A stretch of 64,000 nucleotides of DNA. Origin: Eledone cirrhosa (taxonomy: Eukaryota). The stretch lies in NCBI GenBank assembly GCA_964016885.1, contig OZ024740.1, positions 247,752,001 through 247,816,000 of the forward strand, given 5' to 3'. The position numbers and the translations under genes are program-made. Every line of letters starts with the position of its first letter. The first letter of the stretch is position 1. Under the pieces are notes generated by a model. The model had not been told where the DNA came from. It saw only the letters and a list, made by a program, of their open reading frames with translations, and ran no database searches. Of this stretch, positions 1 through 64,000 are shown piece by piece.

Positions 1-118
1 CCTTTACGGTATGAGTTCAAATCCCGCCGAGGTTAACTTTGTCCTTCATCTTTTCGGGGACGATAAAATACACTGGGATAATTGCTGGCCTTGTGCCAAA
101 ACTAGAAACAATTATTAT
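1..118 (+). mobile_element. tRNA-derived SINE, 3' part (cut by window start)
   Basis: B box GAGTTCAAATCC, core similar to gcctttcatccttacggggtcgataaaat, 3' end ggccttgtgccaaaactagaaacaattatt; matches the other copies in the window. Confidence 0.85.
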
Positions 119-147
119 ACAATCACTCAGCTATATCAACCAATTTC

Positions 148-331
148 GTTGGCAGTATCGGTAGAGGGTCGGACGCCATGCTTTGACGCATAGAGTTACG
201 GCCCTTGCCATTCTGAGTTCAAATCCCGCTGAGGTTAACTTTGCCTTTCATCCTTACGGGGTCGATAAAATAAAATACCAGTAATGCACTGGGTAATTGC
301 TGGCCTTGTGCCAAAAAGTAGAAACAATTAT
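148..331 (+). mobile_element. tRNA-derived SINE, near full length
   Basis: A box TGGCAGTATCGG, B box GAGTTCAAATCC, conserved core, 3' agaaacaatta. Confidence 0.9.
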
Positions 332-953
332 ATATCTAACAAATGCTCAGACGCCCTTCAAAACCAAAATACTTTAGAAAAACGAGAAATTGTTATTTAG
401 CGTTCAGAAACCTTCTCCAATTGGTATCAGCGAAGTTTTGTAACAGAGTCATTTGATACTTTTTCAATTAATTCGTTAACTTTTTAACAACCTTTTAACT
501 ATACGTATATTACTTTACTAGCTTCGTTGAGAAATTGCTGCCATAGAATATGTCTGAGAAAAACTAATATGTATGATAGAGGAGATATCCATCTAAGAAG
601 TAATTTCTCTCTGGTTCACTTAATGCTAAATGCAGGGGAAGCAAATAAAGCTTTTGTACTGTTATAGCTGATATGAAATGGCATGACTTTTCGTTCATGC
701 AGAAGGATTCTGAGAATTGCAGTTCTGGGAAAAAAGAATTGCGTAGTATGTGAACAAGAAAGTGTGAAGGAAAGAGGAGAGACGTGTTTGGATTGAGAAA
801 ATATGTAGAGGTTAGTTCAGAATAACTGAGTCCACTGTGGTAGTGATAGAAAAGCTAACAATTATTGTGTGTTGGTGAGTGAACCCTTGTTAATCAGTGC
901 AATTATCTAGAATATGTGTGTAGGAACAACACCGGTCAATGGTCAGCTCCATG

Positions 954-1083
954 CAAAGCTGGAAAATAAGTCCAGGCTAAATTTGAAATGTATGCCCCAA
1001 GACTAGTAATAGGTCCAGACCAAAATAGAATGTAGATCCCAAAGCTGGAATAGGCCCAGGGCAGATGTGAAAAGTAGGCTCCA
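954..1083. repeat. Degenerate minisatellite, about 3 units of ~42 bp
   Basis: Recurring caaagctgga(a)ata(a/g)g(t/c)ccag...aa(t/a)gta unit. Confidence 0.55.
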
Positions 1084-2154
1084 TTTCATACTACTTGTTA
1101 AGTATTTCAGTAATTAAGCTTTGTAGCATTATTATACAGTGTTACGCTAAAACGTCCTGATAATTATGTTAAGAATATTGTATCCGTAGAATATTCAGCC
1201 ACTTGCACGAGTAGGCTGTTCCGTTGGCGGAACAACTAGAACGCTCATCACCAAAACCTACCAAATCCATTTATCTTGAGAGAAATCACCAGAGACCTAT
1301 TATTTCTTAAAATTGCTGAACGGCAGTTAAACAATAATACGGAAAAAATAAATTCCGATTAAGTGTACATGTATGAAGGGGATGCTTCTTTTGCGTCGGT
1401 AAATTATGTATAAAAGAAAAGAATTAGCGTTGAGGGCAGCCAGATAAAATACTGTAACGTATAAGCAACGATAAAGTGAAAATATGATACGCTTCCATGA
1501 CTAGCTAGTATAGCCTTCATTAGTGTATTATCAGTTATTGTTAACATAAACAATGTCTTGACGAAAGCCAGCCAATAACATCTAAATTGGCATCTTAGAA
1601 AAACATCGAAATACGAAACAGTCTAAAGCTAAATTTTAAGTAAATAAAGATTCATTTTTGTAACTTTTACTCCTTCCTACTAATAAATACTGCAATGACA
1701 GTATCAAGAATCTAACGAATTGCAAGGGGAATTGAATATTATATAAAGTACTCTAAAACTTTTCTTTTCAACATTTAGCCTTAAATATACTTTCTTCTTT
1801 TTTTTTTTTTTTTTGCTGTTTAGTCAGGGAGAGAAGAGCAATATTTATTACCCTTTCCGATGAATCCGAAACTGGTTGCAGAGAAGGGGAAACCTGGCCC
1901 GAATACTTGCAACAAAGTAGACTCCGCTGAAGACAAATTTGAACAGTTTTATAAGCATGCTGAACTCGTCAGCATTTGTTTTTTTTTTATATACATATTT
2001 TTCCTTGCTACGAGCCAAAATGTGTGGCAGACTTTATCAGTGACCCGGCTTTACGTTACTACCACTTGGCCATTGAGTGTCTTTAGTGGAATCTACTATT
2101 TGGTCGCTCTCTGGGGCCTTAAACGGTCATTGACACTGTTCTTCCCTCTCTGAC

Positions 2155-3130
2155 TGCACAGGTGGGAGTGGGGATACTCACAAGCCTCTGGCTGTCAGAA
2201 TGTGTTATGGATTAGATCCCATTAGAAGAGAGGCTTTGCCTCTTGAAGCTTAGGCTGAAAGATAGGTCTCTGTGCGTGGTGCATGTTTACGCACCAAACA
2301 AGGAATCCGAATACAAGTCCTTACTTTATGAAGTCACTGTAGCGTTAGATGTAGTTAAGACTGAGTCATGTATCCTGATGGGAGACTTCAATGCACATGT
2401 TGGCACTGACCACCTGGCATCGAAAGGTGTGATGGAAGGAATGGCGACCTCGGTATAAACACGTGTGGAGAGGCCCTACTAGACTTCTTAACTATCAATG
2501 GACTCTCTATCATGAACACCTTCTTCCAGCACAGAGACACACATAAATATACATAGTATAAGGAGAATTAGGGACAGAGATTAATAATTGATTTTGTTAT
2601 TGTCTCTGATCTCCTTGATGTTCATGTTAAGAAAGGGGATAAGTTGTCAATTGATCACCATCTGGTTATCTGCAACTTGAGATTATGTAAAGCCAAAGAG
2701 GCCCACAAAACCGGCAGGTCCAGAGTGACCTACTGGATAAAGTGGGAAGCATTGGTGGATAAGGGAATCAGGACCAGGTATGCAGATACAATGCATCCAA
2801 ATTCAGAGAACTCCCTGAGCAAACTGAGGACATTGAGACAGAGTGGAGATTGTTCAGCTCAGCAGTTTCAGCTTCAGCTGTTAGATGCTGCAGGGAAAAG
2901 AGGCTTGGTCTGGCACCGGATGGCAGGAGGACACCTTGGTTCAATCAAGAGGTCAAAGATGAGACATCCGAACAAAAAAGGATGCCTCCAAAGCTTGGCT
3001 TGGAAATAAGTCCTACTTCTTGCACTTGTGGTACAAGCATACACAAAAGATTGCAGCAGAGACAGTAAAGGCGTCCAAAGTTAAGACATAGGCGGACTTT
3101 GAGGTTAAGCTGGAATCCGACTTCGTAATA
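2155..3130 (+). mobile_element. Decayed RTE-like non-LTR retrotransposon, APE endonuclease region
   Basis: Motifs VHVYAPN, ILMGDFNAHVG, IDHHLV, RTPWFNQEVK across frameshifted ORFs 2243-3068. Confidence 0.75.
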
Positions 3131-3499
3131 AGAAGCACTCTTCCACACCTACGTTCAGAACCACTACTTTAGTTCATTCATAAACTCATACACATATTTT
3201 GCTGACCCTACCTCTTCAACTAACGTATTTAATTAATCATACTCTGCTTATTCCATTTAACTAATTTTTATTTATATTTTGGGAGTCATGTTGTCCTAAT
3301 ATTGCCAGAAATATATAAAAAGAACACACTCACTGTTTGGTTTGATTTTCGCTTCAGTATATTTTTATATTTCTATAAATAATCATTGATTGACCAATAG
3401 TTAAAAATATGAATATAAATATAATTTTCAAAGTTCTTTCGTCACACATATCTGTAACTTTTTCATTGATTATCGTGTTTCCTCGAGTTGTGTTCCTAT

Positions 3500-5185
3500 A
3501 AAGTTTTTTTATTTTATTTATTTTTTATCTATTGTCTGTGTTTGCGCATGCGTTTGTGTGTGTGTATTCTGTTTGATGTGTACTTGTGTGTTCGTTTCTG
3601 AGTCTGTGCGTTTATGCATTTATATTTTACCTTTGGTCACTAATGTGTGGATGTTGTTATTGCATCTGTGTATATTTATACTCAATCTTAAAGTGTTTTG
3701 GAGCATGGTTGTTGTTATTCCATTCATGTTTTCTGTTTAGCCTAGGTTTTCTTAATTCTATTTCTGTAGCCTCCCTAATTTGTCTAATTGTCGAGTCATT
3801 CCTATGTTCATATATTATTTTAACTTCTATGTTATCTATTTTACCATCATGTATTAGTCTGGCGTATTCATATAGTACTGAGTTGTCTTTTTGTCCTTTT
3901 AGTTCACTCTAGTGTTCCTCTCTCCTACGCTACAGGCTGTCTCTCCTATGTATGTCGCTGTCATGTTTCTGCAGGTACCTTCTGTGCATCTTACACTATA
4001 GACTACATTTTTAGTTTTACTATTTATTTGTGTACATATTCTATATATTAGTGCAGCGGGTTTTCTTTACTGAGCAGGAATTTTATGGTAGTGCCTGGCT
4101 TTTCTACCACTTTAATATTTAAATCGTTCTTTCTAAATTGGCTGGCTAGTTCACCTCCATGGGTAGCATCCACGAACATATATCTGGTATCTCTGGTTGT
4201 AGTACCATGCGTTGACTTTCCCTATCTTTTGCCTAGTCCTATCTATGCTATTCTATGATTTGCTCCTGTACAGCGGGCAAATCCCTTTAATGTCCATCTC
4301 TATGGACGGTCTTTTATTTCGCCATGGCCCCTTTGTACACTCTGATTCTGTATCGTTGGTTGAGAACTGCATGCGATGGATGGAGTGTTGTACGTGTCTT
4401 TCTAGTTCAGTTGGATGGATCGCACATGCGGGACACATTTTTCATCACTTTGACTAAGTCTGCGATCAGGATATTAAACTTAGCACTATTGGACATCGCT
4501 GAGTTTTTGTGTATTAGGTATTTGGAGGCCATGGTTTTAGCATAAAGTAAATAGAGGATTTGAGCTTTCTCGTTTATAATATGTAACCAGAGTTCAGTGT
4601 CTAATACTGGTAGTTTATTGTTAGGGTATTTGGGAGGGTAGTCGATAGTGACTGTGATGCTCTGGTGTATGGAGTTAACTATTTGCTCGATGCTCTCTAT
4701 GGTGTTAGCTTCTAATTCAGGCTCTTGGGTATTTTCTTGTGGGGGTGTTTTTATTACTATATTAATGTCATCTACATAAAGAGAGTACATGATGAGGGCT
4801 ATGGAGTTCTTTGCTAGGCGTTCTTTGAGTCTCCTTCCCAACCGTACCATAAATTGTTTGACAACATCGCCAGCTATGCTGACGCTGATGGCTGCCCCTT
4901 CGTCTTGGGTGCATGGCCGCTCCTGACATTCTGCTGGATTTGTCTGTAGGTTGACGCACTACCTCACCATCCCTTGTGCGCTGCATGAGGCTATGTAGGC
5001 CTTCTGTAGGTTTTCTCCCAAGTTAGTGGACCTCTGATCTGTTCAGTCTCCTAGTATATTGTTCCACTATCTGTTTAAGTGAACCGTGCTTAGTTTTGAT
5101 CGTTTATCTGTTGTGGTTTACCGACTCTTTTATTGAACGGCAATTTAGTGGGATATTGTTCATATTGTATGTTTTGTCAAACGGG
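3500..5185 (-). mobile_element. Decayed Penelope-like element (RT plus GIY-YIG remnants)
   Basis: ORF 4407-4850 has SLYVDDINIV and LPVLDTELW; minus-strand VVYSVRC...TYIGETA GIY-YIG-like motif near 3930-4010; boundaries approximate. Confidence 0.75.
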
Positions 5186-5391
5186 TTTTAAAACAGATTC
5201 TTTAAGGGGATGTTATTAAATCTGCCGTTGTTGTTGTCGTATTTTTTAGTGTGTACTATTGCTGCATTGTTGTTATTATAGTTGTTGTTGTTCTCTTTAC
5301 TGCTACTGTTGTTGTTACTGCTATTTCTATATCTACTGCTATAGTTGTTGTTCTTGTTAAACCTATTATCATCATCATTATTATTATTGCA

Positions 5392-5690
5392 TCTATTTTT
5401 TATCATTCCTAGAGCAACTATTATTATCGGTATTGTTTCTGTTTTCATTTTCCATATTCGAGTTATTTTTATCTCTAAATCTTTATATTTGGAGATATAT
5501 TGTCGTCTGTGGGGATAGATACAACTATTAGAAAGCATTTTCCTTTGTGGTCTTTGACTATAATATCTGGTCGGTTGGTTTTGATCTCTCTGTCTGTATG
5601 TATTGGCATATCCCAGAGAATGGTTGCTTTGTCATTATCTCACACTTTTTCTGTTGTGTGTTTGTACCACCTTATTCTTTGCATTTAGTT
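5392..5690 (-). mobile_element. R4/Dong-like RLE-type non-LTR fragment (endonuclease C-terminus)
   Basis: NRPDII and KYKDLEIKITRIWKMKTETIPIIIVALG motifs; flanked by (ATT)-rich sequence. Confidence 0.75.
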
Positions 5691-5732
5691 CAGTAATATT
5701 ATTATTATCTTTCATTATTGTTTCTGAGATAT

Positions 5733-5838
5733 CAAATCCCGCCAAGGTTAACTTTGCCTTTCATCCTTACGGGGTCGATAAAATAAAGTACCAGTAATGC
5801 ACTGGGTAATTGCTGGCCTTGTGCCAAAAGTAGAAACA
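5733..5838 (+). mobile_element. 5'-truncated SINE with 19-bp target-site duplication
   Basis: attattgtttctgagatat at 5714-5732 and 5839-5857; empty-site paralogue at ~13568. Confidence 0.9.
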
Positions 5839-5845
5839 ATTATTG

Positions 5846-7222
5846 TTTCTGAGATATATGCCGAGTGTCTTCCTGACACCTAGGGCAAATAAATTCAGTG
5901 TGCATTGGTAAGCCAGTTAATACAGCACATTGATTATAATTTTAAAAAAATAAAAAAAACAGTATACATATATACACATGTGCATATGCATATGTAAATA
6001 CAAGGAGGGATATAAATCTTACAGAGATAGTGCTCTTCTCAATACGTGTGCAGTACCAGTCAAAACAATGTTTTGCACCTCGTGCAGAGAGGGTAAATCA
6101 AATATTGTTCTGTTCTTTTCTTGATCATTCCCAGTCCTCCCACAATCACTGGTATTGTAACGGCCTTTTCTCAGTTTCAATAAGCAGATCTTTATATTTT
6201 CGTAGCTTGTCAAATTCTTTTGCGGCGATATTGTGATCACATGGGATGATCATATCTATCAATAAACAGACCTTGTTATGTTGATCTTTTATAACGATGT
6301 CAGGTCTATTTGCTTTTATGGTACTTTCAGTATGTACAGGAAAGTCCCAGAGAATTGTTACTTTTTCTCCTTCAGTTACAGCCTCAGGGTGATGATTGTA
6401 CCACTTGTCTTCAGCTTTGATTTTGTAATGCCGACATATTACCCAGTGTGGATATTGGCCAACTCTGTCAGGTCTATATTTGTATTCTACTGGTGCTAAA
6501 ACTTTACATCCAGAGACTAAGTGATCCACTGTTTCAACCTCAGCATTGCAGAATCGGCACTTTGGGTTTATACCGTTTCTCATCACATTGGCCTGGTAAT
6601 TACGAGTCAATAAGCTTTGATCTTGGGCAGCTAAGATGAAGCCTTCCCTCTCCGCTTTTAGCCCTGAACTACGTAGCCACTGATGGGTGTGCTTTTGGTC
6701 AACATCAGCTTGTTTGCTACGGGCCACATATTTGCCATGCAGAGGTTTCTGCTCCCAATTTGATGCTAATTGTCCTTGCCCATTTGTTTTTGCCAGTGAT
6801 TTTATGTGCCTAGCAGCATCGGTTGCAACAGTTTCTTTAGTCTGTCCAGCCTGGGTATCAATCATGTGATCAGTAGCATATTTTTTGCTCTCCTTCTAAA
6901 TAGAATGAAGCTTCTTACTTCTCTCATGCTTTTCAACAAGTTTCAGCATGCAGTCGTTAGTTGTTTCAAGGTATTTGGCCAGTCCAATGATGGTGGTCTT
7001 GTAAGCAAGTTCAAATTGGATCAGGCCCCGGCCTCCTTGAGTTCTAGGAAGGTAAAGACGATCCACATCTGCTTTTGGGTGGTGCATCCTATTACAGGTC
7101 AGTAGCTTACGGACTTTGGTGTCGATTCTTTTGATTTCACTCATATTCCAGTTCAACACACCGAAGCTATAAGTGACAACTGGGACTGCCAAGGAATTTA
7201 TGGCTAGCACCTCGTTACAAGC
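5846..7222 (-). mobile_element. 5'-truncated R4/Dong-like element (post-RT, CCHC, RLE, 3' UTR)
   Basis: DVDRLYLPRTQGGRGLI, AAQDQSL, CRFCNAEVETVDHLVSGC, NRPDIVI, GTAHVLRRAL. Confidence 0.85.
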
Positions 7223-7269
7223 TTTATTATTATTATTAATATTATTATTATAATTATTATTATAGTTGC

Positions 7270-9383
7270 ATTTATCTTGCTTTATGTTCATACGAGTTAT
7301 CACCAAGTCACAACCAGTGACCTCAAGAGACAACATGGTCCGCCATGTTCAAGAAAGAACATACATACACACACATGCATCTTTAGGTGTTTAGACTTGT
7401 GATGTACTTATATTGACAGAATCTTCCTTAGTATATGGGCAGTTCCCATTAGTACTATCTTTTGTATTTCTCCTATACGCGGGTTTCCTGGGATTTGCGA
7501 TAAGTAATCATTAGACGCCTTAGGTATCATTCCTAGAGCGCCTACAACCACTGGTATTGTTTTAGTTCTCAATTTCCACATTTTTCCAATTTCTATCTCC
7601 AGGTCCTTATACTTGCTCAATTTTTCAAATGTTTTTATAGATACATTCTTGTCTATTGGAACGGACATATCAATTAGCAGGCATACCCTCTTTTTAAAGT
7701 CCTTCAGTATTATATCTGGTCTATTTGCATCTATATTTCGGTCTGTTTGGATGCTAAAGTTCCACAAGATTGAGATGTGATCTGTTTCAAGTATGGGAGG
7801 TGGCTGATGCTCCCACCAATTCTTTTGATGGGGCAGGTCAAAATTCTTACACATTATCCAATGCATGTATGTATTGTGCAGCTTTTTTTAGGTATTCGGT
7901 TGGAGCTATAGGACTGCACATTGAAATTATATGATCAATGGTCTCTGGTTGTTTTTTACATACACGGCATAATGGGTTCCATCCATTTTTTATTATTTTG
8001 GCAGACACTGATCTTGTGCTGGTATAATCAGCCCTTCAGTCTCCGATTTCAGTCCAGAGGATGCCAACCACTGATGGGTTAAAGTTTTGTCAACATCAGG
8101 ATTGTTAGCGCTTTCTGGGTATTTTCCATACAGAGGCTTTTCTTGCCATTTCTTAGCCAGTTTCTGTAGCAGTTCTTTCTTTGCAGTTACTTTTACCTAC
8201 TTTGCTTTTTCTGTGTTTTCCATTTCAGCAGTAAATGGGACTTCTGAAATTTGTAGTCCATTACTGTATCTTTGTGCATCTTTTGTAATGGAGTATGATC
8301 TTTTGGTGCTTTCGTGTTTCAAAACGAGTTTGATCATCCAATCATGTGATTCCCTTAGATATGTAGATAATCCAATTGTTGCAGTTTTCAACGCAATATC
8401 TAACTGGATTAACCCACGTCCTCCTTCTTTCCTAGGGAGATATATTCTATCTGTATCTGCCTTAGGGTGATACATTCTGTGCACGGTTAAGAATTTTCTA
8501 ATTTTTGTATCGAGCCTACGGATCAGTTGCTTGACCAGTTGATGACATTGTAACTGTAGGATACTACTGGTATGGCAAGCGTGTTTACGGCATCGATCCT
8601 ATTCCTTGCATGAATTCGGTTCTTAAAATTGCTCTTACTCTGCGGTAACATTCCTTCCTTATCATTTCCCTCATTGTCGAGTGCTTGATTCTGTCTCCTT
8701 CACAAACACCTAGATATTTGTAAGTTTCCTCTTGATCAAGTTCTCTTATCACATTCCCCCGATCAAGATTAATGTCTGAACTTTTCAGCAGCTTTCCTCT
8801 GGTGAACGTTGCTTTGGCGCATTTATCTAGTCCAAACTCCATTTTAATGTCATCACTGAACTGCTCCACAGTGGATAATAGCCCTTGCAATTGTTCATCA
8901 TTTTTTGCAAATAGTTTCAGGTCATCCATGTAGAACAGGTGATTAATGGTTTTGTCATAGACTTTATATCCATGTTTTGTTTCATTGAGCATTTTTCTTA
9001 ATGGTATAAGTGCGATGCAGAATAAAAGCGGTGATAAAGAGTCACCCTGAAAAATTCCACAATTAATATTAACTTCTCCAGCTTCCAGTGATTTTGTTTC
9101 ACTATTCAAAAGGAGTGTCGTTTTCCATGTCTTCATACTGAATGACAAAAACCTCCTGACAACAGGGGATATTTTGAAAATCTCTAAACATTTTTCAATC
9201 CAACTGTGTGGCAAACTATCGAATGCTTTTTTATAATCTATCCAAGCAATCGATAGATTTTTGTGTCTATTATGACAATCTTCCAGTATCATTTTGTTAA
9301 CCAGAAGCTGATCCTTACAGCCATATGAGCCTCGTTTACACCCTTTCTGCTCAATGGGAAATAGGTCATTTGTTATCAGGTGG

Positions 9384-9384
<1 letters not shown>
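7270..9384 (-). mobile_element. R4/Dong-like element, RT to RLE, frameshifted
   Basis: [54 protein letters not shown]. Confidence 0.9.
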
Positions 9385-9439
<55 letters not shown>

Positions 9440-12041
9440 GGCGACCTACGTAGCAAATCGTATTATCGTGAGCTCCTCAAATGTTTGTTATTTTCAGTTT
9501 TTTAAAATTGCAATTTATCGAAAATTTATTGTTAACTGTATATAAGTTCACATACATTTATTTCTGAAAAGGACACTCAAAAAGATTGGGGCCTTGAGCC
9601 CAAAATTTAAAATTATATAATTATCAAACAAAAAATAAAATATTTCTTTGAAAAATCATGGCCGACTCACAGCTGAACCCAGTAGCCCTAGAGCCTTCCT
9701 CGCAAACTAACACCTCACACCGATACCACCATTGTAAATATTACTACGTTTGCCAACACTAAAAATATAAGCAGTAGCAATATTTTAAATTTGTCTCAGG
9801 CAGACATTCATTTCCCGCCATTACCAATGACTGCAGGTGTTGAAGCCGCCACCCCCACCACCACCACAGCGACAACAGAAACAAAAGAAAAAAATAAATT
9901 ATCTCGTGATATCGAAACGAATTCAGCCAAAATGAACTCTTCCACACCGAACACCACTGACGCCACCACCACCACAACTGAAACTAAAACTAACAATAAC
10001 AAAAATAACGATAAAAACAACAGCAACAATGAGAATAAGAAAACCACCCTGAGTTTTGCCAGAGTAGCGAAAAAGTGCGAAGCATTCCAGGTAACTCAGG
10101 AGGAATTAGAAGCCAAAAAAGGGTAAAGAAAGATGGGTACAGGGTCAGCCTCCCCCAGCACCCACCCCACACACACACACCCAGCCCACCTAATAAAATG
10201 GAGCATCGGCGCCTATGCACCGTGTCTTATCGGACGATTAACATAAAATCGCGCGGAGTGGAACATGCATCCGAGTCCCAAATCCAAAAAGATTGGGACA
10301 TGTGTGGGCAAAAAAAAAACACATCAGACGTGGGCAGAAATATGGAACCGTGGGCGTGTTCTTTGAAATACCACAGGAGGCCAGAGAACACACCATGGCC
10401 CCATTAAGAAGTGACGACTTCACACTCGTCCCAAGCTATTGTGTCCAGAGTTTCGTAAAGATCAGGGTGACCCACGTTCCACCGGCCATCGAAATTCCCT
10501 GGCTAATGGCTGCCGTCCTCGCCGGCATCGAAGCCAACACCAAGATAATCGAAATAGCGAAAGAAAAGCAAAACTGGTCCGGATCTGGGATGGAGCTCCT
10601 GATCCAAGCGGACCAAAAAAGCATTGAGGAGATCCCAGAGGTAATAGACCTCACTGACGGCAGCCACCTCACCGTAATCATCGAGGGCAGAAGGCCTAGG
10701 TGTGTCGTTTGTGGTGAAGTAACCCACCTAAGGGCTTTTTGTCCTCAGGCTAAAAGGTTGAGGCCACCTCACTTACCCACCCCAGTGACTCAACCATCAA
10801 CACTACCAGCAGCAAAATTGGCAGCAACAACAGAAGCAACTGTAACAGCAACAACCCCAGCAACAGTAGCAAAACCAACACCACCACCACCCAACGCGCC
10901 AGAACTAGCACCAACGCCTACACCATCCACCACGCCACACTCAAAACCAACGCCTGTGGAGGATTTTCCACTCCCCGACCTGTCGCAACTGGAGACAGAT
11001 TGTGACGACGAGGAGTGGGAAACGGTACCAGGAAAAAAAAAAAAGAAACCAAAACAGAAAAAATTCTCTTCCCTCCCCCTCCAAAAACAAAATACAGAGG
11101 GAAACAAATAAACTATCAAACAAAAAAGTTAGGACAGCTATGCCACCATCCACACCAGCATCGCCAACCCCATCACCACAAACACCAACACCATCACCAT
11201 CATTAACCGCAACACCATCATCACCAACACCACAAAAGTGACCAAAAAGCGAAACAGAAACAAACCCACAACAAACGCAAACAAAATAAAACAACCAAAA
11301 CGATACACACAACACAGCATTAAATTTGAACAACAACCAATTATTACACTACATCCAACACAACACCAGCATCACAGAAAAAGAATACACAATAACCCAA
11401 AAGTTCACACCACCTCTACACATACAAATCACTCGCATCACACAGAAAACGTACACGACACTAAAACAAAAATTCCCCAAAGACATCGGAGACTTCCGAC
11501 AAGCACTCACCAGGAGGATTTATAAGGAAATCCTTCCCGAGGAGGACACAAGCAGTGAAAAGGATGGAGAAACCAACCTTTCTCTACGAGAAGTAAGGTA
11601 AGTGGTCTTTCCCATCTTTTCCACTCCATTTCAACATGACCTCACTCAGAATAGGCAGCATAAATGCGCGTGGCTTGGGGTCGTCATGGAAGCAGGGCCA
11701 CCTGCTCAACGACCTCAGGTCACTAAACATAGATGTAGTGGCCATCAGCGAGACCAGAATCTCCGAAGCACCGGCCTTCGCACCGATCTTCGGCGGCTAC
11801 GATGTGTACGCATCTCCCAGCCGTCCGGGATCGGGGGAAGAGTTGCTGTGCTTTTTCGGAGAGGTTTGGATCTTGCCATACGGGCCATCTTCCTGGACCC
11901 AGAAGGTAAGTTGGTGGTGCTGGACATGACCAGCGGAGACGGGCAAGCTTTCAGGTTAGTGGCCGTCTATGCCCCGACAGGAGCAGGGCGGCCTGATTTC
12001 TTCCGGCGTCTGGAGACCTTTCTTGGAACGTCCCACTCTTT
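9440..12041 (+). mobile_element. L1/Tx1-clade LINE, type A 5'UTR and ORF1, truncated within the ORF2 endonuclease
   Basis: Starts (att)n|ggcgacctacgt like the copy at 47707; CVVCGEVTHLRAFC zinc knuckle; ORF2 start MTSLRIGSINARG at 11636. Confidence 0.9.
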
Positions 12042-12137
12042 AAATAGACACACCTAAAGTTTCATATATCATCCAAAGCTTGAAACTAATGACATTAATT
12101 GTTTTTGTGTCTGTTTGTCATTATTATTATTATTATA

Positions 12138-12345
12138 ACGGCGGTGGATTGGCAGTATCGGTAGAGGGTCGGACGCCATGCTTTCCAGCATAGTTACGTG
12201 CATTTACGATCTGAGTTCAAATCCCGCCGAGGTTGACTTTGCCTTTCATCCTTACGGGGTCGATAAAATAAAGTACCAGTGATGTACTGGGTAATTGCTG
12301 GCCTTGTGCCAAAAGTAGAAACAATTATTATTATTATTATTATTG
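12138..12345 (+). mobile_element. Full-length SINE in (ATT)n
   Basis: A and B boxes, core, (ATT)n tail and upstream (ATT)n. Confidence 0.9.
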
Positions 12346-12346
12346 T

Positions 12347-13540
12347 TCTTTGAGTCTCAGTCATTGATGTTATTTAACTGGAAAGTTTGTTGAAATGAAT
12401 ATCAAGCCGCTACCGGCAGCCTCAGATATTCAGGACGTATCGGAGGGTTCTTGCTGTTCCCAGCAAGCATGCCTTTAGAAGTGTTCCAAAAAGCGGAGCT
12501 GGATGAATTTTCTTTAACCATCCTTGGAAACTCTTTGAGATAGTACCTAGAGCGCCTATCACAATCGGGACGACTCTAACTTCATGGCAGTTCTAAATCC
12601 TTTTTACCTCCAACTTTAAGTCCTCAGGCACGATCTTTTTTCCTTGTCCAAAACCACCAGGTTAGGCCTATTGTGACCCAGTTTTTTGTCCGTCAGAATC
12701 CTAAAATCCCACAGCACCTTCACCTAATCGTTTGCTATCACTGACTCTGGCTTATGCTCATACCACTTCTCGGAATGTGGTAAAGTGTTTATTTTGCATA
12801 GATGCCAGTGGATCACCCTGCCCATCACATCATGTCTCCAGCCCTTATAGTGAATCTGCGCTAGGTGTTTACACTCGGATACAATGTGAGCCACAGTTTC
12901 CTCTCTCTCTCTCCACAGATCCTACACAGTGGGCTAGCTCCTCCTTGTAAATATGGCGTTTCACCCACTTCGTTCTGAGGGCCTGCTCCTGCGCAGCCAT
13001 TAGCATTCCTTCTGTAGCCTTTTTAAGGCCTCCTCTTTTTAACCAGTTCCATGTCTGTGGATCTCTAAATTCAGTTTTCTCAAAGAAGGTACTCAAAGAA
13101 GGTACTATGAAGGGATTTTCATGAAGGTTGCTCTTCTTCCTTGTTATTTCCTCCTTGGACATCGCCTGGTCTATTGTCCTCTCCTTCAGTACAATTCTGA
13201 GCATTGGCTCCCTACTGTCAGTCACGTACTTGTGCAGGTTGTTTTTCTCCATCTGAACACAGTCCTCTATGCTGATAAGACCTCTTCCACCTTCAGATCT
13301 CCTTAAGTAGAGTCTATCGACATCACTCTTCTTGTGGAACATGTTGTAGATAGTCATTAGCTTCCTAGTCTTCCTATCCATTTCTTTTTGTTCAGCAACA
13401 TTCCATTTCAGAATTCCCGCACTGTACCTAATAATAGACACAGCTCGGGAATTTACTGCACTTATGACATTCCTACTATTTAGATGTGATTTTAATACGC
13501 TCCTTACTCTCCTATTGTACTCAGATCTTATTCCTTCATA
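12347..13540 (-). mobile_element. R4/Dong-like fragment (different subfamily)
   Basis: SDVDRLYLRRSEGGRGLISIEDC, TEGMLMAAQEQALRT, RPNLVV-like RLE region. Confidence 0.8.
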
Positions 13541-13567
13541 TTATTATTATTATTTCTATTTTCTTTC

Positions 13568-14019
13568 ATTATTGTTTCTGAGATATATGCCGAGTGCCTT
13601 GGGCAAATAAATTCACAGTGTGAATTGGTAAGCCAGTTAATACAGCACATGGATTATAATTTTTTTAAAAAATAGTATACATATATACACATGTGCATAT
13701 GCATATGTAAATACAAGGAGGGATATAAATCTTACAGAGATAGTGCTCTTCTCAATACGTGTGCAGTACCAGTCAAAACAATGTTTTGCACCTCGTGCAG
13801 AGAGGGTAAACCACCAGGAATCATTCGCAAATAATGTTCTGACCCTTTCTTGATCATTCCCAGTCCTCCCACAATCACTGGTATTGTAACGGCCTTGAGG
13901 TGCCACATTTTCTCAATTTCAATAAGCAGATCTTTATATTTTCGTAGCTTGTCAAATTCTTTTGCGGCGATATTGTGATCACATGGGTGCTCATATCTAT
14001 CAATAAACAGACCTTGTTA

Positions 14020-14022
<3 letters not shown>
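13568..14022 (-). mobile_element. 3' fragment of the R4/Dong-like family seen at 5846-6280
   Basis: Near-identical to 5846-6280 including the 3' UTR. Confidence 0.85.
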
Positions 14023-14050
<28 letters not shown>

Positions 14051-15990
14051 GGCGACCTACGTATGAAATTGTATTATCGTGAGCTCCACAAAGGTTTGTT
14101 GTTTTCAGTTGTTTCAAATTGCCAGTTATGGAAACTGTTTATTGTTAAGTGTTTATAAGTTCATATAGATTGATTTCTGAAAAGGACACTCAATAATATC
14201 GGGGCCTTGAGCCCAAAGTTTAAATTTTATTTTATCAAACAAAAATTTATTTCGAAAAAAAAAAAACATGGATGGCATTCGGCTACCTAAAGCTGCCAAT
14301 AGCAGTCCTAACAGACCAACATCTCCCACCACCACCACCATTGTAAACATTACTACGGTTGCCAACACTAAAAGTATAAGCAGTGGCAATAATTTAAATT
14401 TGTCATATGCAGACATTCATTTCCCGCCATTACCAACATCTACAGGTGTCAAAAAGAAGAACCACCACCACCACAGCGACAACAGAAACAAAAAATAAAT
14501 TATTATCTCGTGACATCGAAATGGATTCACCCAGAATCGACAATTCCGCGCCGAACGCCACTGACACCACCACCATCACCACCACAACTGAAACTAAAAA
14601 TAATAATAACAAAAATAACAATAACAACAACAGCAACAACAACAACATCAACACCAGCGTAAAACAAAATGTGTCGTTTGCTAAAGCGGCAAAGAAAAAC
14701 GAAACGGTCGATGTAAGCCAGGAAGAATTGAATGAAGTCAAGCGAATGGTAAAAAAATATGGTTTCAGGGTCAGCCTCACTCCACCCCACCCCAATCTAA
14801 TAAAATGGAGCATCGGCGCCTATGCACCATATCATTTCGCACGATAAATATAAAATCACGCCGAGTGGAACGGGCATCCGAGTCCCAGATACAAAAAGTT
14901 TTGGGACAAAAAACCCACATCAGACGTGGGCAGAAATATGGAACCGTGGACGTGTTCTTTGGAACCCCACAGGAAGCCAGAGAGCACTCCATGGTCCCAT
15001 TAAAAAGTGACCAGTTCACACTCGTCCCAAGCTATTGCCGTCCTCGCCGACATCGAAGCCGACACTAAAGTAATTGAGGTGATAAAAGTAAAGCAGAAGA
15101 ACTGTTAGGGATCTGGGATGGAGTTCCTGATCCAAGCGGACCAAAAAACATACAGGAAATTCCAGAGGTGATAGATCTCAATGACGGCAGCCACCTCACC
15201 GTAATCGTAGGTGTGTCGTTTGTGGCGAAGGAACCCACCTAAAGGCTTTCTGTCCTCAGGCTAATAAGTTAAGGTCACCTCTCCTGCCCACCCCAGTGAC
15301 TCAACCATTAAAACCAGCAGCAGAAATGGCAGCAGCAACTGTAGGAGCAACAATTGTAGCAGCAACAGTAGCAAAACCAACACCACCACCACCTACCGCT
15401 CCAGAATTAGCACCATCCACCACGCCACAACCGAAACCAACGCCTGTGGAGGATTTTCCACTCCCTGATCTATCCCAACTGGAGACAGACTGTGACGATG
15501 AGGAGGAGTGGGTAATGGTATCTGGAAAAAAGAAAAAAAAAGAACCCAAAAAAGAAACAAATCTTCTTCCTTTGCCCTCCAAAAACAAAATTCAGGATGA
15601 AACAAACAAACAACCTAACAAAAAAGTTAAGATAGCTATGCCACCACCCACACCAGCATCACCAGCCCTATCACCACAAACACGAACACCATCACCATCA
15701 TTAACCCCAACACCACCATCACCACACACCACAAAAATCACCAACAAGCGAAACAGAAACAAACCCAATTATTACACTACATCCAACATAACACCAGCAT
15801 CACAGAATAAGACTATACAACACCCCCAAAATTCACACCACCCCCACACATACAAATCCCTCGCATCACACAGAAAACGTAAGTTGATGGTGCTGGACGT
15901 GAACAGCGGAGACGATCAAGCTTTCAGGCTAGTGGCCGTCTCTGCCCCGACAGGAACAGGGCGGCCTGATTTCTTCTGGCGTCTGGAATG
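14051..15990 (+). mobile_element. Internally deleted type A Tx1-like LINE
   Basis: (att)n|ggcgacctacgt start; ORF1 homology with several deletions; jump into ORF2 at ~15880. Confidence 0.85.
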
Positions 15991-15999
15991 TCCCACGTT

Positions 16000-17284
16000 T
16001 TAGCTTTTAAATTACATTCAACACCACACCAACATCACAGAAACAAACTACGTACAAACCACCAAAATTGTACCCCCACACACATAAAAATAATAGAAAT
16101 TACACAAACAAATTACATAACATTAAAAAAAAATGTTTCCCACATCAATTGGAGACTACCGAGGGAACATCACCAAAAGAATATTCACGGATATTCTCGT
16201 GGAGAAACCCACCAATGGTCGGAGGGATGGATCACCCACCCCCTTCCTAAAGAAGAACCACAGGTAATTTTTTGTACTTCTTCCTTCTCACTTGTTTTCC
16301 TCCTATCCTAGCCAACATGGCTTCTCTCAGAGTAGGTAGCATAAATGTACGTGGCCTGGGGTTGTCTTGGAATCAGGGCCACCTGCTGAACGATCTCAGC
16401 GAGACCAGAATCTCTGAGGCACGGGCATTCACACCCATTTTCGGCGGCTACGAGGTGTACACATCTCCAAGCCGTCCCGAATTTTTTGGGGGGAGTGGTC
16501 GTGTTGTTCCGGAGAAGTCTTCTTGGACACAGAGGGTAAGTTGGTGGTAGTGGACGTGACCAGCGGAGAAGCTTTCAGGCTAGTGGCCGCCTATGCCCCA
16601 ACAGGAGCAGGACGACCTGAATTCTTCCGGCGTCTGGAGACCTTTCTTGGAACGTCCCGCTCTCTAGTGTTAGTGGGCGACTGGAACGGGATCTTAGATG
16701 CACGCTGGGATTGTGTGGGATTAGCGGATAGGGGAGGAGGGTGTAAAAGCCTCACAAACCTACTCAGGCGTTTTCAACTGTCTGACAGGTACCAATTGGA
16801 TTTCCCGAATGAGCCAATGTGGACTTGGACAAACCTCATAGGGTCATCCCGATCATATCTAGATAGAGTATTTTGTAGGGAAATAGATAGGTCTAGCATA
16901 GGCTGTCCACAGTTCAAGATAGTCAGCTACACGGACCACAAATTCGTGATCTGTGTGGTTGACTCAGATAGGCTTCATAGACAGGGACCTGGCCACAGAA
17001 AGCTGAACGCGTCATTAACAGCGCGCAAGGCCTACAGAGACCGGATTAGCGAACTAGTTAAGCGGGCGTTGACGAGGCCCATCGTCAACAACAAATGGTC
17101 GTTTTCTCTGAAAAGAGCGATTAGAATAGAGTCCAATAGGTTTCGTAAGGCTTTAGCAATAGAGAATAATAGAGCAGAGGGAGAACTAGTTAGAAAATTA
17201 GACGACGTACTTGCGGCGAAATTGGCCCTTGACCAATTCTTCAATGCAAAGCACGAAGGCTGCGTTGTCAGAGCTAGGGTGCGG
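16000..17284 (+). mobile_element. Tx1-like LINE fragment, divergent ORF1 tail (type D) plus ORF2 endonuclease
   Basis: ORF1-like end ...ILVEKPTNGRRDGSPTPFLKKNHR*; ORF2 MASLRVGSINVRG at 16317; GDWN, YLDRV, TDH motifs. Confidence 0.8.
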
Positions 17285-17352
17285 TAGGTGGTGGTGGTGT
17301 TGGTTTTGCTACTGTTTTGTAGCAGCAACAGTAGCAAAACCACCTACCGCTC

Positions 17353-20300
17353 CTTTTGCAGGTGTCGCCCGAAATATCGAAACAGTGTTAGTCACAGAGG
17401 AGGAGATGGCAGTCGCAAGGGCCATGGTGACAAGAAGTGCCAATAGAGTCTCCCTGAACCCTCTACCCGATTTTTTCCAGGACCAGCAGCTACGGACGGT
17501 GACTTACCGCACCGTAAGCAAAATCTCATATCGGGTGGAGAGAGCCACGGAGGCTCAAATCCAAAAGGCCTTAGGGTGCGTCTGGTCAGGCAAAACCCAC
17601 ATCACCCGAGGCAGAAAGTACGCCACAGTAGACGTACTTTTCGCCACCCCCCAAGAAGCGAAGTCTCACTCTTTGGAAACCCTAAAGAGTGAGAAGATAG
17701 TCTTGGTGCCCTCCTACTGCGGGCAGAAAATTCTGAGGGTCAAAGTCACCCGGTCCCACCCGACGTGCCCATACCTTGGCTTGCCGCGTCTGTCCTTGCT
17801 GGAATCGAGGACAGGACGACCATGTTGCAAGTAGAGAAAATAGGGAGTGAGAACGGGTCAGGTATAGGCATGCAAATGCTTATACAATCTGACCAGGAAT
17901 GTATCGACCCTATCCCCGATATCATATCGAGGAAGGACTCCAACTCCCTATAAGCGTAGAAGGAAGACGGCCAAAATGTTATCTCTGTGGGTCAAATGGT
18001 CACCTCAGGGCCTTTTTCCCGCAGAAGACAGCGAAGAAGAAGGCCCCTCTCCTTCCAATACCTGGTCCGCTGCTACCAAGAGCAGGGCAGGCAACAAATG
18101 CAGAAGCCCCTTCCACGGTGAGTAGGCGGGCAACGTCCGTGGCACTCGTACCAAGGCCACGGACAACTAAAGCAGCAGCATCAGTGGCGGCAACACCAAT
18201 AGCTACATTTGCAGTACCTGCACCAGCAACAAAATTGCCGGAGAGAGCTCCACTAACATCACCAACAGCCGTGGAGCACATACCCCTCCCAGACGCCACG
18301 GAATCCGACATGGAGTTTGAGGCGGGAGTGAAGTGGCAAACAGTATGCCACAAAAAACAAAAACAAAATAACCCTTAGCTTTGCCCTCCAAAAGCGAAGG
18401 CACACAAAGAGGGGTAAAGGCAGCATGGAAACTTGCAGCAACACCACCACCATCACCATCACCACCACAAGCACCACCGCCAACAACAACCACACCACCA
18501 CCAGCATCACAAAAAACACCAACAGCGCAAACAAAACAAAACACCAAACAGCAACAAGAAGAAAATAGCAACAAAATCACCCCTCCCCCAAAAGGTACAC
18601 AGCCATAAACATGGCAAAAAAAGAACTCATACAATATATAAAGCAGCACACAGACATCACAGAAAAAAACTACTAAACCCTACCAACACCAAGAAATCTC
18701 CCGACAAACATAAGCATGATTGAAATCTCAATAGAACAGTACATACTTTTAAAACAAAAATTCCCCAACGCAGTTGGAGACTTCAGAGGGTCGGTTACCA
18801 AGAGGATATACACTGACATCCGCTTGGAAACACCCATGACCAGCCAAAGGGACGGTTCTACTGTCCCTTCACCACACGATCAAGGTAAGTGACCCTTTCT
18901 CACTTGCCCCGTTTCTCATCCAACATGGCCGTACTCAGAATAGGCAGTATAAATGCACGTGACCTGGGGTCATCTTGGAAGCATGGTCACCTGCTCAACT
19001 ACCTCAGGTCACTAAACATAGATCTGGTGACCATCAGCGAGACCAGAATCTCCGAAGCACGAGCCTTTGCACCGATCTTCGGCGGCTACGATGTATTCGC
19101 ATCTCCCAGCCGTCCAGGATCAGGGGGAGGGTTGCCGTCCTTTTTCGGCCATCTTCCTGGACCCAGAAGGTAATTCGGTGGTGCTTGACGTGAGGCACCG
19201 AAGGCAACGCTTTCAGGCTAGTAGCCGTCTAAACCCCGACAGATCGACATAGACAAACTTCATAGACAAGGACCCGGTTACTGGAAGCTGAACGTGTCTT
19301 TCCCGGCGCGCAAAGCCTACAGAGACCGGATTAGCGAATTAGTTAAGCGGGCGTTGACGGGAGCGGTCGTCAACAACAGGTGGTCGTTCACCCTGAAAAG
19401 GGTAATTAAAGTAGAGTCGATTAGGTTTAGCAAAGGACTAGTGATATAGGAAAATAGAATAGAGGGCGGGCTAGTCAGAAAGCTAGAAGAGGCGTTTAGG
19501 ACAGGCATCGCAACCGACGTGCTTGCAACGAGATTGGCACTCAACCAATTCTTCAGCGCAAAACACGAAGGCTGCGTTGTCAGAGCTAGAGCGCGTGCTC
19601 TGAAACACAAGGGGACAAACTGCACGAGGGGTAAATCGCCAGGTTTGGGTGGTCTGCCCTACGAGCGTTAGGTGAACGGTCACCTGTCGCAACCGTTCAG
19701 CATCATGCGCTTGGTCCGTCAGGGTTGTTCCCTCTCGTCCCTCTTGTACGTATTGGCTCTCGAGCCGTTACTGCACAAACTGGGGGTGATGGAAGGCGTC
19801 CCACGCGAACTAGGATGCGGGAAATCCGAGTCGGCTTACGCCGACGAGGGCACCGTGGTGGTGTCGAGCACCAGACACGTGCGGCTGCTCGGCGCCGCTC
19901 TCAAGGAATACGAAGCGGTGACAGGAGCAAAGATAAACCAGGAAAGTCGGTAGACTTGCAGCTCAGCACCTGGAGAGGCAAATCCATGCCGTCCGATAGC
20001 GTCGTGGGGCGTTGGACGGATGGACCAGTTAAATTGCTCGGGGTCTGGTTTGGAACGCACCTCCAGATGGAGAAAAACTGGAGCAAGGTGACGAGTAGGG
20101 TGGCCTCCCTCACCCAGAAATGGGCCGAGAGGAAGCTGTCTCTGAAAGCATCCGTCATCTGCTACCGCCTCACCGTCGTACCTTGCCCCGGCCCAAATCT
20201 CACAAAAATGGAGCGCCTCCTCTGCCGCTTTTTGTGGAAGAGACGCGCTCCCATGGTCAGACGATCCATCTGCTGTCAACACCCGTTGCGTGGAGGACTG

Positions 20301-20777
20301 GCCATGCCATGGCTGATGATGCGCAGCATGCGCTGAGGCTGCCACATCTCTGGTGCTTCCTTGACGGTGAACAGGTGTGGTCGCCGTTCGCCAGGCACGT
20401 TTTCCCACGGCTCATCTCCTTGACGGAACTGCAGTCCTGGGTTAGGAAAAGACCGAGAGATAGCGCTTGGAAACTGGAATGTCTCCAGACGCTCACCGCT
20501 CTCTGCCGGCTGGGCACCAGTATCGGTGGAACCTCCACCTCGGCGTTCTATAGATGACTAGTGGAGGGGAAAAGCGACGACGTTCTCGGAGAGAGCCTAG
20601 GCGTCGAAGAAGATCAGCTGTTTGCCCTCTTCCGGAGAACTTTCATCCCAGAGCCTATGGATAACTGCCAAAAATCCCTGGCCTGGCAGTGTTACCGGGG
20701 AGCGTTGCCGGTTGGAGATAAACTCTACAGGCACGGAAATGCTGTCAGCCGAGCCTGTCCGAGATGCGCACAGGCGA
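17353..20777 (+). mobile_element. Decayed Tx1-like LINE, type C ORF1 plus deleted ORF2
   Basis: ORF1 VERATEAQIQKALG and CYLCGSNGHL; ORF2 MAVLRIGSINAR, QGCSLS, YADE, C-terminal CPRC. Confidence 0.85.
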
Positions 20778-22617
20778 CCCAACAAATAACGTTCGAAAAA
20801 ACCTGGGCCAATCTAAAAATTCCGAACGAAATATTAGCAGCAAGAGAGAGGTGAACACTGGTGTACAGATGCATTGCAGCAAACAGCAGATAACCGGAGT
20901 TGTTTACTGAACAACATATTGAAACTGCACTGAAATGGATCATGCCAGAGATCAATTATATAAAAAGAGACAGGTAATTCAGCAGTATATCTGTTCTTCT
21001 CAAGTAGGAATCCCTGGCTAAAAATACTCTATGTATCAGACCTATATGAAACGAAGGACTGTGAGGATTTGCATTCCCGAGATTCCAACAGTACTCAACC
21101 TGTATTGGCTCCTGTGATGCGTTAATCCAGAAGAGGACACCATCCTGAAGGCCTACAAAACACGGAGGAAACAGTGGTCGGGAACTAGCTTGGAGATCCT
21201 TCTCCAAACAAACCCTGAGAGTATTCAGAAGATCCCGATTCAATTCACCTTTCGCATGGGTCGGAAATACATGTGATAGTAGAAGAAAAAACCACGTTGT
21301 TTCCACTGTGGGCAGGCTAACCATTTAAGAAACTTCAGGCCTCAACAACAACTGCAACAACCAACAATAACAGCACCAACACCAAAATCTGCAGCAGCAG
21401 CCCTAGCGACAGCACCAGCAAAACCAACAATACCACCGGCAACGGCCCCAGAACCACCACAACCAACAACAAAACAACAACTACAAAGACCACCAAGACC
21501 AATCAAGGGGCACTCTAAAGAAGCGCTCCCACTCCCCCCTCTTCAACACACACAGACACGCACGCCCTCTCACATCTGACACAAGCACAGCAACCTCTTC
21601 ATCACTGAGCGGGGATGAGGAAGAACACCAAAAACCTAAAAAACAAAAAAGAAAGCACAAGAAATCTCAAACAGCAGACAGAGAAGACACACTCGTACCA
21701 AACACAGACACTCATACTACAACACCCATCCCCACAACAACACAGCCGTCAACACAAATCCCACCTTCATGCCGTCCAACAGCGTCGTCGGGCGCTTTGA
21801 CTGACGGACCAGTTAAATTGCTAGGGGTGTGGTTCGATCCGGACCTCCAGACGGACAAAAACTGGGACGAGGTGACGAGCAGGTGGCCTCTCTCATACAG
21901 AAATGGGTCGAGAGGAAGTTATCCCTGCATGGTCGAGCGGAAGTGGCGAACGCGTACATCACGTCCGTCATCTACTACCTACTACCACCTAAGCTTCGCC
22001 TGACTGCGCTGGAGAGTTTGCTCTTTCGCTTTTTTGTGGAAGGGATGTGCTCCGATGGTCAGGCGGTCCATCTGATGTCAACACCCGCTACGCGGAGAAC
22101 TGGGCTTGCCATGGCTAATGATGCGCAGACATGCGCTCAGGCTACGGCATCTCCACCTCTTCCGCGACGGTGATCAGGTGTGGTCACCGTTTGCTGACAC
22201 GGCTTTTCCCAGTTCGTCTCCTTTACGGAGCTGCAGTCCTGGGTGAAGAGACTAGAATGTCTTCAGGCGCTCACAGCCCTCGGCCAGTTGGGCGATGCAA
22301 TCAGTGGAAACTCCACCTTGGCGTTCTATAGAGGTTTAGTGGAAGGCGAAAACGACGACGTCCTTGTGGAAACTCTGGGTGTCGACGAAAGCCAACTAGT
22401 TATTCTCTTCGGTGGGTGGGGGATTTCGGTCCGGGGTCAATAGATAACTTCCAGAAGTCCCTGGCCTGGCAGTGTTACCGGGGAACGTTGCCAGTTCGAG
22501 ATAAACTTTACAGGCATGGAAGTGCCGTCATCCCGGCATGGCGACGAGACCGCCTTGCACGCACTCGTCCAGTATCTGGGCATCGCTGACTTGTGGGTTT
22601 ATGTCAAACATCTGTTA
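20778..22617 (+). mobile_element. Divergent ORF1 fragment (type E) followed by ORF2 3' fragments
   Basis: PDSIHLSHGSEIHVIVE...CFHCGQANHL aligns with the knuckle region of types A/B; ORF2 homology from ~21768 (DGPVKLLGVWF). Confidence 0.65.
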
Positions 22618-22867
22618 TAAACAACAAATGTGGTTGAGAAAGCAATTCCCAGAAAGATATCCCTACCAAAGAATTGTGGCCTACAAGCAGATTCAGTTCA
22701 ATAGCAGGATGAAAATTAAATATGCTTCAATTAAGATTGAAAGTATTTTCTACATAGCGCCATCTTAAATTTATCGTGGAGAAACATGTTGCTACGCTCT
22801 CAAACAAAATATTTTCAAATTGAACGATATATATAGAGAGAGAAGAACATTAATATAACCCTATGTA

Positions 22868-22948
22868 CATATATTAAATAAATATGCATATATTAAATAA
22901 ATATGCATATATATTAAATAAATATGCATGTATATTAAATAAATATAT
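22868..22948. repeat. Tandem repeat, ~20-22 bp, about 4 units
   Basis: atatattaaataaatatgc repeated. Confidence 0.8.
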
Positions 22949-23204
22949 ACATCCAGCGAGTGGTAGACTGCAGAATCGTTAAAACATTGGACAAAATACT
23001 TTACAGTATTTCTTCCGGCTCTTTCTGTCTTGAATTCAACAACATTGCCTTTCATCTTTCTGGGGTTGATAAAATGAAATAATTAGCTTGCAATTGCTTG
23101 GCTCTCTTTAATCGACCGCTGATATTTGTTAACATGCAATAGGCTAACATGTTACAGTAGAGCTCAAATACCCGCCCAATTGCGGGGTTCCCTGTAGTAT
23201 ATGC

Positions 23205-23994
<790 letters not shown>

Positions 23995-25480
23995 ATATCT
24001 ATATGCACTGCATATATAATGTATGCGTGCATGCATGAGGATGTAATAAAAAAAACATATACTGATGAATGGCTGTCGAAAAATATATACAACATTGCAA
24101 ATGCAAATGAAATTTAAATGATGAAAATAAAGGATTTTGTCTTACCAGATTTTGATGTTATTACGAGTAATATCAGCAAGCGGAACACGGTTTTTTGGCA
24201 GAGATGTGCTCGAGTCAGAAATTCTTTAAAAAGTGGTCGTTAAGAGGACTAGTTATAAGTTGATCTTGTAAAATGTGTGTGCGTAACTATTTATTCCACA
24301 TCAGCGTAAGTATCCCAGCAGAGAAATTAGTTGTTGAATGAGAGAATATGTAATCCTTACCCCACCACTACCACCACCACCATCACATTCATCAACACCC
24401 ATCTTACTTTCTTATATTTGCATTTTATAGCCGCCTACAGTTATCTATTCTTTTCGTCATCTTCTTTTCTTTTTCTTCTTTCTTTCTTTTTCTTCACTAT
24501 TTTCCTTTTCTTTTTGAATTCTTTTGTGTTTTTTCTTTCTTTCTTACAAAATGCACGTTCAATATTTATTTTCTGTTTGTTTGTGTTGTGTATGGTTTTT
24601 GTTAAACACTTAAACCCGTTCCTCAATGCAGAATGAATGTTTAAGGAACAATAACCGTGCAGATACCACTTCGTACCGGTCTGTCGGTTTCTGTTGAAAC
24701 CTCTCTTGTCCTCAGTCCCGGGACAATCACTTTCCAGTATAAAATCGGACTGACAACATCGTGACTGAAGAAGGAGCTTCGTAGGTTAGAATGGCTGAGG
24801 CAGCAGATATTGCTGGGTGTTTTCTGTGCCAACACTTTTGCCATCTTATCCACCATATGGTGTAACTGAGTTATATTGTTCAACAGGGCATGCTTATTTT
24901 TTCGTTTCTTCTGTTTTTCCTTTTCCTTTGTTGTTTTTGCGGTATATATTTGTACAACTCAATAAATTTTTATTACATATCAATGAAACATTTTGCACCG
25001 ACAGGCAAACAACGCAGTGTTTGTTAGTTTGCTTATCTACATTCTTCAGCTGCTAAGATGGAGAAATATATTTCGATTATAGTTATGCAATAATTACAGA
25101 ATGAAATGGTATGGTGTGGTAGGGTGTGGTGTAGTGTGATGTGGACGCAACATCTTAATGAGTGAAAGTTTTAATAGTGTTGACGGCGGCGGGAAAAGAA
25201 AGCGAGGACAGGGTGCGGGAGTTACGATGACAAGGAATCAAGAAATACAGTAGCTGATAAAGTCTGGTTACTAATCGACTATGTTGAGGAAAGAGAGAGA
25301 GTGTGTGTGACAGAGTGAGAGATGTGAGACAGGTAAATATATATATAGAGAGAGAGAGACGGGGGCGGGTAGCTGGAGGTAAGATACAGAAAGAGAACCG
25401 AGCATCAATTTGATTCAGATTAAAATAAACTTGTCTGAAATAGGGCTACATGAATTCAGTTGGAACCTGATATCACACAT

Positions 25481-25580
<100 letters not shown>

Positions 25581-25789
25581 AAATGTAATCTGAGTTTTTC
25601 GTTAATTAATAATAATATTCGATTCGTTTGCAGTTATGCAAACAAGCCTTTTTTTTTAAGCCATGTCAGTAGAATGAGCCCCTCATTCTTGCTCTTGTGT
25701 TGGCATGTAAACAGGACTGCAGACACTAATGTTTCTCGGCATTGCCCTTCATCAGTACAGTTCACTGTTCACCTGCCAACTGTTAGAGC

Positions 25790-26360
25790 TAGTGAAAATA
25801 CATGATATTTTCTAAAATACAGTGACTGTATATATATATGTATAAACTCTTTCAAGAACACTATCAAATCTGATATCACGAACACCTCTTTTTCGCCTCT
25901 TCCATTGCTTATTGTTCCCTCTGCAGTAAGGTGGTAGCTAGTAATAATAAATTGTCCTTGCAAATGGGTAGTCCTGGCAAAGTTTGAAATAAGCAGTTAG
26001 AGTAGTTTCTTTAGGAACCAATGTTTGCTGTGAAATAGACACGTTGCCCATCTTTCCAATAAATATGCATATATGTGGGGCTACCAGTACAGCTGGATGG
26101 AAGGATACATAAATTTCCTAATCTCTTCAGCAGCAACTTCGTTATTGATGCCATCACATAAATGAATGTATGACTCAGATCGTAATTCTTTCTGGTGGGA
26201 TCTTAAGAAAGCTAATCTTTCTTCCTGAACTTTTGCATACATGTCCACAGCAAATTGTTGGAACAAAGTTTGTATTCGGGGGGGGGGGGGGATTGAAATT
26301 GTCTTGATGAACCATAAAATAGTAAGAGTAAAAATACATGCACGAGGCTGTTTTCCTGGT
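25790..26360 (-). mobile_element. Helitron Rep/Hel-derived remnant, internally deleted
   Basis: FQQFAVDMYAKVQEERLAFLRSHQKELRSESYIHLCDGI resembles the conserved Helitron Rep block. Confidence 0.7.
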
Positions 26361-26371
26361 ATTATCTGTTT

Positions 26372-26560
26372 AAGGGCAGTCGATTGAGAGTATCGGTAGA
26401 GGGTCGGACGCCATGCTTTGCAGCAAAGAGTTACAGCTTTTATGGTCTGAGTTCAAATCCCGCCGAGGTTATCTTTGCCTTTCATCCTTACGGGGTCGAT
26501 AAAATAAAGTACCAGTAATACACTGGGATAATTGCTGGCCTTGTGCCAAAAGTAGAAACA
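26372..26560 (+). mobile_element. Full-length SINE with 11-bp TSD, inserted in the Helitron remnant
   Basis: attatctgttt at 26361-26371 and 26561-26571. Confidence 0.9.
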
Positions 26561-26669
26561 ATTATCTGTTTTGTGCACATTCCTGAGTCTAAGGAATTCA
26601 GATGCCATATTTGAACTGGTTTTTAAGTGCATAGGAGACAAACAAACGAATATTTATATACATATATGT

Positions 26670-27035
26670 ATATCTGTGTGTGAATACAATTTTTCGTTTG
26701 TTTGTCTGTTTATCTGTTTGTCTTCTATGCACTTAAAAACCAGTGGACGAATCAGGTTCAAACTTGGCATGTGAGTTCCTTAGACACAGGAATAGGTTTT
26801 TCACACGTGGAACTATATTCATTTGTTTATAAGTTTGTGTGTCTGCTTATCCTTTGTTTACACAAAAACCAGTACACCAATCATGCTCAAACTTGGCATC
26901 CTTAGACGCAAATGTAGGTTTTGCCTTTTTAATCTCTATCTCTATATGTATAAAATTATTCTTGTTTTCATGTTTGTTTGTCTCCTTAAAAATGCACTTA
27001 AAAATCAGTGGACCAATCATATTCAAATTTCATTT
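26670..27035 (+). repeat. Three degenerate subterminal-type repeats (Helitron/Helentron-like non-coding)
   Basis: Repeated tgtttgtc...cacttaaaaaccagtggac.aatca..ttcaaacttggcat unit. Confidence 0.45.
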
Positions 27036-27091
27036 AGTTTTGAGGTTCCAACCTCTCTTTTAATTTTTTGTTCTTTATTTGATTTATGTAA

Positions 27092-27512
27092 ACTCTACTA
27101 AAAATAACACTTGAAAAACCTGTAATATTTTGGGGCATATTCATTTTCGTTAGACTTTTGTTATTGTTTCCGAAAAATAACTGAGAGTTAATGCAGTGAG
27201 TCCTCATTCAACGAAAATTTAACTAGACTGTTAATTTTTAGTTCTTGTTTCCGAAAGATAACTGGAAATTAATGTCGATTTCTTTTTGTTAATGATGGAT
27301 TTAAGTCGAGTCAAATTTTGTTGACTAAGGACTTACTACATTAACTTTCGGATATATTTCGGAAACAACAAGCAAAAGCTAAGGGTTGAGTCAAATATTC
27401 GTTAAATCAAGACTTACTGCATTAAATTTCAGTTGTCTTTCAATAAAAACAACAAAAACTAACGAAAATAAATGAGCAAAAAAATATTAGAGGTTTCCTA
27501 CTTTTAGTAGTG
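27092..27512. repeat. Imperfect ~420-bp palindrome (MITE/foldback-like)
   Basis: ttttcgttag/ctaacgaaaa, ttaatgcagt/actgcattaa and gtttccgaaa/tttcggaaac arranged in mirror order around ~27300. Confidence 0.6.
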
Positions 27513-27944
27513 TTTCCATAAATAAAAACGAGTGTCACTCCCTTTCTTTCTCTCCTTTATTCATTCATTGTAAGTTTATATGCTTAATTCCATATTGTGC
27601 TTTCAGAGCTATATATGAAGATGTAACAAATATACACACATATGAAGCACACATATGAAGAATATATATATACACACACACACAGAAGGGCAAAATATGA
27701 AGTAGATATGACCACACAAAAGAGATAAAAAGAATGTGTGACCACGTGTTCTGTAGTCGGTAGAGGAGAGAGCGGATATTAAAGCAAACTTGTGTTGTTG
27801 TTTTAGTGATATACAGATACTTGCTAAATATGAATTTGATTTTTCTGTAAATGATGGATTGGATGTAAGTCGAGTCAAATTGTGTTCAGTAAGGACTCAC
27901 TACTATCTCTGTTTCTTTCTCTCCTTGACTACCAATGCTATTTT

Positions 27945-28680
27945 TGTAAAAATTCAGGAAGAAAGATTAGCATTCTTAAGATCCCACCAGAAAGAATTAC
28001 AATCTGAGTCATACATTTATTTATGTGATGGCATCAATAACGACTGCATGAACGTTATCTACCGATTCAAAGGTTGGCTACTCATCAGAAAAATGGGCAA
28101 CGTGTCTATTTTACAGGATGTGCAAGATGAAGTCAGTATGTATCAACAATGGCTTTTCAATACATGAACGTTATTCACCGATTCAACAGTTGGCTGTTCA
28201 TTTGAAAAAAGGGCAACGTGTATATTTCACAGTTGCAATTGTTACTCAACAAGTGTAGGTTCCTAAAGAAACTACTCTAACAGCTCATTTCAAACTTTGC
28301 CAGGATCACCCATTTGCAAGAACAATTCATTATTACCAGCTACCATCTTACTACACAGGGTACAATAAACAATGGAAGAGGCGAAAAAAGAGGTGCTTCC
28401 GTTGAAAATTATCCTGATATCAGATTTGATTGTGTTCTTGAAAGAGTTTATACAGTACACCTTAATCAACATAAATGTTCAACAATTTTCGAAGCTCTAA
28501 GGACTGTTAATCCTATCGCGTCAATCCTATCGTTAATACTGCCTTCGACTTGGATTGCTGGAAGATGACTCTCAATGGGATGTGGCACTTTCTGAGGCTT
28601 CCATATCGCACATTGCACGTAGTCTTCACTCTTTGTTCGCTATTCTATTAAAAAATTGACATTTTATTCATGACTACCAC
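27945..28680 (+). mobile_element. Helitron-derived remnant, inverted relative to 25790-26360
   Basis: KIQEERLAFLRSHQKELQSESYIYL, LERVYTVHL, FEALRTVN, WDVALSEA..SLFAILL. Confidence 0.7.
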
Positions 28681-30324
28681 ATCCGTAGGAATTCTGAACG
28701 CAGTTATGACAACTACCGAAGATGCACAATGTTTTGTTTTTACCAGTAGAGGCATAAATTAAGACATTTGATGAGCTTTCACCTTTGAGTGTCCAATATA
28801 AAATTGGATATGAGCGAAGCTGGATTCCTACTCACCGCTTGTATTTAGTAGCAGAAGTCTTTTAAGTGTGGTGCTTTCTTTCAATGCTATTATTGATGAA
28901 AAAGAAATATGAATATATTATAAGGCAAACTGGAGAAATGTAACTTTAATCGCAAGATAAAAGAAAGATACATATATTAGTTGTAAGTGTCTAATTCGTG
29001 TTTCACAAGATATCAATATATAAAAAAACAGGCCGATGGACAGTTAAAATTATCTGAAGGAATATGAGATAAACATAGGGATAGTCGAGTCAAAAGAGCA
29101 TTATAAGGGAAAGACAAAGAAGGAAAGTTTTAGAGTGCGATAGATAGATAGAGAGAGGAGGACAGAAAAGCGGAAGTAAGATGTAACAATATGAAAAAGA
29201 GAATGCCGATAAGAGAAATAAAAATGATACTGAAAGTAAGTGAAGTGAACAGTGCAATTGTGAAGCGGCTTCTTTCGGGGTTGATAAAATAAATACCAAT
29301 CCAGTACTAGTTTATATAATCTCTGCCCTTGTGACTCTATAAAAAATATATAAAATCAATTTTAAGTTTAAGAGAAACAAATAACACGGACGGACATTTA
29401 AAGAAAAACTGAAATATTAAGAAATAGAATGGGATATATAGAAAGCGAGACAGAGTAGAAAACAATATATAAAAGCATATGAGTGGAAATAAGAGGTGAT
29501 AATAACATGGAAAAGAGATTATGTTGGTAAAGGGGTGAAGTAGTAAAATACATTGATTCAACACTGTCGTGATAGCAGAGACGTAAGTGATAGCTACGTA
29601 CGAAATAAAGAGGGTGGTAGTGTCATACAAAAGACAGAAGTGGATGAAATTAACGTTTAATGAGGATGTCATCTTTGTAGATAAATTATAAATGGATCCT
29701 TCACAAAGTTGTACTTTCTGTGAATATTAACAAGACTAATAAATTGATTTTCTGATATAATATTCATGAAGAGAGCTGTTTATTCATGTACGTAGGTATG
29801 AGTCGATATGTATGTGTGTATATGAGTGTGTACGCGCACACATATATATACATGCACACACGCACACCTATATATAAGTATAATTATATATATATATATC
29901 TGTGTGTGTGTGTTTGTATATATATGTATATATATATATATATGTATATACATATATATGTATATGTATATATATATGTATATATATATATATATATACG
30001 AGTATATATATAAACGGAAAAATTGAAACGAGATTTCATTTCTCACTCTTAGTATCTTAGTACGGCTGTTACTTAAATATAAGTATGTATACGTACATAC
30101 ATATATGTATACAGACGTACAGTAGTATGCATATATATATATATATATATATATATAGGAACCAGTAAGACCCCGACGGCTGAGCTCAAGCCGTTTCGAC
30201 GGCTAATTCTGGCTTGAGCTCAGCCGTCGGGGTCTTACTGGTTCCTATTACCCACTCTACTACCCCAAGTATTGAGTACTTTGGTGCGTTATGGTCCACC
30301 TGGTTCCTTACCACATTTCCTTCG

Positions 30325-30389
<65 letters not shown>

Positions 30390-30537
30390 TATATACATGC
30401 CCACATATATATATGTACGTATGGATTCACTGAACATTTATTATAATGCTCGATGTGTTTGTAAACAAACATCCCGAATTAAGCCGTACAGTGTCTAGCA
30501 ACCATCGTTGCTCATTTGTTCAACACTGACAAAGGAA

Positions 30538-30578
30538 CGCTGTACTAGTTTCAAGCTTATTAGCTATCGTCAGCAACG
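30538..30578 (-). ncRNA. Minimal type-I hammerhead ribozyme
   Basis: Minus strand reads CGUUG-CUGACGA-uAGCU aaua AGCUu-GAAA-CUAG-UA-CAGCG: intact core, stems I and II, palindromic stem III. Confidence 0.8.
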
Positions 30579-30731
30579 TATACCTTCCTGCCAGATGGTT
30601 GAACGTCTGAAAGTATATACTTTCCTTATGCATATTAACGGCTGAGCAGCCTAATTTGCATATCGAGTGAGTTAATCGGCCGGGGTACCGAAAACGATAA
30701 ACGGAAAAAATGAAACAAAATTTCATTTCTC

Positions 30732-30765
<34 letters not shown>

Positions 30766-30995
30766 GCATACTACTGTACGTCTGCATACATATATGTATG
30801 TACGTATACATACTTATATTTAAGTAACAGCCGTACTAAGAGTGAGAAATGAAATTTCGTTTCATTTTTTCCGTTTATCGTTTTCGGTACCCCGGCCGAT
30901 TAACTCCCTCGATATGCAAATTAAGCTGCTCAGCCGTTAATATTCATAAGGAAAGTATATACTTTCAGACGTTCACCATCTGGCAGGAAGGTATA

Positions 30996-31036
30996 CGTTG
31001 CTGACGTTAGCTAATAAGCTTGAAACTAGTACAGCG
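30996..31036 (+). ncRNA. Minimal type-I hammerhead ribozyme (core variant CUGACGU)
   Basis: Inverted copy of 30538-30578 with an A9-to-U change. Confidence 0.65.
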
Positions 31037-31176
31037 TTCCTTTGTCAGTGTTGGACAAATGAGCAACGATGGTTGCTAGACACTGTACGGCTTAATTCGG
31101 GATGTTTGTTTACAAACACACCGAGCATTATAATAAATGTTCGGTGAATCCATACGTACATATATATATGTAGGCA

Positions 31177-31207
<31 letters not shown>

Positions 31208-31254
31208 GCATGCTACTGTACGTCTGTATACATATATGTATGTACGTATACATA

Positions 31255-31323
<69 letters not shown>

Positions 31324-31328
<5 letters not shown>

Positions 31329-33647
31329 TTAGTTAAGCAAAACAAGACCACAGATTTCACAAGGAAGACATTATTAAAAGATTGTCAACATATTTTAGTT
31401 TGATGTAAGGAATGTAGAGAATAATAATAATAATATTAATAATAATAATAATGTCCGTTTACATACAACTTTGATATCACAATGGGCTCAAGTGACTGCG
31501 CAAATCACCGATTTAGTTGGAATTTACCTATTACATAACATCAGAGCCGAAATCCAACACTTGCAAGGCGGAATATATAGGGACGACGCCCTATTTGCAG
31601 TCCACAATTGCACTAATCGAGGCATTGAGTTGCTCAAAAAACAATTACACAGATTCTTTAAAAATAACGGTCTCTCTATCACCATCGAGCCGAACCATAA
31701 AGTAGTAAACTTCCTAGACGTCACCCTGGATCTTAACAATAACCTATATTACCCTTACCATAAACCAGGTGAAATACTTACATATATTAGCCTACACTCT
31801 AACCACCCATCGGCAGTCATTAGAGCAGTAATCAAATCTATCTCATATAGGATCTCCATGCTATCAGCAAATGAGGAGATATTTATAAACCATGCAGCAT
31901 ATTATAATAAGGCTATTTCTGAATCTGGTTATGAACAGTCCATTTACTACATACCTAAATGCCATAACACAGCAATTCACCACAACCATAATAAACTTAA
32001 CACTAGGATTAGAAACACCTTAACATATAGCCAGATTCGCCGGAATTTTAGCAGTAGCAGCACTTATAAAGGGAACTTTAATGGTGGCAGTGCCTGCTTC
32101 CCACTCCAAGTAGCAAATTAAAAATCAACCCTAGAATAGGAATGAGCAATTGGATGACAAATAACAAACGCCCAGGTAATAATAACCCTATGAAGGCCCC
32201 TACCAACTCCACTAGAACCCCTAGAGGAATAGGCCTAGAAATGTCACCTGGCTTAACCCCCATTCTTATCTAATCTAGCCACTAATATCCCTAAACGGTT
32301 CTTCTCTATCCTATCTAAACATTTCCCACGCAACCATAGATATTACAAACTCTTTAATAAAAAATAACATTAAAATCTCATTCTCCACAACACCTAACCT
32401 AGCTAGCCACATCGCATTCAGTAACCATCATAAACTAAGACAGTATAACTACCACACCGCGGTACCACCACCCCCATCAAATACACCACGCCACTACACC
32501 AATACTTACTCTAGTAGCACACCCCCATCTAATCCTTCTAGCACTGACCAACCGCTTAGGTTAAACAACCCTACTCTCATTAACCGCAGAAGTAACTGCA
32601 ACTGCCGTTACCCTAATGCATGCCCACTAAATGGACATTGCCTGACACCCAACATAGTCTGTAGGTGCACGGTTAAAACTGCTTCGCAGACCAGCTCGTA
32701 TATTGGCTCTACCTCTAACCTTTTTAAGGTACGCTATAACGCGCACTCTTTTTCCTTCCGAGACCCTAACAACAGATGTTCGACATCTCTAGCTAGGCTC
32801 ATTAAAAACCTTAAAATAACCAACATTGAACACTCACTAACATGGGATATCTTGGCTAGGGCCCAACCGTTCAATGGACGAAGAAAATCTTGTGAACTCT
32901 GTCTTACCGAAGCATATTACATAACTCTATCATGACCTCTACCGATTAACGATAGAACAGAGGTAACTATTAGCTGTCAACATCGAAGGGCTAATTCCTT
33001 TGCCAACAGAATATTTGACCCAACATAGTCATCTAGCCCCATTTTTATATGTAGCTAATAAGTTAAATAGCTATAACTAACTTAGATAATTATAAGTTGT
33101 CTCTCAATTAAAAAATTAAAAAATTAGCACTTAACTATAAAATACCCACAATTTCTAATCTCTCGAGGAGTTACTTCCCCTGAAACCACGCTCTAATTAG
33201 TAAGGTAAATATGTCCATTGGCGGCCATCTTGTTACCCAAAGACAGATCTCACACAATGCAGCCTCGACAGAAGAATACTGCTCCACTATAGCAGACAAT
33301 TGATATACCCAGGACACCATAGTGAAATACCAACATATGGAACATTACATTTATGTAACATTCTTTCCTTATTTTAATTTATATTCCTTTTGAAGTTCCG
33401 ATGAGCTGCTCTATTTCTACCTATGTTAATTATTTTCAACTGAACCAGATCAATAATGATATATAATCATTTGATCCAGAAATATTATATGAAGTAGCGA
33501 ATCAATTGTAAATGGGCATTATTATTTTTATTAATATTATTATTATTATTCTCTACATTCCTTACATCAAACTAAAATATGTTGACAATCTTTTAATAAT
33601 GTCTTCCTTGTGAAATCTGTGGTCTTGTTTTGCTTAACTAATGAATA
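31324..33647 (+). mobile_element. Penelope-like element, 5'-truncated, with inverted terminal segment
   Basis: RT GGIYRDDALF and VNFLDVTLDL (31471-32121); Cys-rich linker and GIY-YIG (NCNCRYPNACPLNGHC...YIGSTS, ~32590-33020); 31324-31463 is the reverse complement of 33507-33647. Confidence 0.9.
33395..33513 (+). ncRNA. Degenerate hammerhead-like motif in the PLE 3' repeat
   Basis: CCGAUGA-GCUGCU...long insert...AGUAGC-GAAU-CAAUUG-UA; core mutated. Confidence 0.4.
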
Positions 33648-33824
33648 TTTCCAGCTATGTGCACCTAACCTCTGCATTAACCCAGCCACTTAGCTGCATT
33701 CCACTGCATATTGCACATTGAGCACATGCCTTTACGTTTTGGCTTCTAACTAATTCACCAATCTCTCCTCTCCTATCTCCTCTCCTATCTCCATCTCTCT
33801 CTTTAAGATTGGTTACTCTTGAAC

Positions 33825-33868
<44 letters not shown>

Positions 33869-33875
<7 letters not shown>

Positions 33876-34436
33876 CTTTAGGTCGTTTTGGAAGCCTCAA
33901 CAATGTAGATGGGTAAATCTCCGGGTAACAAGATCCGGTGGTGGAGAGAGAGATGTAAGTGAATGTAGGTTGAGATGTGTAGTGTGTAGAAGAATGTAGG
34001 AAAGAGCGTAAAGGATAAAAATAATAACACGAGATAGAGTTACCTTGGGAGAGATTTAATTGTCCCTATATATTTCGGATTCATATCCATCAACTGGGAG
34101 GTTTTCCGGGGGAGGGTTGTCTGTCGATATTCAAAACAATGAACAGCGGAGGACACGTTTCGCACCTTTCCGACAGACAACCGCCCCCCCCCCCCCCCCA
34201 CACGGAAAAAAACCCAGTTGATGGATGTGAATCCGAAATATATAGAGACAATTAAATCTCTCCCAAGGTAACTCTATCTCGTGTTATTATTGTTATCCTT
34301 TACGCTCTTTCCTACATTCTTCTACACACTACACATCTCAACCTACATTCACTTACATCTCTCTCTCTCTCTCCACCACCGGATCTTGTTACCCATCTGC
34401 ATTGTTGAGGCTTCCAAAACGACCTAAAGAAATATA
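33869..34436. repeat. ~260-bp inverted repeat (33869-34126 / 34171-34436), pLTR-like
   Basis: Arms reverse-complementary; degenerate hammerhead-like motif at 34213-34247; flanked by (TA)n. Confidence 0.85.
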
Positions 34437-34477
34437 CCTTATTATTCCACAATGCTTCAAGCAAACTTCAATACTCT

Positions 34478-34524
<47 letters not shown>

Positions 34525-34538
<14 letters not shown>

Positions 34539-35340
34539 GTATGTGTGTGTGTGTGTGTCTGTGTGTCTGTGTATTACCTATAGGGGCCTACATCTTACGA
34601 CCGATTTTCATGAAACTTTACAGGCTCATAGATTAGTCATCGGGGAATGTTTTCTATGTATCAGCGTATCGTTTTTTTTTTATTCCGGGGTCATTCTGCA
34701 GATAAAAATCGATAGGGGTGGTCACCTTTTTTTAGGTATGGAAAAATAAGATTGTTGGCTCTAGCTCCCACATTTTGCCACCGAATTCGTTCAAATTTTA
34801 AAGCAAAATAGAATTTATCATTGCATATACTGTAATGGCTTTATATTTTGCATTTGTTGTTCAGGGACGGCGTGGCAGCCGCTTAAATATTCAAAAATAC
34901 CATTTCTAGACTCAAATTTCCACTTTTTCGGCTCTAGCTCCCACATTAATCAACCTACTTTGTTCAAATTTTACACTACGCTAGATCTGATTATTTCACG
35001 TTTTAAAGTGGCTTTACATTTTGGATTTTTTGTTCAGTAACGGCGTAGCAGCCGCTTAAATATTCAAAAATACCACCTTTTCGCTCAAATTTCCACCTTT
35101 TCGGCTCTAGCTCCCACATTTTTCAACCGATTTCGTTCAAATTCGAAACTTCGGCTCCACCTCACACATAACTCAATTTATTTGGTTCAACTTTTATAAT
35201 ACGATAGATCCTATCATTAGCTCCCACATTTTTCAACCGATTTCGTTCAAATTCGAAACTTCGGCTCCACCTCACACATAACTCAATTTATTTGGTTCAA
35301 CTTTTATAATACGATAGAACCTATCATTGCACATCTTATA
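34525..35340 (+). mobile_element. Non-autonomous Helentron/DINE-like element with internal tandem repeats
   Basis: tataaaa..(GT)n..ccgattttcatgaaact head; repeated ggctctagctcccacatt units; near-exact 110-bp tandem at 35108-35328. Confidence 0.5.
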
Positions 35341-36083
35341 GATGGTCAAAGGCAAAACGATGGCCACTGACGTAGTCTGAGATTTTAGTTGTGTATTTGA
35401 GAATTCATCGGTTTCCAATCAAGTAGCGTGAGGAAATTTGGCTTAGTGTTAGAGTTCATTACCTCCATCCCCCAGCATGCCCCTTCGTCAGTCAACCGCG
35501 TTTCTCAGTGATAGAGGTCATCACCACCCTCCTCCGTATGGCCTGTGTGTGGCCATAGATGAGTCATCGAGAAGCAGTCGCTAAGATCAACACCTTTTCA
35601 TCAAAGCAGATATTATTTTACCTACCCAGGCAACGCTGGGTACTGCTGCTAGTATATATATGCGTGAGTGTATGGGAAATGTGTATATTGTCTATATAGG
35701 TGTATGTATGTATGTATGTAAATATACATACATAATTAAGCCACAAATGTTTATCTTCAACATCAACACCTTCAGTTATTTGATTACCTCCCTCTATTCC
35801 CCTCCTCACTCTCTTTCTTCCTTTCAATTTTCCTTTCTGTCTTGCACTCCCATTCACTCTTTCTGTCTCTCTTGGGTTTTCATTCTCCATCTCTCTCTCT
35901 CTCCATTATTTATTATTCTTCTGTCTATCTCAATGTTTTTATTGTGTTCAAGCAACTAAATATATTCAAGTAAATATACATGAGTATATGAGTATATATA
36001 ATTCAAATAGATATTCATAAAAATATATAACTATATAACTATATAACTATATATGTTTGTGTGTGTGTTGGTGTTGGTGTGTC

Positions 36084-36199
<116 letters not shown>

Positions 36200-36406
36200 C
36201 ATATTGTCAAGTCCCTCCCGGGCGCTACTGGTAACATGTAACCCAGTACAACCTGTCACATAGTCGTATCATCGGTGACTAAACCGGCAACCCTACCAAC
36301 CTTGCTTAGTGAGGAGAGTGATTATTGGAAATCCTGTAGGACAAAAAGCAAAACCCATCTTAGGGTGGAGAAACTCATATGACTTAGTATGTATATATAT
36401 ATATAT

Positions 36407-36710
36407 AGTATGTATGTATGTATATGTACATACCTATATGTATACAGACGTACAGTAGTATGTATATATATACATACATGCACACATATATATATGCACG
36501 TATCGATTTACCGAACATTTATTATAATGCTCGGTTTGTTTGTAAACAAACAGCCCGGGCTGTTTGTTTGTTTACAAACAAACCGAGCATTATAATAAAT
36601 GTTCGGTAAACCGATACGTGCATATATATATGTGTGCATGTATGTATATATATACATACTACTGTACGTCTGTATACATATAGGTATGTACTTATACATA
36701 CATACATACT
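36407..36710. repeat. Spacer-less palindrome, arms ~150 bp, centred on cagccc|gggctg (36556/36557)
   Basis: Arms reverse-complementary; same family as the 30-31 kb unit. Confidence 0.9.
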
Positions 36711-36899
36711 TACATTTAAGTAACTGCCGTACTAAGAGTGAGAAATTAAATTTCGTTTCATTCTATTCCATTTATATATATATACATATTAGTGAAAGGT
36801 GGCGAATTTGCGAGAATTCCCATGCATGTCATTTTTGGAGTAATAGTAGTGAAAGAGTGAAGAATAACATGGTCGGCTGTAAAAAAATGGTTTTATTTA

Positions 36900-37014
36900 C
36901 AGTATTAACAATTGTTTCATTGATCAGGTGAGTCTAAAGGCCGCTAATCACTCGAAATTGCGTCACACGACCTTAAATACAGTGTGTGCCTCTGATCAAA
37001 TCATCGGAATACTG
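36900..37014 (-). ncRNA. Type-I hammerhead-like motif with CCGAUGA core and extended stem II
   Basis: CAGUAUU-CCGAUGA-uUUGAUCAG...CUGAUCAAu-GAAA-CAAUUG-UU-AAUACUG. Confidence 0.6.
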
Positions 37015-38262
37015 GAGGGTGTAACACATGGCATTGGTATTTATAGATACATCGAAGAATCAAGTGAATGAAAACAATAACATCAATAATAAAAGATAAT
37101 AAAGAAGTAAAAATGAAAATGATAAATAAGTACAAAATAAGCACAAAATACGGTTGCTGATAATAGTAGTAGTGGTGGTGGTGGTTGAAGTTATAATGGT
37201 GAGTAAGTGGATGTGTAAAATAGTGATGACAGTAAAGATAACAATAACAGGAAACGAAATACGAAATACATGGTATGTAGTATATAGAGTTTGTAAATTG
37301 GCGAAATAAAAATGCAAGAGGTACAATAAAATATCAGAGGATTAAAATAAAAAATAAAAAATAAAAAGTAAGAGAGAAAGAGATAACGAACAGGTGACAG
37401 AGAATTAGAATAAGGATTCGAGGATGAGACATAAAGGGTAGGAATAAGGACGGGGAAGCAGTAGATAGATAGAGAATAAAAAGTGAAAAGGGCAGTGATG
37501 ATATATGGGTGATTAACGTCTGGTAGATTGATTGTTTTATCTTAGTGGAGGTGATGCGACTATAGAGAGAGAGGGTGAAAGAAATGTTGGGAGATTCATG
37601 ATATTGATTTAATGATTGGTTGGTCGGTTGACATCTAATAATAATGGAAGCTAGTACATTAAAATCCGGGTGGTTCTGACTGAATTCCGAGATTGCTGGA
37701 TCGAATTATGCCGGTTGTGGTTTGAAATTAGAGAACTTGTTGGCTGCTTTGTGCCTAGAGAAAACTGTTCGTTCTATCTTGTTGTTAAGCAGTATTTTAT
37801 CATACTTTAAAATATGGAGCAGCTCCATATTGCAAAGTCCGCAGTGGGACATTCCATTTTTGTAGGCCCTTGCACTCGATAACTTCGACCAGCTAATCTC
37901 ATATTCCTGGTTGATGTTCTTAAGCTGCCAGATCTTATTAGCCAGAGTCGTTGTGTTCTCAAGTCTACGGTTTTTTTATAGAATGCCTATGCACATACCA
38001 TCTTTTTTTGAAATCTCCAGCTGTAGAACCTCTTCCATTTTTATTTCGCCAATTTATAAACTCTATATACTACATACCAAGTATTTCGTATTTCGTTTCC
38101 TGTTATTGTTATCTTTACTGTCATCATTATTTTACACATCCACTTACTCACCATTATAACTTCAACCATCACCACCACTACTACTATTATCAGCAACCGT
38201 ATTTTGTACTTATTTTTTACATCTTTTTTACTCCTTTATTATTAGCCATGTGTTACACCCTC

Positions 38263-38377
38263 CAGTATTCCGATGATTTGATCAGAGACACACACTCTAT
38301 TTAAGGCCGAGTGACGCAATTTCGAGTGATTAGCGGCCTTTAGACTCACCTGATCAAGGAAACAATTATTAATACTG
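38263..38377 (+). ncRNA. Inverted copy of the extended hammerhead-like motif
   Basis: Same architecture; stem III reads CAAUUA. Confidence 0.5.
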
Positions 38378-38880
38378 TAAATAAACCCTTTTTGTACAGC
38401 CGACCATGTTATTCTTCACTCTTTCACTACTATTACTCCAAAAATGACATGCATGGGAATTCTCGCAAACTCGCCACCTGACTAAGGAAACATTTTGTTG
38501 AGTCAAACGTATGTTAAAACTATCCATAGTACAGAGTGCTCACAATATCTAACTAGATTACCTAAAACGATAACTTGTATATATATGTGTGTGTGTTTAT
38601 GTATACATATATATATCCCTGTGCGTGTGTATGTATATATATATATATGTGTGTGTGTATGTATGTATATATATATATATACATATATATGTGTGTATTT
38701 ATATATATAAATATATATATATATGTGTGTGTGTGTGTATATATATATATAAGTATATATATATATATATATATAAGTATTTCGTATCTCCAAGGAAATA
38801 CGGTTTTAGGAAGCCGTAGCTATGCAAATACCTGTGGGCTAACGCCCTCTGGTGATGTCCAGCAGAAGCAAGGGGGACAA

Positions 38881-38921
38881 CCGTCTATGCATTTCAGGCT
38901 TAACTGGCCTTCGTCAGGAGG
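38881..38921 (-). ncRNA. Minimal type-I hammerhead ribozyme
   Basis: CCUC-CUGACGA-AGGC caguuaa GCCU-GAAA-UGCA-UA-GACGG. Confidence 0.75.
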
Positions 38922-39072
38922 GTCCCTCCCACCGCTTGCGACTGCTGGACTAGAAGACAGCCGAGAATATATACATTTCTCGTCTGTGTAAATGAGGTGA
39001 TTAATCTCATTTGCATATGAAGCTGCATAAGTTGGCTCAACTTATAATGAGATTAATCACCTCATTTACACA

Positions 39073-40454
39073 CCATCTGGGCCTGGTGACTTCCAGTTGG
39101 TTAGTTTTTTGGCCTACCCCTTAAGAGTTTCAACTGTGATACTCAAATCAGTTTGTTGGTGTTCCTGTTCACTAATCTCCTTTTGTACTGTCTCAATCCA
39201 CACTGCCTGGTCATTATGTTTAACATCCTGCTCCTATATTCCTCTCCAGAATGTCTTAGTTTGTTCCGCCTCAGGGATCAAGTCGTTGCCTCTTTCTTTC
39301 CATTCAAGCTGTCCAAACATCTTCTGGTTGTTGTCAAACATGCGGTTCTGTCTATACTGACTGACTCTGCTCTCGTATCGCCTAATTTTTTCACTCTTTG
39401 CTACAATGCGTTGCTTCAGTTCCTCTATAATAATATTTAGTCTTTTCCTCCTAGTTTTGTACTTTATTTCCAGTCTATTTTTAGTGTCTATGTTTTTTAG
39501 TGTCCCATTCATTAGGGACTCAAGCTTTCCAATGTCATTTCTCATTTCTCTGATTTGACCATTCAGTCGTTTCTTCTACCAAGGTTCTGATATTTCTTGT
39601 TTGTTGTTTCCTCTCGCTTTTATGCCAAGTAATTTCCTCACCGCATTTGCTGTTGCTTTGAGGATATTGTGGCACTGGTGAAGGCTCCTCGCCTCAAGAT
39701 ATGGGATGACTTTGTTTACCTTAGGTGTTGTTTCTTTTACCTATTTCCTGTCTACAAATCTTAGGTTCATAGGTTTCCCACTATCATTGTTCATTTCATC
39801 TCCACTAAGTTTAGGATATCAACCAAATCTTGTCCTAACCCGTCAGCATTCATCTCCTCAATGGCCGTATCTTTGTTCCAGGTGTTATTTATTTCAGCAT
39901 TCAGATCATTGTCTGCTTCGGATGGTTCCTCCGTTCTCTCAACCTCTTCACCTTCATTTCCCACTGGCTCGTTTGCCTGGCATACACCACTCTCCATTTC
40001 CAACCTAATCTCTCTGCTCAGTTCCTCCAGTTCCAGCTCGCTTATCCACCCATTAGTTCTTATTACCCGAGCCTGCCCGGCCAATTTTTGTTCATCTAAT
40101 TTAAATAGACCAATCTCGTTCCAGATGTTATGCAGCCTTTTTCCTTGGGGTTACTCTTCAGGTAACATTGCATAACAGTTCTATTCAATTCTTTCGTCCA
40201 GTTGGTTCTGGTCCCTTTCCTTCTTCTTCCTCCGACACCAGCAGTATTTGGTTGACAGCCACGTCCCTGCTGCTGAGCCAGGGAGCACCTGCTGGGTGAG
40301 AGTCTGTCACATGACATTCCGGTCTCCACTTCACCGTTATTCGAACTGTTTAGGTTCGTCATTGAAACACTCTTATCGAGGATTGGTGAATGTATGGTTA
40401 CATAACCACCGGTGATTGCATCACCCCCGGTGATTTTAGCGTGGCACTTTCACG
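39073..40454 (-). mobile_element. R4/Dong-like element, N-terminal ORF region up to the RT start
   Basis: NWTKELNRTVMQCY, AGQARVIRTNGWISELELEEL, IEELKQRIVAK..YRQNRMF, NWKSPGPDG at ~39073-39098. Confidence 0.75.
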
Positions 40455-41260
40455 CTGTAGACGAACATAAATAAACAAACAAACAAATAGGTAAAAACCC
40501 CCCAAAATAAGCATAAGTTTCATTGTAATGTAATGTTTGAATGTCTGACTTAGTTTTTTTGCTCGTCTGTCTGTTTGTTTTTCTTTTCTTTTTTCTTTTC
40601 TTTGCGTTTTTCGTTGCTGCTGTGCTGTTTTGATTTTGATTTTTTGATTTTTTGATTTTTTTGACCGGATCATCAAATTAGTCTATTTATATCTTTTGAT
40701 GCCTTCCTCATTTAGTGGGAATATTATGATGCCTGTCTTAGCAGGAGGTAGTGGGAGAGAATAGCGGCGGTAGCGATAATGAGGCAGTGGTGGTGGTGGT
40801 GGTGGTGATGTGCTAGTAGTACTTAGCAGGAGGTAGTGGGAGAGAATAGCGGCGGTAGCGATCATGAGGCAGTGGTGGTGGTGATGTGATCGTAGTACTG
40901 TAGTGATGGTGTTGAAGTTGAAGTAGAAATAGAAGTTGAGGTAACTTGACTAGAGTTTTTGGCGTGGTAGTGGTGATGGTGGCGGTGGTGGTGTTGGTGG
41001 TGAAATTATTTGCCTGTCTGTCCACTTAGCCATTTTTCTCTTTTTCGACTATAACATTTCTGATCCAAAATTAAATATTAAATATTGGGGCTCTATACCG
41101 TAAAGTGATGCGTTGTCGCCTGCTGAGGGCTAAAACTGTAATCTTATATTTCATTTGTAATAAGAATTATTCTATCACAGTTGTTTTAAATAAGTAAAAA
41201 TCAAAAACTTACGGGAGCGATTCCATAACGATATATATCCACCATGTGCGTTTTCTTCCC

Positions 41261-41312
<52 letters not shown>

Positions 41313-41315
41313 TAC

Positions 41316-41483
41316 ATTCTGAGTTAAAATCCCGCCGAAGTTAACTTTGCCTTTAATCCTTACGGGGTCGATAACATAAAGTACCAGTAATGCACTGGAT
41401 TCATTTAATCACCCCCCCCCCCCCACACACACACACACACAGTTTTCTGGCTTTGTACCAAATTCAGAAACCATTATTATTAC
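41316..41483 (+). mobile_element. 5'-truncated SINE variant in (ATT)n
   Basis: B box region and core; divergent 3' part; (ATT) tail. Confidence 0.75.
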
Positions 41484-41837
41484 TATTATTGTTATTATTA
41501 CTGTTTATTGTTATACTGTGTGTGTCAAATTTGTTGATAAGGAATATACGACTGTTGTTTCTTGTGTTAAAACTTTGCTGCCAAACCAAAGAATATATTA
41601 ATAATAATAATAATTATTATTATTATTAATATTATTATTATTGAATGCCATGGTTGGCGGAGACTCGGCTCTGTAAGGTATAGTCATTTTTAACCGCTAT
41701 AACAATTGTAAATTGTTTAAAACTTTAACCCTCCTCCTTGTGAGAGGGGTCTTTCTGCCCGTTATTTGGCCCTTCGGGGTTAAATAACCGCTTATTGGGG
41801 ATTAGTGCCCAATATTCATTTTAAACCCCAAAAAAAC

Positions 41838-43953
41838 ATGGCTACAAAAAATAATTTTTACAAGTCACTCCAACTCATTCCGTCTTCTTCCTCAATCATC
41901 ACTACATCAGAGAGAAGATTGTCTCTCTCTACCTCCCTTCTCTAAATGTGTCTCTCTCCCTCCCTTCTCTTTCGCAAGCGACGCCAGTAAAGAAAAAGAA
42001 AAATATAGTTTCTGATAGTTTCCAAGAGCACGTGCATAACGTGGAACATTACTCCACGACGACGACAACGACGAAATATGTGTGCGGTAAATACGGAAAG
42101 CCATTTCATTCGTCTGACGTCATGAATAATAGCAGTAGCAGACCTAATAACAGCAGCAGCAGCAACAGTGACAGGGAAAACAATAGTAGCAGCCGCAACA
42201 GCAGCAGCAGCATAAACAACAACAACAGCAGCAGCAACAACAACAACAACCACAGCAACAGCGGCGGCGGCAGTCGTAGTACCAGCAGCAACAACAAAAG
42301 TAACAGCAGCTCTGACGACAACAACAACAACAACAACAAAGAAAAACCAATCTCGTTTGCAGGTATCGCAAAGAACCTGGATACCATCCTTATAATAAAT
42401 GAGGAATTACAGGAAGCAAAGAAGATGGTGACGAAAACCGGACACCGAGCAATCTGCAAGGCAGCCGAAAAATTGTTCGAAACCCAACAGCACTGTACGG
42501 TCACGTACTGTACAGTAAGCACAAAATCCCGTAGGGTTGAAAGAGCCACGGAGGCTCAAATACAAAAATCTTTGGGGTCTGTGTGGCAGCGGAAAACGGA
42601 TATCACCCGAGGCAAGAAATATGCCACCGTGGACGTGCTTTTTTCCACACCCCAGGAGGCAAAGGCTCAATCCTTAGTGACCCTAAGGAGCGAGGAAATG
42701 ATGTTGGTGCCCTCCTACTGCGGACAACAAATTGTGAGGGTCAAACTGACCCACGTCCCCCCGGGATGGCTCCTTCTTGGCTGGCCGCGTCTGTCCTTGT
42801 CGGAATCGAGGACAAAAAACTGTACTGCAAGTACAGAAAAAAGTAAGAGAAGATTGGGTCGGGACCTCCATTGAGATGTTAATCCAAACCAACCAGGGAT
42901 GCATCGAAGCTATCCCGGATGTGATAGACTTCGATAACAGCACTCAACAGCCCATAAGTGTTGAGGGCAAACGCCCGAAATGCTTTCACTGTGGATCGAA
43001 GACTCACCTCAGGGCCTTCTGCAATGAGAAGACCCTGAGAAAGGAGAAAACCCCCCTCCTTCCGAAACCGGCTCCACTGCTACCAGCAACAGGACAAGCG
43101 GCAAGCAGAAAGGATAGGTCCGTGGCACCCATACCCACGCCACGGAAATCAAGAACAGCAGCAGCAGTGGAAGTATTTACAACAACATCAATACCAACTG
43201 CAGCTGCAACAGAGACGCCACTGCAAACATCACCAACAACAACAAGTGAAAGAGTGGAGCTGGTACCCCTCCCCGACCTCACAGAATCGGACATGGAGTG
43301 TGAGGTAAGAGAGGGATGGCAAAAGGTCGCAAGTAGGCACAAACGCAGAAGCAGCGCATCGTCGCCTTCGAAAAGGGAGGAAAGAAATGAAAAAAGGCTA
43401 CTGCAAAGAGACTTACAGCAGCAATACCACCAACACCATCACCACCCACACTAGCACCACCATCACCACCGGTGGCAACACCACCGCAAACAACAACACC
43501 TTCAACACCAGCACCACAAGCACCAACATCGCAAACACAGCAACAAAACACACACACCCTGCAACAACGACAAGAAAATAGCAGAACCACAACCCACCCC
43601 CATAAAAACAAATGCACAGCAATAAATACACACAACAAGAAACTAATGACTTACATAATTGAACACACAGACATTTCACAGCACGACTACATAATACCAG
43701 ACCAATCAAAACACCAACGAACATAAGAGTGGTAAGAAAAGCACAGAAGCAATACACAAACATTAAAAGGAAATTCCCCAACGCAGTTGGTGATTTCAGA
43801 GACCTAGGAGGGACTCTCAACCAAAGAGTATATTTGGATATACTCACAGAAGAGCCGACAACCAGCCGAAGGGACGATTCAACGGTCCCTTCACCAGACG
43901 ATCAAGTGAAAAGGGATGGAGAAACCATCCTTTCTCTACGAGAAGTAAGGTAG
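41838..43953 (+). pseudogene. ORF1 type B, frameshifted
   Basis: Split ORFs homologous to 53841-55937. Confidence 0.9.
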
Positions 43954-43987
43954 GTGGTCTTTCCCATCTTTTCCACTCCATTTCAAC

Positions 43988-46900
43988 ATGAGCACACTCA
44001 GAATAGGCAGCATAAATACGCGTGGCCTGGGGTCATCATGGAAGCAGGGCCACCTGCTCAACGACCTCAGGTCACTAAAGATAGATGTAGTGGCCATCAG
44101 CGAGACCAGAATCTCCGAAACACGGACCTTCGCACCGATCTTCAGCGGCTACGATGTGTACGCATCTACCACACGTCTTGGATCGGGAGGAGGAGTTGCT
44201 GTGCTTTTTCGGAGAGGTTTAGTTCTCGCCATACGGGCCATCTTCCTGGACCCAGAGGGTAAGCTGGTGGTGCTGGACGTGACCAGCGGAGACGGGCAAG
44301 CTTTCAGGCTAGTGGCCGTCTATGACCCGACAGGAGCAGGGCGGCCTGATTTCTTCCGGCGTCTGGAGACCTTTCTTGAAACGTCCCGCTCTCTAGTGTT
44401 AGTGGGCAACTGGAACGGGATCTTAGATGCACGCTGGGATTGTGTGGGATTAGCGGATAGGGGAGGGGGTGCAAGAGCCTCACCAATCTGCTCAGGCGTT
44501 TTGAACTCTCTGACAGGTACCGATTGGATTTCCCGAATGTTCCAATGTGGATATGGACAAATCGCATAGGGTCATCCAGATCATATCTAGATAGAGTATT
44601 TTGTAGGGAAATAGATAAGTCTAGCATAGGCTGTCCACAATTCAAGATAGTCAGTTACACGGACCACAAATTCGTGATCTGTGTGCTTGACTTAGATAGG
44701 CCTCATAGACGAGGACCCGGCTACTGGAAGCTAAACGCGTCCTTACCAGCGAGCAAGGCCTACAGAGACCGGATTAGCGAACTAGTTAAGCGGGCGTTGA
44801 CGGGAGCCATCGTCAACAAGTGATGGTTTGCTCTGAAAAGAGTGATTAGAATAGAGTCCATTAGGTTTAGTAAGGCTTTAGCAATAGGGAAAAATAGAGC
44901 AGAGGGAGAACTAGTTAGAAAATTAGACGAGGCGCTTAGCAGAGGCATCGTGACCGACGTACTTGCGGCGAAATTGGCCCTTGACCAATTCTTCAATGCA
45001 AAGGACGAAGGCTGCGTTGTCAGAGCTAGGGTGCGTGCTCTCAGACACGAGGGGACGAAAGCCGTTCAATGGGCCCGAGTGGCGGAGGCGCGTCGTGGCA
45101 ACACAGCCACGATCCGGTCTTTGGTGAACTACGACGGGCGCATGCTACTCGATCCCGGGCAAATGTGTGAAGCTTTTCAGCGACACTTCGCTCAACTGTT
45201 CGGGGGCAGCGGCGGGCCGGATCGAGGGATGGACTTTAGTGTCTATCTCGACGGGCTGCCGCGGCCCTCGGCCACTGAGGCGGAGTGTTGCGAAAAGTCG
45301 ATAACAGCCGCTGAAGTACGGGAGGCAATGACTGGCTAAACAAGGGGTAAATCGCCTGGTTTGGATGGTCTTCCCTATGAACTTTACGTACAAATGCCAG
45401 ACTTGTTCGGAGGCCTCTTGGCGTACGTCTACTGCAACTGGCAACAGAACGGGAGAATTCCCAGCTCTGTGAGCCGAGAAGCGGTGGCGCTGCTGAGATA
45501 GAATCCGAACAAGGGGGATAACATAGATAATTTTAGGCCCATAACCCTGCTAAACACAGAGTTCAAGATTTTGGCCAAGGTGCTAGCAAAGAGGTTGGCG
45601 CTTGTCGTTGGTGGTCTGGTGGGAGAGGCGCAGACATGCGCCATTCCCGACAGATCCATCCACGACAACCTCCACCTCATGCGATACATCGTAGAGAGGG
45701 TAGCTAGGGAACCTGGCACGGGTGGGTCTTTGATAAATTTAGATCAGTCGAAAGCTTTCGATAGGGTCGACCATCGTTACCTAGCGGCAGTCTTGAGGGC
45801 GGCTGGATTTGGGCCCGTCTTCAGAGGCTGGATCGCTGCCATGCACGGCGACATCTGCTCTGTGGTGAGAGTGAACGGTCACCTTTCGGAACCGTTCAAC
45901 ATAATGCGCTCGGTCCGCCAAGGATGTCCCCTCTCGTCCCTCTTGTACGTATTGACTCTCGAGCCATTACTGCACAAACTGGAGACGTTGAGGGGGGGTC
46001 CCGCGCGAACTAGGATGCGGAAGATCCGTGTCAGCATATGCGGACGATGTCACCGTAGTGGTGTCGAACGCCAAACACATCGAGGCGATCGGCACTACAC
46101 TAAGAGAATACGAAGCGGTGACAGGAGCAATGATCAACCAGGAAAAGTCAGTGGGCCTGCAGCTCGGCACCTGGAGAGGCAGGTCCATGCCGTCTAACAG
46201 CGTCGTCGGGCGCTGGACGGACGGACCGGTTAAATTGCTAGGGGTCTGGTTCGGTCCGGACCTCCAGACGGACAAAAACTGGGACGAGGTGACGAGCAGG
46301 GTGGCTTCTCTCACCCAGAAATGGGCAGAGAGGAAGCTATCCCTGAAAGGTCGAGCGGAGGTGGCTAACGCGTACATCGCGTCCGTAATCTACTTCAGCA
46401 TGACCGTTGTACCTTGTCCTAAGCCCCGCCTGACTGTGCTGGAGCGTTTGCTCTTTCGCTTTTTTTGGAAGGGTCGCGCTCCGATAGTCAGGCAGTACAT
46501 CTGCTGTCAACACCCGCTACGTGGAGGGCTGGCCATGCCGTGGCTGATGATGCGCAGACACGCGCTCAGGCTACGACATCTCCACCTCTTCTTCGGCGGT
46601 GCTCAGGTGTGGTCGCCGTTTGCTAGACGCGTCTTTCCCCAGCTCGTCTACTTGACGGAGCTGCAGTCCTGGGTCAAGCAAAGACCGAGGGGGAGCTCTT
46701 GGAGACTGGAATGTCTTCAGGCGCTCACAGCCCTCGACCAATCAGGCAATGTGATCGGTGGAAACTCCACCTTGGCGTTCTATAGAGGATTAGTGGAGGG
46801 GAAGAGCGACGACGTACTTGGAGAAACTCTAGGCGGCGACGAAAATCAACTAGCCAATCTCTTCGGACGGACTTTCGGGCCGGGGCCTATGGACAACTTC

Positions 46901-47404
46901 CAGAAATCCCTGGCCTGGCAGTGTTACCGGGGAGCTTTGCCAGTTCGTGATAAACTCTACAGGCATGGAGGTGCCGTCAGCCGGGCATGTCCGAGATGCG
47001 CGCAGGGCGACGAAACCGTCCTGCACGCACTCGTCCAGTGTCCGAGCATTGCTGACTTGTGGGTTTATGTCGAACACCTGCTGTCACGCGTAGGACGGAT
47101 CCAGCTATCAGCTGAGTCCATCGTGATGATTGCCCCTCCCTCTTCCTTTAGCCGGGAAGGGCAGGCAGTTTTTATCTGTCTGGTGGCCATGGCGAAAGAG
47201 ATAGTATGGTGGACACGTTTGAAAGGGCTGAAGACGAGCACTTACCTCTTCGGTGATGCCCTGATTAACTTTTTCAAATTTCATTTGAAAAGGAAAATCA
47301 GGGTAGAGAGGGAACTGCTCTCTTCCCAGCATTTTGTTGAAAGATGGGTGAGAGAGGCAAGAATGGCCCTAGTGAATGGGCCTACTCTGAGTATGTGTCT
47401 GTAA
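43988..47404 (+). pseudogene. ORF2 (APE-RT-CCHC) with frameshifts and stops
   Basis: Pieces 43988-44569, 44524-44823, 44842-45339, 45571-46197, 46028-47404. Confidence 0.92.
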
Positions 47405-47648
47405 ATTAAAGGTGGAAAACTGGGAGAGGGCACTTGCCCTGGTGGTCAGGGTCACTGTGGTCTTTTAATGGGCTTTCTCCACAAATGTCCCTCGGAAGTC
47501 TCCTCCCTATTGGGGAATTTTTCTTTGTTATTTTATTACATCCTCTGTTTTTTTTTACACGCAGAAATGCCCATTTGTACCGTCCTGTGTTGTCCTGTAC
47601 TGTCCTTAATGTCTACTTTATGTAAACCCTTGTGGTCAATAAAGAAAA

Positions 47649-47706
<58 letters not shown>

Positions 47707-47914
47707 GGCGACCTACGTAGGAAATCGTATTATCGTGAGCTCCGCAAAGGTTTGTTATTTCCGTTTGTTTAAAAATTGCCATTTATGGAAAATTTTATTG
47801 TAAAATGTTTATAAGCACACATACATTGTTTTCCGAAAAGGACACCCAAAAAGATTGGGGCCTTGTGCCCAAAATTTTAACTTTTATTATTATCCAAAAA
47901 TTTCTTTGAAAAAA

Positions 47915-49885
47915 ATGGCTAATTCCCCTCTGCACGAAGCAGCTGAAAGCCTTCCTCACAAAATAACACCTCACACCGACACCACCATTGTAAATGTTAC
48001 TACGTTTGCCAACACAAAAAAAAATATAAGCAGTAGCAATATTTTAAATTTGTCTCAGGCAGACATTCATTTCCCGCCATTACCAATGACTGCAGGTGTT
48101 AAACCCTCCACCACCACCACCACCGCGACAACAGAAACAAAAGAAGAAAAAAATAAATTAACTCGTGACGTCGAAATGAAATCAAGCAAAATGGACTCTT
48201 CTCCACCAAAGACGACTGACGTCACCACCACCACAACTGAAAATAAAATTAATATTAACGATAGCAACAACAACAACAATGACATTATAAAACCGACCCT
48301 CAGTTTCGCCATCGTAGCAAAACAATTCGAAGCGTTCACGGTAACTCAAGAAGATTTAGAAAATGCCAAACAAATGGTAAAGAAAGATGGGTACAGGGTC
48401 AGCCTCACGCCCCCCCCCCCCACCCCCACCTAATAAAATGGAGCATCGGCGCCTGTGCACCGTGTCGTATAGAACAATAAATGTAAAATCGCGCCGAGTG
48501 GAACGGGCATCCGAGTCCCAAATCCAAAAAGCTTTGGGACATGTGTGGGCAAGAAAAACCCACATCAGACGTGGGCAAAAGTATGGAACCGTGGATGTGT
48601 TCTTTGAAACACCAGAGGAGGCTAGAGAACACTCCATGGCCCCATTAAAAAGTGACGACCTCACACTCATCCCAAGCTATTGTGGCCAGAGACTCGTAAA
48701 GATCAGGGTGACCCACGTTCCACCGGCCATCGAAATTCCCTGGCTAATAGCGGCTGTCCTCGCCGGCATCGAAGCCAACACGAAAATAATAGCAGTAGCA
48801 AAAGACAAGCAGGAAAACTGGTCCGGATCTGGGATGGAGCTCCTGATCCAAGCGGACCAAAAAAGCATTGAGGAGATCCCAGAGGTAATAGACCTCACTG
48901 ACGGCAGCCACCTCACGGTAATTGTCGAGGGCAGAAGACCTAGGTGTGTCGTTTGTGGTGAAGGAACCCACCTAAGGGCTTTCTGCCCTCAGGCTAAAAG
49001 GTTGAGGCCACCTCTCCTACCCACCCCAGTGACACAACCATCAACACCACCAGTAGCAGAGATGGCAGCAACAACTGTAGCAGCAACAACAGAAGCAACT
49101 ATAACAGCAACAACCCCAGCAACAGTAGCAAAACCAACACCACTACCACCACCAGCAAAACCAACACCACCACCACCCAACGCTTCAGAACTAGCACCAG
49201 CGCCTACACCATCCACCACACCACAACCAAAACTAACGGCTGTGGAGGATTTTCCACTCCCCGGCCTATCACAACTGGAGACAGATTGTGACGACGAGGA
49301 GTGGGAAACGATATCCGGAAAAAAAAAAGAAACCAAAAAAGAAAAAATTCTCTTCCTTCCCCCTCCAAAAACAAAATACAGAGGGAAACAAATAAACTAA
49401 GAAACAAAAAAGTTAGGACAGATATGCCACCATCCACACCAGCATCACCAACCCCATCAACCCAAACACCAACACCATCACCATCATTATCCCCAGCACC
49501 ACAATCACCTACACCACAAAAGTCACCAAAATGCGAAACAGAAACAAACCCACAACAAACGCATACAAAACAAAACAACCAAAACGATACACACTACACA
49601 TCATTAAATTTGAACAACAAGCAATTATTACACTACATCCAACACAACACCAGCATCACAGAAAAAGACTACACAACAACCCCAAAATTCACACCACCTC
49701 CACACATACAAATCACTCGCATCACACAGAAAACGTACATGACACTAAAACAAAAATTCCCCAAAGACATCGGAGACTTCCGACAAGCACTCTCCAGGAG
49801 GATTTATAAGGACATCCTTCCTGAGGAGGCCACAAGCAGTGAAAAGGATGGAAAAGCCGTCCTTCCCCTACGAGAAGTAAGGTAA
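47915..49885 (+). pseudogene. ORF1 type A (nucleic-acid binding, CCHC knuckle), two homopolymer frameshifts
   Basis: MANSPLHEAA...; CVVCGEGTHLRAFC; frame changes at the C-run ~48410-48430 and A-run ~49319-49328. Confidence 0.88.
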
Positions 49886-49919
49886 GTGGTCTTTCCCATC
49901 TTTTCCACTCCTTTTCAAC

Positions 49920-52900
49920 ATGACCTCACTCAGAATAGGCAGCATAAATGCGCGTGGCTTGGGGTGGTCATGGAAGCAGGGCCACCTGCTCAACGACCTC
50001 AGGTCACTAAACATAGATGTAGTGGCCATCAGCGAGACCAGAATCTCCGAAGCACAGGCTTTCGCACCGATCTTCGGCGGCTACGATGTGTACGCATCTC
50101 CCAGCCGTCCGGGATCGGGGGGAGGATTTGCTGTGCTTTTTCGGAGAGGTTTGGATCTTGCCATACGGGCCATCTTCCTGGACCCAGAAGGTAAGTTGGT
50201 GGTGCTGGACGTGACCAGCGGAGACGGGCAAGCTTTCAGGTTAGTGGCCGTCTATGCCCCGACAGGAGCAGGGCGGCCTGATTTCTTCCGGCGACTGGAG
50301 ACCTTTCTTGGAACGTCCCGCTCTTTAGTGTTAGTGGGCGACTGGAACGGGATCTTAGATGCACGCTGGGATTGTGTGGGATTAGTGGATAGGGAAGGAG
50401 GGTGCAAGAGTCTCACCAACCTGCTCAGACGTTTTGAACTGTCTGACAGGTACCGAATGGATTTCCCGAATGTACCAATGTGGACTTGGACAAATCGCAT
50501 AGGGTCATCCAGATCATATCTAGATAGAGTATTTTGTAGGGAAATAGATAGGTCTAGCATAGGCTGTCCACAATTCAAGATAGTCAGCTACACGGACCAC
50601 AAATTCGTGATCTGTGTGCTTGACTTAGATAGGCTTCATAGACGAGGACCCGGCTACTGGAAGTTAAACGCATCCTTACCAGCGCGCAAGGCCTACAGAG
50701 ACCGGATTAGCGAACTAGTTAAGCGGGCGTTCACGGGGGCCATCGTCAACAACAAGTGGTGGTTTGCTCTGAAAAGAGCAATTAGAATAGAGTCCATTAG
50801 GTTTAGTAAGACTTTAGCAATAGAGAAAAATAGAGCAGAGGGAGAATTAGTTAGAAAATTAGATGAGGCGCTTAGCAAAGGCATCGCGACCGACGTACTT
50901 GCGGCGAAATTGGCCCTTGACCAATTCTTCAATGCAAAGGACGAAGGCTGCGTTGTCAGAGCTAGGGTGCGTGCTCTCAGACACGAGGGGACGAAAGCCG
51001 TTCAATGGGCCCGAGTGGCGGAGGCGCGTCGTGGCAACAAAGCCAGGATCCGGTCTTTGGTGGACCACGACGGGCGCATGCTACTCGATCCCGGGCAAAT
51101 GTGTGAAGCTTTTCAGCGACACTTCGCTCAACTGTTCGGGGGCAGTGGCGTGCCGGATCGAGGGATGGACTTTAGTGTCTACCTCGACGGACTGCCGCGG
51201 CTTTCGGCCACTGAGGCGGAGTGTTGCGAAAAGCCGATAACAACCGCTGAAGTACGGGATGCAATGACTAGTTGCACAAGGGGTAAATCGCCTGGTTTGG
51301 ATGGTCTGCCCTATGAACTTTACGTACAAATGCCAAACTTGTTCGGAGGCCTCTTGGCGGACGTCTACTGCTTCTGGCAACAGAACGGGAGAATTCCCAG
51401 CTCTGTGAGCCGAGGAGCGGTTGCGCTGCTGAGAAAGGATCCGAAAAAGGGGGATAACATAGATAATTTTAGGCCCATAACTCTGCTAAACACAGAGTTC
51501 AAGATTTTGGCCAAGGTGCTAGCAAAGAAGTTGGCGCTTGTCGTTGGTGGTCTGGTGGGAGAGGCACAGACATGCGCCATTCCCGACAGATCCATCCACG
51601 ACAACCTCCACCTCATGCGATACATCGTAGAGAGGGTAGCTAGGGAACCTGGCACGGGTGGGTCTTTTATCAATTTAGATCAGTCGAAAGCCTTCGATAG
51701 GGTCGACCATCGTTACCTAACGGCAGTCCTGAGGGCGGCTGGCTTTGGGCCCGTCTTCAGAGGCTGGATCGCTGCCATGCACAGCGACATCTGCTCTGTA
51801 GTGAGAGTGAACGGTCACCTTTCGGAACCGTTCAACATCATGCGCTCGGTCCGCCAAGGATGTCCCCTCTCGTCCCTATTGTACGTATTGACTCTCGAGC
51901 CATTACTGCACAAACTGGAGACGTTGAGGGGGTCCCGCGCGAACTAGGATGCGGAAGATCCGTGTCAGCATATGCGGACGATGTCACCGTAGTGGTGTCG
52001 AACGCCAAACACATCGAGGCGATCGGCACTACACTAAGAGAATACGAAGCGGTGACAGGAGCAATGATCAACCAGGAAAAGTCAGTGGGCCTGCAGCTCG
52101 GCACCTGGAGAGGCAGGTCCATGCCGTCCAACAGCGTCGTCGGGCGCTGGACGGACGGACCGGTTAAATTGCTAGGGGTCTGGTTCGGTCCAGACCTCCA
52201 GACGGACAAAAACTGGGACGAGGTGACGAGCAGGGTGGCTTCTCTCACCCAGAAATGGGCCGAGAGGAAGCTATCCCTGAAAGGTCGAGCGGAGGTGGCG
52301 AATGCGTACATCCCATCCGTCATCTACTACCGCCTGACCGTCGTACCTTGTCCTAAGCCCCGCCTGACTGCGCTGGAGCGTTTGCTCTTTCGCTTCTTGT
52401 GGAAGGGACGCGCTCCGATGGTCAGGCAGTCCATCTGCTGTCAACACCCGCTACGTGGAGGGCTGGGCATGCCGTGGCTGATGATGCGCAGACACGCGCT
52501 CAGGCTACGACATCTCCACCTCTTCCTCGACGGTGATCAGGTGTGGTCGCCGTTTGCAAGACACGTTTTTCCCCAGCTCGTCTCCTTGACGGAGCTGCAG
52601 TCCTGGGTCAAGCGAAGACTGAGAGGGAGCGCTTGGAGACTGGAATGTCTTCAGGCGCTCACAGCCCTCGACCAATCGGGCAATGTGATCGGTGGAAACT
52701 CCACCTTGGCGTTCTATAGGGGATTAGTGGAGGGGAAGAGCGACGACGTACTTGGAGAAACTCTAGGCGTCGACGAAAATCAACTAGCCAATCTCTTCGG
52801 AAGGACTTTCGGGCCGGGGCCTATGGACAACTTCCAGAAATCCCTGGCCTGGCAGTGCTACCGAGGAGCTTTGCCAGTTCGGGATAAACTCTACAGGCAT

Positions 52901-53338
52901 GGAGGTGCCGTCAGCCGGGCATGTCCGAGATGCGCGCAGGGCGACGAAACCGTCCTGCACGCACTCGTCCAGTGTCCGAGCATTGCTGACTTGTGGGTTT
53001 ATGTCGAACACCTGCTGTCACGTGTAGGACGGATCCAGCTATCAGCTGAGTCCATCGTGAGGATTGCCCCGCCCCCTTCCTTTAGCCTGGAAGGGCAGGC
53101 AGTTTTTATCTGTCTGGTGGCCATGGCGAAAGAGATAGTATGGTGGACACGTTTGAAAGGGCTGAAGACGAGCACTTACCTCTTCGGTGATGCCCTGATT
53201 AACTTTTTCAAATTTCATTTGAAAAGGAAAATCAGGGTAGAGAGGGAAGTGCTCTCTTCCCAGCATTTTGTTGAAAGATGGGTGAGAGAAGCAAGTATGG
53301 CCCGAATGAATGGGCCTTCTCTGAGTATGTGTCTGTAA
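49920..53338 (+). pseudogene. ORF2 with a single frameshift in a G-run (~51930)
   Basis: ORFs 49920-51947 and 51860-53338 together match 55973-59392. Confidence 0.92.
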
Positions 53339-53580
53339 ATTAAAGGTGGAAAACTGGGAGAGGGCACTTGCCCTGGTGGTCAGGGCCACTGTGGTCTTTT
53401 AATGGGCTTTCTCCACAAATGTCCCTTGGAAGTCTCCCCCCTATTGGGGAATTTTTCTTTGTTATTTCATTTCAACCTCTGTTTTTTTACACGCAGAAAT
53501 GCCCATTTGTACCGTCCTGTATTGTCCTGTACTGTCCTTAATGTCTACTTTATGTGAACCCTTGTGGTTAATAAAGAAAA

Positions 53581-53626
<46 letters not shown>

Positions 53627-53840
53627 GAATGCCATGGTTGACGGAGGCTCGGCTCTGTAAGGTATAGTAATTTTTAACCGTTAAAACAATTGTAAATTGT
53701 TTAAAACTTGAACCAAATTGTTGATAAAGACACCCTCCTCCTCGTGAGAGGGGTCTTTCTGTCCGTTATTTGGCCCTTCGGGGCTAAATAACCAGTTATT
53801 GGGGTTTTGAACCCAATATTCATTTTAAACAAAAAACAAC

Positions 53841-55937
53841 ATGGCTACGAAAAAGAAATTTCATACGTCACTCCCACTCATTCCGTCTTCTTCTTCCTCA
53901 ATCATCACTACAGCAGAGAGAAGATTGTCTCTCTCCCTCCCTTCTTTAAATGTGTCTCTCTCCCTCCCTTCTCTTTCGCAAGTGACGAAAGAAAAGAAAA
54001 GTCTCGTGCAAAGCGTGCAAAGTTTTTCCACGACGACGACGACAGCGACGAAACAGGTGTGCGGGAAATACGAAAACCCAGTTCATTCGTCTGACGTCAG
54101 GAATAATAGCAGTAGCAGCCGTAATAACAACAGCAACAGTGACAATGAAAACAACAGTAGCAGCCGCAACAGCATCACCAGCAGCATAAACAACAACAGC
54201 ATTAGCAGCAGCAACACCAACAACAACCACAGCAACAGCGGCGGAGGCAGTAGTCGTAGTACCTGCAGCAACAACAAAAGTACCAGCAGCTCTGACGACA
54301 ACAACAACAGCAGAGACAAACCAATCTCATTTGCAGGTATTGCGAAAAACTTGGAAACAATCCTCATAACAAATGAGGAATTAGAGGTAGCGAAGAAGAT
54401 GGTGACAAAGAACGGACACCGAGCAATCTGCAAGGCAGCGAAAAATTTTTTCGAAACCCAAGAGCAGTGTACGGTCACGTACCGTACAGTAAGTACAAAA
54501 TCCCGTAGGGTGGAAAGAGCCACAGAGGCCCAAATACAAAAAGCCTTGGGGTCTGTGTGGCAGAGGAAAACGCACATCACCCGAGGCAAAAAATACGCCA
54601 CCGTAGACGTACTTTTTGCCACACCCCAGGAGGCAAAGGCCCAATCAGTAGTGACCCTAAGGAGCGAGGAAATGGTGTTGGTGCCCTCCTACTGCGGGCA
54701 AAAAATTGTGAGGGTCAAACTGACCCACGTCCCCCCCGAAATGACCCCTTCTTGGCTGGCCGCGTCTGTCCTCGTCGGAATCGAGGACAAAACAACTGTA
54801 CTGCAAGTACAGAAAAAAGTAAGAGAAGATTGGGTCGGCTCCTCCATTGAGATGCTAATCCAAACCAACCAGGAGTGCATCGAAGCTATCCCGGATGTGA
54901 TAGACTTCGATAACGGCACTCAACTGCCCATAAGTGTTGAGGGCAAACGCCCGAAATGCTTTCGCTGTGGATCGAAGACTCACCTCAGGGCCTTCTGCAA
55001 CGAGAAGACCCTGAGAAAGGAGAAAACCCCCCTCCTTCCGAATCCGGCTCCACGGCTACCAGCAACAGGACAAGCGGCAACCAGGAACGATAGGTCCGTG
55101 GCACCCATACCCACTCCACGGAAATCAAAGACAGCAGCAGCAGTGGAAATATTAACAACAACAACAGCAATACCAAATGCAGCTGCAACAGAGACTCCAG
55201 TGCAAACATCACCAACAACAACAAGTGAAAGAGTGGAGCTGGTACCCCTCCCCGACCTTACAGAATCAGACATGGAGTGTGAGGTGGGAGAGGGATGGCA
55301 AAAGGTCGCAAGAAGGCACAAACGCAGAAGCAGCGCATCGTCGCCTTTGAAAAGGGAGGAAAGAAATGAGAAAAGGGTAAAGTCTACTGCAAAGAGACCC
55401 ACAGCAGCAACACCACCAACACCATCACCACCCACACCAGCACCACCATCACCACCGGCGACAACCCCACCGCCAACAACACCTTCAACACCACCACCAC
55501 AAGCACCAACATCGCAAACACAACAACAAAACACACACACCCAGCAACAACGACAAGAAAATAGCAGAACCACACCCCACCCCCAGAAAAACAAATGCAC
55601 GGCAATAAACACACACAACAAGAAACTAATGACTTACATAATTGAACACACAGACATTTCACAACAGGACTACATAATACCAGCACCAATCAAAACGCCA
55701 ACTAACATAAGACTGCTAAAAATAGCACAGAAACAATACACAAACATTAAAACGAAATTCCCCAACGCAGTTGGTGATTTCAGGGACCTAGGAGGAACCA
55801 TCAATCGAAGAGTATATTCAGACATTCTCTTAGAAGAGCCGACGACCAGCCGAAGGGACGATTCAACGGTCCCTTCACCAGACGATCAAGTGAAAAGGGA
55901 TGTAAAAACCATCCCTCCTCTACCAAAAGTACGGTAA
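53841..55937 (+). CDS. LINE ORF1 protein, 698 aa (S/N-rich N-terminus, putative RRM-like core, CCHC knuckle, P/T-rich linker)
   Basis: CFRCGSKTHLRAFC = CX2CX4HX4C; position upstream of ORF2. Confidence 0.9.
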   Translation: MATKKKFHTSLPLIPSSSSSIITTAERRLSLSLPSLNVSLSLPSLSQVTKEKKSLVQSVQSFSTTTTTATKQVCGKYENPVHSSDVRNNSSSSRNNNSNSDNENNSSSRNSITSSINNNSISSSNTNNNHSNSGGGSSRSTCSNNKSTSSSDDNNNSRDKPISFAGIAKNLETILITNEELEVAKKMVTKNGHRAICKAAKNFFETQEQCTVTYRTVSTKSRRVERATEAQIQKALGSVWQRKTHITRGKKYATVDVLFATPQEAKAQSVVTLRSEEMVLVPSYCGQKIVRVKLTHVPPEMTPSWLAASVLVGIEDKTTVLQVQKKVREDWVGSSIEMLIQTNQECIEAIPDVIDFDNGTQLPISVEGKRPKCFRCGSKTHLRAFCNEKTLRKEKTPLLPNPAPRLPATGQAATRNDRSVAPIPTPRKSKTAAAVEILTTTTAIPNAAATETPVQTSPTTTSERVELVPLPDLTESDMECEVGEGWQKVARRHKRRSSASSPLKREERNEKRVKSTAKRPTAATPPTPSPPTPAPPSPPATTPPPTTPSTPPPQAPTSQTQQQNTHTQQQRQENSRTTPHPQKNKCTAINTHNKKLMTYIIEHTDISQQDYIIPAPIKTPTNIRLLKIAQKQYTNIKTKFPNAVGDFRDLGGTINRRVYSDILLEEPTTSRRDDSTVPSPDDQVKRDVKTIPPLPKVR

Positions 55938-55972
55938 GTGGTCTTTCCCATCTTTTCCACTCTATTTTAAAC

Positions 55973-58900
55973 ATGACCTCACTCAGAATAGGCAGCATAA
56001 ATGCGCGTGGCTTGGGGTCGTCATGGAAGCAGGGTCACCTGCTCAACGACCTCAGGTCACTAAACATAGATGTAGTGGCCATCAGCGAGACCAGAATCTC
56101 CGAAGCACGGGCCTTCGCACCGATCTTCGGCGGCTACGATGTGTACGCATCTCCCAGCCGTCCTGGATCGGGTGGAGGAGTTGCTGTGCTTTTTCGGAGA
56201 GGTTTGGATCTCGCCATACGGGCCATCTTCCTGGACCCAGAGGGTAAGCTGGTGGTGCTGGACGTGACCAGCGGAGACGGGCAAGCTTTCAGGCTAGTGG
56301 CCGTCTATGCCCCGACAGGAGCAGGGCGGCCTGATTTCTTCCGGCGTCTGGAGACCTTTCTTGGAACGTCCCGCTCTTTAGTGTTAGTGGGCGACTGGAA
56401 CGGGATCTTAGATGCACGCTGGGACTGTGTGGGATTAGCGGATAGGGGTGGAGGGTGCAAGAGCCTCACCAACCTGCTCAGGCGTTTTGAACTGTCTGAC
56501 AGGTACCGATTGGATTTCCCGAATGTACCAATGTGGACTTGGACAAACCGCATAGGGTCATCCAGATCATATCTAGATAGAGTATTTTGTAGGGAAATAG
56601 ATAGGTCTAGCATAGGCTGTCCACAATTCAAGATAGTCAGCTACACGGACCACAAATTCGTGACCTGTGTGCTTGACTTAGATAGGCTTCATAGACAAGG
56701 ACCCGGCTACTGGAAGCTAAACGCGTCCTTACCAGCGCGCAAGGCCTACAGAGACCGGATTAGCGAACTAGTTAAGCGGGCGTTGACGGGGGCCATCGTC
56801 AACAACAAGTGGTGGTTTGCTCTGAAAAGAGCGATTAGAATAGAATCGATTAGGTTTAGTAAGGCTTTAGCAATAGAGAAAAATAGAGCAGAGGGAGAAC
56901 TAGTTAGAAAATTAGACGAGGCGCTTAGCAAAGGCATTGCGACCGACGTGCTTGCGGCGAAATTGGCCCTTGACCAATTCTTCAATGCAAAGCACGAAGG
57001 CTGCGTTGTCAGAGCTAGGGTGCGTGCTCTCAGACACGAGGGGACGAAAGCCGTTCAATGGGCCCGAGTGGCGGAGGCGCGTCGTGGCAACAAAGCCACG
57101 ATCCGGTCTTTGGTGGACCACGACGGGCGCATGCTACTCGATCCCGGGCAAATGTGTGAAACTTTTCAGCGACACTTCGCTCAGCTGTTCGGGGGCAGCG
57201 GGGGGCCGGGTAGAGGGATGGACTTTAGTGTCTACCTCGACGGACTGCCGCGGCTCTCGGCCACTGAGGCGAAGTGTTGCGAAAAGCCGATAACAGCCGC
57301 TGAAGTAAGGGAGGCAATGACTGGCTGCACAAGGGGTAAATCGCCTGGTTTGGATGGTCTGCCCTATGAACTTTACGTACAGATGCCAGACTTGTTCGGA
57401 GGCCTCTTAGCGGACGTCTACTGCAACTGGCAACAGAACGGGAGAATTCCCAGTTCTGTGAGCCGAGGAGCGGTGGCACTGCTGAGAAAGGATCCGAACA
57501 AGGGGGATAACATAGACAATTTCCGGCCCATAACTCTGCTAAACACAGAGTTTAAGATTTTGGCCAAGGTGCTAGCAAAGAGGTTGGCGCTTGTCGTTGG
57601 TGGTCTGGTGGGAGAGGCGCAGACATGCGCCATTCCCGACAGATCCATCCACGACAACCTCCACCTCATGCGATACATCGTAGAGAGGGTAGCTAGGGAA
57701 CCTGGCACGGGTGGGTCCTTGATCAATTTAGATCAGTCGAAAGCTTTCGATAGGGTCGACCATCGTTACCTAGCGGCAGTCCTGAGGGCGGCTGGCTTTG
57801 GGCCCGTCTTCAGAGGCTGGATCGCTGCCATGCACAGCGACATCTGCTCTGTGGTGAGAGTGAACGGTCACCTGTCGGAACCGTTCAACATCATGCGCTC
57901 GGTCCGCCAAGGATGTCCCCTCTCGTCCCTCTTGTACGTATTGACTCTCGAGCCATTACTGCACAAACTGGAGACGTTGAGGGGAGTCCCGCGCGAACTA
58001 GGATGCGGAAGATCCGTGTCAGCATATGCGGACGATGTCACCGTAGTGGTGTCGAACGCCAAACACATCGAGGCGATCGGCACTACACTAAGAGAATACG
58101 AAGCGGTGACAGGAGCAATGATCAACCAGGAAAAGTCAGTGGGCCTGCAGCTCGGCACCTGGAGAGGCAGGTCCATGCCGTCCAACAGCGTCGTCGGGCG
58201 CTGGACGGACGGACCGGTTAAATTGCTAGGGGTCTGGTTCGGTCCGGACCTCCAGACGGACAAAAACTGGGACGAGGTGACGAGCAGGGTGGCTTCTCTC
58301 ACCCAGAAATGGGCGGAGAGGAAGCTATCCCTGAAAGGTCGAGCGGAGGTGGCTAACGCGTACATCGCGTCTGTCATCTGCTACCGCCTAACCGTCGTAC
58401 CTTGTCCTAAGCCTCGCCTGACTGCGCTGGAGCGTTTGCTCTTTCGCTTTTTGTGGAAGGGACGTGCTCCGATGGTCAGGCGGTCCATCTGTTGTCAACA
58501 CCCGCTACGTGGAGGGCTGGGCATGCCGTGGCTGATGATGCGCAGGCACGCGCTCAGGCTACGACATCTCCACCTCTTCCTCGACGGTGATCAGGTGTGG
58601 TCGCCGTTTGCTAGACGCGTTTTTCCCCAGCTCGTTTCCTTGACGGAGCTGCAGTCCTGGGTCAAGCGAAGACCGAGAGGGAGCGCCTGGAGACTGGAAT
58701 GTCTTCAGGCGCTCACAGCCCTCGACCAATCGGGCAATGTGATCGGTGGAAACTCCACCTCGGCGTTCTATAGAGGATTAGTGGAGGGGAAGAGCGACGA
58801 CGTACTTGGGGAAACTCTAGGCGTCGACGAAAATCAACTAGCCAATCTCTTCGGAAGAACTTTCGGGCCAGGGCCTATGGACAACTTCCAGAAATCTCTG

Positions 58901-59392
58901 GCCTGGCAGTGCTACCGAGGAGCCTTGCCAGTTCGGGATAAACTCTACAGGCATGGAGGTGCCGTCAGCCGGGCATGTCCGAGATGCGCGCAGGGCGACG
59001 AAACCGTCCTGCACGCACTCGTCCAGTGTCCGAAAATTGCTGACTTGTGGGTTTATGTCGAACACCTGCTGTCGCGTTTAGGACGGATCCAGCTATCATC
59101 TGAGTCTATCGTGAGGATTGCCCCGCCCTCCTCATTTAGCCGGGAAGGGCAGGCAGTTTTTATCTGTCTGGTGGCCATGGCGAAAGAGATAGTATGGTGG
59201 ACACGTTTGAAAGGGCTGAAGACGAGCACTTACCTCTTCGGTGATGCTCTGATTGACTTTTTCAAATTTCATTTGAAAAGGAAAATCAGAGTAGAGAAGG
59301 AAGTGCTCTCTTCCCAGCATTTTGTTGAAAGATGGGTGAGAGAAGCAAGAATAGCCCGAGTGAATGGGCCGACTCTGAGTATATATCTGTAA
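55973..59392 (+). CDS. LINE ORF2 protein, 1139 aa: APE endonuclease, reverse transcriptase, C-terminal CCHC
   Basis: GSINARG, ISETR, GDWN, YLDRV, TDH; KSPGLDG, FRPITLLN, LDQSKAFDRVDH, QGCPLS, YADD; CPRC..ETVLHALVQC; WKLNASL typical of L1/Tx1. Confidence 0.97.
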   Translation: MTSLRIGSINARGLGSSWKQGHLLNDLRSLNIDVVAISETRISEARAFAPIFGGYDVYASPSRPGSGGGVAVLFRRGLDLAIRAIFLDPEGKLVVLDVTSGDGQAFRLVAVYAPTGAGRPDFFRRLETFLGTSRSLVLVGDWNGILDARWDCVGLADRGGGCKSLTNLLRRFELSDRYRLDFPNVPMWTWTNRIGSSRSYLDRVFCREIDRSSIGCPQFKIVSYTDHKFVTCVLDLDRLHRQGPGYWKLNASLPARKAYRDRISELVKRALTGAIVNNKWWFALKRAIRIESIRFSKALAIEKNRAEGELVRKLDEALSKGIATDVLAAKLALDQFFNAKHEGCVVRARVRALRHEGTKAVQWARVAEARRGNKATIRSLVDHDGRMLLDPGQMCETFQRHFAQLFGGSGGPGRGMDFSVYLDGLPRLSATEAKCCEKPITAAEVREAMTGCTRGKSPGLDGLPYELYVQMPDLFGGLLADVYCNWQQNGRIPSSVSRGAVALLRKDPNKGDNIDNFRPITLLNTEFKILAKVLAKRLALVVGGLVGEAQTCAIPDRSIHDNLHLMRYIVERVAREPGTGGSLINLDQSKAFDRVDHRYLAAVLRAAGFGPVFRGWIAAMHSDICSVVRVNGHLSEPFNIMRSVRQGCPLSSLLYVLTLEPLLHKLETLRGVPRELGCGRSVSAYADDVTVVVSNAKHIEAIGTTLREYEAVTGAMINQEKSVGLQLGTWRGRSMPSNSVVGRWTDGPVKLLGVWFGPDLQTDKNWDEVTSRVASLTQKWAERKLSLKGRAEVANAYIASVICYRLTVVPCPKPRLTALERLLFRFLWKGRAPMVRRSICCQHPLRGGLGMPWLMMRRHALRLRHLHLFLDGDQVWSPFARRVFPQLVSLTELQSWVKRRPRGSAWRLECLQALTALDQSGNVIGGNSTSAFYRGLVEGKSDDVLGETLGVDENQLANLFGRTFGPGPMDNFQKSLAWQCYRGALPVRDKLYRHGGAVSRACPRCAQGDETVLHALVQCPKIADLWVYVEHLLSRLGRIQLSSESIVRIAPPSSFSREGQAVFICLVAMAKEIVWWTRLKGLKTSTYLFGDALIDFFKFHLKRKIRVEKEVLSSQHFVERWVREARIARVNGPTLSIYL

Positions 59393-59653
59393 ACTAAAGG
59401 TGGAAAACTGGGAGAGGGCACTTGCCTTGGTGGTCAGGGTCATTGTGGCTTTTTACTGGGCTTTCTCCACAAATGTCCCTCCGAAGTCTCCCCCCTATTG
59501 GGGAATTTTTCATTGTTATTTTCATTGTTATTTTTGTTACATCCTCTGTTTTTGTTTTTTTTACACGCAGAAATGCCCATTTGTACCGTCCTGCATTGTC
59601 CTGCACTGTCCTTAATGTCTACTTTATGTAAACCCTTGTGGTTAATAAAGAAA

Positions 59654-59705
<52 letters not shown>

Positions 59706-59706
<1 letters not shown>

Positions 59707-59900
59707 AGGGCGGTGAATTGGCAGTATCGGTAGAGGGTTGGACGCCATGCTTTCTAGCATAGTTACGTCCCTTTACGGTTTGAGTTCAAATCCCGCTGAG
59801 GTTAACTTTGCCTATCATCCTTACGGTGTCGATAAAATAAAGTACCAGTAATGTACTGGGTAATTGCTGGCCTTGTGCCTAAAGTAGAAACAATTATTAT
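59706..59900 (+). mobile_element. Full-length SINE inserted at the end of the LINE tail
   Basis: A and B boxes; attattattataa on both sides (59695-59707, 59893-59905). Confidence 0.9.
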
Positions 59901-60087
59901 TATAATTTGGGAGGGTCATGCTGCCAAGAAATCTTTAAAACAAATACAAAAACGAAATATATATATATATATATATATTTCGCTCTTATAGCTCTGTTTC
60001 ATCTGAATTATTGAGCCCTCTGCCGCTCATTTCGAATATTGTTTATCGTGAACTCGTGCGCCGATTTTTCGATACTCGATCTTTCTA

Positions 60088-60160
<73 letters not shown>

Positions 60161-61379
60161 TGTGTGTGTGTGTGTGTAAGTGTGTAGGTGGGGGTGTATA
60201 AAATGTAAATAAATGTTTATATATCTTATCCTCATTACTTTTTAGCTTTGCAAATTCTTTTTATTAACTTTTTTTCATTTTCTTTCTCATTTTTATATAC
60301 ATTATATATGATTATTTTATTATATGATTATTTTTTTTAATTCTGATATAATGCCAGGTCTCTGATTACTGAGGGTCCCCTTAATAGGGTGATATTATCA
60401 GTAATCTCTTATTCTTATGGTAGACTAGACTCTATATCTTGGTTACGACAACTAGTCTAGGCGATGGCAAGCTCTGAAATAAAAACCTTAGTCCCCTGAC
60501 GTTCTTGGTCTTGTTACAACAATAAATTCTTTTGCGATGAAGAAGTGGCGGTAGGTCCGTCCACTCAAAATATGTTCAACTACACAGGTACTTCTACACT
60601 ACGAGCTGAATTAACATCAGCTGTATGGTTGGCACTAACCTTAAAATGCGCTTTAAACTCATTTGAAATATTTCAAGCAGAATTAATAAAGGGCAATAAG
60701 AACACTGGGAACGATAGGTGAACCGGTCTGACTAGGCTGGTTCCCCAGCGCGCTGCAGGCAGGGCCTGGTCGTTATCCATGTGATGTAAATGACGTGTGT
60801 AGTGTGTACGTAATGAGAGGAGCAGAGAGTTGGACTGATCATTGGCTAGTGAGAGCCAAACTAAATATAATTATAACAGCAAAAGCTAGATACTCTGAGA
60901 CTAGAGTACCAAAGAAATTAATGTGACAAATTTCAAATCTTTCAATGCTAACCACAATTTTTACAGTGTATTAGTTAATATCACACTTGACCTGAGCAAT
61001 TTTTGGGAAGATAAAAGTCTTCCAGATAGCATCTGCATAAGAATGTATGAGATCAAAGAGGTCTAATGACTGGGTTACAGATAACTGCCATGAAGTATGA
61101 CTTACTTAGGGACTAATAAAATCTTTGTAATAAGCTTCTTTCTCGATCAATCAATCCTAATTGTAATAACTCTTATAAGCGATTAAAAAGAGATAAATAT
61201 TAAACAGCAGTGGTAGCAAGATAAAGCAAAACCAAAACAAGCACAAGAGACAGTAGATCGCAAGGATACTAAGGTATTTTACTCCTACATGGTTCATAAT
61301 CTTCTTCAATAGCACCTGTAAGAACTACCGATAGTAAAGTACTTTTAACTGATATTGTCTCCATTTAGAACTGCTGACA

Positions 61380-62700
61380 AGAACACTTCTTTGAGCTCCT
61401 TAACAGGTCCTCTAATGTCAACATAAACGTTATTGAATCAATGAAAAGCTATCCAATTGTAGATGAAGTGGCATCAGAACCAACTAGAAATGATATTGCT
61501 TCTGCAGTACAGAAATTAAACAATAAATCTCCTGGCCTGGATGGTATTAATGCTGAGGTTCTCAAGCATGGAGGGGAGAAAATGGTGGAACATTTACACA
61601 CTGTAATACTCAATTGTTGGGTGGAGGAGGAATTACCACAAAACTGGGTTAATGGTATCTTGGGCTCTCTTTTCAAATCTGGTTCTAAAGACCAATGTGG
61701 TAATTTTAGGGTAATTTCCCTATTATCCGTTGTCGGTAAGCTTCTAGCACGTATCCTTTTGAAACGGCTTAATAAGTTCATAATGCCAAGAGTCGTATCA
61801 GAGTACCAATGTGGTTTTCGCGTGAAAAAAGGCACTAGTGATCGTCACAATCAGACAACTGCAGGGAAAATGTATTGAACAGCACCTCACTCTCAACCAT
61901 TCGATATTGTTAATAGTAATGCCGTATGGTTAATTTTGTCTAAATTTAGATGCCGTTAAAAGTTTGTAAATATATTGAGAGCTCTTCATAAAGACATAGA
62001 AGTTTTCATAAAGACATGAGTTAACTTTAGGGGCAAACTGTCTTAGCCTTTTGCAGTGGAAAAGGATGTGAAACAGAGAGACCTTGATGCATCTACTCTT
62101 TGTGATATGTTTTGCTGCCATGCCCTATCATGCTTTACAAAACAACAATGAACGAGTATGTGTAAGACATCGTCTTTAATTTAGCAAGGATGAAATTTAA
62201 GAGCAAAGTGTTCACTTCACAAATAAGAGACCTATTGTATATTGATGACTGTAGGTCAGTCATACTGAGCATGGATTGTAATTATTGATTTCTGCATTTG
62301 ATTTGGCATGTGATATTTGGTTTGACTATAAATTTAAAGAAAACAGTTGTTTTGTGTCAACTTGCACTGGAACAAGTTGCGCAACAACCTAAAATGTATC
62401 TGAAAGGTAATCTTCTTAAGGTTGTTGAATCCTTCATATATCTTGAGAGGTTGTGAATAAAGATGGAACGTTGGATCCAGAAATACCTCTAAGGATTCAA
62501 AAGGCAGCAATATTTTTTGGTAGTTTAGAGTCTCGGGTTTGGTCACAAGAATGAAACAAAAATATCTGTTTATAGAGGTTTTGTATTATCCTCCCTTCTG
62601 TAATCGTATGAAACCTGGACGTGTTACAAACATCACTTTAGACGTCTGGAACCATTCCGTCAAAAATGCTTACGCCATATTCTGGAAATAAATGTTGAGA
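61380..62700 (+). mobile_element. Decayed RTE-clade LINE (RT region)
   Basis: KSPGLDGINAEVLKHGG, FRVISLLSVVGKLLARILLKRL, QCGFR; degraded downstream motifs. Confidence 0.8.
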
Positions 62701-63344
62701 GATTAATTCTTAATTTTTTAAAACTATCATCCCTTTTGGGGAGTCGCTAACAACTGCCGCTGGGTTTTTGCTTTCTTTCTTAAGTTGAAAAGGAAACTTC
62801 AACTCATTAGAAACGTTTTTGCGTATGGCATTCAGTAGATCACCCTTTAACTTTTATATATAGAGAGAATATTTAGGCTTTAGTTTAGCATGAGAGTAAA
62901 TGAACTACATTACACTGGCTAATATATCCGACATTTTTCATTATTCTCGAGTTTGATTTAAAGGAGATCTGCTGGACGGGATTAAATCCCTTTCAGGCCC
63001 CTAAGCACTTAAAAGATTATGGTGTCCCGCACATTCCCCATGAATAAAGTTTGCAAATGATTTTGTTTGAAATGACAAACACATTTAATTTGAATAAAAG
63101 TATGCTGCTCTTCCCTTGATACCGTAATCATGCGTTCATTTTGCTTAATTATTAATCCAGCTCAAATCTGGTTACTATTTCTAACTGGTTGAGGCTACAG
63201 CGGGCATGGTCCCTCGTTGTTTCTATCCTTAAGTTTTGGGATTTATCAACTGTATTAAATTTAAGTTAATTGAATTTTATTCCAATAACTACATGTCCAT
63301 TGATTAGATTTAAACATTAAAACATAATCAATGTAAACTAGTAT

Positions 63345-64000
63345 ATCTTCTTCTTGCTCTTACTGGACGAGGCCGGGGTCATCCTAAACTAGTGATATCA
63401 GAAATATCATCGTACGTAGGACCACCAGCACCCTCAAAGGTGCCTACTATGATGCGGGAAACTGTGGACTGATGCGTTCGCGCACGTAACATTTTGTTGG
63501 AAATGTCGTGGCACCATCTGATATTTTTTTATGGTCCTCATGGCTCTGCAATCGAAGCTGTCGATTCTCTTTGCCAGAGTCTTTGTGAAGGGCCACATTT
63601 CTGCTCCATAGAGGAGAACGGAAAGGACCGATTCGTTGTAGATACGGAGCTTCGTTTTCTTGGAGATTGAGCAGTGGTGCCATAGGGAATACATGACCCC
63701 GGTAGGCAGGCCACATCTGCGGTTGATCTCAGAGGTCAGTTCTCCATTGTTGGTGACTATGGAGCCCAGGTAAATGAAGAAGCTGACAAATTCCATAGCG
63801 TCGGGGCCAATATGAAGCGGGGAAGGATCCGGGTCCTTGCCAACATGCATCAGCTTTGTCTTCGCCCAGCTTACCTGAAGACCAAACTTTGCTGATTTCT
63901 CCCGATATATGGCCAGTGCGTCTTTGAGCTGACAGATCGAATTACTGGCCTTGTCATGGTGAGGGGTCATGTGTGTTCCGTAAATCTGAGAGAGCGTTAC
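63345..64000 (-). mobile_element. RTE-like LINE, RT C-terminal and 3' fragment (continues beyond window)
   Basis: FGLQVSWAKTKLM, FIYLGS, KTKLRIYNESVLSVLLYGAEMW. Confidence 0.8.

Follow-up and report, generated by a model that had tools for sequence, protein, structure and literature searches.

The window analysed here (the whole stretch of 64,000 nt, or 64 kb, with all features on the + strand) contains three full-length L1/Tx1-type LINE copies arranged head to tail in the order B1-A2-B3 and linked by (ATT)n, in keeping with the original prediction of adjacent full-length copies of two types arrayed B-A-B. Copy 1 (B1, type B) lies at 41643..47649, immediately after an (AAT)n/(ATT)n tract (41599..41642), copy 2 (A2, type A) at 47707..53581 and copy 3 (B3, type B) at 53627..59655. 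The (ATT)n tracts after B1, A2 and B3 are 57, 45 and 48 nt long, respectively: the (ATT)19 at 47650..47706 and the (ATT)15 at 53582..53626 are each the tail of one copy and the 5' flank of the next, and copy 3 ends in the (ATT)16 at 59656..59703, beyond which lies a SINE-like repeat (the LINE and SINE tails show only a weak likeness, 33/2000 shuffles). B1 is likely the oldest of the three array copies, with several frameshifts and internal stops breaking both ORF1 (41838-43953) and ORF2 (43988-47404). A2 has a 5'UTR at 47707-47914, an ORF1 with frameshifts at 47915-49885 and an ORF2 at 49920-53338 with one frameshift, a 1-nt deletion near 51932, and B3 is the only full-length copy of the three in which ORF1 and ORF2 are both intact. 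Lesion load declines from B1 through A2 to B3, the pattern expected under serial insertion, and B1 and B3 must be separate insertions because they differ by 8%. We read no meaning into the B-A-B order, as alternation of three copies from two common types is expected in 1 in 4 cases by chance.

The element plan is ORF1, a spacer of about 35 nt, ORF2 and an (ATT)n tail, with two ORFs and without LTRs. In B3, ORF1 (53841..55937, 698 aa) runs from a low-complexity N-terminus through two predicted RRMs and one CCHC knuckle (about aa 160-400) and a Pro/Thr-rich linker to a conserved C-terminal domain, and ORF2 (55973..59392, 1139 aa) encodes an APE-type endonuclease, an RT and a zf-RVT (Pfam domains Exo_endo_phos, RVT_1 and zf-RVT). 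Among solved structures, ORF2 is closest to human L1 ORF2p (aa 5-854, E 2.5e-53), with R2 weaker at 1e-21. Having an APE, an RT, a C-terminal zinc-binding region, two ORFs and a simple-repeat tail, the family belongs to the L1 group (L1/Tx1). The Tx1 clade is recognised by a Type I ORF1 (RRM plus CCHC knuckle) and not Transposase_22 (PMC5203782), and structure prediction suggests that the ORF1 here is of this type: the RRM region was modelled with a pLDDT of 91 and gave tandem-RRM Foldseek matches at E about 2e-4, the CCHC pattern is present in the sequence itself with zf-CCHC found in homologues, and there was no match to Transposase_22. The ORF1 core gave no matches in protein searches based on words; a profile search retrieved 316 relatives, of which the best over the full core is 36% identical, and no RT or endonuclease was fused to ORF1 in the 21 of these that were scanned. 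A metagenome scan gave 80 distant loci (22-48% identity in the best segment), which were left out of all comparisons, and an Rfam search gave no match.

Elsewhere in the window we found a second type-A copy, 3'-truncated and preceded by (ATT)18 (A0, 9440..12042), a third type-A 5' fragment, deleted and preceded by an ATT tract (A', 14052..15987), and the deleted and rearranged fragments C, D and E; our comparisons are made with this sample of two B, three A and one each of C, D and E from a single 64-kb window. The cluster at 14-22.6 kb shows many deletions and one inversion between LINE copies. C (17353..20778) has an ORF1 that is sister to that of B and ends at a 9-of-9 splice-donor consensus (18885), and its own more distant ORF2 in pieces (81-88% nt identity to A/B, dS 0.28-0.67). 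D (16007..17284) comprises a distinct ORF1 C-terminus, the spacer and the first part of the endonuclease, and then a young A/B-like ORF2 from about 16550 (42/233 mismatches with B3 before 16550 and 42/734 after); this single degenerate copy is an independent mosaic with its breakpoint inside the endonuclease. E (20778..22614) has a distant ORF1 piece (37% aa identity to B) beside an ORF2 piece (87-88% nt identity to A/B, dS 0.31-0.33), with a large deletion between the two making up a pair of uncertain linkage. The suggestion that these three ORF1 variants occur with the same ORF2 lineage holds for D after about 16550, but not for C, E or the earlier part of D.

A2 and B3 have nearly the same ORF2 (96.1% aa and 96.5% nt identity over 1138 codons) and ORF1 cores which are only moderately similar (54.5% aa and 61.0% nt identity over 187 codons) with saturated synonymous sites, both as originally described. 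In 100-column windows identity is 36-72% to the end of ORF1, 77% in the window containing the join and 91-100% thereafter, except in the final 3'UTR window (75%). The change is an abrupt jump 47 nt before the end of ORF1, which is the stepwise rather than gradual profile anticipated. ORF1 core pS is 0.75-0.79 in all four A2/A0 by B1/B3 pairs and ORF2 dS is 0.08-0.10, and A2-B3 synonymous divergence is at least 16-fold higher in ORF1 (lower bound 1.56) than in ORF2 (0.095). As a rate control, ORF1 was just about 2-3 times above ORF2 for B1-B3 (0.19-0.27 vs 0.10) and B3-C (1.14 vs 0.55-0.61). The ORF1 N-termini, said not to align, are indeed barely alignable (an equal score was reached by 50/1000 shuffles). 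The 5'UTRs, of which the same was said, have a weak 83-column local match (1/1000 shuffles as good, though it is AT-rich and needs care), and a GGGG...CCCAA stem ahead of the ATG is common to all five intact 5'UTRs (its folding beats shuffles in B3 alone, z -2.8). Types A and B are thus homologous in both 5'UTR and ORF1, though diverged, and do not carry unrelated cassettes. ORF1 dN/dS is 0.19 for B1-B3 and 0.26 for A2-A0, and as this indicates purifying selection in both types, A and B have both been propagated. No positive selection was seen, and the evasion of silencing suggested as a possible purpose of the exchange is hypothetical.

Relationships among the types also differ between the two ORFs. 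Site patterns in A2, B3 and C place B with C in the ORF1 core (BC 126, AB 57, AC 46) and A with B in the three ORF2 blocks summed (AB 277, BC 25, AC 16), and from this flip we conclude that the recombination is real. The tree of the ORF1 C-terminus is ((B,C),(A,D)), supported at 98/97, and (C,D)|(A,B) is rejected by the AU test (p 0.023). In the ORF1 core C outside (A,B) was not rejected (AU p 0.086), and the trees for ORF2 have the form of unresolved stars (p 0.23, 0.53), so the A/B/C incongruence is a matter of distances and site counts. The abrupt step, the synonymous contrast and the site-pattern flip together uphold the central claim that a whole 5'UTR-ORF1 unit was joined to the ORF2 and 3'UTR of another lineage. 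It should be noted that ORF2 is not sorted by ORF1 type (private sites: B1 93, A2 71, B3 80) and that there are further divergence steps within A2-A0 and B3-B1 (0/500 permutations each); some ongoing exchange among copies is likely.

The join is located at 55890|55891 in B3 and 43906|43907 in B1. In B3 this places it 47 nt ahead of the final base of the ORF1 stop, close to the roughly 45 nt first proposed. In both copies the end of ORF1 is doubled. The B1 scar (43860..43953) consists of a C-like ORF1 end (43860-43906; 41/46 identical to C) and then an A-like ORF1 end (43907-43953; 44/46 columns identical to A0), and the B3 scar (55844..55937) of a C-like end (55844-55890), the join and an A-like end (55891-55937). 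The A-type tail inherited by B, which begins after a CAG, is found in A2 at 49840..49885. Segment 1 corresponds to the tail of C and segment 2 to those of A (0/2000 shuffles each), and segment 2 further shows homology with the tails of C and D (B1, 10 and 0 of 2000 shuffles; B3, 81 and 2), with the direct similarity between segments 1 and 2 not significant (138-190 of 2000 shuffles). There are 2 nt (AG) of microhomology to the left of the join and 0 to the right. The join is shared by B1 and B3 and must have spread after the event. Since a C-like ORF1 end is followed by the homologous end of A, B is the hybrid, and we are all but certain that it unites a C-related 5'UTR-ORF1 with the final 47 nt of ORF1 and the spacer, ORF2 and 3'UTR, all shared with A. 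The scar shows a one-way capture rather than the interchange between lineages first proposed, with an older 5'UTR-ORF1 placed onto a young ORF2. C is just a relative of B's donor (ORF1 dS 1.14), and we infer the donor sequence past the join. Both features by which Tf/Gf-type recombinants are recognised, discordant ancestry across the breakpoint and a breakpoint found in several copies, are seen in B. The last 40 columns, 88% identical between B and C compared with 48-85% upstream, might point to a still older swap here involving C and the donor of B, but we do not claim one as the best max-chi break is elsewhere (31/500 permutations).

The B join falls exactly on a splice-donor consensus and at the foot of a predicted long-range helix. 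In A2, the ORF1 stop with its donor consensus (9 of 9 at 49882) and the pyrimidine-rich spacer (49877..49937) are predicted to pair with the ORF2 end at 53314-53379 (-55 kcal/mol, the best of 515 windows). The C spacer pairs equally well with the A/B ORF2 end (predicted -50 to -53 kcal/mol), so the helix forces no lineage matching and the idea that a spacer is obliged to travel with its own 3'UTR is not supported. An in-frame ORF1-ORF2 fusion through a 52-67 nt intron was rejected, being in frame for A, B and D and not for C, and therefore not conserved.

All five intact 5' ends come within 3 nt after an ATT tract, and (ATT)n adjoins each of the three intact 3' ends; the 64 kb has 16 tracts of this kind. 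Microsatellite-targeting Tx1 elements are recognised by having >20% of flanks made up of one repeat type (PMC4494074), a share that is exceeded here in one window, although the 5' ATT tracts could have arisen during insertion rather than being pre-existing targets. The targeting elements described in the same source are Kibi with (TC)n, Koshi with (TTC)n and crocodilian elements with (TTCC)n/(TTTC)n; they are like our family in having an L1-type APE-RT ORF2 and a microsatellite at the element ends, and we liken them by these features alone. They differ in that the repeat here, (ATT)n, is the same as the element's own tail, so that copies stack (PMC4494074).

We propose that an RT copying a young A-lineage RNA jumped, at the 2-nt AG microhomology, to an older element present either as RNA or as a genomic copy, and that B likely arose once. 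The landing would have been on the first unpaired bases 5' of the predicted spacer/ORF2-end helix, and the hybrid, having retained a whole ORF1 and a whole ORF2, would then have spread alongside its A parent. Insertion into (ATT)n, the tails of the family's own copies included, may create mixed arrays and place partner templates side by side. The direction, in which a young 3' end recruits an older 5' end, may recur at a different site in D. Template switching is the likeliest of the routes considered. We put the chance of this exact mechanism at about even, and note that 2 nt of microhomology cannot separate it from splicing or DNA repair.

A route through splicing is possible but rather unlikely in our view: in a read-through RNA of a mixed array (or in trans), an upstream C-like ORF1-stop donor would have been joined to the downstream CAG of an A element, 42 nt ahead of that element's own donor, and the product retrotransposed to found B. 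B's C-likeness stops exactly at the donor of C, a canonical 9-of-9 in this relative of B's donor, and the A-likeness begins exactly after the CAG; a random join would fall on a donor in 2-4% of cases by a rough post hoc estimate. The consensus is matched at 8 or 9 of 9 positions at the ORF1 end in all six copies having that end, it is the sole such site in B1 and B3, and mixed head-to-tail arrays exist, as at this locus. However, the CAG is a poor acceptor (9/20 pyrimidines, three upstream AGs and rank 83 of 184 YAG sites in A2 by a crude score, with the rank-3 site 94 nt downstream), the donor motif also forms one arm of the predicted helix, a role that could account for its conservation without splicing, and no donor is implicated in the D breakpoint inside the endonuclease. 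Among precedents, splicing founded SVA_F1 and STK40-SVA (PMC6139936) and has been proposed for mRNA/LINE-1 chimeras (PMC13174262), which likewise acquired a new 5' end at splice-like sites and were then retrotransposed. Those cases capture host exons, whereas the captured piece here would be the promoter and entire ORF1 of another LINE, with splicing hypothetical (PMC6139936, PMC13174262). The more general idea, that this LINE group reshuffles by splicing through (ATT)n self-targeting, mixed arrays and read-through RNA in which the ORF1-stop donor is spliced to the next element, yielding a new active family that has the promoter and ORF1 of one lineage and the ORF2 of another, with B a fossil of such an event, seems to us similarly doubtful.

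We think it improbable that B was made at the DNA level, by joining a 5'-truncated young copy to a resident older copy (either by insertion into the end of ORF1 or by a deletion at microhomology between copies adjacent in tandem) with transcription from the older promoter. A deletion in an array that ran from the ORF1 end of the upstream copy to the ORF1 tail of the downstream one would yield an identical product, deletions and an inversion among copies abound at 14-22.6 kb, and such a mechanism has been proposed for Jockey-group ORF1 shuffling (PMC4120745); it nevertheless requires two competent neighbours and a join sparing both ORFs, insertion at the ORF1 end is at odds with the (ATT)n flanks at 5/5 ends, and recombination between genomic copies has been discounted for rodent L1 (PMC3600994).

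It is very unlikely that there was no swap, with A and B being old lineages whose ORF2 and 3'UTR were homogenised by gene conversion, or ORF1 simply evolving much faster. The 2-3 times greater divergence of ORF1 even within a type, the further steps inside A2-A0 and B3-B1 and the unsorted ORF2 private sites agree with this, but rate alone gives neither the at least 16-fold contrast nor the site-pattern flip, in-register conversion would leave no doubled ORF1 end, and as a sole cause it is already largely refuted. That the A/B junctions are repeat mis-joins is scarcely credible: repeat arrays assemble poorly and we saw no long read spanning this one, but the junctions recur in two B and two A window copies and in contigs of public runs X4 and X6, which answers the original concern over an assembly chimera for the junctions and not for the B-A-B order.

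Contigs span the B join in public runs X5 and X6, with X6 also having an A-type loose end at the join, and X4 has a B-type loose end and an A-type contig ending at the join; X4 and X6 are runs under other organism labels, and the presence of both junction types in these means that the junction was not created by chimeric assembly. The family itself is widespread: at least half of the sampled words are present in 11 of the 24 public runs listed. In X1 the summed contig depth on ORF2 was above that of both ORF1s, a depth that is no copy number. Matches in X20 (guessed RNA) and X22 (Hi-C, another organism label) were almost wholly low-complexity and have no bearing on expression or splicing.

The closest precedent is recombination in mouse L1, where L1MdTf and L1MdGf are described as recombinant families in a source that sets out three mechanisms proposed for new 5' ends (PMC3600994). 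There too the 5' part and ORF1 of one lineage sit on the ORF2 of another, with the families coexisting, an older 5' end was recruited by a young 3' end and template switching was proposed. The mouse breakpoints, however, are in register inside ORF2 and traceless, whereas here the end of ORF1 holds an out-of-register join and a doubled tail; the mouse lineages are a few million years apart with a very conserved ORF1 3' half, whereas the ORF1s here are 54% alike with saturated synonymous sites (PMC3600994). Horizontal ORF1 transfer in CR1/L2 elements is similar in that a whole ORF1 with two RRMs and CCHC moves and ORF2 is tree-like, but it was deduced from deep domain phylogeny without a junction, with unknown direction and in another superfamily, with three knuckles where there is one here (PMC4120745). 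The 13 recently active L1-Tx1 families of Octopus vulgaris (421 insertions) are likely of the same class and host group; the main text of that paper has no mention of ORF1, and its supplement may list this family (PMC13282606).

The origin of new 5' ends in LINEs is a long-standing question for which three models compete (PMC3600994), and the scar at the B join gives both the direction and the exact position of one such event, between ORF1s only 54% alike. Were splicing responsible, retrotransposons would recombine in a way which we did not find described in the literature searched. The family's wide distribution means that mapping its joins genome-wide could tell template switching, splicing and DNA recombination apart. 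The hybrid nature of B also suggests that in nature one ORF2 works with very different ORF1 proteins.

Self-comparison of the window resolved 41643–59655 into three head-to-tail elements of ~6 kb, the LINE copies B1 (41643–47649), A2 (47707–53581) and B3 (53627–59655), where the letter gives the type. Copies 1 and 3 can be aligned over their entire length (92.3%) and copy 2 aligns to them only from 49838 onward (95.5–95.6%); from its own 5' end onward, copy 2 matches A0, a 3'-truncated type-A copy at 9440–12042 (88.8%). Both frames are open in copy 3, and a domain scan found endonuclease, RT and zf-RVT domains in the 1139 aa ORF2, for which human L1 ORF2p was the top solved relative. The ORF1 core has a high-confidence predicted fold (mean pLDDT 91) which matched tandem-RRM proteins in structure comparison, and a CCHC knuckle can be read from the sequence downstream; this predicted combination indicates a Type I ORF1 (RRM plus CCHC), the kind tied to Tx1 (PMC5203782). 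ORF1 is under purifying selection within type A and within type B (codon comparison), and the three organism-named cluster representatives among ten proteins looked up were relatives of ORF1 in Octopus sinensis, O. vulgaris and O. bimaculoides, which makes an octopus the likely host.

We note that base composition splits sharply within 53627–59655, with an A-rich ORF1 (A 0.36–0.38) and an ORF2 of GC 0.54–0.55 whose CpG observed/expected ratio of ~0.9 implies little CpG decay. Type A ORF1 also carries a C-rich proline-coding run (48400–48430 and 10140–10190), missing in B and C, which is a frameshift hot spot, and ORF1 is broken in all three type-A copies of the window. Two ORF1 profile-search relatives, P0046 and P0048, contain 26 and 40 tandem CCHC knuckles resembling the one in ORF1, one being joined to an aquaporin-like piece, and are probably amplified LINE pieces or mispredictions.

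The A/B identity step is genuine and as abrupt as the original prediction had it, with A2 and B3 sharing 36–72% identity per 100-column window until the ORF1 end and 91–100% thereafter, except in the final window. Codon comparison gave 96.1% aa identity and dS 0.095 (0.076–0.121) for their ORF2s, and 54.5% aa identity for the ORF1 cores, where pS is saturated (0.75) and dS is at least 1.56. The corresponding dS values for ORF1 and ORF2 were 0.19–0.27 vs 0.10 between B1 and B3, and 1.14 vs 0.55–0.61 between B3 and the LINE fragment C (17353–20778). Amongst A2, B3 and C, shared sites in the ORF1 core numbered 126 for BC, 57 for AB and 46 for AC, and in three ORF2 blocks 277 for AB, 25 for BC and 16 for AC. 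In the proposed comparison of ORF1 and ORF2 trees, made with the window copies, both ORF1 trees gave (B,C) (support 89/96 for the core and 98/97 for the C-terminal domain), the AU tests on ORF1 were mixed (p 0.023 and p 0.086), and the ORF2 trees lacked resolution.

The A and B 5'UTRs had been described as unalignable, which we did not find, as weak 5'UTR homology and a common stem before the ATG make A and B diverged homologues rather than unrelated cassettes. Placing C, D (16007–17284) and E (20778–22614) on one ORF2 lineage also fails for C and E, whose ORF2s are older (dS 0.28–0.67), and holds for D only from ~16550, where it changes to the young ORF2 (0–1/500 permutations reach the signal); D represents a second and independent capture, though present as a single decayed copy. 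In the surrounding 14052–22614, remnants of five ORF1 types, nested and bearing deletions, are densely packed together with a short inverted piece (~17284–17352), and the cluster resembles an older array in decay.

Junction alignment revealed ~42 surplus bases at the type B ORF1 end. The 47 nt upstream of the join resemble the C ORF1 end (41/46 aligned in B1) and the 47 nt downstream resemble the A ORF1 end (44/46 columns, B1 vs A0), scores reached by 0/2000 shuffles in each case. The A-type tail shares homology with those of C and D, and type B appears to hold two versions of one terminal ORF1 segment in tandem (55844–55937 in B3); the two segments compared directly gave no significant score in a shuffle test. 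This doubling identifies B as the hybrid, whereas its partner A carries no scar; 2 nt at the join are common to both parents. No observation here points to a two-way exchange or to evasion of silencing.

Template switching is our preferred origin of the hybrid over splicing, DNA-level joining, conversion or rate, and artefact, and we give it an even chance. In six of six copies the ORF1 stop carries a donor consensus matched at 8 or 9 of 9 positions, which together with a CAG in the fifth codon of ORF2 brackets an intron-like spacer of 52–67 nt (49882–49933, 55934–55986, 43950–44001, 11598–11649, 16264–16330 and 18885–18938), whose removal is predicted to fuse ORF1 and ORF2 in frame in A, B and D and out of frame in C. 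The ORF2-end window was the top predicted spacer partner, 3.4 kb away, in A2 (49877–49937 with 53314–53379; 515 windows, -55 vs -37 kcal/mol for the best unrelated) and B3 (55929–55990 with 59368–59433; 529 windows, -50 vs -40 kcal/mol), and the predicted helix covers the donor motif and ORF2 ATG. An RT switching templates would land just 5' of this helix.

Splicing would explain why the C-likeness of B stops exactly at a perfect donor consensus and A-likeness starts after a CAG inside ORF1. However, this CAG is a poor acceptor, and pairing alone could conserve the donor motif; together with the expected landing site of a switching RT this lowers the odds, and we regard splicing as the join's origin as possible but doubtful. 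DNA-level joining is unlikely, and conversion or rate alone highly improbable; ORF1 evolves only 2–3 fold faster than ORF2 in same-family control pairs. An assembly artefact at the joins is scarcely credible: in contigs from seven public runs compared with both joins, the B join was spanned by one gap-free contig each in X5 and X6 and the A join by a short contig in X1, so that the junctions are not assembly error. X6 also had an A-type loose end at the join, X4 combined a loose end of type B with a type-A contig terminating at the join, no bridging piece was among the matches listed for X7, and X20 and X22 gave almost exclusively low-complexity matches; the organism labels of X4 and X6 differ from that of the best-matching run, itself maybe the source.

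All five intact 5' ends follow an ATT tract and all three intact 3' ends run into one, with 16 such tracts in the window. Microsatellite-targeting Tx1 families are already described (PMC4494074), and copies would stack because the tail is a likely target. Damage declines from copy 1 to copy 3, as serial insertion would produce, and the A/B alternation of the assembled array calls for no explanation in itself. Pieces of other LINEs lie on the minus strand at 3000–9400 and 12300–14000 (RT 8585–9445; zf-RVT 6146–6895). The ATT tracts preceding A0 and A', a deleted type-A 5' fragment (14052–15987), interrupt opposite-strand LINE sequence and may have been created on insertion. A SINE-like repeat of ~200 nt with an ATT tail (59704–59900, 12135–12338, 149–331, 5722–5847 and 26389–26565), without match in Rfam, begins directly after an ATT tract in two copies, and its 3' end is weakly like the LINE 3' end (33/2000 shuffles). 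Long inverted repeats around TA microsatellites (27078–27527, 30326–31250, 33869–34436 and 36407–36710) are possibly MITE-like elements.

The mouse Tf and Gf families combine an F-lineage ORF1 with an ORF2 derived mostly from the A lineage, and the paper describing them cites a rule by which older 5' ends are recruited by young 3' ends (PMC3600994). Whole-ORF1 transfer was inferred for CR1/L2 (PMC4120745), new 5'UTR recruitment is standard (PMC5381506), splice-founded elements are known (PMC6139936, PMC13174262, PMC5860796), and in O. vulgaris 13 L1-Tx1 families have recently been active (PMC13282606). Octopus LINE ORF1 capture and splice-made LINE–LINE hybrids were not found in the literature searched, which excluded most subscription journals and Repbase and is weak evidence of novelty; LINE reshuffling by splicing remains a tentative idea. 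Type B is a real recombinant LINE family and a variation on an already known process; what is notable is the depth of its ORF1 divergence, the scar that reveals the direction of capture, and a join at which the mechanism can be put to the test.

Follow-up and report, generated by a model that had tools for sequence, protein, structure and literature searches.

A conserved splice-donor-like signal at the ORF1 stop of an octopod L1/Tx1-type LINE and a possible ORF2-skipping message

Why should the stop codon of the first open reading frame of a LINE lie inside a 5' splice-site consensus, and with which acceptor, if any, might that donor pair? The question is raised by a window of 64,000 nucleotides from Eledone cirrhosa (the whole stretch of DNA that was analysed; all positions refer to it), which holds an L1/Tx1-type LINE family inserted into (ATT)n repeats. 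The copies and the flanking repeat are as follows.

53627..59655, + strand: copy A3, type A, full-length L1/Tx1-type LINE, both ORFs intact (ORF calls, Pfam, ends)
59656..59705, + strand: (ATT)n tail or target repeat behind copy A3
47707..53581, + strand: copy B2, type B, full-length, frameshifted; donor 49882, distal acceptor 53496
41643..47649, + strand: copy A1, type A, full-length, frameshifted; donor 43950 (GTAGGT), distal acceptor 47564
9440..12042, + strand: copy B1, type B, 3' part missing; donor 11598
16004..17283, + strand: type D fragment, decayed; donor 16264, first TAG out of frame
17355..20788, + strand: type C copy, decayed; donor 18885, phase 1

ORF layout and ORF2 domains place the element in the L1/Tx1 group of LINEs: it has two ORFs, a 5'UTR, a spacer, a 3'UTR and a simple-repeat tail, without LTRs. 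It also displays a target sequence preference, as Tx1-clade elements do: (ATT)n precedes all five 5' ends in the window and all three 3' ends continue into it. Membership of Ty1/copia was considered and rejected, given the lack of LTRs and of a gag-pol with protease and integrase; the element is a LINE, at most copia-like in its working. The named proteins nearest to the family are octopod. An Rfam search of the window matched no family, and relatives of the LINE were not found among viral contigs. Head-to-tail LINE arrays are present both in this host and in the host of the nearest relative with DNA (G001), while 41 other genomes of the latter's genus yielded no further arrays.

Copy A3 encodes two proteins:

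53841..55937, + strand: ORF1, 698 aa, CX2CX4HX4C knuckle visible
55973..59392, + strand: ORF2, 1139 aa, own ATG; APE-type endonuclease, reverse transcriptase and zf-RVT

Pfam domains PF03372, PF00078 and PF13966 were matched on ORF2, whose profile has human L1 ORF2p as its best solved-structure match (E 3e-110). Pfam matched neither a zinc finger nor an RRM, the components of a type I ORF1, on the A3 ORF1, which is 23% identical to the ORF1 of the nearest relative over the core; a zf-CCHC match was obtained in ORF1 of both relatives. Atlas look-alikes of the window ORF1 belong to CCHC / ZCCHC3 RBD clusters (0.89-0.93; features 0.91-0.93), and a ZCCHC3-like RNA-binding region in ORF1 is taken as a lead only.

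Five features around and beyond the ORF1 stop of copy A3 bear on the question:

55931..55939, + strand: 5' splice-site consensus (D1) over the ORF1 stop; intron start 55934, phase 2; best of 314 GT sites
55938..55972, + strand: inter-ORF spacer, pyrimidine-rich, with AAC at its end before the ORF2 ATG
55982..55986, + strand: proximal CTCAG in ORF2 codons 4-5, the acceptor suggested by an initial annotation of this DNA
59535..59570, + strand: distal candidate for a 3' splice site, within the 3'UTR; CAG with a T-rich tract and an AG-free zone of 84 nt
59571..59655, + strand: predicted last exon of 85 nt, with an in-frame stop at 59629-59631 and AATAAA at 59644-59649

Nucleotide conservation supports the donor over the ORF1 stop as a real signal. 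All six junctions in the window carry a donor-like site, each at the position given by the initial annotation, and in the three full elements the site ranks 1/314, joint 1/290 and 1/307 among GT sites; these scores are simple consensus counts, not the output of a trained splice model. A donor-grade site falls within -6..+12 at 0.3% of positions in the 53627-59655 element, which is the chance level. The initial annotation had emphasised that the donor persists across ORF1 types whose surroundings have diverged. The six sites represent three independent types, because a single spacer and a single ORF1 end of ~45 nt are common to the four A/B copies.

Further evidence comes from outside the window. 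The nearest relative with DNA, whose ORF2 is 41-42% identical to that of the window, carries AAG|GTAAGT in all 65 copies found, with base +7 variable (G 40, C 19, T 6). There, the donor lies behind the ORF1 stop, 14 nt upstream of the ORF2 ATG in a purine-rich spacer, and it was top-ranked in three of the four relative subfamilies scored, sharing first place in the remaining one. In all six window copies, the longest stretch shared with the relative's junction aligns in register on the donor; it reaches 14 nt in the two B copies (0/381 and 0/383 null windows as long) and is read in different frames in the two lineages. As the 65 copies represent one lineage in one host, independent support for the donor amounts to two lineages. 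Phylogenetic analysis placed the window family, the nearest relative and a third family (L170) in one clade with support 1.00; the tree comprised clusters of relatives with an ORF2 of at least 700 aa, a limit that removed L032 among others, and six database proteins. The relative has a second donor behind its ORF2 stop (GTRAGT in 60/60 copies; +3 alone varies, A/G 33/27); the G001 arrays have donors at L085:5991 and 9486 and acceptors at 9522 and 9735. L170 has a weak donor at the ORF1 stop, a TAATG stop-start overlap and a strong donor in the 3'UTR. Among distant clusters, a strong donor at the ORF1 stop was found in 3/38 (0.48 expected) and was lacking in 35/38, and therefore it is no general L1/Tx1 trait; 30 of the 133 endonuclease matches, those without an ORF1 end within -25..150 nt, had been dropped before clustering.

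The best explanation that we can offer, quite possible though still tentative, is that D1 pairs with the acceptor-like site at 59570, which would remove the whole of ORF2 (3,637 nt) and leave a predicted short, ORF1-only mRNA. Part of the RNA would be spliced in this way, with ORF1p over-supplied, and the predicted product in copy A3 would be ORF1p of 698 aa plus 19 new residues. ORF2p would be translated from unspliced RNA, starting at its own ATG and probably through re-initiation. This unspliced form would also be the one copied into the genome, which would explain why spacer and ORF2 are retained in all genomic copies. An additional effect of U1 binding at the donor may be to keep the long transcript from being polyadenylated early, as in EVD, a copia element of plants. 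Since a distal acceptor imposes no fixed phase, types C and D would be explained as well.

This reading draws on features that the sequence does show: a conserved donor, an acceptor-like site and, beyond the latter, a stop and a poly(A) signal. The distal acceptor has its counterpart at the corresponding site of both other full copies (53496 and 47564); all three have a T-rich tract, a YAG and an AG-free zone of 64-84 nt, and their predicted last exons contain an in-frame stop (TAA, TGA and TAA). In the relative, the 3'UTR tract before TAG is variable but pyrimidine-rich in 58/59 copies, and strong 3'UTR acceptors occur in all three lineages of the clade, L170 included, although in the relative they might be partners of its second donor rather than of D1. 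The window's distal site is third, not first, of 392-443 AG sites by a crude score, and equally high acceptor scores were obtained in the donor-less distant relatives L120 and L122. T-rich 3'UTRs readily give acceptor-like sites.

Genomic copies and sequencing contigs were also searched for spliced forms. Neither the three full window copies nor the 60 relative copies that span the region include an ORF1-only form, and copies with donor and acceptor joined in the manner of human SpIREs were absent from the same 60 relative copies and from the six window junctions, a small sample. Two of 16 deletions can be made to fit GT..AG by sliding. A 456-nt deletion in copy E has GT..AG ends, but it starts 147 nt upstream of the donor, with a weak donor and a 3-nt microhomology, and was not counted as spliced. 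Among the 15 listed of 1,027 joints on 55560-59650, none lies at the donor (contigs of four of the seven runs listed, library type unrecorded). Contigs that keep the spacer bridge the donor in runs X6 (record 21) and X4 (record 13); contigs drop rare forms. Depth rises toward the 3' end in X6 and is flat in X2, which hints that X6 is RNA, but contig depth cannot rank gene parts, and these contigs are counted neither for nor against splicing.

The initial annotation had instead joined the donor to the proximal CTCAG, so that a 52-53 nt intron would be spliced from some of the RNA to give an ORF1-ORF2 fusion of ~1,830 aa, with unspliced RNA as the template. Splicing of a stop-containing intron between protease and RT is reported in Ogre LTR elements. 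Ogre is the analogue of that model, in that splicing removes stops and fuses two coding regions; it is, however, an LTR element with a longer intron, and in the LINE the fusion fails in the relative. The arithmetic of the proposal is sound. In copy A3, where ORF1 ends CG|G TAA GT and the ORF2 ATG is at 55973, excision of 55934-55986 (53 nt) connects phase 2 with phase 2, as does excision of 49882-49933 (52 nt) in copy B2, and the fusion is in frame in all four A/B copies, retaining ...R-IGSIN with Val in place of Leu4. The donor-to-ATG interval lacks AG in types A/B and C, and CTCAG is unchanged in 6/6 copies, which fits a mini-intron acceptor. Introns of this size occur in some lophotrochozoans, the lengths in a flatworm peaking at about 32 and 58 nt (PMC4040987); the literature searched yielded no intron-size or minimum-intron figure for octopods.

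Nonetheless, we regard the fusion as a weaker reading than ORF2 skipping and as decidedly unlikely, and the interpretation of the initial annotation is only partly supported overall. The relative's conserved donor lies behind the stop, so that fusion from D1 is impossible there and only an ORF1-type product could result. Family-wide conservation of donor, acceptor and phase, also expected from the initial annotation, held for the donor and failed for the phase: the first YAG is in frame in one of three window spacer types (types C and D are decayed, and later single-base changes are possible). Difficulties that it had recognised itself are genuine, as an out-of-frame TAG comes first in type D (48 nt) and the phase 1 donor of type C needs the TAG 59 nt away to stay in frame. 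CTCAG ranks 27/443 among AG sites by a simple pyrimidine score, which is not above chance, and the 3'UTR acceptor is stronger. AACATG at the ORF2 start is unchanged in 6/6 window copies. Arg5, the source of the proximal AG, is kept in only 10/18 of the closest proteins, whereas the ORF2 Met is kept in 16/18, a count inflated by gene callers starting at Met. Pyrimidine-rich spacers are common in donor-less relatives: 13/23 spacers reach at least 60% pyrimidine, 11 of those 13 without a strong donor. Under cis-preference, shown for human L1 (PMC5860796), the template copied would be the very RNA from which the RT is translated, and spacer-less copies would be expected to build up; yet 0/6 junction-bearing window copies lack the spacer, whose retention the initial annotation had correctly described.

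A protein database search with ORF2 residues 1-260 returned 4 matches of 4,206 candidates, 0 fused to ORF1; ORF1 matched none of 234 longer candidates in a weak search, which counts against a long fused protein, and no shorter protein. Octopus sinensis gene model P0001 includes ORF2 residues 30-90 only and lacks the proposed proximal acceptor. N-terminally extended relatives of ORF2 mostly reflect read-through of a hydrophobic, spacer-like stretch, and one of them (P0129) shows a weak 23-aa match to ORF1 (E 0.01).

The donor might also act without being spliced, or have no connection with splicing. As a rarely spliced U1 snRNP landing site it would, with the U-rich tract, guard the long RNA, which lacks introns, against premature cleavage and polyadenylation, or retain it in the nucleus, with ORF2 translated by re-initiation. 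TIA-1-type assistance from U-rich tracts is known. All three families have strong donors in the non-coding stretch directly after stops, followed by U-rich sequence, the absence of spliced genomic copies is consistent with a seldom-spliced site, and a splicing-independent U1 role is described for EVD (PMC5580714). On its own, this account leaves the conserved 3'UTR acceptors with their long AG-free zones unexplained; moreover, a scan of five elements placed the AATAAA/ATTAAA hexamers in ORF1, ahead of the donor, and none in ORF2, leaving little downstream of the donor to protect. We consider it fairly unlikely. More doubtful still is that the motif serves as a different cis-signal (e.g., in termination-re-initiation) or is a chance product of an Arg codon and TAA that has been inherited. 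AGG plus TAA does supply most of the donor motif, and 2/37 other distant clusters have it at the stop, one of them with a cluster mate that lacks it. However, the relative has the motif outside its reading frame, where it matches the donor consensus at 9/9 positions and is invariant amid varying neighbours, and no RNA structure above shuffles was detected at the junction (5/5 folds within 0.6 sd; spacer z -0.51). Service to host transcripts or tandem neighbours, whereby one copy's donor in read-through RNA is joined to an acceptor in that copy or the following one, or the 3'UTR acceptor provides host genes with a last exon, appears highly improbable: head-to-tail arrays in both hosts would permit copy-to-copy splicing, and an octopus gene model did take up a piece of ORF2, though not at these splice sites, but nothing in this account gives the element a reason to conserve the donor across lineages.

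An extension of ORF2 skipping to a clade-wide, retrovirus-like splicing programme seems unlikely at present. ORF-end donors and 3'UTR acceptors would then yield dedicated mRNAs (ORF1-only and, in the octopod branch, perhaps also a fusion from the same donor), only unspliced RNA would be copied, message and template pools would be separate and cis-preference would be relaxed.

The excess of ORF1p over ORF2p that LINEs obtain from one RNA is usually ascribed to inefficient re-initiation. LINEs are also thought incapable of retaining introns, since the transcript that is copied is the one from which the enzyme is made. If true, an ORF2-skipping donor would be a way round this: the ORF1-only message lacks RT and would therefore not be copied in cis, so that the intron would persist. 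Such a mechanism would parallel, in a non-LTR element, the Gag strategy of copia. No case of such splicing in a LINE was found in the open-access literature, the search being confined to this and excluding subscription journals and Repbase notes.

Drosophila copia makes a subgenomic Gag mRNA. Spliced subgenomic Gag mRNAs are described for Arabidopsis EVD (PMC5580714) and barley BARE1 (PMC3735527). These Ty1/copia elements resemble the window LINE in that the structural ORF ends at a U1-type donor that is conserved and in having, as predicted here, a short spliced mRNA for the structural protein, with unspliced RNA for the enzymes and for copying. Unlike the window LINE, they are LTR elements with one gag-pol ORF; in EVD a short intron is coupled to early termination, whereas the predicted LINE intron covers all of ORF2, with its 3' end close to the poly(A) signal of the element itself; and splicing has been demonstrated in EVD and BARE but is predicted from sequence alone in the LINE.

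Among LINEs, Tx1, Kibi, Koshi and Keno (PMC4494074, PMC5203782) share the two ORFs, the ORF1 CCHC knuckle, an ORF2 with APE endonuclease, RT and zinc finger, and a preference for repeated targets, the target in the window family being (ATT)n; the accessible text of these accounts mentions no splice signals at ORF ends. Human L1 SpIREs and SpORF2 (PMC5860796, PMC2896524) likewise involve splice sites within a LINE and spliced RNAs that are copyable in principle. There, however, a 5'UTR donor is used, promoter or ORF1 sequence is removed and the products are dead ends (~2% of full-length L1s), whereas the window LINE has its donor at the ORF1 end, conserved across distant lineages, with no spliced copy found. 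L1-Tx1 is listed as recently active in Octopus vulgaris (PMC13282606), and octopus RNA-seq can discriminate between the two spliced readings, as the predicted junctions differ: 55933-59571 for ORF2 skipping and 55933-55987 for the fusion.

The element in the window has the anatomy of an ordinary L1/Tx1-type LINE. One family accounts for several copies, all on the + strand, three of which lie head to tail at 41643-59655 with (ATT)n between them; (ATT)n directly precedes the 5' end at all five 5' ends examined. A profile of the window ORF2 and three relatives had human L1 ORF2p as its top solved-structure match (E 3e-110), and among named proteins the nearest come from Octopus sinensis (64% over 61 aa) and Argonauta hians (56%), pointing to a probable octopod host. 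In O. vulgaris, L1-Tx1 families are placed among the recently active ones (PMC13282606).

Features of the LINE copies in the window (A to D, ORF1 types)
53627-59655, + strand: intact copy A3, both ORFs complete
53841-55937, + strand: ORF1 of A3, 698 aa, CCHC knuckle
55973-59392, + strand: ORF2 of A3, 1139 aa, endonuclease, RT and zf-RVT
59570 (A3), 53496 (B2) and 47564 (A1), + strand: putative distal acceptors, 85 nt before the 3' end

Types A and B are ~96% alike in ORF2, but their 5'UTR and ORF1 differ. The type A ORF1 end (55848-55933) is an imperfect 14-codon repeat, and the type C ORF1, whose end lies at 18842-18884, stops, with its own donor, where the first type A repeat unit would end; type A resembles a C-like ORF1 to which the end, spacer and ORF2 of a B-like copy have been attached.

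Judged by sequence, the splice donor at the ORF1 stop is real and conserved. All six donor positions proposed in the initial annotation were recovered, and they amount to three independent types, since the spacer and last ~45 nt of ORF1 are common to A and B copies. Scored against the MAG/GTRAGT consensus, the donor ranks first among the GT sites of A3 (314) and A1 (307) and shares first place among those of B2 (290), and none of the 59 other TAA triplets in A3 has a comparable donor-like site nearby. Weak donor-like sites in the window 5'UTR (53654-53670), and an 8/9 match in the 5'UTR of a related element (L085:3743-3790), recall the human L1 5'UTR donor.

That relative was found by scanning GTDB genomes, in tandem arrays on contigs of a bacterial bin that are evidently eukaryotic host DNA. 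It is 41-42% identical to the window element in ORF2 and 23% in the ORF1 core. Its ORF1 ends in TAA, followed by G/GTAAGT, with the ORF2 ATG 14 nt past the stop. The donor reads AAG/GTAAGT in 65/65 copies found, while the following base varies (G, C or T); it is best or joint best of ~370 GT sites in all four subfamilies scored, and only 0.3% of positions in the element lie equally near a 9-of-9 site. The longest string in common with this junction is in register on the donor in all six window copies. The 14-nt match of the B copies exceeds any of ~380 null windows, whereas those of A3, C and D are no longer than some null windows. As the B match is read in another frame in the two lineages, the constraint acts on nucleotides.

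The initial annotation paired the window donor with CTCAG in ORF2 codons 4-5 (55982-55986), an intron of 52-53 nt fusing ORF1 to ORF2. Taking this stretch out does preserve the frame of all four A/B copies. The first YAG after the donor falls in frame in A/B but not in types C or D, giving one of three types, the chance level, and CTCAG ranks 27 of 443 AG sites; conservation holds for the donor and fails for the phase. The relative's donor cannot yield a fusion, because it follows the stop and lacks a pyrimidine tract. A weaker site (5/9) overlaps it 5 nt upstream, but the next AG downstream of that site belongs to a GAG in ORF2 codon 11, and splicing there would cost the conserved Asn motif. 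The spacer is kept at 6/6 window junctions, as annotated, with no spacer-less copy among them. AACATG at the ORF2 start is invariant (6/6). In 16 of the 18 database proteins whose first 70 residues are at least 40% identical, a Met lies within five residues of Leu4, and in 10 of the 18 position 5, whose codon provides the AG, is Arg; the support for a separate ORF2 start is modest, as these proteins include many decayed copies and Met starts are preferred in gene calling.

P0129, a Logan protein, has 121 in-frame residues before the ORF2 start and an N-terminus weakly matching ORF1 (E 0.01), which we read as read-through or a rearranged decayed copy. Copy E (14044-15987, type B) lacks 456 nt spanning the end of ORF1, the spacer and the start of ORF2; the ends are GT..AG-compatible and show 3-nt microhomology. 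This is probably a deletion rather than a splice.

All three full window copies carry a putative distal 3'UTR acceptor, with a T-rich tract, CAG and an AG-free zone of 64-84 nt. Splicing from the donor to this site would take out 3,615-3,637 nt, leave the last Arg in place and add 19 codons; the predicted stops are TAA, TGA and TAA in the three copies, with AATAAA 73 nt past the acceptor. The relative has a comparable acceptor ~265 nt past the ORF2 stop, where a variable yet pyrimidine-rich tract precedes TAG in 58/59 copies. A second donor in the relative follows the ORF2 stop by 17 nt, or overlaps that stop in one subfamily. It reads GTRAGT in 60/60 copies, with A/G at +3 as the sole variation, and another acceptor lies closer, 34-52 nt beyond this donor. 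L170, a third family from the same bin, has a perfect donor 41 nt past the ORF2 stop and strong acceptors; at its ORF1/ORF2 junction the donor is weak, and stop and start overlap as TAATG. These second donors and acceptors lie at L085:9486-9735 and L170:16132-16500, and may delimit an intron in the 3'UTR that every genomic copy has retained. Just past its ORF2 stop, the window family lacks a strong donor. Window element, relative, L170 and the database protein P0012 form a single clade (FastTree support 1.00, 34 sequences). The strong junction and 3'UTR donors of these families all lie <50 nt from a stop, and would escape nonsense-mediated decay under its 50-55 nt rule.

All splicing considered here is inferred from sequence and conservation only. 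Our tentative preference, held at somewhat under even confidence, is that the donor would be spliced to the 3'UTR acceptor, skipping ORF2 and giving an ORF1-only mRNA. Such a message would resemble that of copia Gag (PMC5580714, PMC3735527). Of the two splicing readings, the mini-intron fusion comes second and is improbable. We consider U1 binding at the donor with little splicing unlikely, though less so than the fusion.

Genomic copies bear on both splicing readings. None of 60 relative copies spanning donor to distal acceptor lacks the ORF2 or 3'UTR segment. In human L1, copying favours the RNA from which ORF2p is made, and spliced RNAs give rise to retrocopies at ~2% (PMC5860796). If such cis-preference applies in this clade, spacer-less copies retaining both proteins would be expected from a fusion message, and few copies from an ORF1-only message, which has no RT. 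Strict cis-preference would fit poorly with the relatives' retained 3'UTR donor-acceptor pairs, if these are spliced. A donor motif without any splicing role is a slighter prospect than the fusion, and effects of arrays or host transcripts are very unlikely.

A survey of 135 loci gave 133 endonuclease hits; an ORF1 end lay nearby for 103 of them, and these group into 38 clusters. Donors matching at least 8/9 at the ORF1 stop occur in three clusters, against 0.48 expected from stop-matched nulls. The donor is confined to a few lineages, the three clusters being the relative, L032 and L026; L032 has the window's AG/G TAA GT layout, and its cluster mate lacks the donor. Of the 13 spacers that are at least 60% pyrimidine, 11 lack a donor; the tract is thus shared across the group and does not indicate an intron. 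What is new is the set of conserved splice signals around ORF2. Searches of the open-access literature turned up no LINE arranged in this way.

The bacterial-labelled bin (G001) holds ~0.55 Mb of eukaryotic LINE arrays on contigs C3-C19 (loci L081-L116, L125, L136-L171), host contamination comprising two L1/Tx1 families and, on C16, long ORFs of another repeat. The arrays are nearly homogeneous within each contig, and one 5' truncation point common to two neighbouring copies suggests DNA-level duplication. In Patella caerulea, eleven near-identical gene models for ORF2 (the P0045 cluster) have locus numbers close together on a single contig, suggesting another molluscan tandem LINE array. Clean internal deletions, each 25-483 nt long, are numerous in the decayed window copies at 14044-20788, with 15 counted across copies E, C and D. 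A dispersed ~200-nt repeat adjoins ATT tracts at 59706-59907, 12120-12338, 26360-26565, 149-331, 5732-5847 and 41311-41398; it presumably resembles an octopus SINE, and may have an (ATT)n target or tail in common with the LINE.

Follow-up and report, generated by a model that had tools for sequence, protein, structure and literature searches.

A single-origin hybrid LINE family in Eledone cirrhosa with an unusual, possibly spliced, founding join

Family B of the non-LTR retrotransposons considered here is a hybrid LINE of single origin: its elements follow a family termed P up to the splice donor at the end of ORF1 and take their ORF2 and 3' end from a second family, A. The two parents, the breakpoint, the single origin, the amplification of the hybrid and the existence of P-then-A pairs in the genome are all shown by the data. 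Comparison of the sequences around the join further suggests that B may have been founded by one spliceosomal joining of P's donor to a CAG in A, a reading to which we assign a probability of about 0.5.

Family B is a hybrid of families P and A

The window, i.e., the whole stretch of 64,000 nucleotides analyzed, stems from a 3.0-Gb assembly and carries a head-to-tail B-A-B array at 41.6-59.7 kb as well as broken copies of A, D and C at 9.4-22.6 kb, all belonging to the same type of two-ORF non-LTR retrotransposon with (ATT)n ends and all located on the plus strand. The third unit of the array, B2 (53627..59703), is a full-length family B copy with 5'UTR, ORF1, ORF2 and 3'UTR, its (ATT)n tail occupying positions 59656-59703. 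ORF1 of B2 (53841..55937; 698 aa) contains a C-X2-C-X4-H-X4-C knuckle, carries two tails in series at its C-terminus and matched no Pfam family above cut-off, while the intact ORF2 (55973..59392; 1,139 aa) encodes an apurinic-type endonuclease, a reverse transcriptase and a zf-RVT domain. The array further comprises the family A copy A2 (47707..53626) and B1 (41643..47706, start approximate), a family B copy of an older type. The broken copies include a 3'-truncated A copy, A1 (9440..12042), a family D copy (14049..17283) and a 5'-truncated family C copy (17284..19242). At the transition from D to C (17283-17350) a short inverted (hairpin) segment leads into the truncated C in a manner resembling twin priming, the break not being at a splice site.

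The initial annotation had described B as a chimera of a C-like ORF1 exon and an A tail, and all five junctions on which this description was based were found in place. In C, the ORF1 exon stops at a 5' splice site of consensus form (18884/18885), A carries a CAG, the candidate acceptor, at 49839/49840 in A2 and at 11555/11556 in A1, and in B the C-like exon end runs straight into A sequence at 55890/55891 in B2 and, in the same way, at 43906/43907 in B1, with one G more than in A. Two G are present in 30/30 A loci where B has three. The founding junction in B2 occupies positions 55889..55892 and contains a 2-nt AG common to both parents. As had been proposed, two homologous ORF1 tails stand in series in B, TVPSPDDQ being followed by VKRDGETILSLREVR at 43.9 kb and by VKRDVKTIPPLPKVR at 55.9 kb. 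The C-type position homologous to A's CAG lies about 41 nt before the donor; the two halves of B are thus joined out of register, with about 42 nt of ORF1 tail present twice. In the genome, the 22-nt exon end has 2,748 exact matches and the first 30 of these loci are B copies with the same junction in 26 and C copies in four cases, which suggests about 2,400 copies of B; A has 2,267 exact matches. The junction is thereby confirmed as a family-wide feature and not an accident of one copy.

While the hybrid with an A tail stood, C had to be replaced as its 5' donor family. It was rejected as parent on the basis of 77-80% identity, as compared to approximately 90-95% for P, and of its position far outside in trees; C is a relative of the 5' parent only. 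Among the loci matching a B-type exon end that is followed by a donor (81 exact matches in the genome), 29 of the first 30 belong to P, a sister family that ends at a consensus donor, possesses an ORF2 of its own and has its 5' end in common with B. These 29 P loci are 87-95% identical to B upstream of the junction, most of them more than 90%, and 83-89% identical to A downstream of it, and the donor is present at B's break point in every one (29/29). Over whole elements, B tracks P up to the junction and A beyond it. The P-derived module of B2 (53627..55890; 5'UTR and ORF1 up to P's donor), recognized by window identities and trees, shows 86-96% identity with P copies in 200-nt windows, as against 62-74% with A, whereas the A-derived module (55891..59655; second ORF1 tail, inter-ORF region, ORF2 and 3'UTR) is 95.6% identical to A2 over 3,812 nt and 78-86% to P.

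Trees were derived for the upstream 450-500 nt, one search each and with truncated rows left out (nine in one tree, 15 of 114 in the other). In them C is located far outside and B forms a single ladder-like clade inside P, the nesting receiving support of 97/89 in the tree of 114 rows, the bootstrap of which is rough. As B is one clade within P and corresponds to A after the junction, it arose once, from P and an old A. It then amplified through a ladder of subfamilies and is one of the two largest families here. Ancestry is discordant on either side of one breakpoint shared throughout B, which is what characterizes an inter-family recombinant.

The donor motif at the ORF1 stop and the extra base

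In each of five divergent lineages, namely A, C, P, D and E, a consensus 5' splice site lies over the stop codon of ORF1. It does so in two reading frames, giving Arg-stop in A and D and Gly-Lys-stop in C, P and E. Family E shows 73-75% identity in ORF2 and has an ORF1 tail that cannot be aligned. Within the window the motif is found at 11597, 16263 (D, cut 16263/16264), 18884, 43949, 49881 (A2, cut 49881/49882) and 55933, and outside it also at locus L319; the motif in B2 is A-derived and overlaps the ORF1 stop (55931..55939, cut 55933/55934). It is intact in 56/66 A, 100/111 B, 55/63 P, 27/29 C and 5/6 D junctions, counts in which some loci overlap and for which P and part of C were chosen for the donor. 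To judge from sequence, the donor looks selected. Among distant relatives from metagenomes (22-42% identity), a donor-like motif precedes ORF2 in one of the 27 checked, out of 80 loci, and the motif is therefore restricted to the clade. Its retention on the ORF1 stop in five lineages constitutes a separate conserved signal.

Further sites of this kind were noted. Candidate roles of the ORF1-stop donor are protection by U1, rare splicing and ORF2 translation; a pyrimidine tract is located between it and ORF2. A second consensus donor, at 50190 in the endonuclease domain, is retained by A, C, P and D but has been lost from E, and it is weakened in young B. In the A/B 3'UTR, the poly(A) signal is preceded by a strong acceptor-like site (53496 and 59570); in P the AG is absent from this position, but a CAG lies closer to the signal. 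The idea that ORF2 is a designed intron, the removal of which yields an ORF1-only RNA, was rejected, as P and C lack an AG at the 3'UTR site and as no corresponding retrocopy was found: an exact-pattern genome search for the 3'UTR join returned one, unrelated, match vs. nine control matches. A potential mini-intron of 52-67 nt can be delineated at 49882-49933 in A2, 55934-55986 in B2 and 16264-16330 in D, and its removal is in frame for A, B and D. A mini-intron of 52-53 nt fusing ORF1 to ORF2 was likewise rejected, since no intron-less genomic copy of A or B was found and the fusion is not in frame at the first CAG in C and P.

With regard to the extra G of B, it had been assumed that it restores the A reading frame. 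The base is dispensable in this respect: when the G is left out, the open frame continues for 13 codons and its stop comes 4 nt sooner, so a requirement for the G in keeping ORF1 open was rejected. Its sole effect on ORF1 is that the stop returns onto the donor, and it is needed neither for ORF1 nor for ORF2. Descent of the G from an older A was not supported either, the G-rich A variant yielding eight and seven matches vs. 2,267 and 378 for the usual form. G-rich A variants are scattered in the tree, and P lies upstream in 22/22 matches of the oldest B form.

B copies whose ORF1 is most similar to that of P mostly have TGG behind the join, as opposed to TGA in later B and in A, and all of them carry the extra base. 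Most of the least-derived copies differ from A at two places at most 8 nt from the join. When 25 diagnostic columns were compared, the TGG form was seen on each of the two basal branches as well as on the stem of the later lineage, while two little-derived copies (L298 and L300) combine the TGA form with the extra base. Thirty loci chosen by an unchanged P-like upstream stretch comprise six with TGG and none without the extra base, and the five exact B copies in which this base is missing are either nested or of mosaic make-up, without a clearly basal one among them. A clean P/A ancestor is not visible among the B copies examined. The extra base may be founder noise, or it may have been selected to hold the stop on the donor.

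Possible splicing and its alternatives at the founding join

If splicing founded B, a P-then-A head-to-tail pair would have been transcribed by read-through past P's poly(A) signal, and the spliceosome would have joined P's ORF1-end donor to A's CAG just before A's own ORF1 end, in cis or in trans. The hybrid RNA would then have been copied back into the genome by A's ORF2, and one base would have been gained at or soon after founding, bringing the ORF1 stop back onto the donor. Both the use of the donor and that of the weak acceptor are steps that we infer. In our judgement, read-through is likelier than joining in trans within the splicing reading. Pairs of the kind needed exist: among 54 P loci, 42 retain the 3' end, which is directly followed by an A-type 5' end in 4/42 and by a B 5' end in 2/42 cases. 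The A-type starts behind P are full-length and 84-96% identical to A2, and three were confirmed as A at their own junction.

The alternative named in the initial annotation is a template switch of the reverse transcriptase at the 2-nt AG, or annealing there of an A cDNA truncated at its 5' end to an RNA or a genomic copy of P, in which case the match to the donor is a coincidence. This is the accepted route for mosaic L1 families, including the acquisition of an older 5' end by a young 3' end, the combination seen in B (PMC3600994), and in-register exchanges are common in B's own clade (the C/P swap and the single copies L035, L040, L042 and L048). Against it stands the low chance of such a match. 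When all P x A joins were enumerated for one P and one old A copy, a donor-plus-YAG product made up one of 7,666 joins in the last 100 nt before ORF2, namely the observed one, and 2/17,101 and 10/65,653 in windows of 150 and 300 nt. Under three microhomology weightings its chance is 0.012-0.2%, similar across windows that represent an assumed viable range, with the join treated as clean and with a single event noticed post hoc; for a donor-compatible break in P alone the chance is 0.5-4.8%. A switch would moreover have left unused longer microhomologies and an ORF2 of 82-90% identity. One of the unused microhomologies, of 5 nt, lies 5 nt downstream of the donor; a switch there requires a second deletion, and it was rejected because the predicted intermediate has no match in the genome.

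On the other hand, features of the join itself favor a template switch. The acceptor is weak, and an extra base by the join suits template jumping, jumping by the R2 reverse transcriptase requiring non-templated addition (PMC8857657). The weakness of the pyrimidine tract had been noted at the outset and was borne out, 104 of the 184 YAG sites in A2 having at least as many pyrimidines; a further AG precedes A's CAG by 1 nt, and a much better site follows 94 nt downstream. Stronger downstream acceptors would, however, delete the ORF2 start, so that only the product of the weak CAG could found a family. Taken together, we regard a template switch as a serious alternative that is somewhat less likely than splicing.

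A third explanation is a microhomology-mediated deletion at the DNA level in a genomic P-then-A array, removing P's ORF2 and A's ORF1. Apart from the P-then-A pairs, many microhomology deletions in copies speak for it, one of them starting at a donor (L158) and one at the old junction (L118). In L158 the deleted segment has the donor as its exact start and a non-AG site with 3-nt microhomology as its end, and donor-exact breaks thus also arise without splicing. We nevertheless consider such an origin of B unlikely, since its chance of landing on a donor plus YAG is equally low and since it demands two partners that are still intact, the usual objection to DNA recombination (PMC3600994).

Further products from the same donors were sought in the genome by exact patterns. 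For retrocopies spliced from the P/C donor, a first pattern gave nine matches, all B mutants or a deletion, and a second gave 48, of which the 47 read are all B variants or a 5-nt P deletion; for the A/B donor there were zero and six matches, the six being small indels or one deletion. Exact patterns cover part of the possible junctions and RNAs lacking ORF2 would be poorly mobilized, so these negative results weigh lightly. Other exons joined to A's CAG gave five matches, three of which are by place known B copies without the extra G (the others, L426 and L427, matched in text and place only), and the internal ORF2 donor pattern gave four (L430-L433), matched in text and place only. Among the matches listed for contigs of five runs, the kind of which is unknown or guessed, none showed a joint starting at the donor, which was not counted as evidence. 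In one run of unknown kind (X6), contig depth over 55700-59650 is about 100-fold higher towards the 3' end, with which 5' truncation and poly(A) bias both agree.

A fourth explanation depends on the donor while dispensing with a completed splice: a reverse transcriptase copying A may have jumped onto the free 5' exon of P released in the first splicing step, or A RNA may have been ligated to it. A break precisely at the donor, an acceptor of poor quality and one base too many would all be accounted for at once, and human mRNA/L1 chimeras are often donor-exact with the acceptor missing (10.1101/2025.02.02.635956). It would call for a short-lived nuclear intermediate and leave the CAG on the A side partly to luck, and the genome searches with donor patterns revealed no second example; we hold it to be quite improbable.

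In the weighing of these readings, a chance of one in 500 to one in 8,000 under switching stands against a low prior for splicing, a weak acceptor, one additional base and no second case. Of the proposal that splicing between elements made B, the donor-exact hybrid has been substantiated, while the splicing step itself is weakened by the acceptor, by oldest copies that are not clean and by the missing second product. A wider proposition can be put forward tentatively, with somewhat less than even odds: the clade would keep a functional, U1-binding donor at the ORF1 stop, insertion of elements into each other's (ATT)n tails would allow read-through splicing to shuffle ORF1 onto a neighbor's ORF2, and one such spliced RNA would have founded a dominant autonomous family of thousands.

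Element class, known systems and other exchanges

B is an L1-group non-LTR retrotransposon. Exo_endo_phos, RVT_1 and zf-RVT in ORF2 of B2 all score above cut-off, and among solved structures, in which few LINE clades are represented, human L1 ORF2p is the best match (E 2.5e-53, residues 5-854), followed by R2 with 1e-21. B2 also has the separate upstream ORF1, the poly(A) signal and the simple-repeat tail of this group. The closest named relative of ORF2 is a protein of Argonauta hians (74%), which fits a cephalopod host, and no named Tx1 reference was present among the ORF2 relatives found. Tx1-like elements are microsatellite-targeting members of the L1 group and resemble B in having two ORFs, an ORF2 of the order APE-RT-zinc finger and a repeat tail. 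Full-length starts sit after (ATT)n both in the window and at P loci, target duplications being unreadable within the repeat; as full-length copies begin right after (ATT)n, head-to-tail arrays result.

As an inter-family recombinant, B is of a known kind, with an unusual, possibly spliced, founding join. The mouse families L1MdTf and L1MdGf are new families combining an older 5' end and ORF1 with a younger ORF2 (Sookdeo et al., 2013, PMC3600994), and they resemble B and its relatives in having one lineage-wide breakpoint and in several exchanges between co-existing families. The mouse breakpoints lie inside ORF2, whereas in B the join falls on a donor, is not in register and leaves the ORF1 tail doubled. 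The means by which LINEs exchange their 5' ends and ORF1 have long been in question, and the treatment of routes in that work names DNA recombination, heteroduplex formation and strand switching by the reverse transcriptase, splicing not being among these three (PMC3600994). Because one genome preserves the two parental families, their breakpoint, the tandem order and the line of descent of the hybrid, the splicing route is directly testable with RNA.

Spliced L1 copies have been described as SpIREs, within-element deletions that make up about 1.8% of full-length human L1, for which splicing was demonstrated in RNA and which were called dead ends (Larson et al., 2018, PMC5860796). B shares with them a retrotransposed LINE the junction of which matches a donor and, as a candidate in B, an acceptor, and in the SpIRE case, too, a conserved donor is rarely used (PMC5860796). 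The junction of B lies at a splice donor and a CAG is present on the acceptor side, albeit a weak one and with an extra base in the oldest copies. In contrast to SpIREs, B joins two elements and is not a deletion within one, keeps the promoter and both ORFs, and gave rise to a large family instead of a dead end. If the splicing reading is true, splicing can create retrotransposon lineages and not only kill them. In human mRNA/LINE-1 5' chimeras, the 5' exon breaks off precisely at a donor and continues into L1 in sense orientation, and trans-splicing has been proposed (10.1101/2025.02.02.635956); these are single insertions with a host gene as 5' partner, whereas the partner in B is a LINE and the product a family of thousands. 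Titles and abstract starts of the open-licence literature yielded no report of splicing between units founding a LINE family.

Splicing is not the general mechanism by which modules are swapped in this clade. The initial annotation had suggested as much, on the understanding that breakpoints scattered away from splice sites in other chimeras would speak against it, and such breakpoints were found: the C/P swap and several single recombinants break in register inside ORF1 or ORF2 and off the ORF1-end donor, in the manner known from mouse L1 (PMC3600994). ORF2 is common to C and P only from about 370 nt after its start, three single P copies (L035, L040 and L042) contain tracts of C that start 180-197 or 289-333 nt beyond the donor, and in L048 the change from B to P falls 296-450 nt ahead of the donor. 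The switch interval of L035 includes a second donor-like motif inside ORF2, and an in-register swap there neither confirms nor excludes use of this motif.

Two minor features of the window may be added. On the minus strand, a series of open frames of 130-290 codons extends over 6146-9445 and 12869-13540. A SINE-like repeat of about 200 bp is present at 149-331, 12135-12338, 26360-26565 and 59704-59907, often directly after (ATT)n tails, and likewise follows P tails at other loci.
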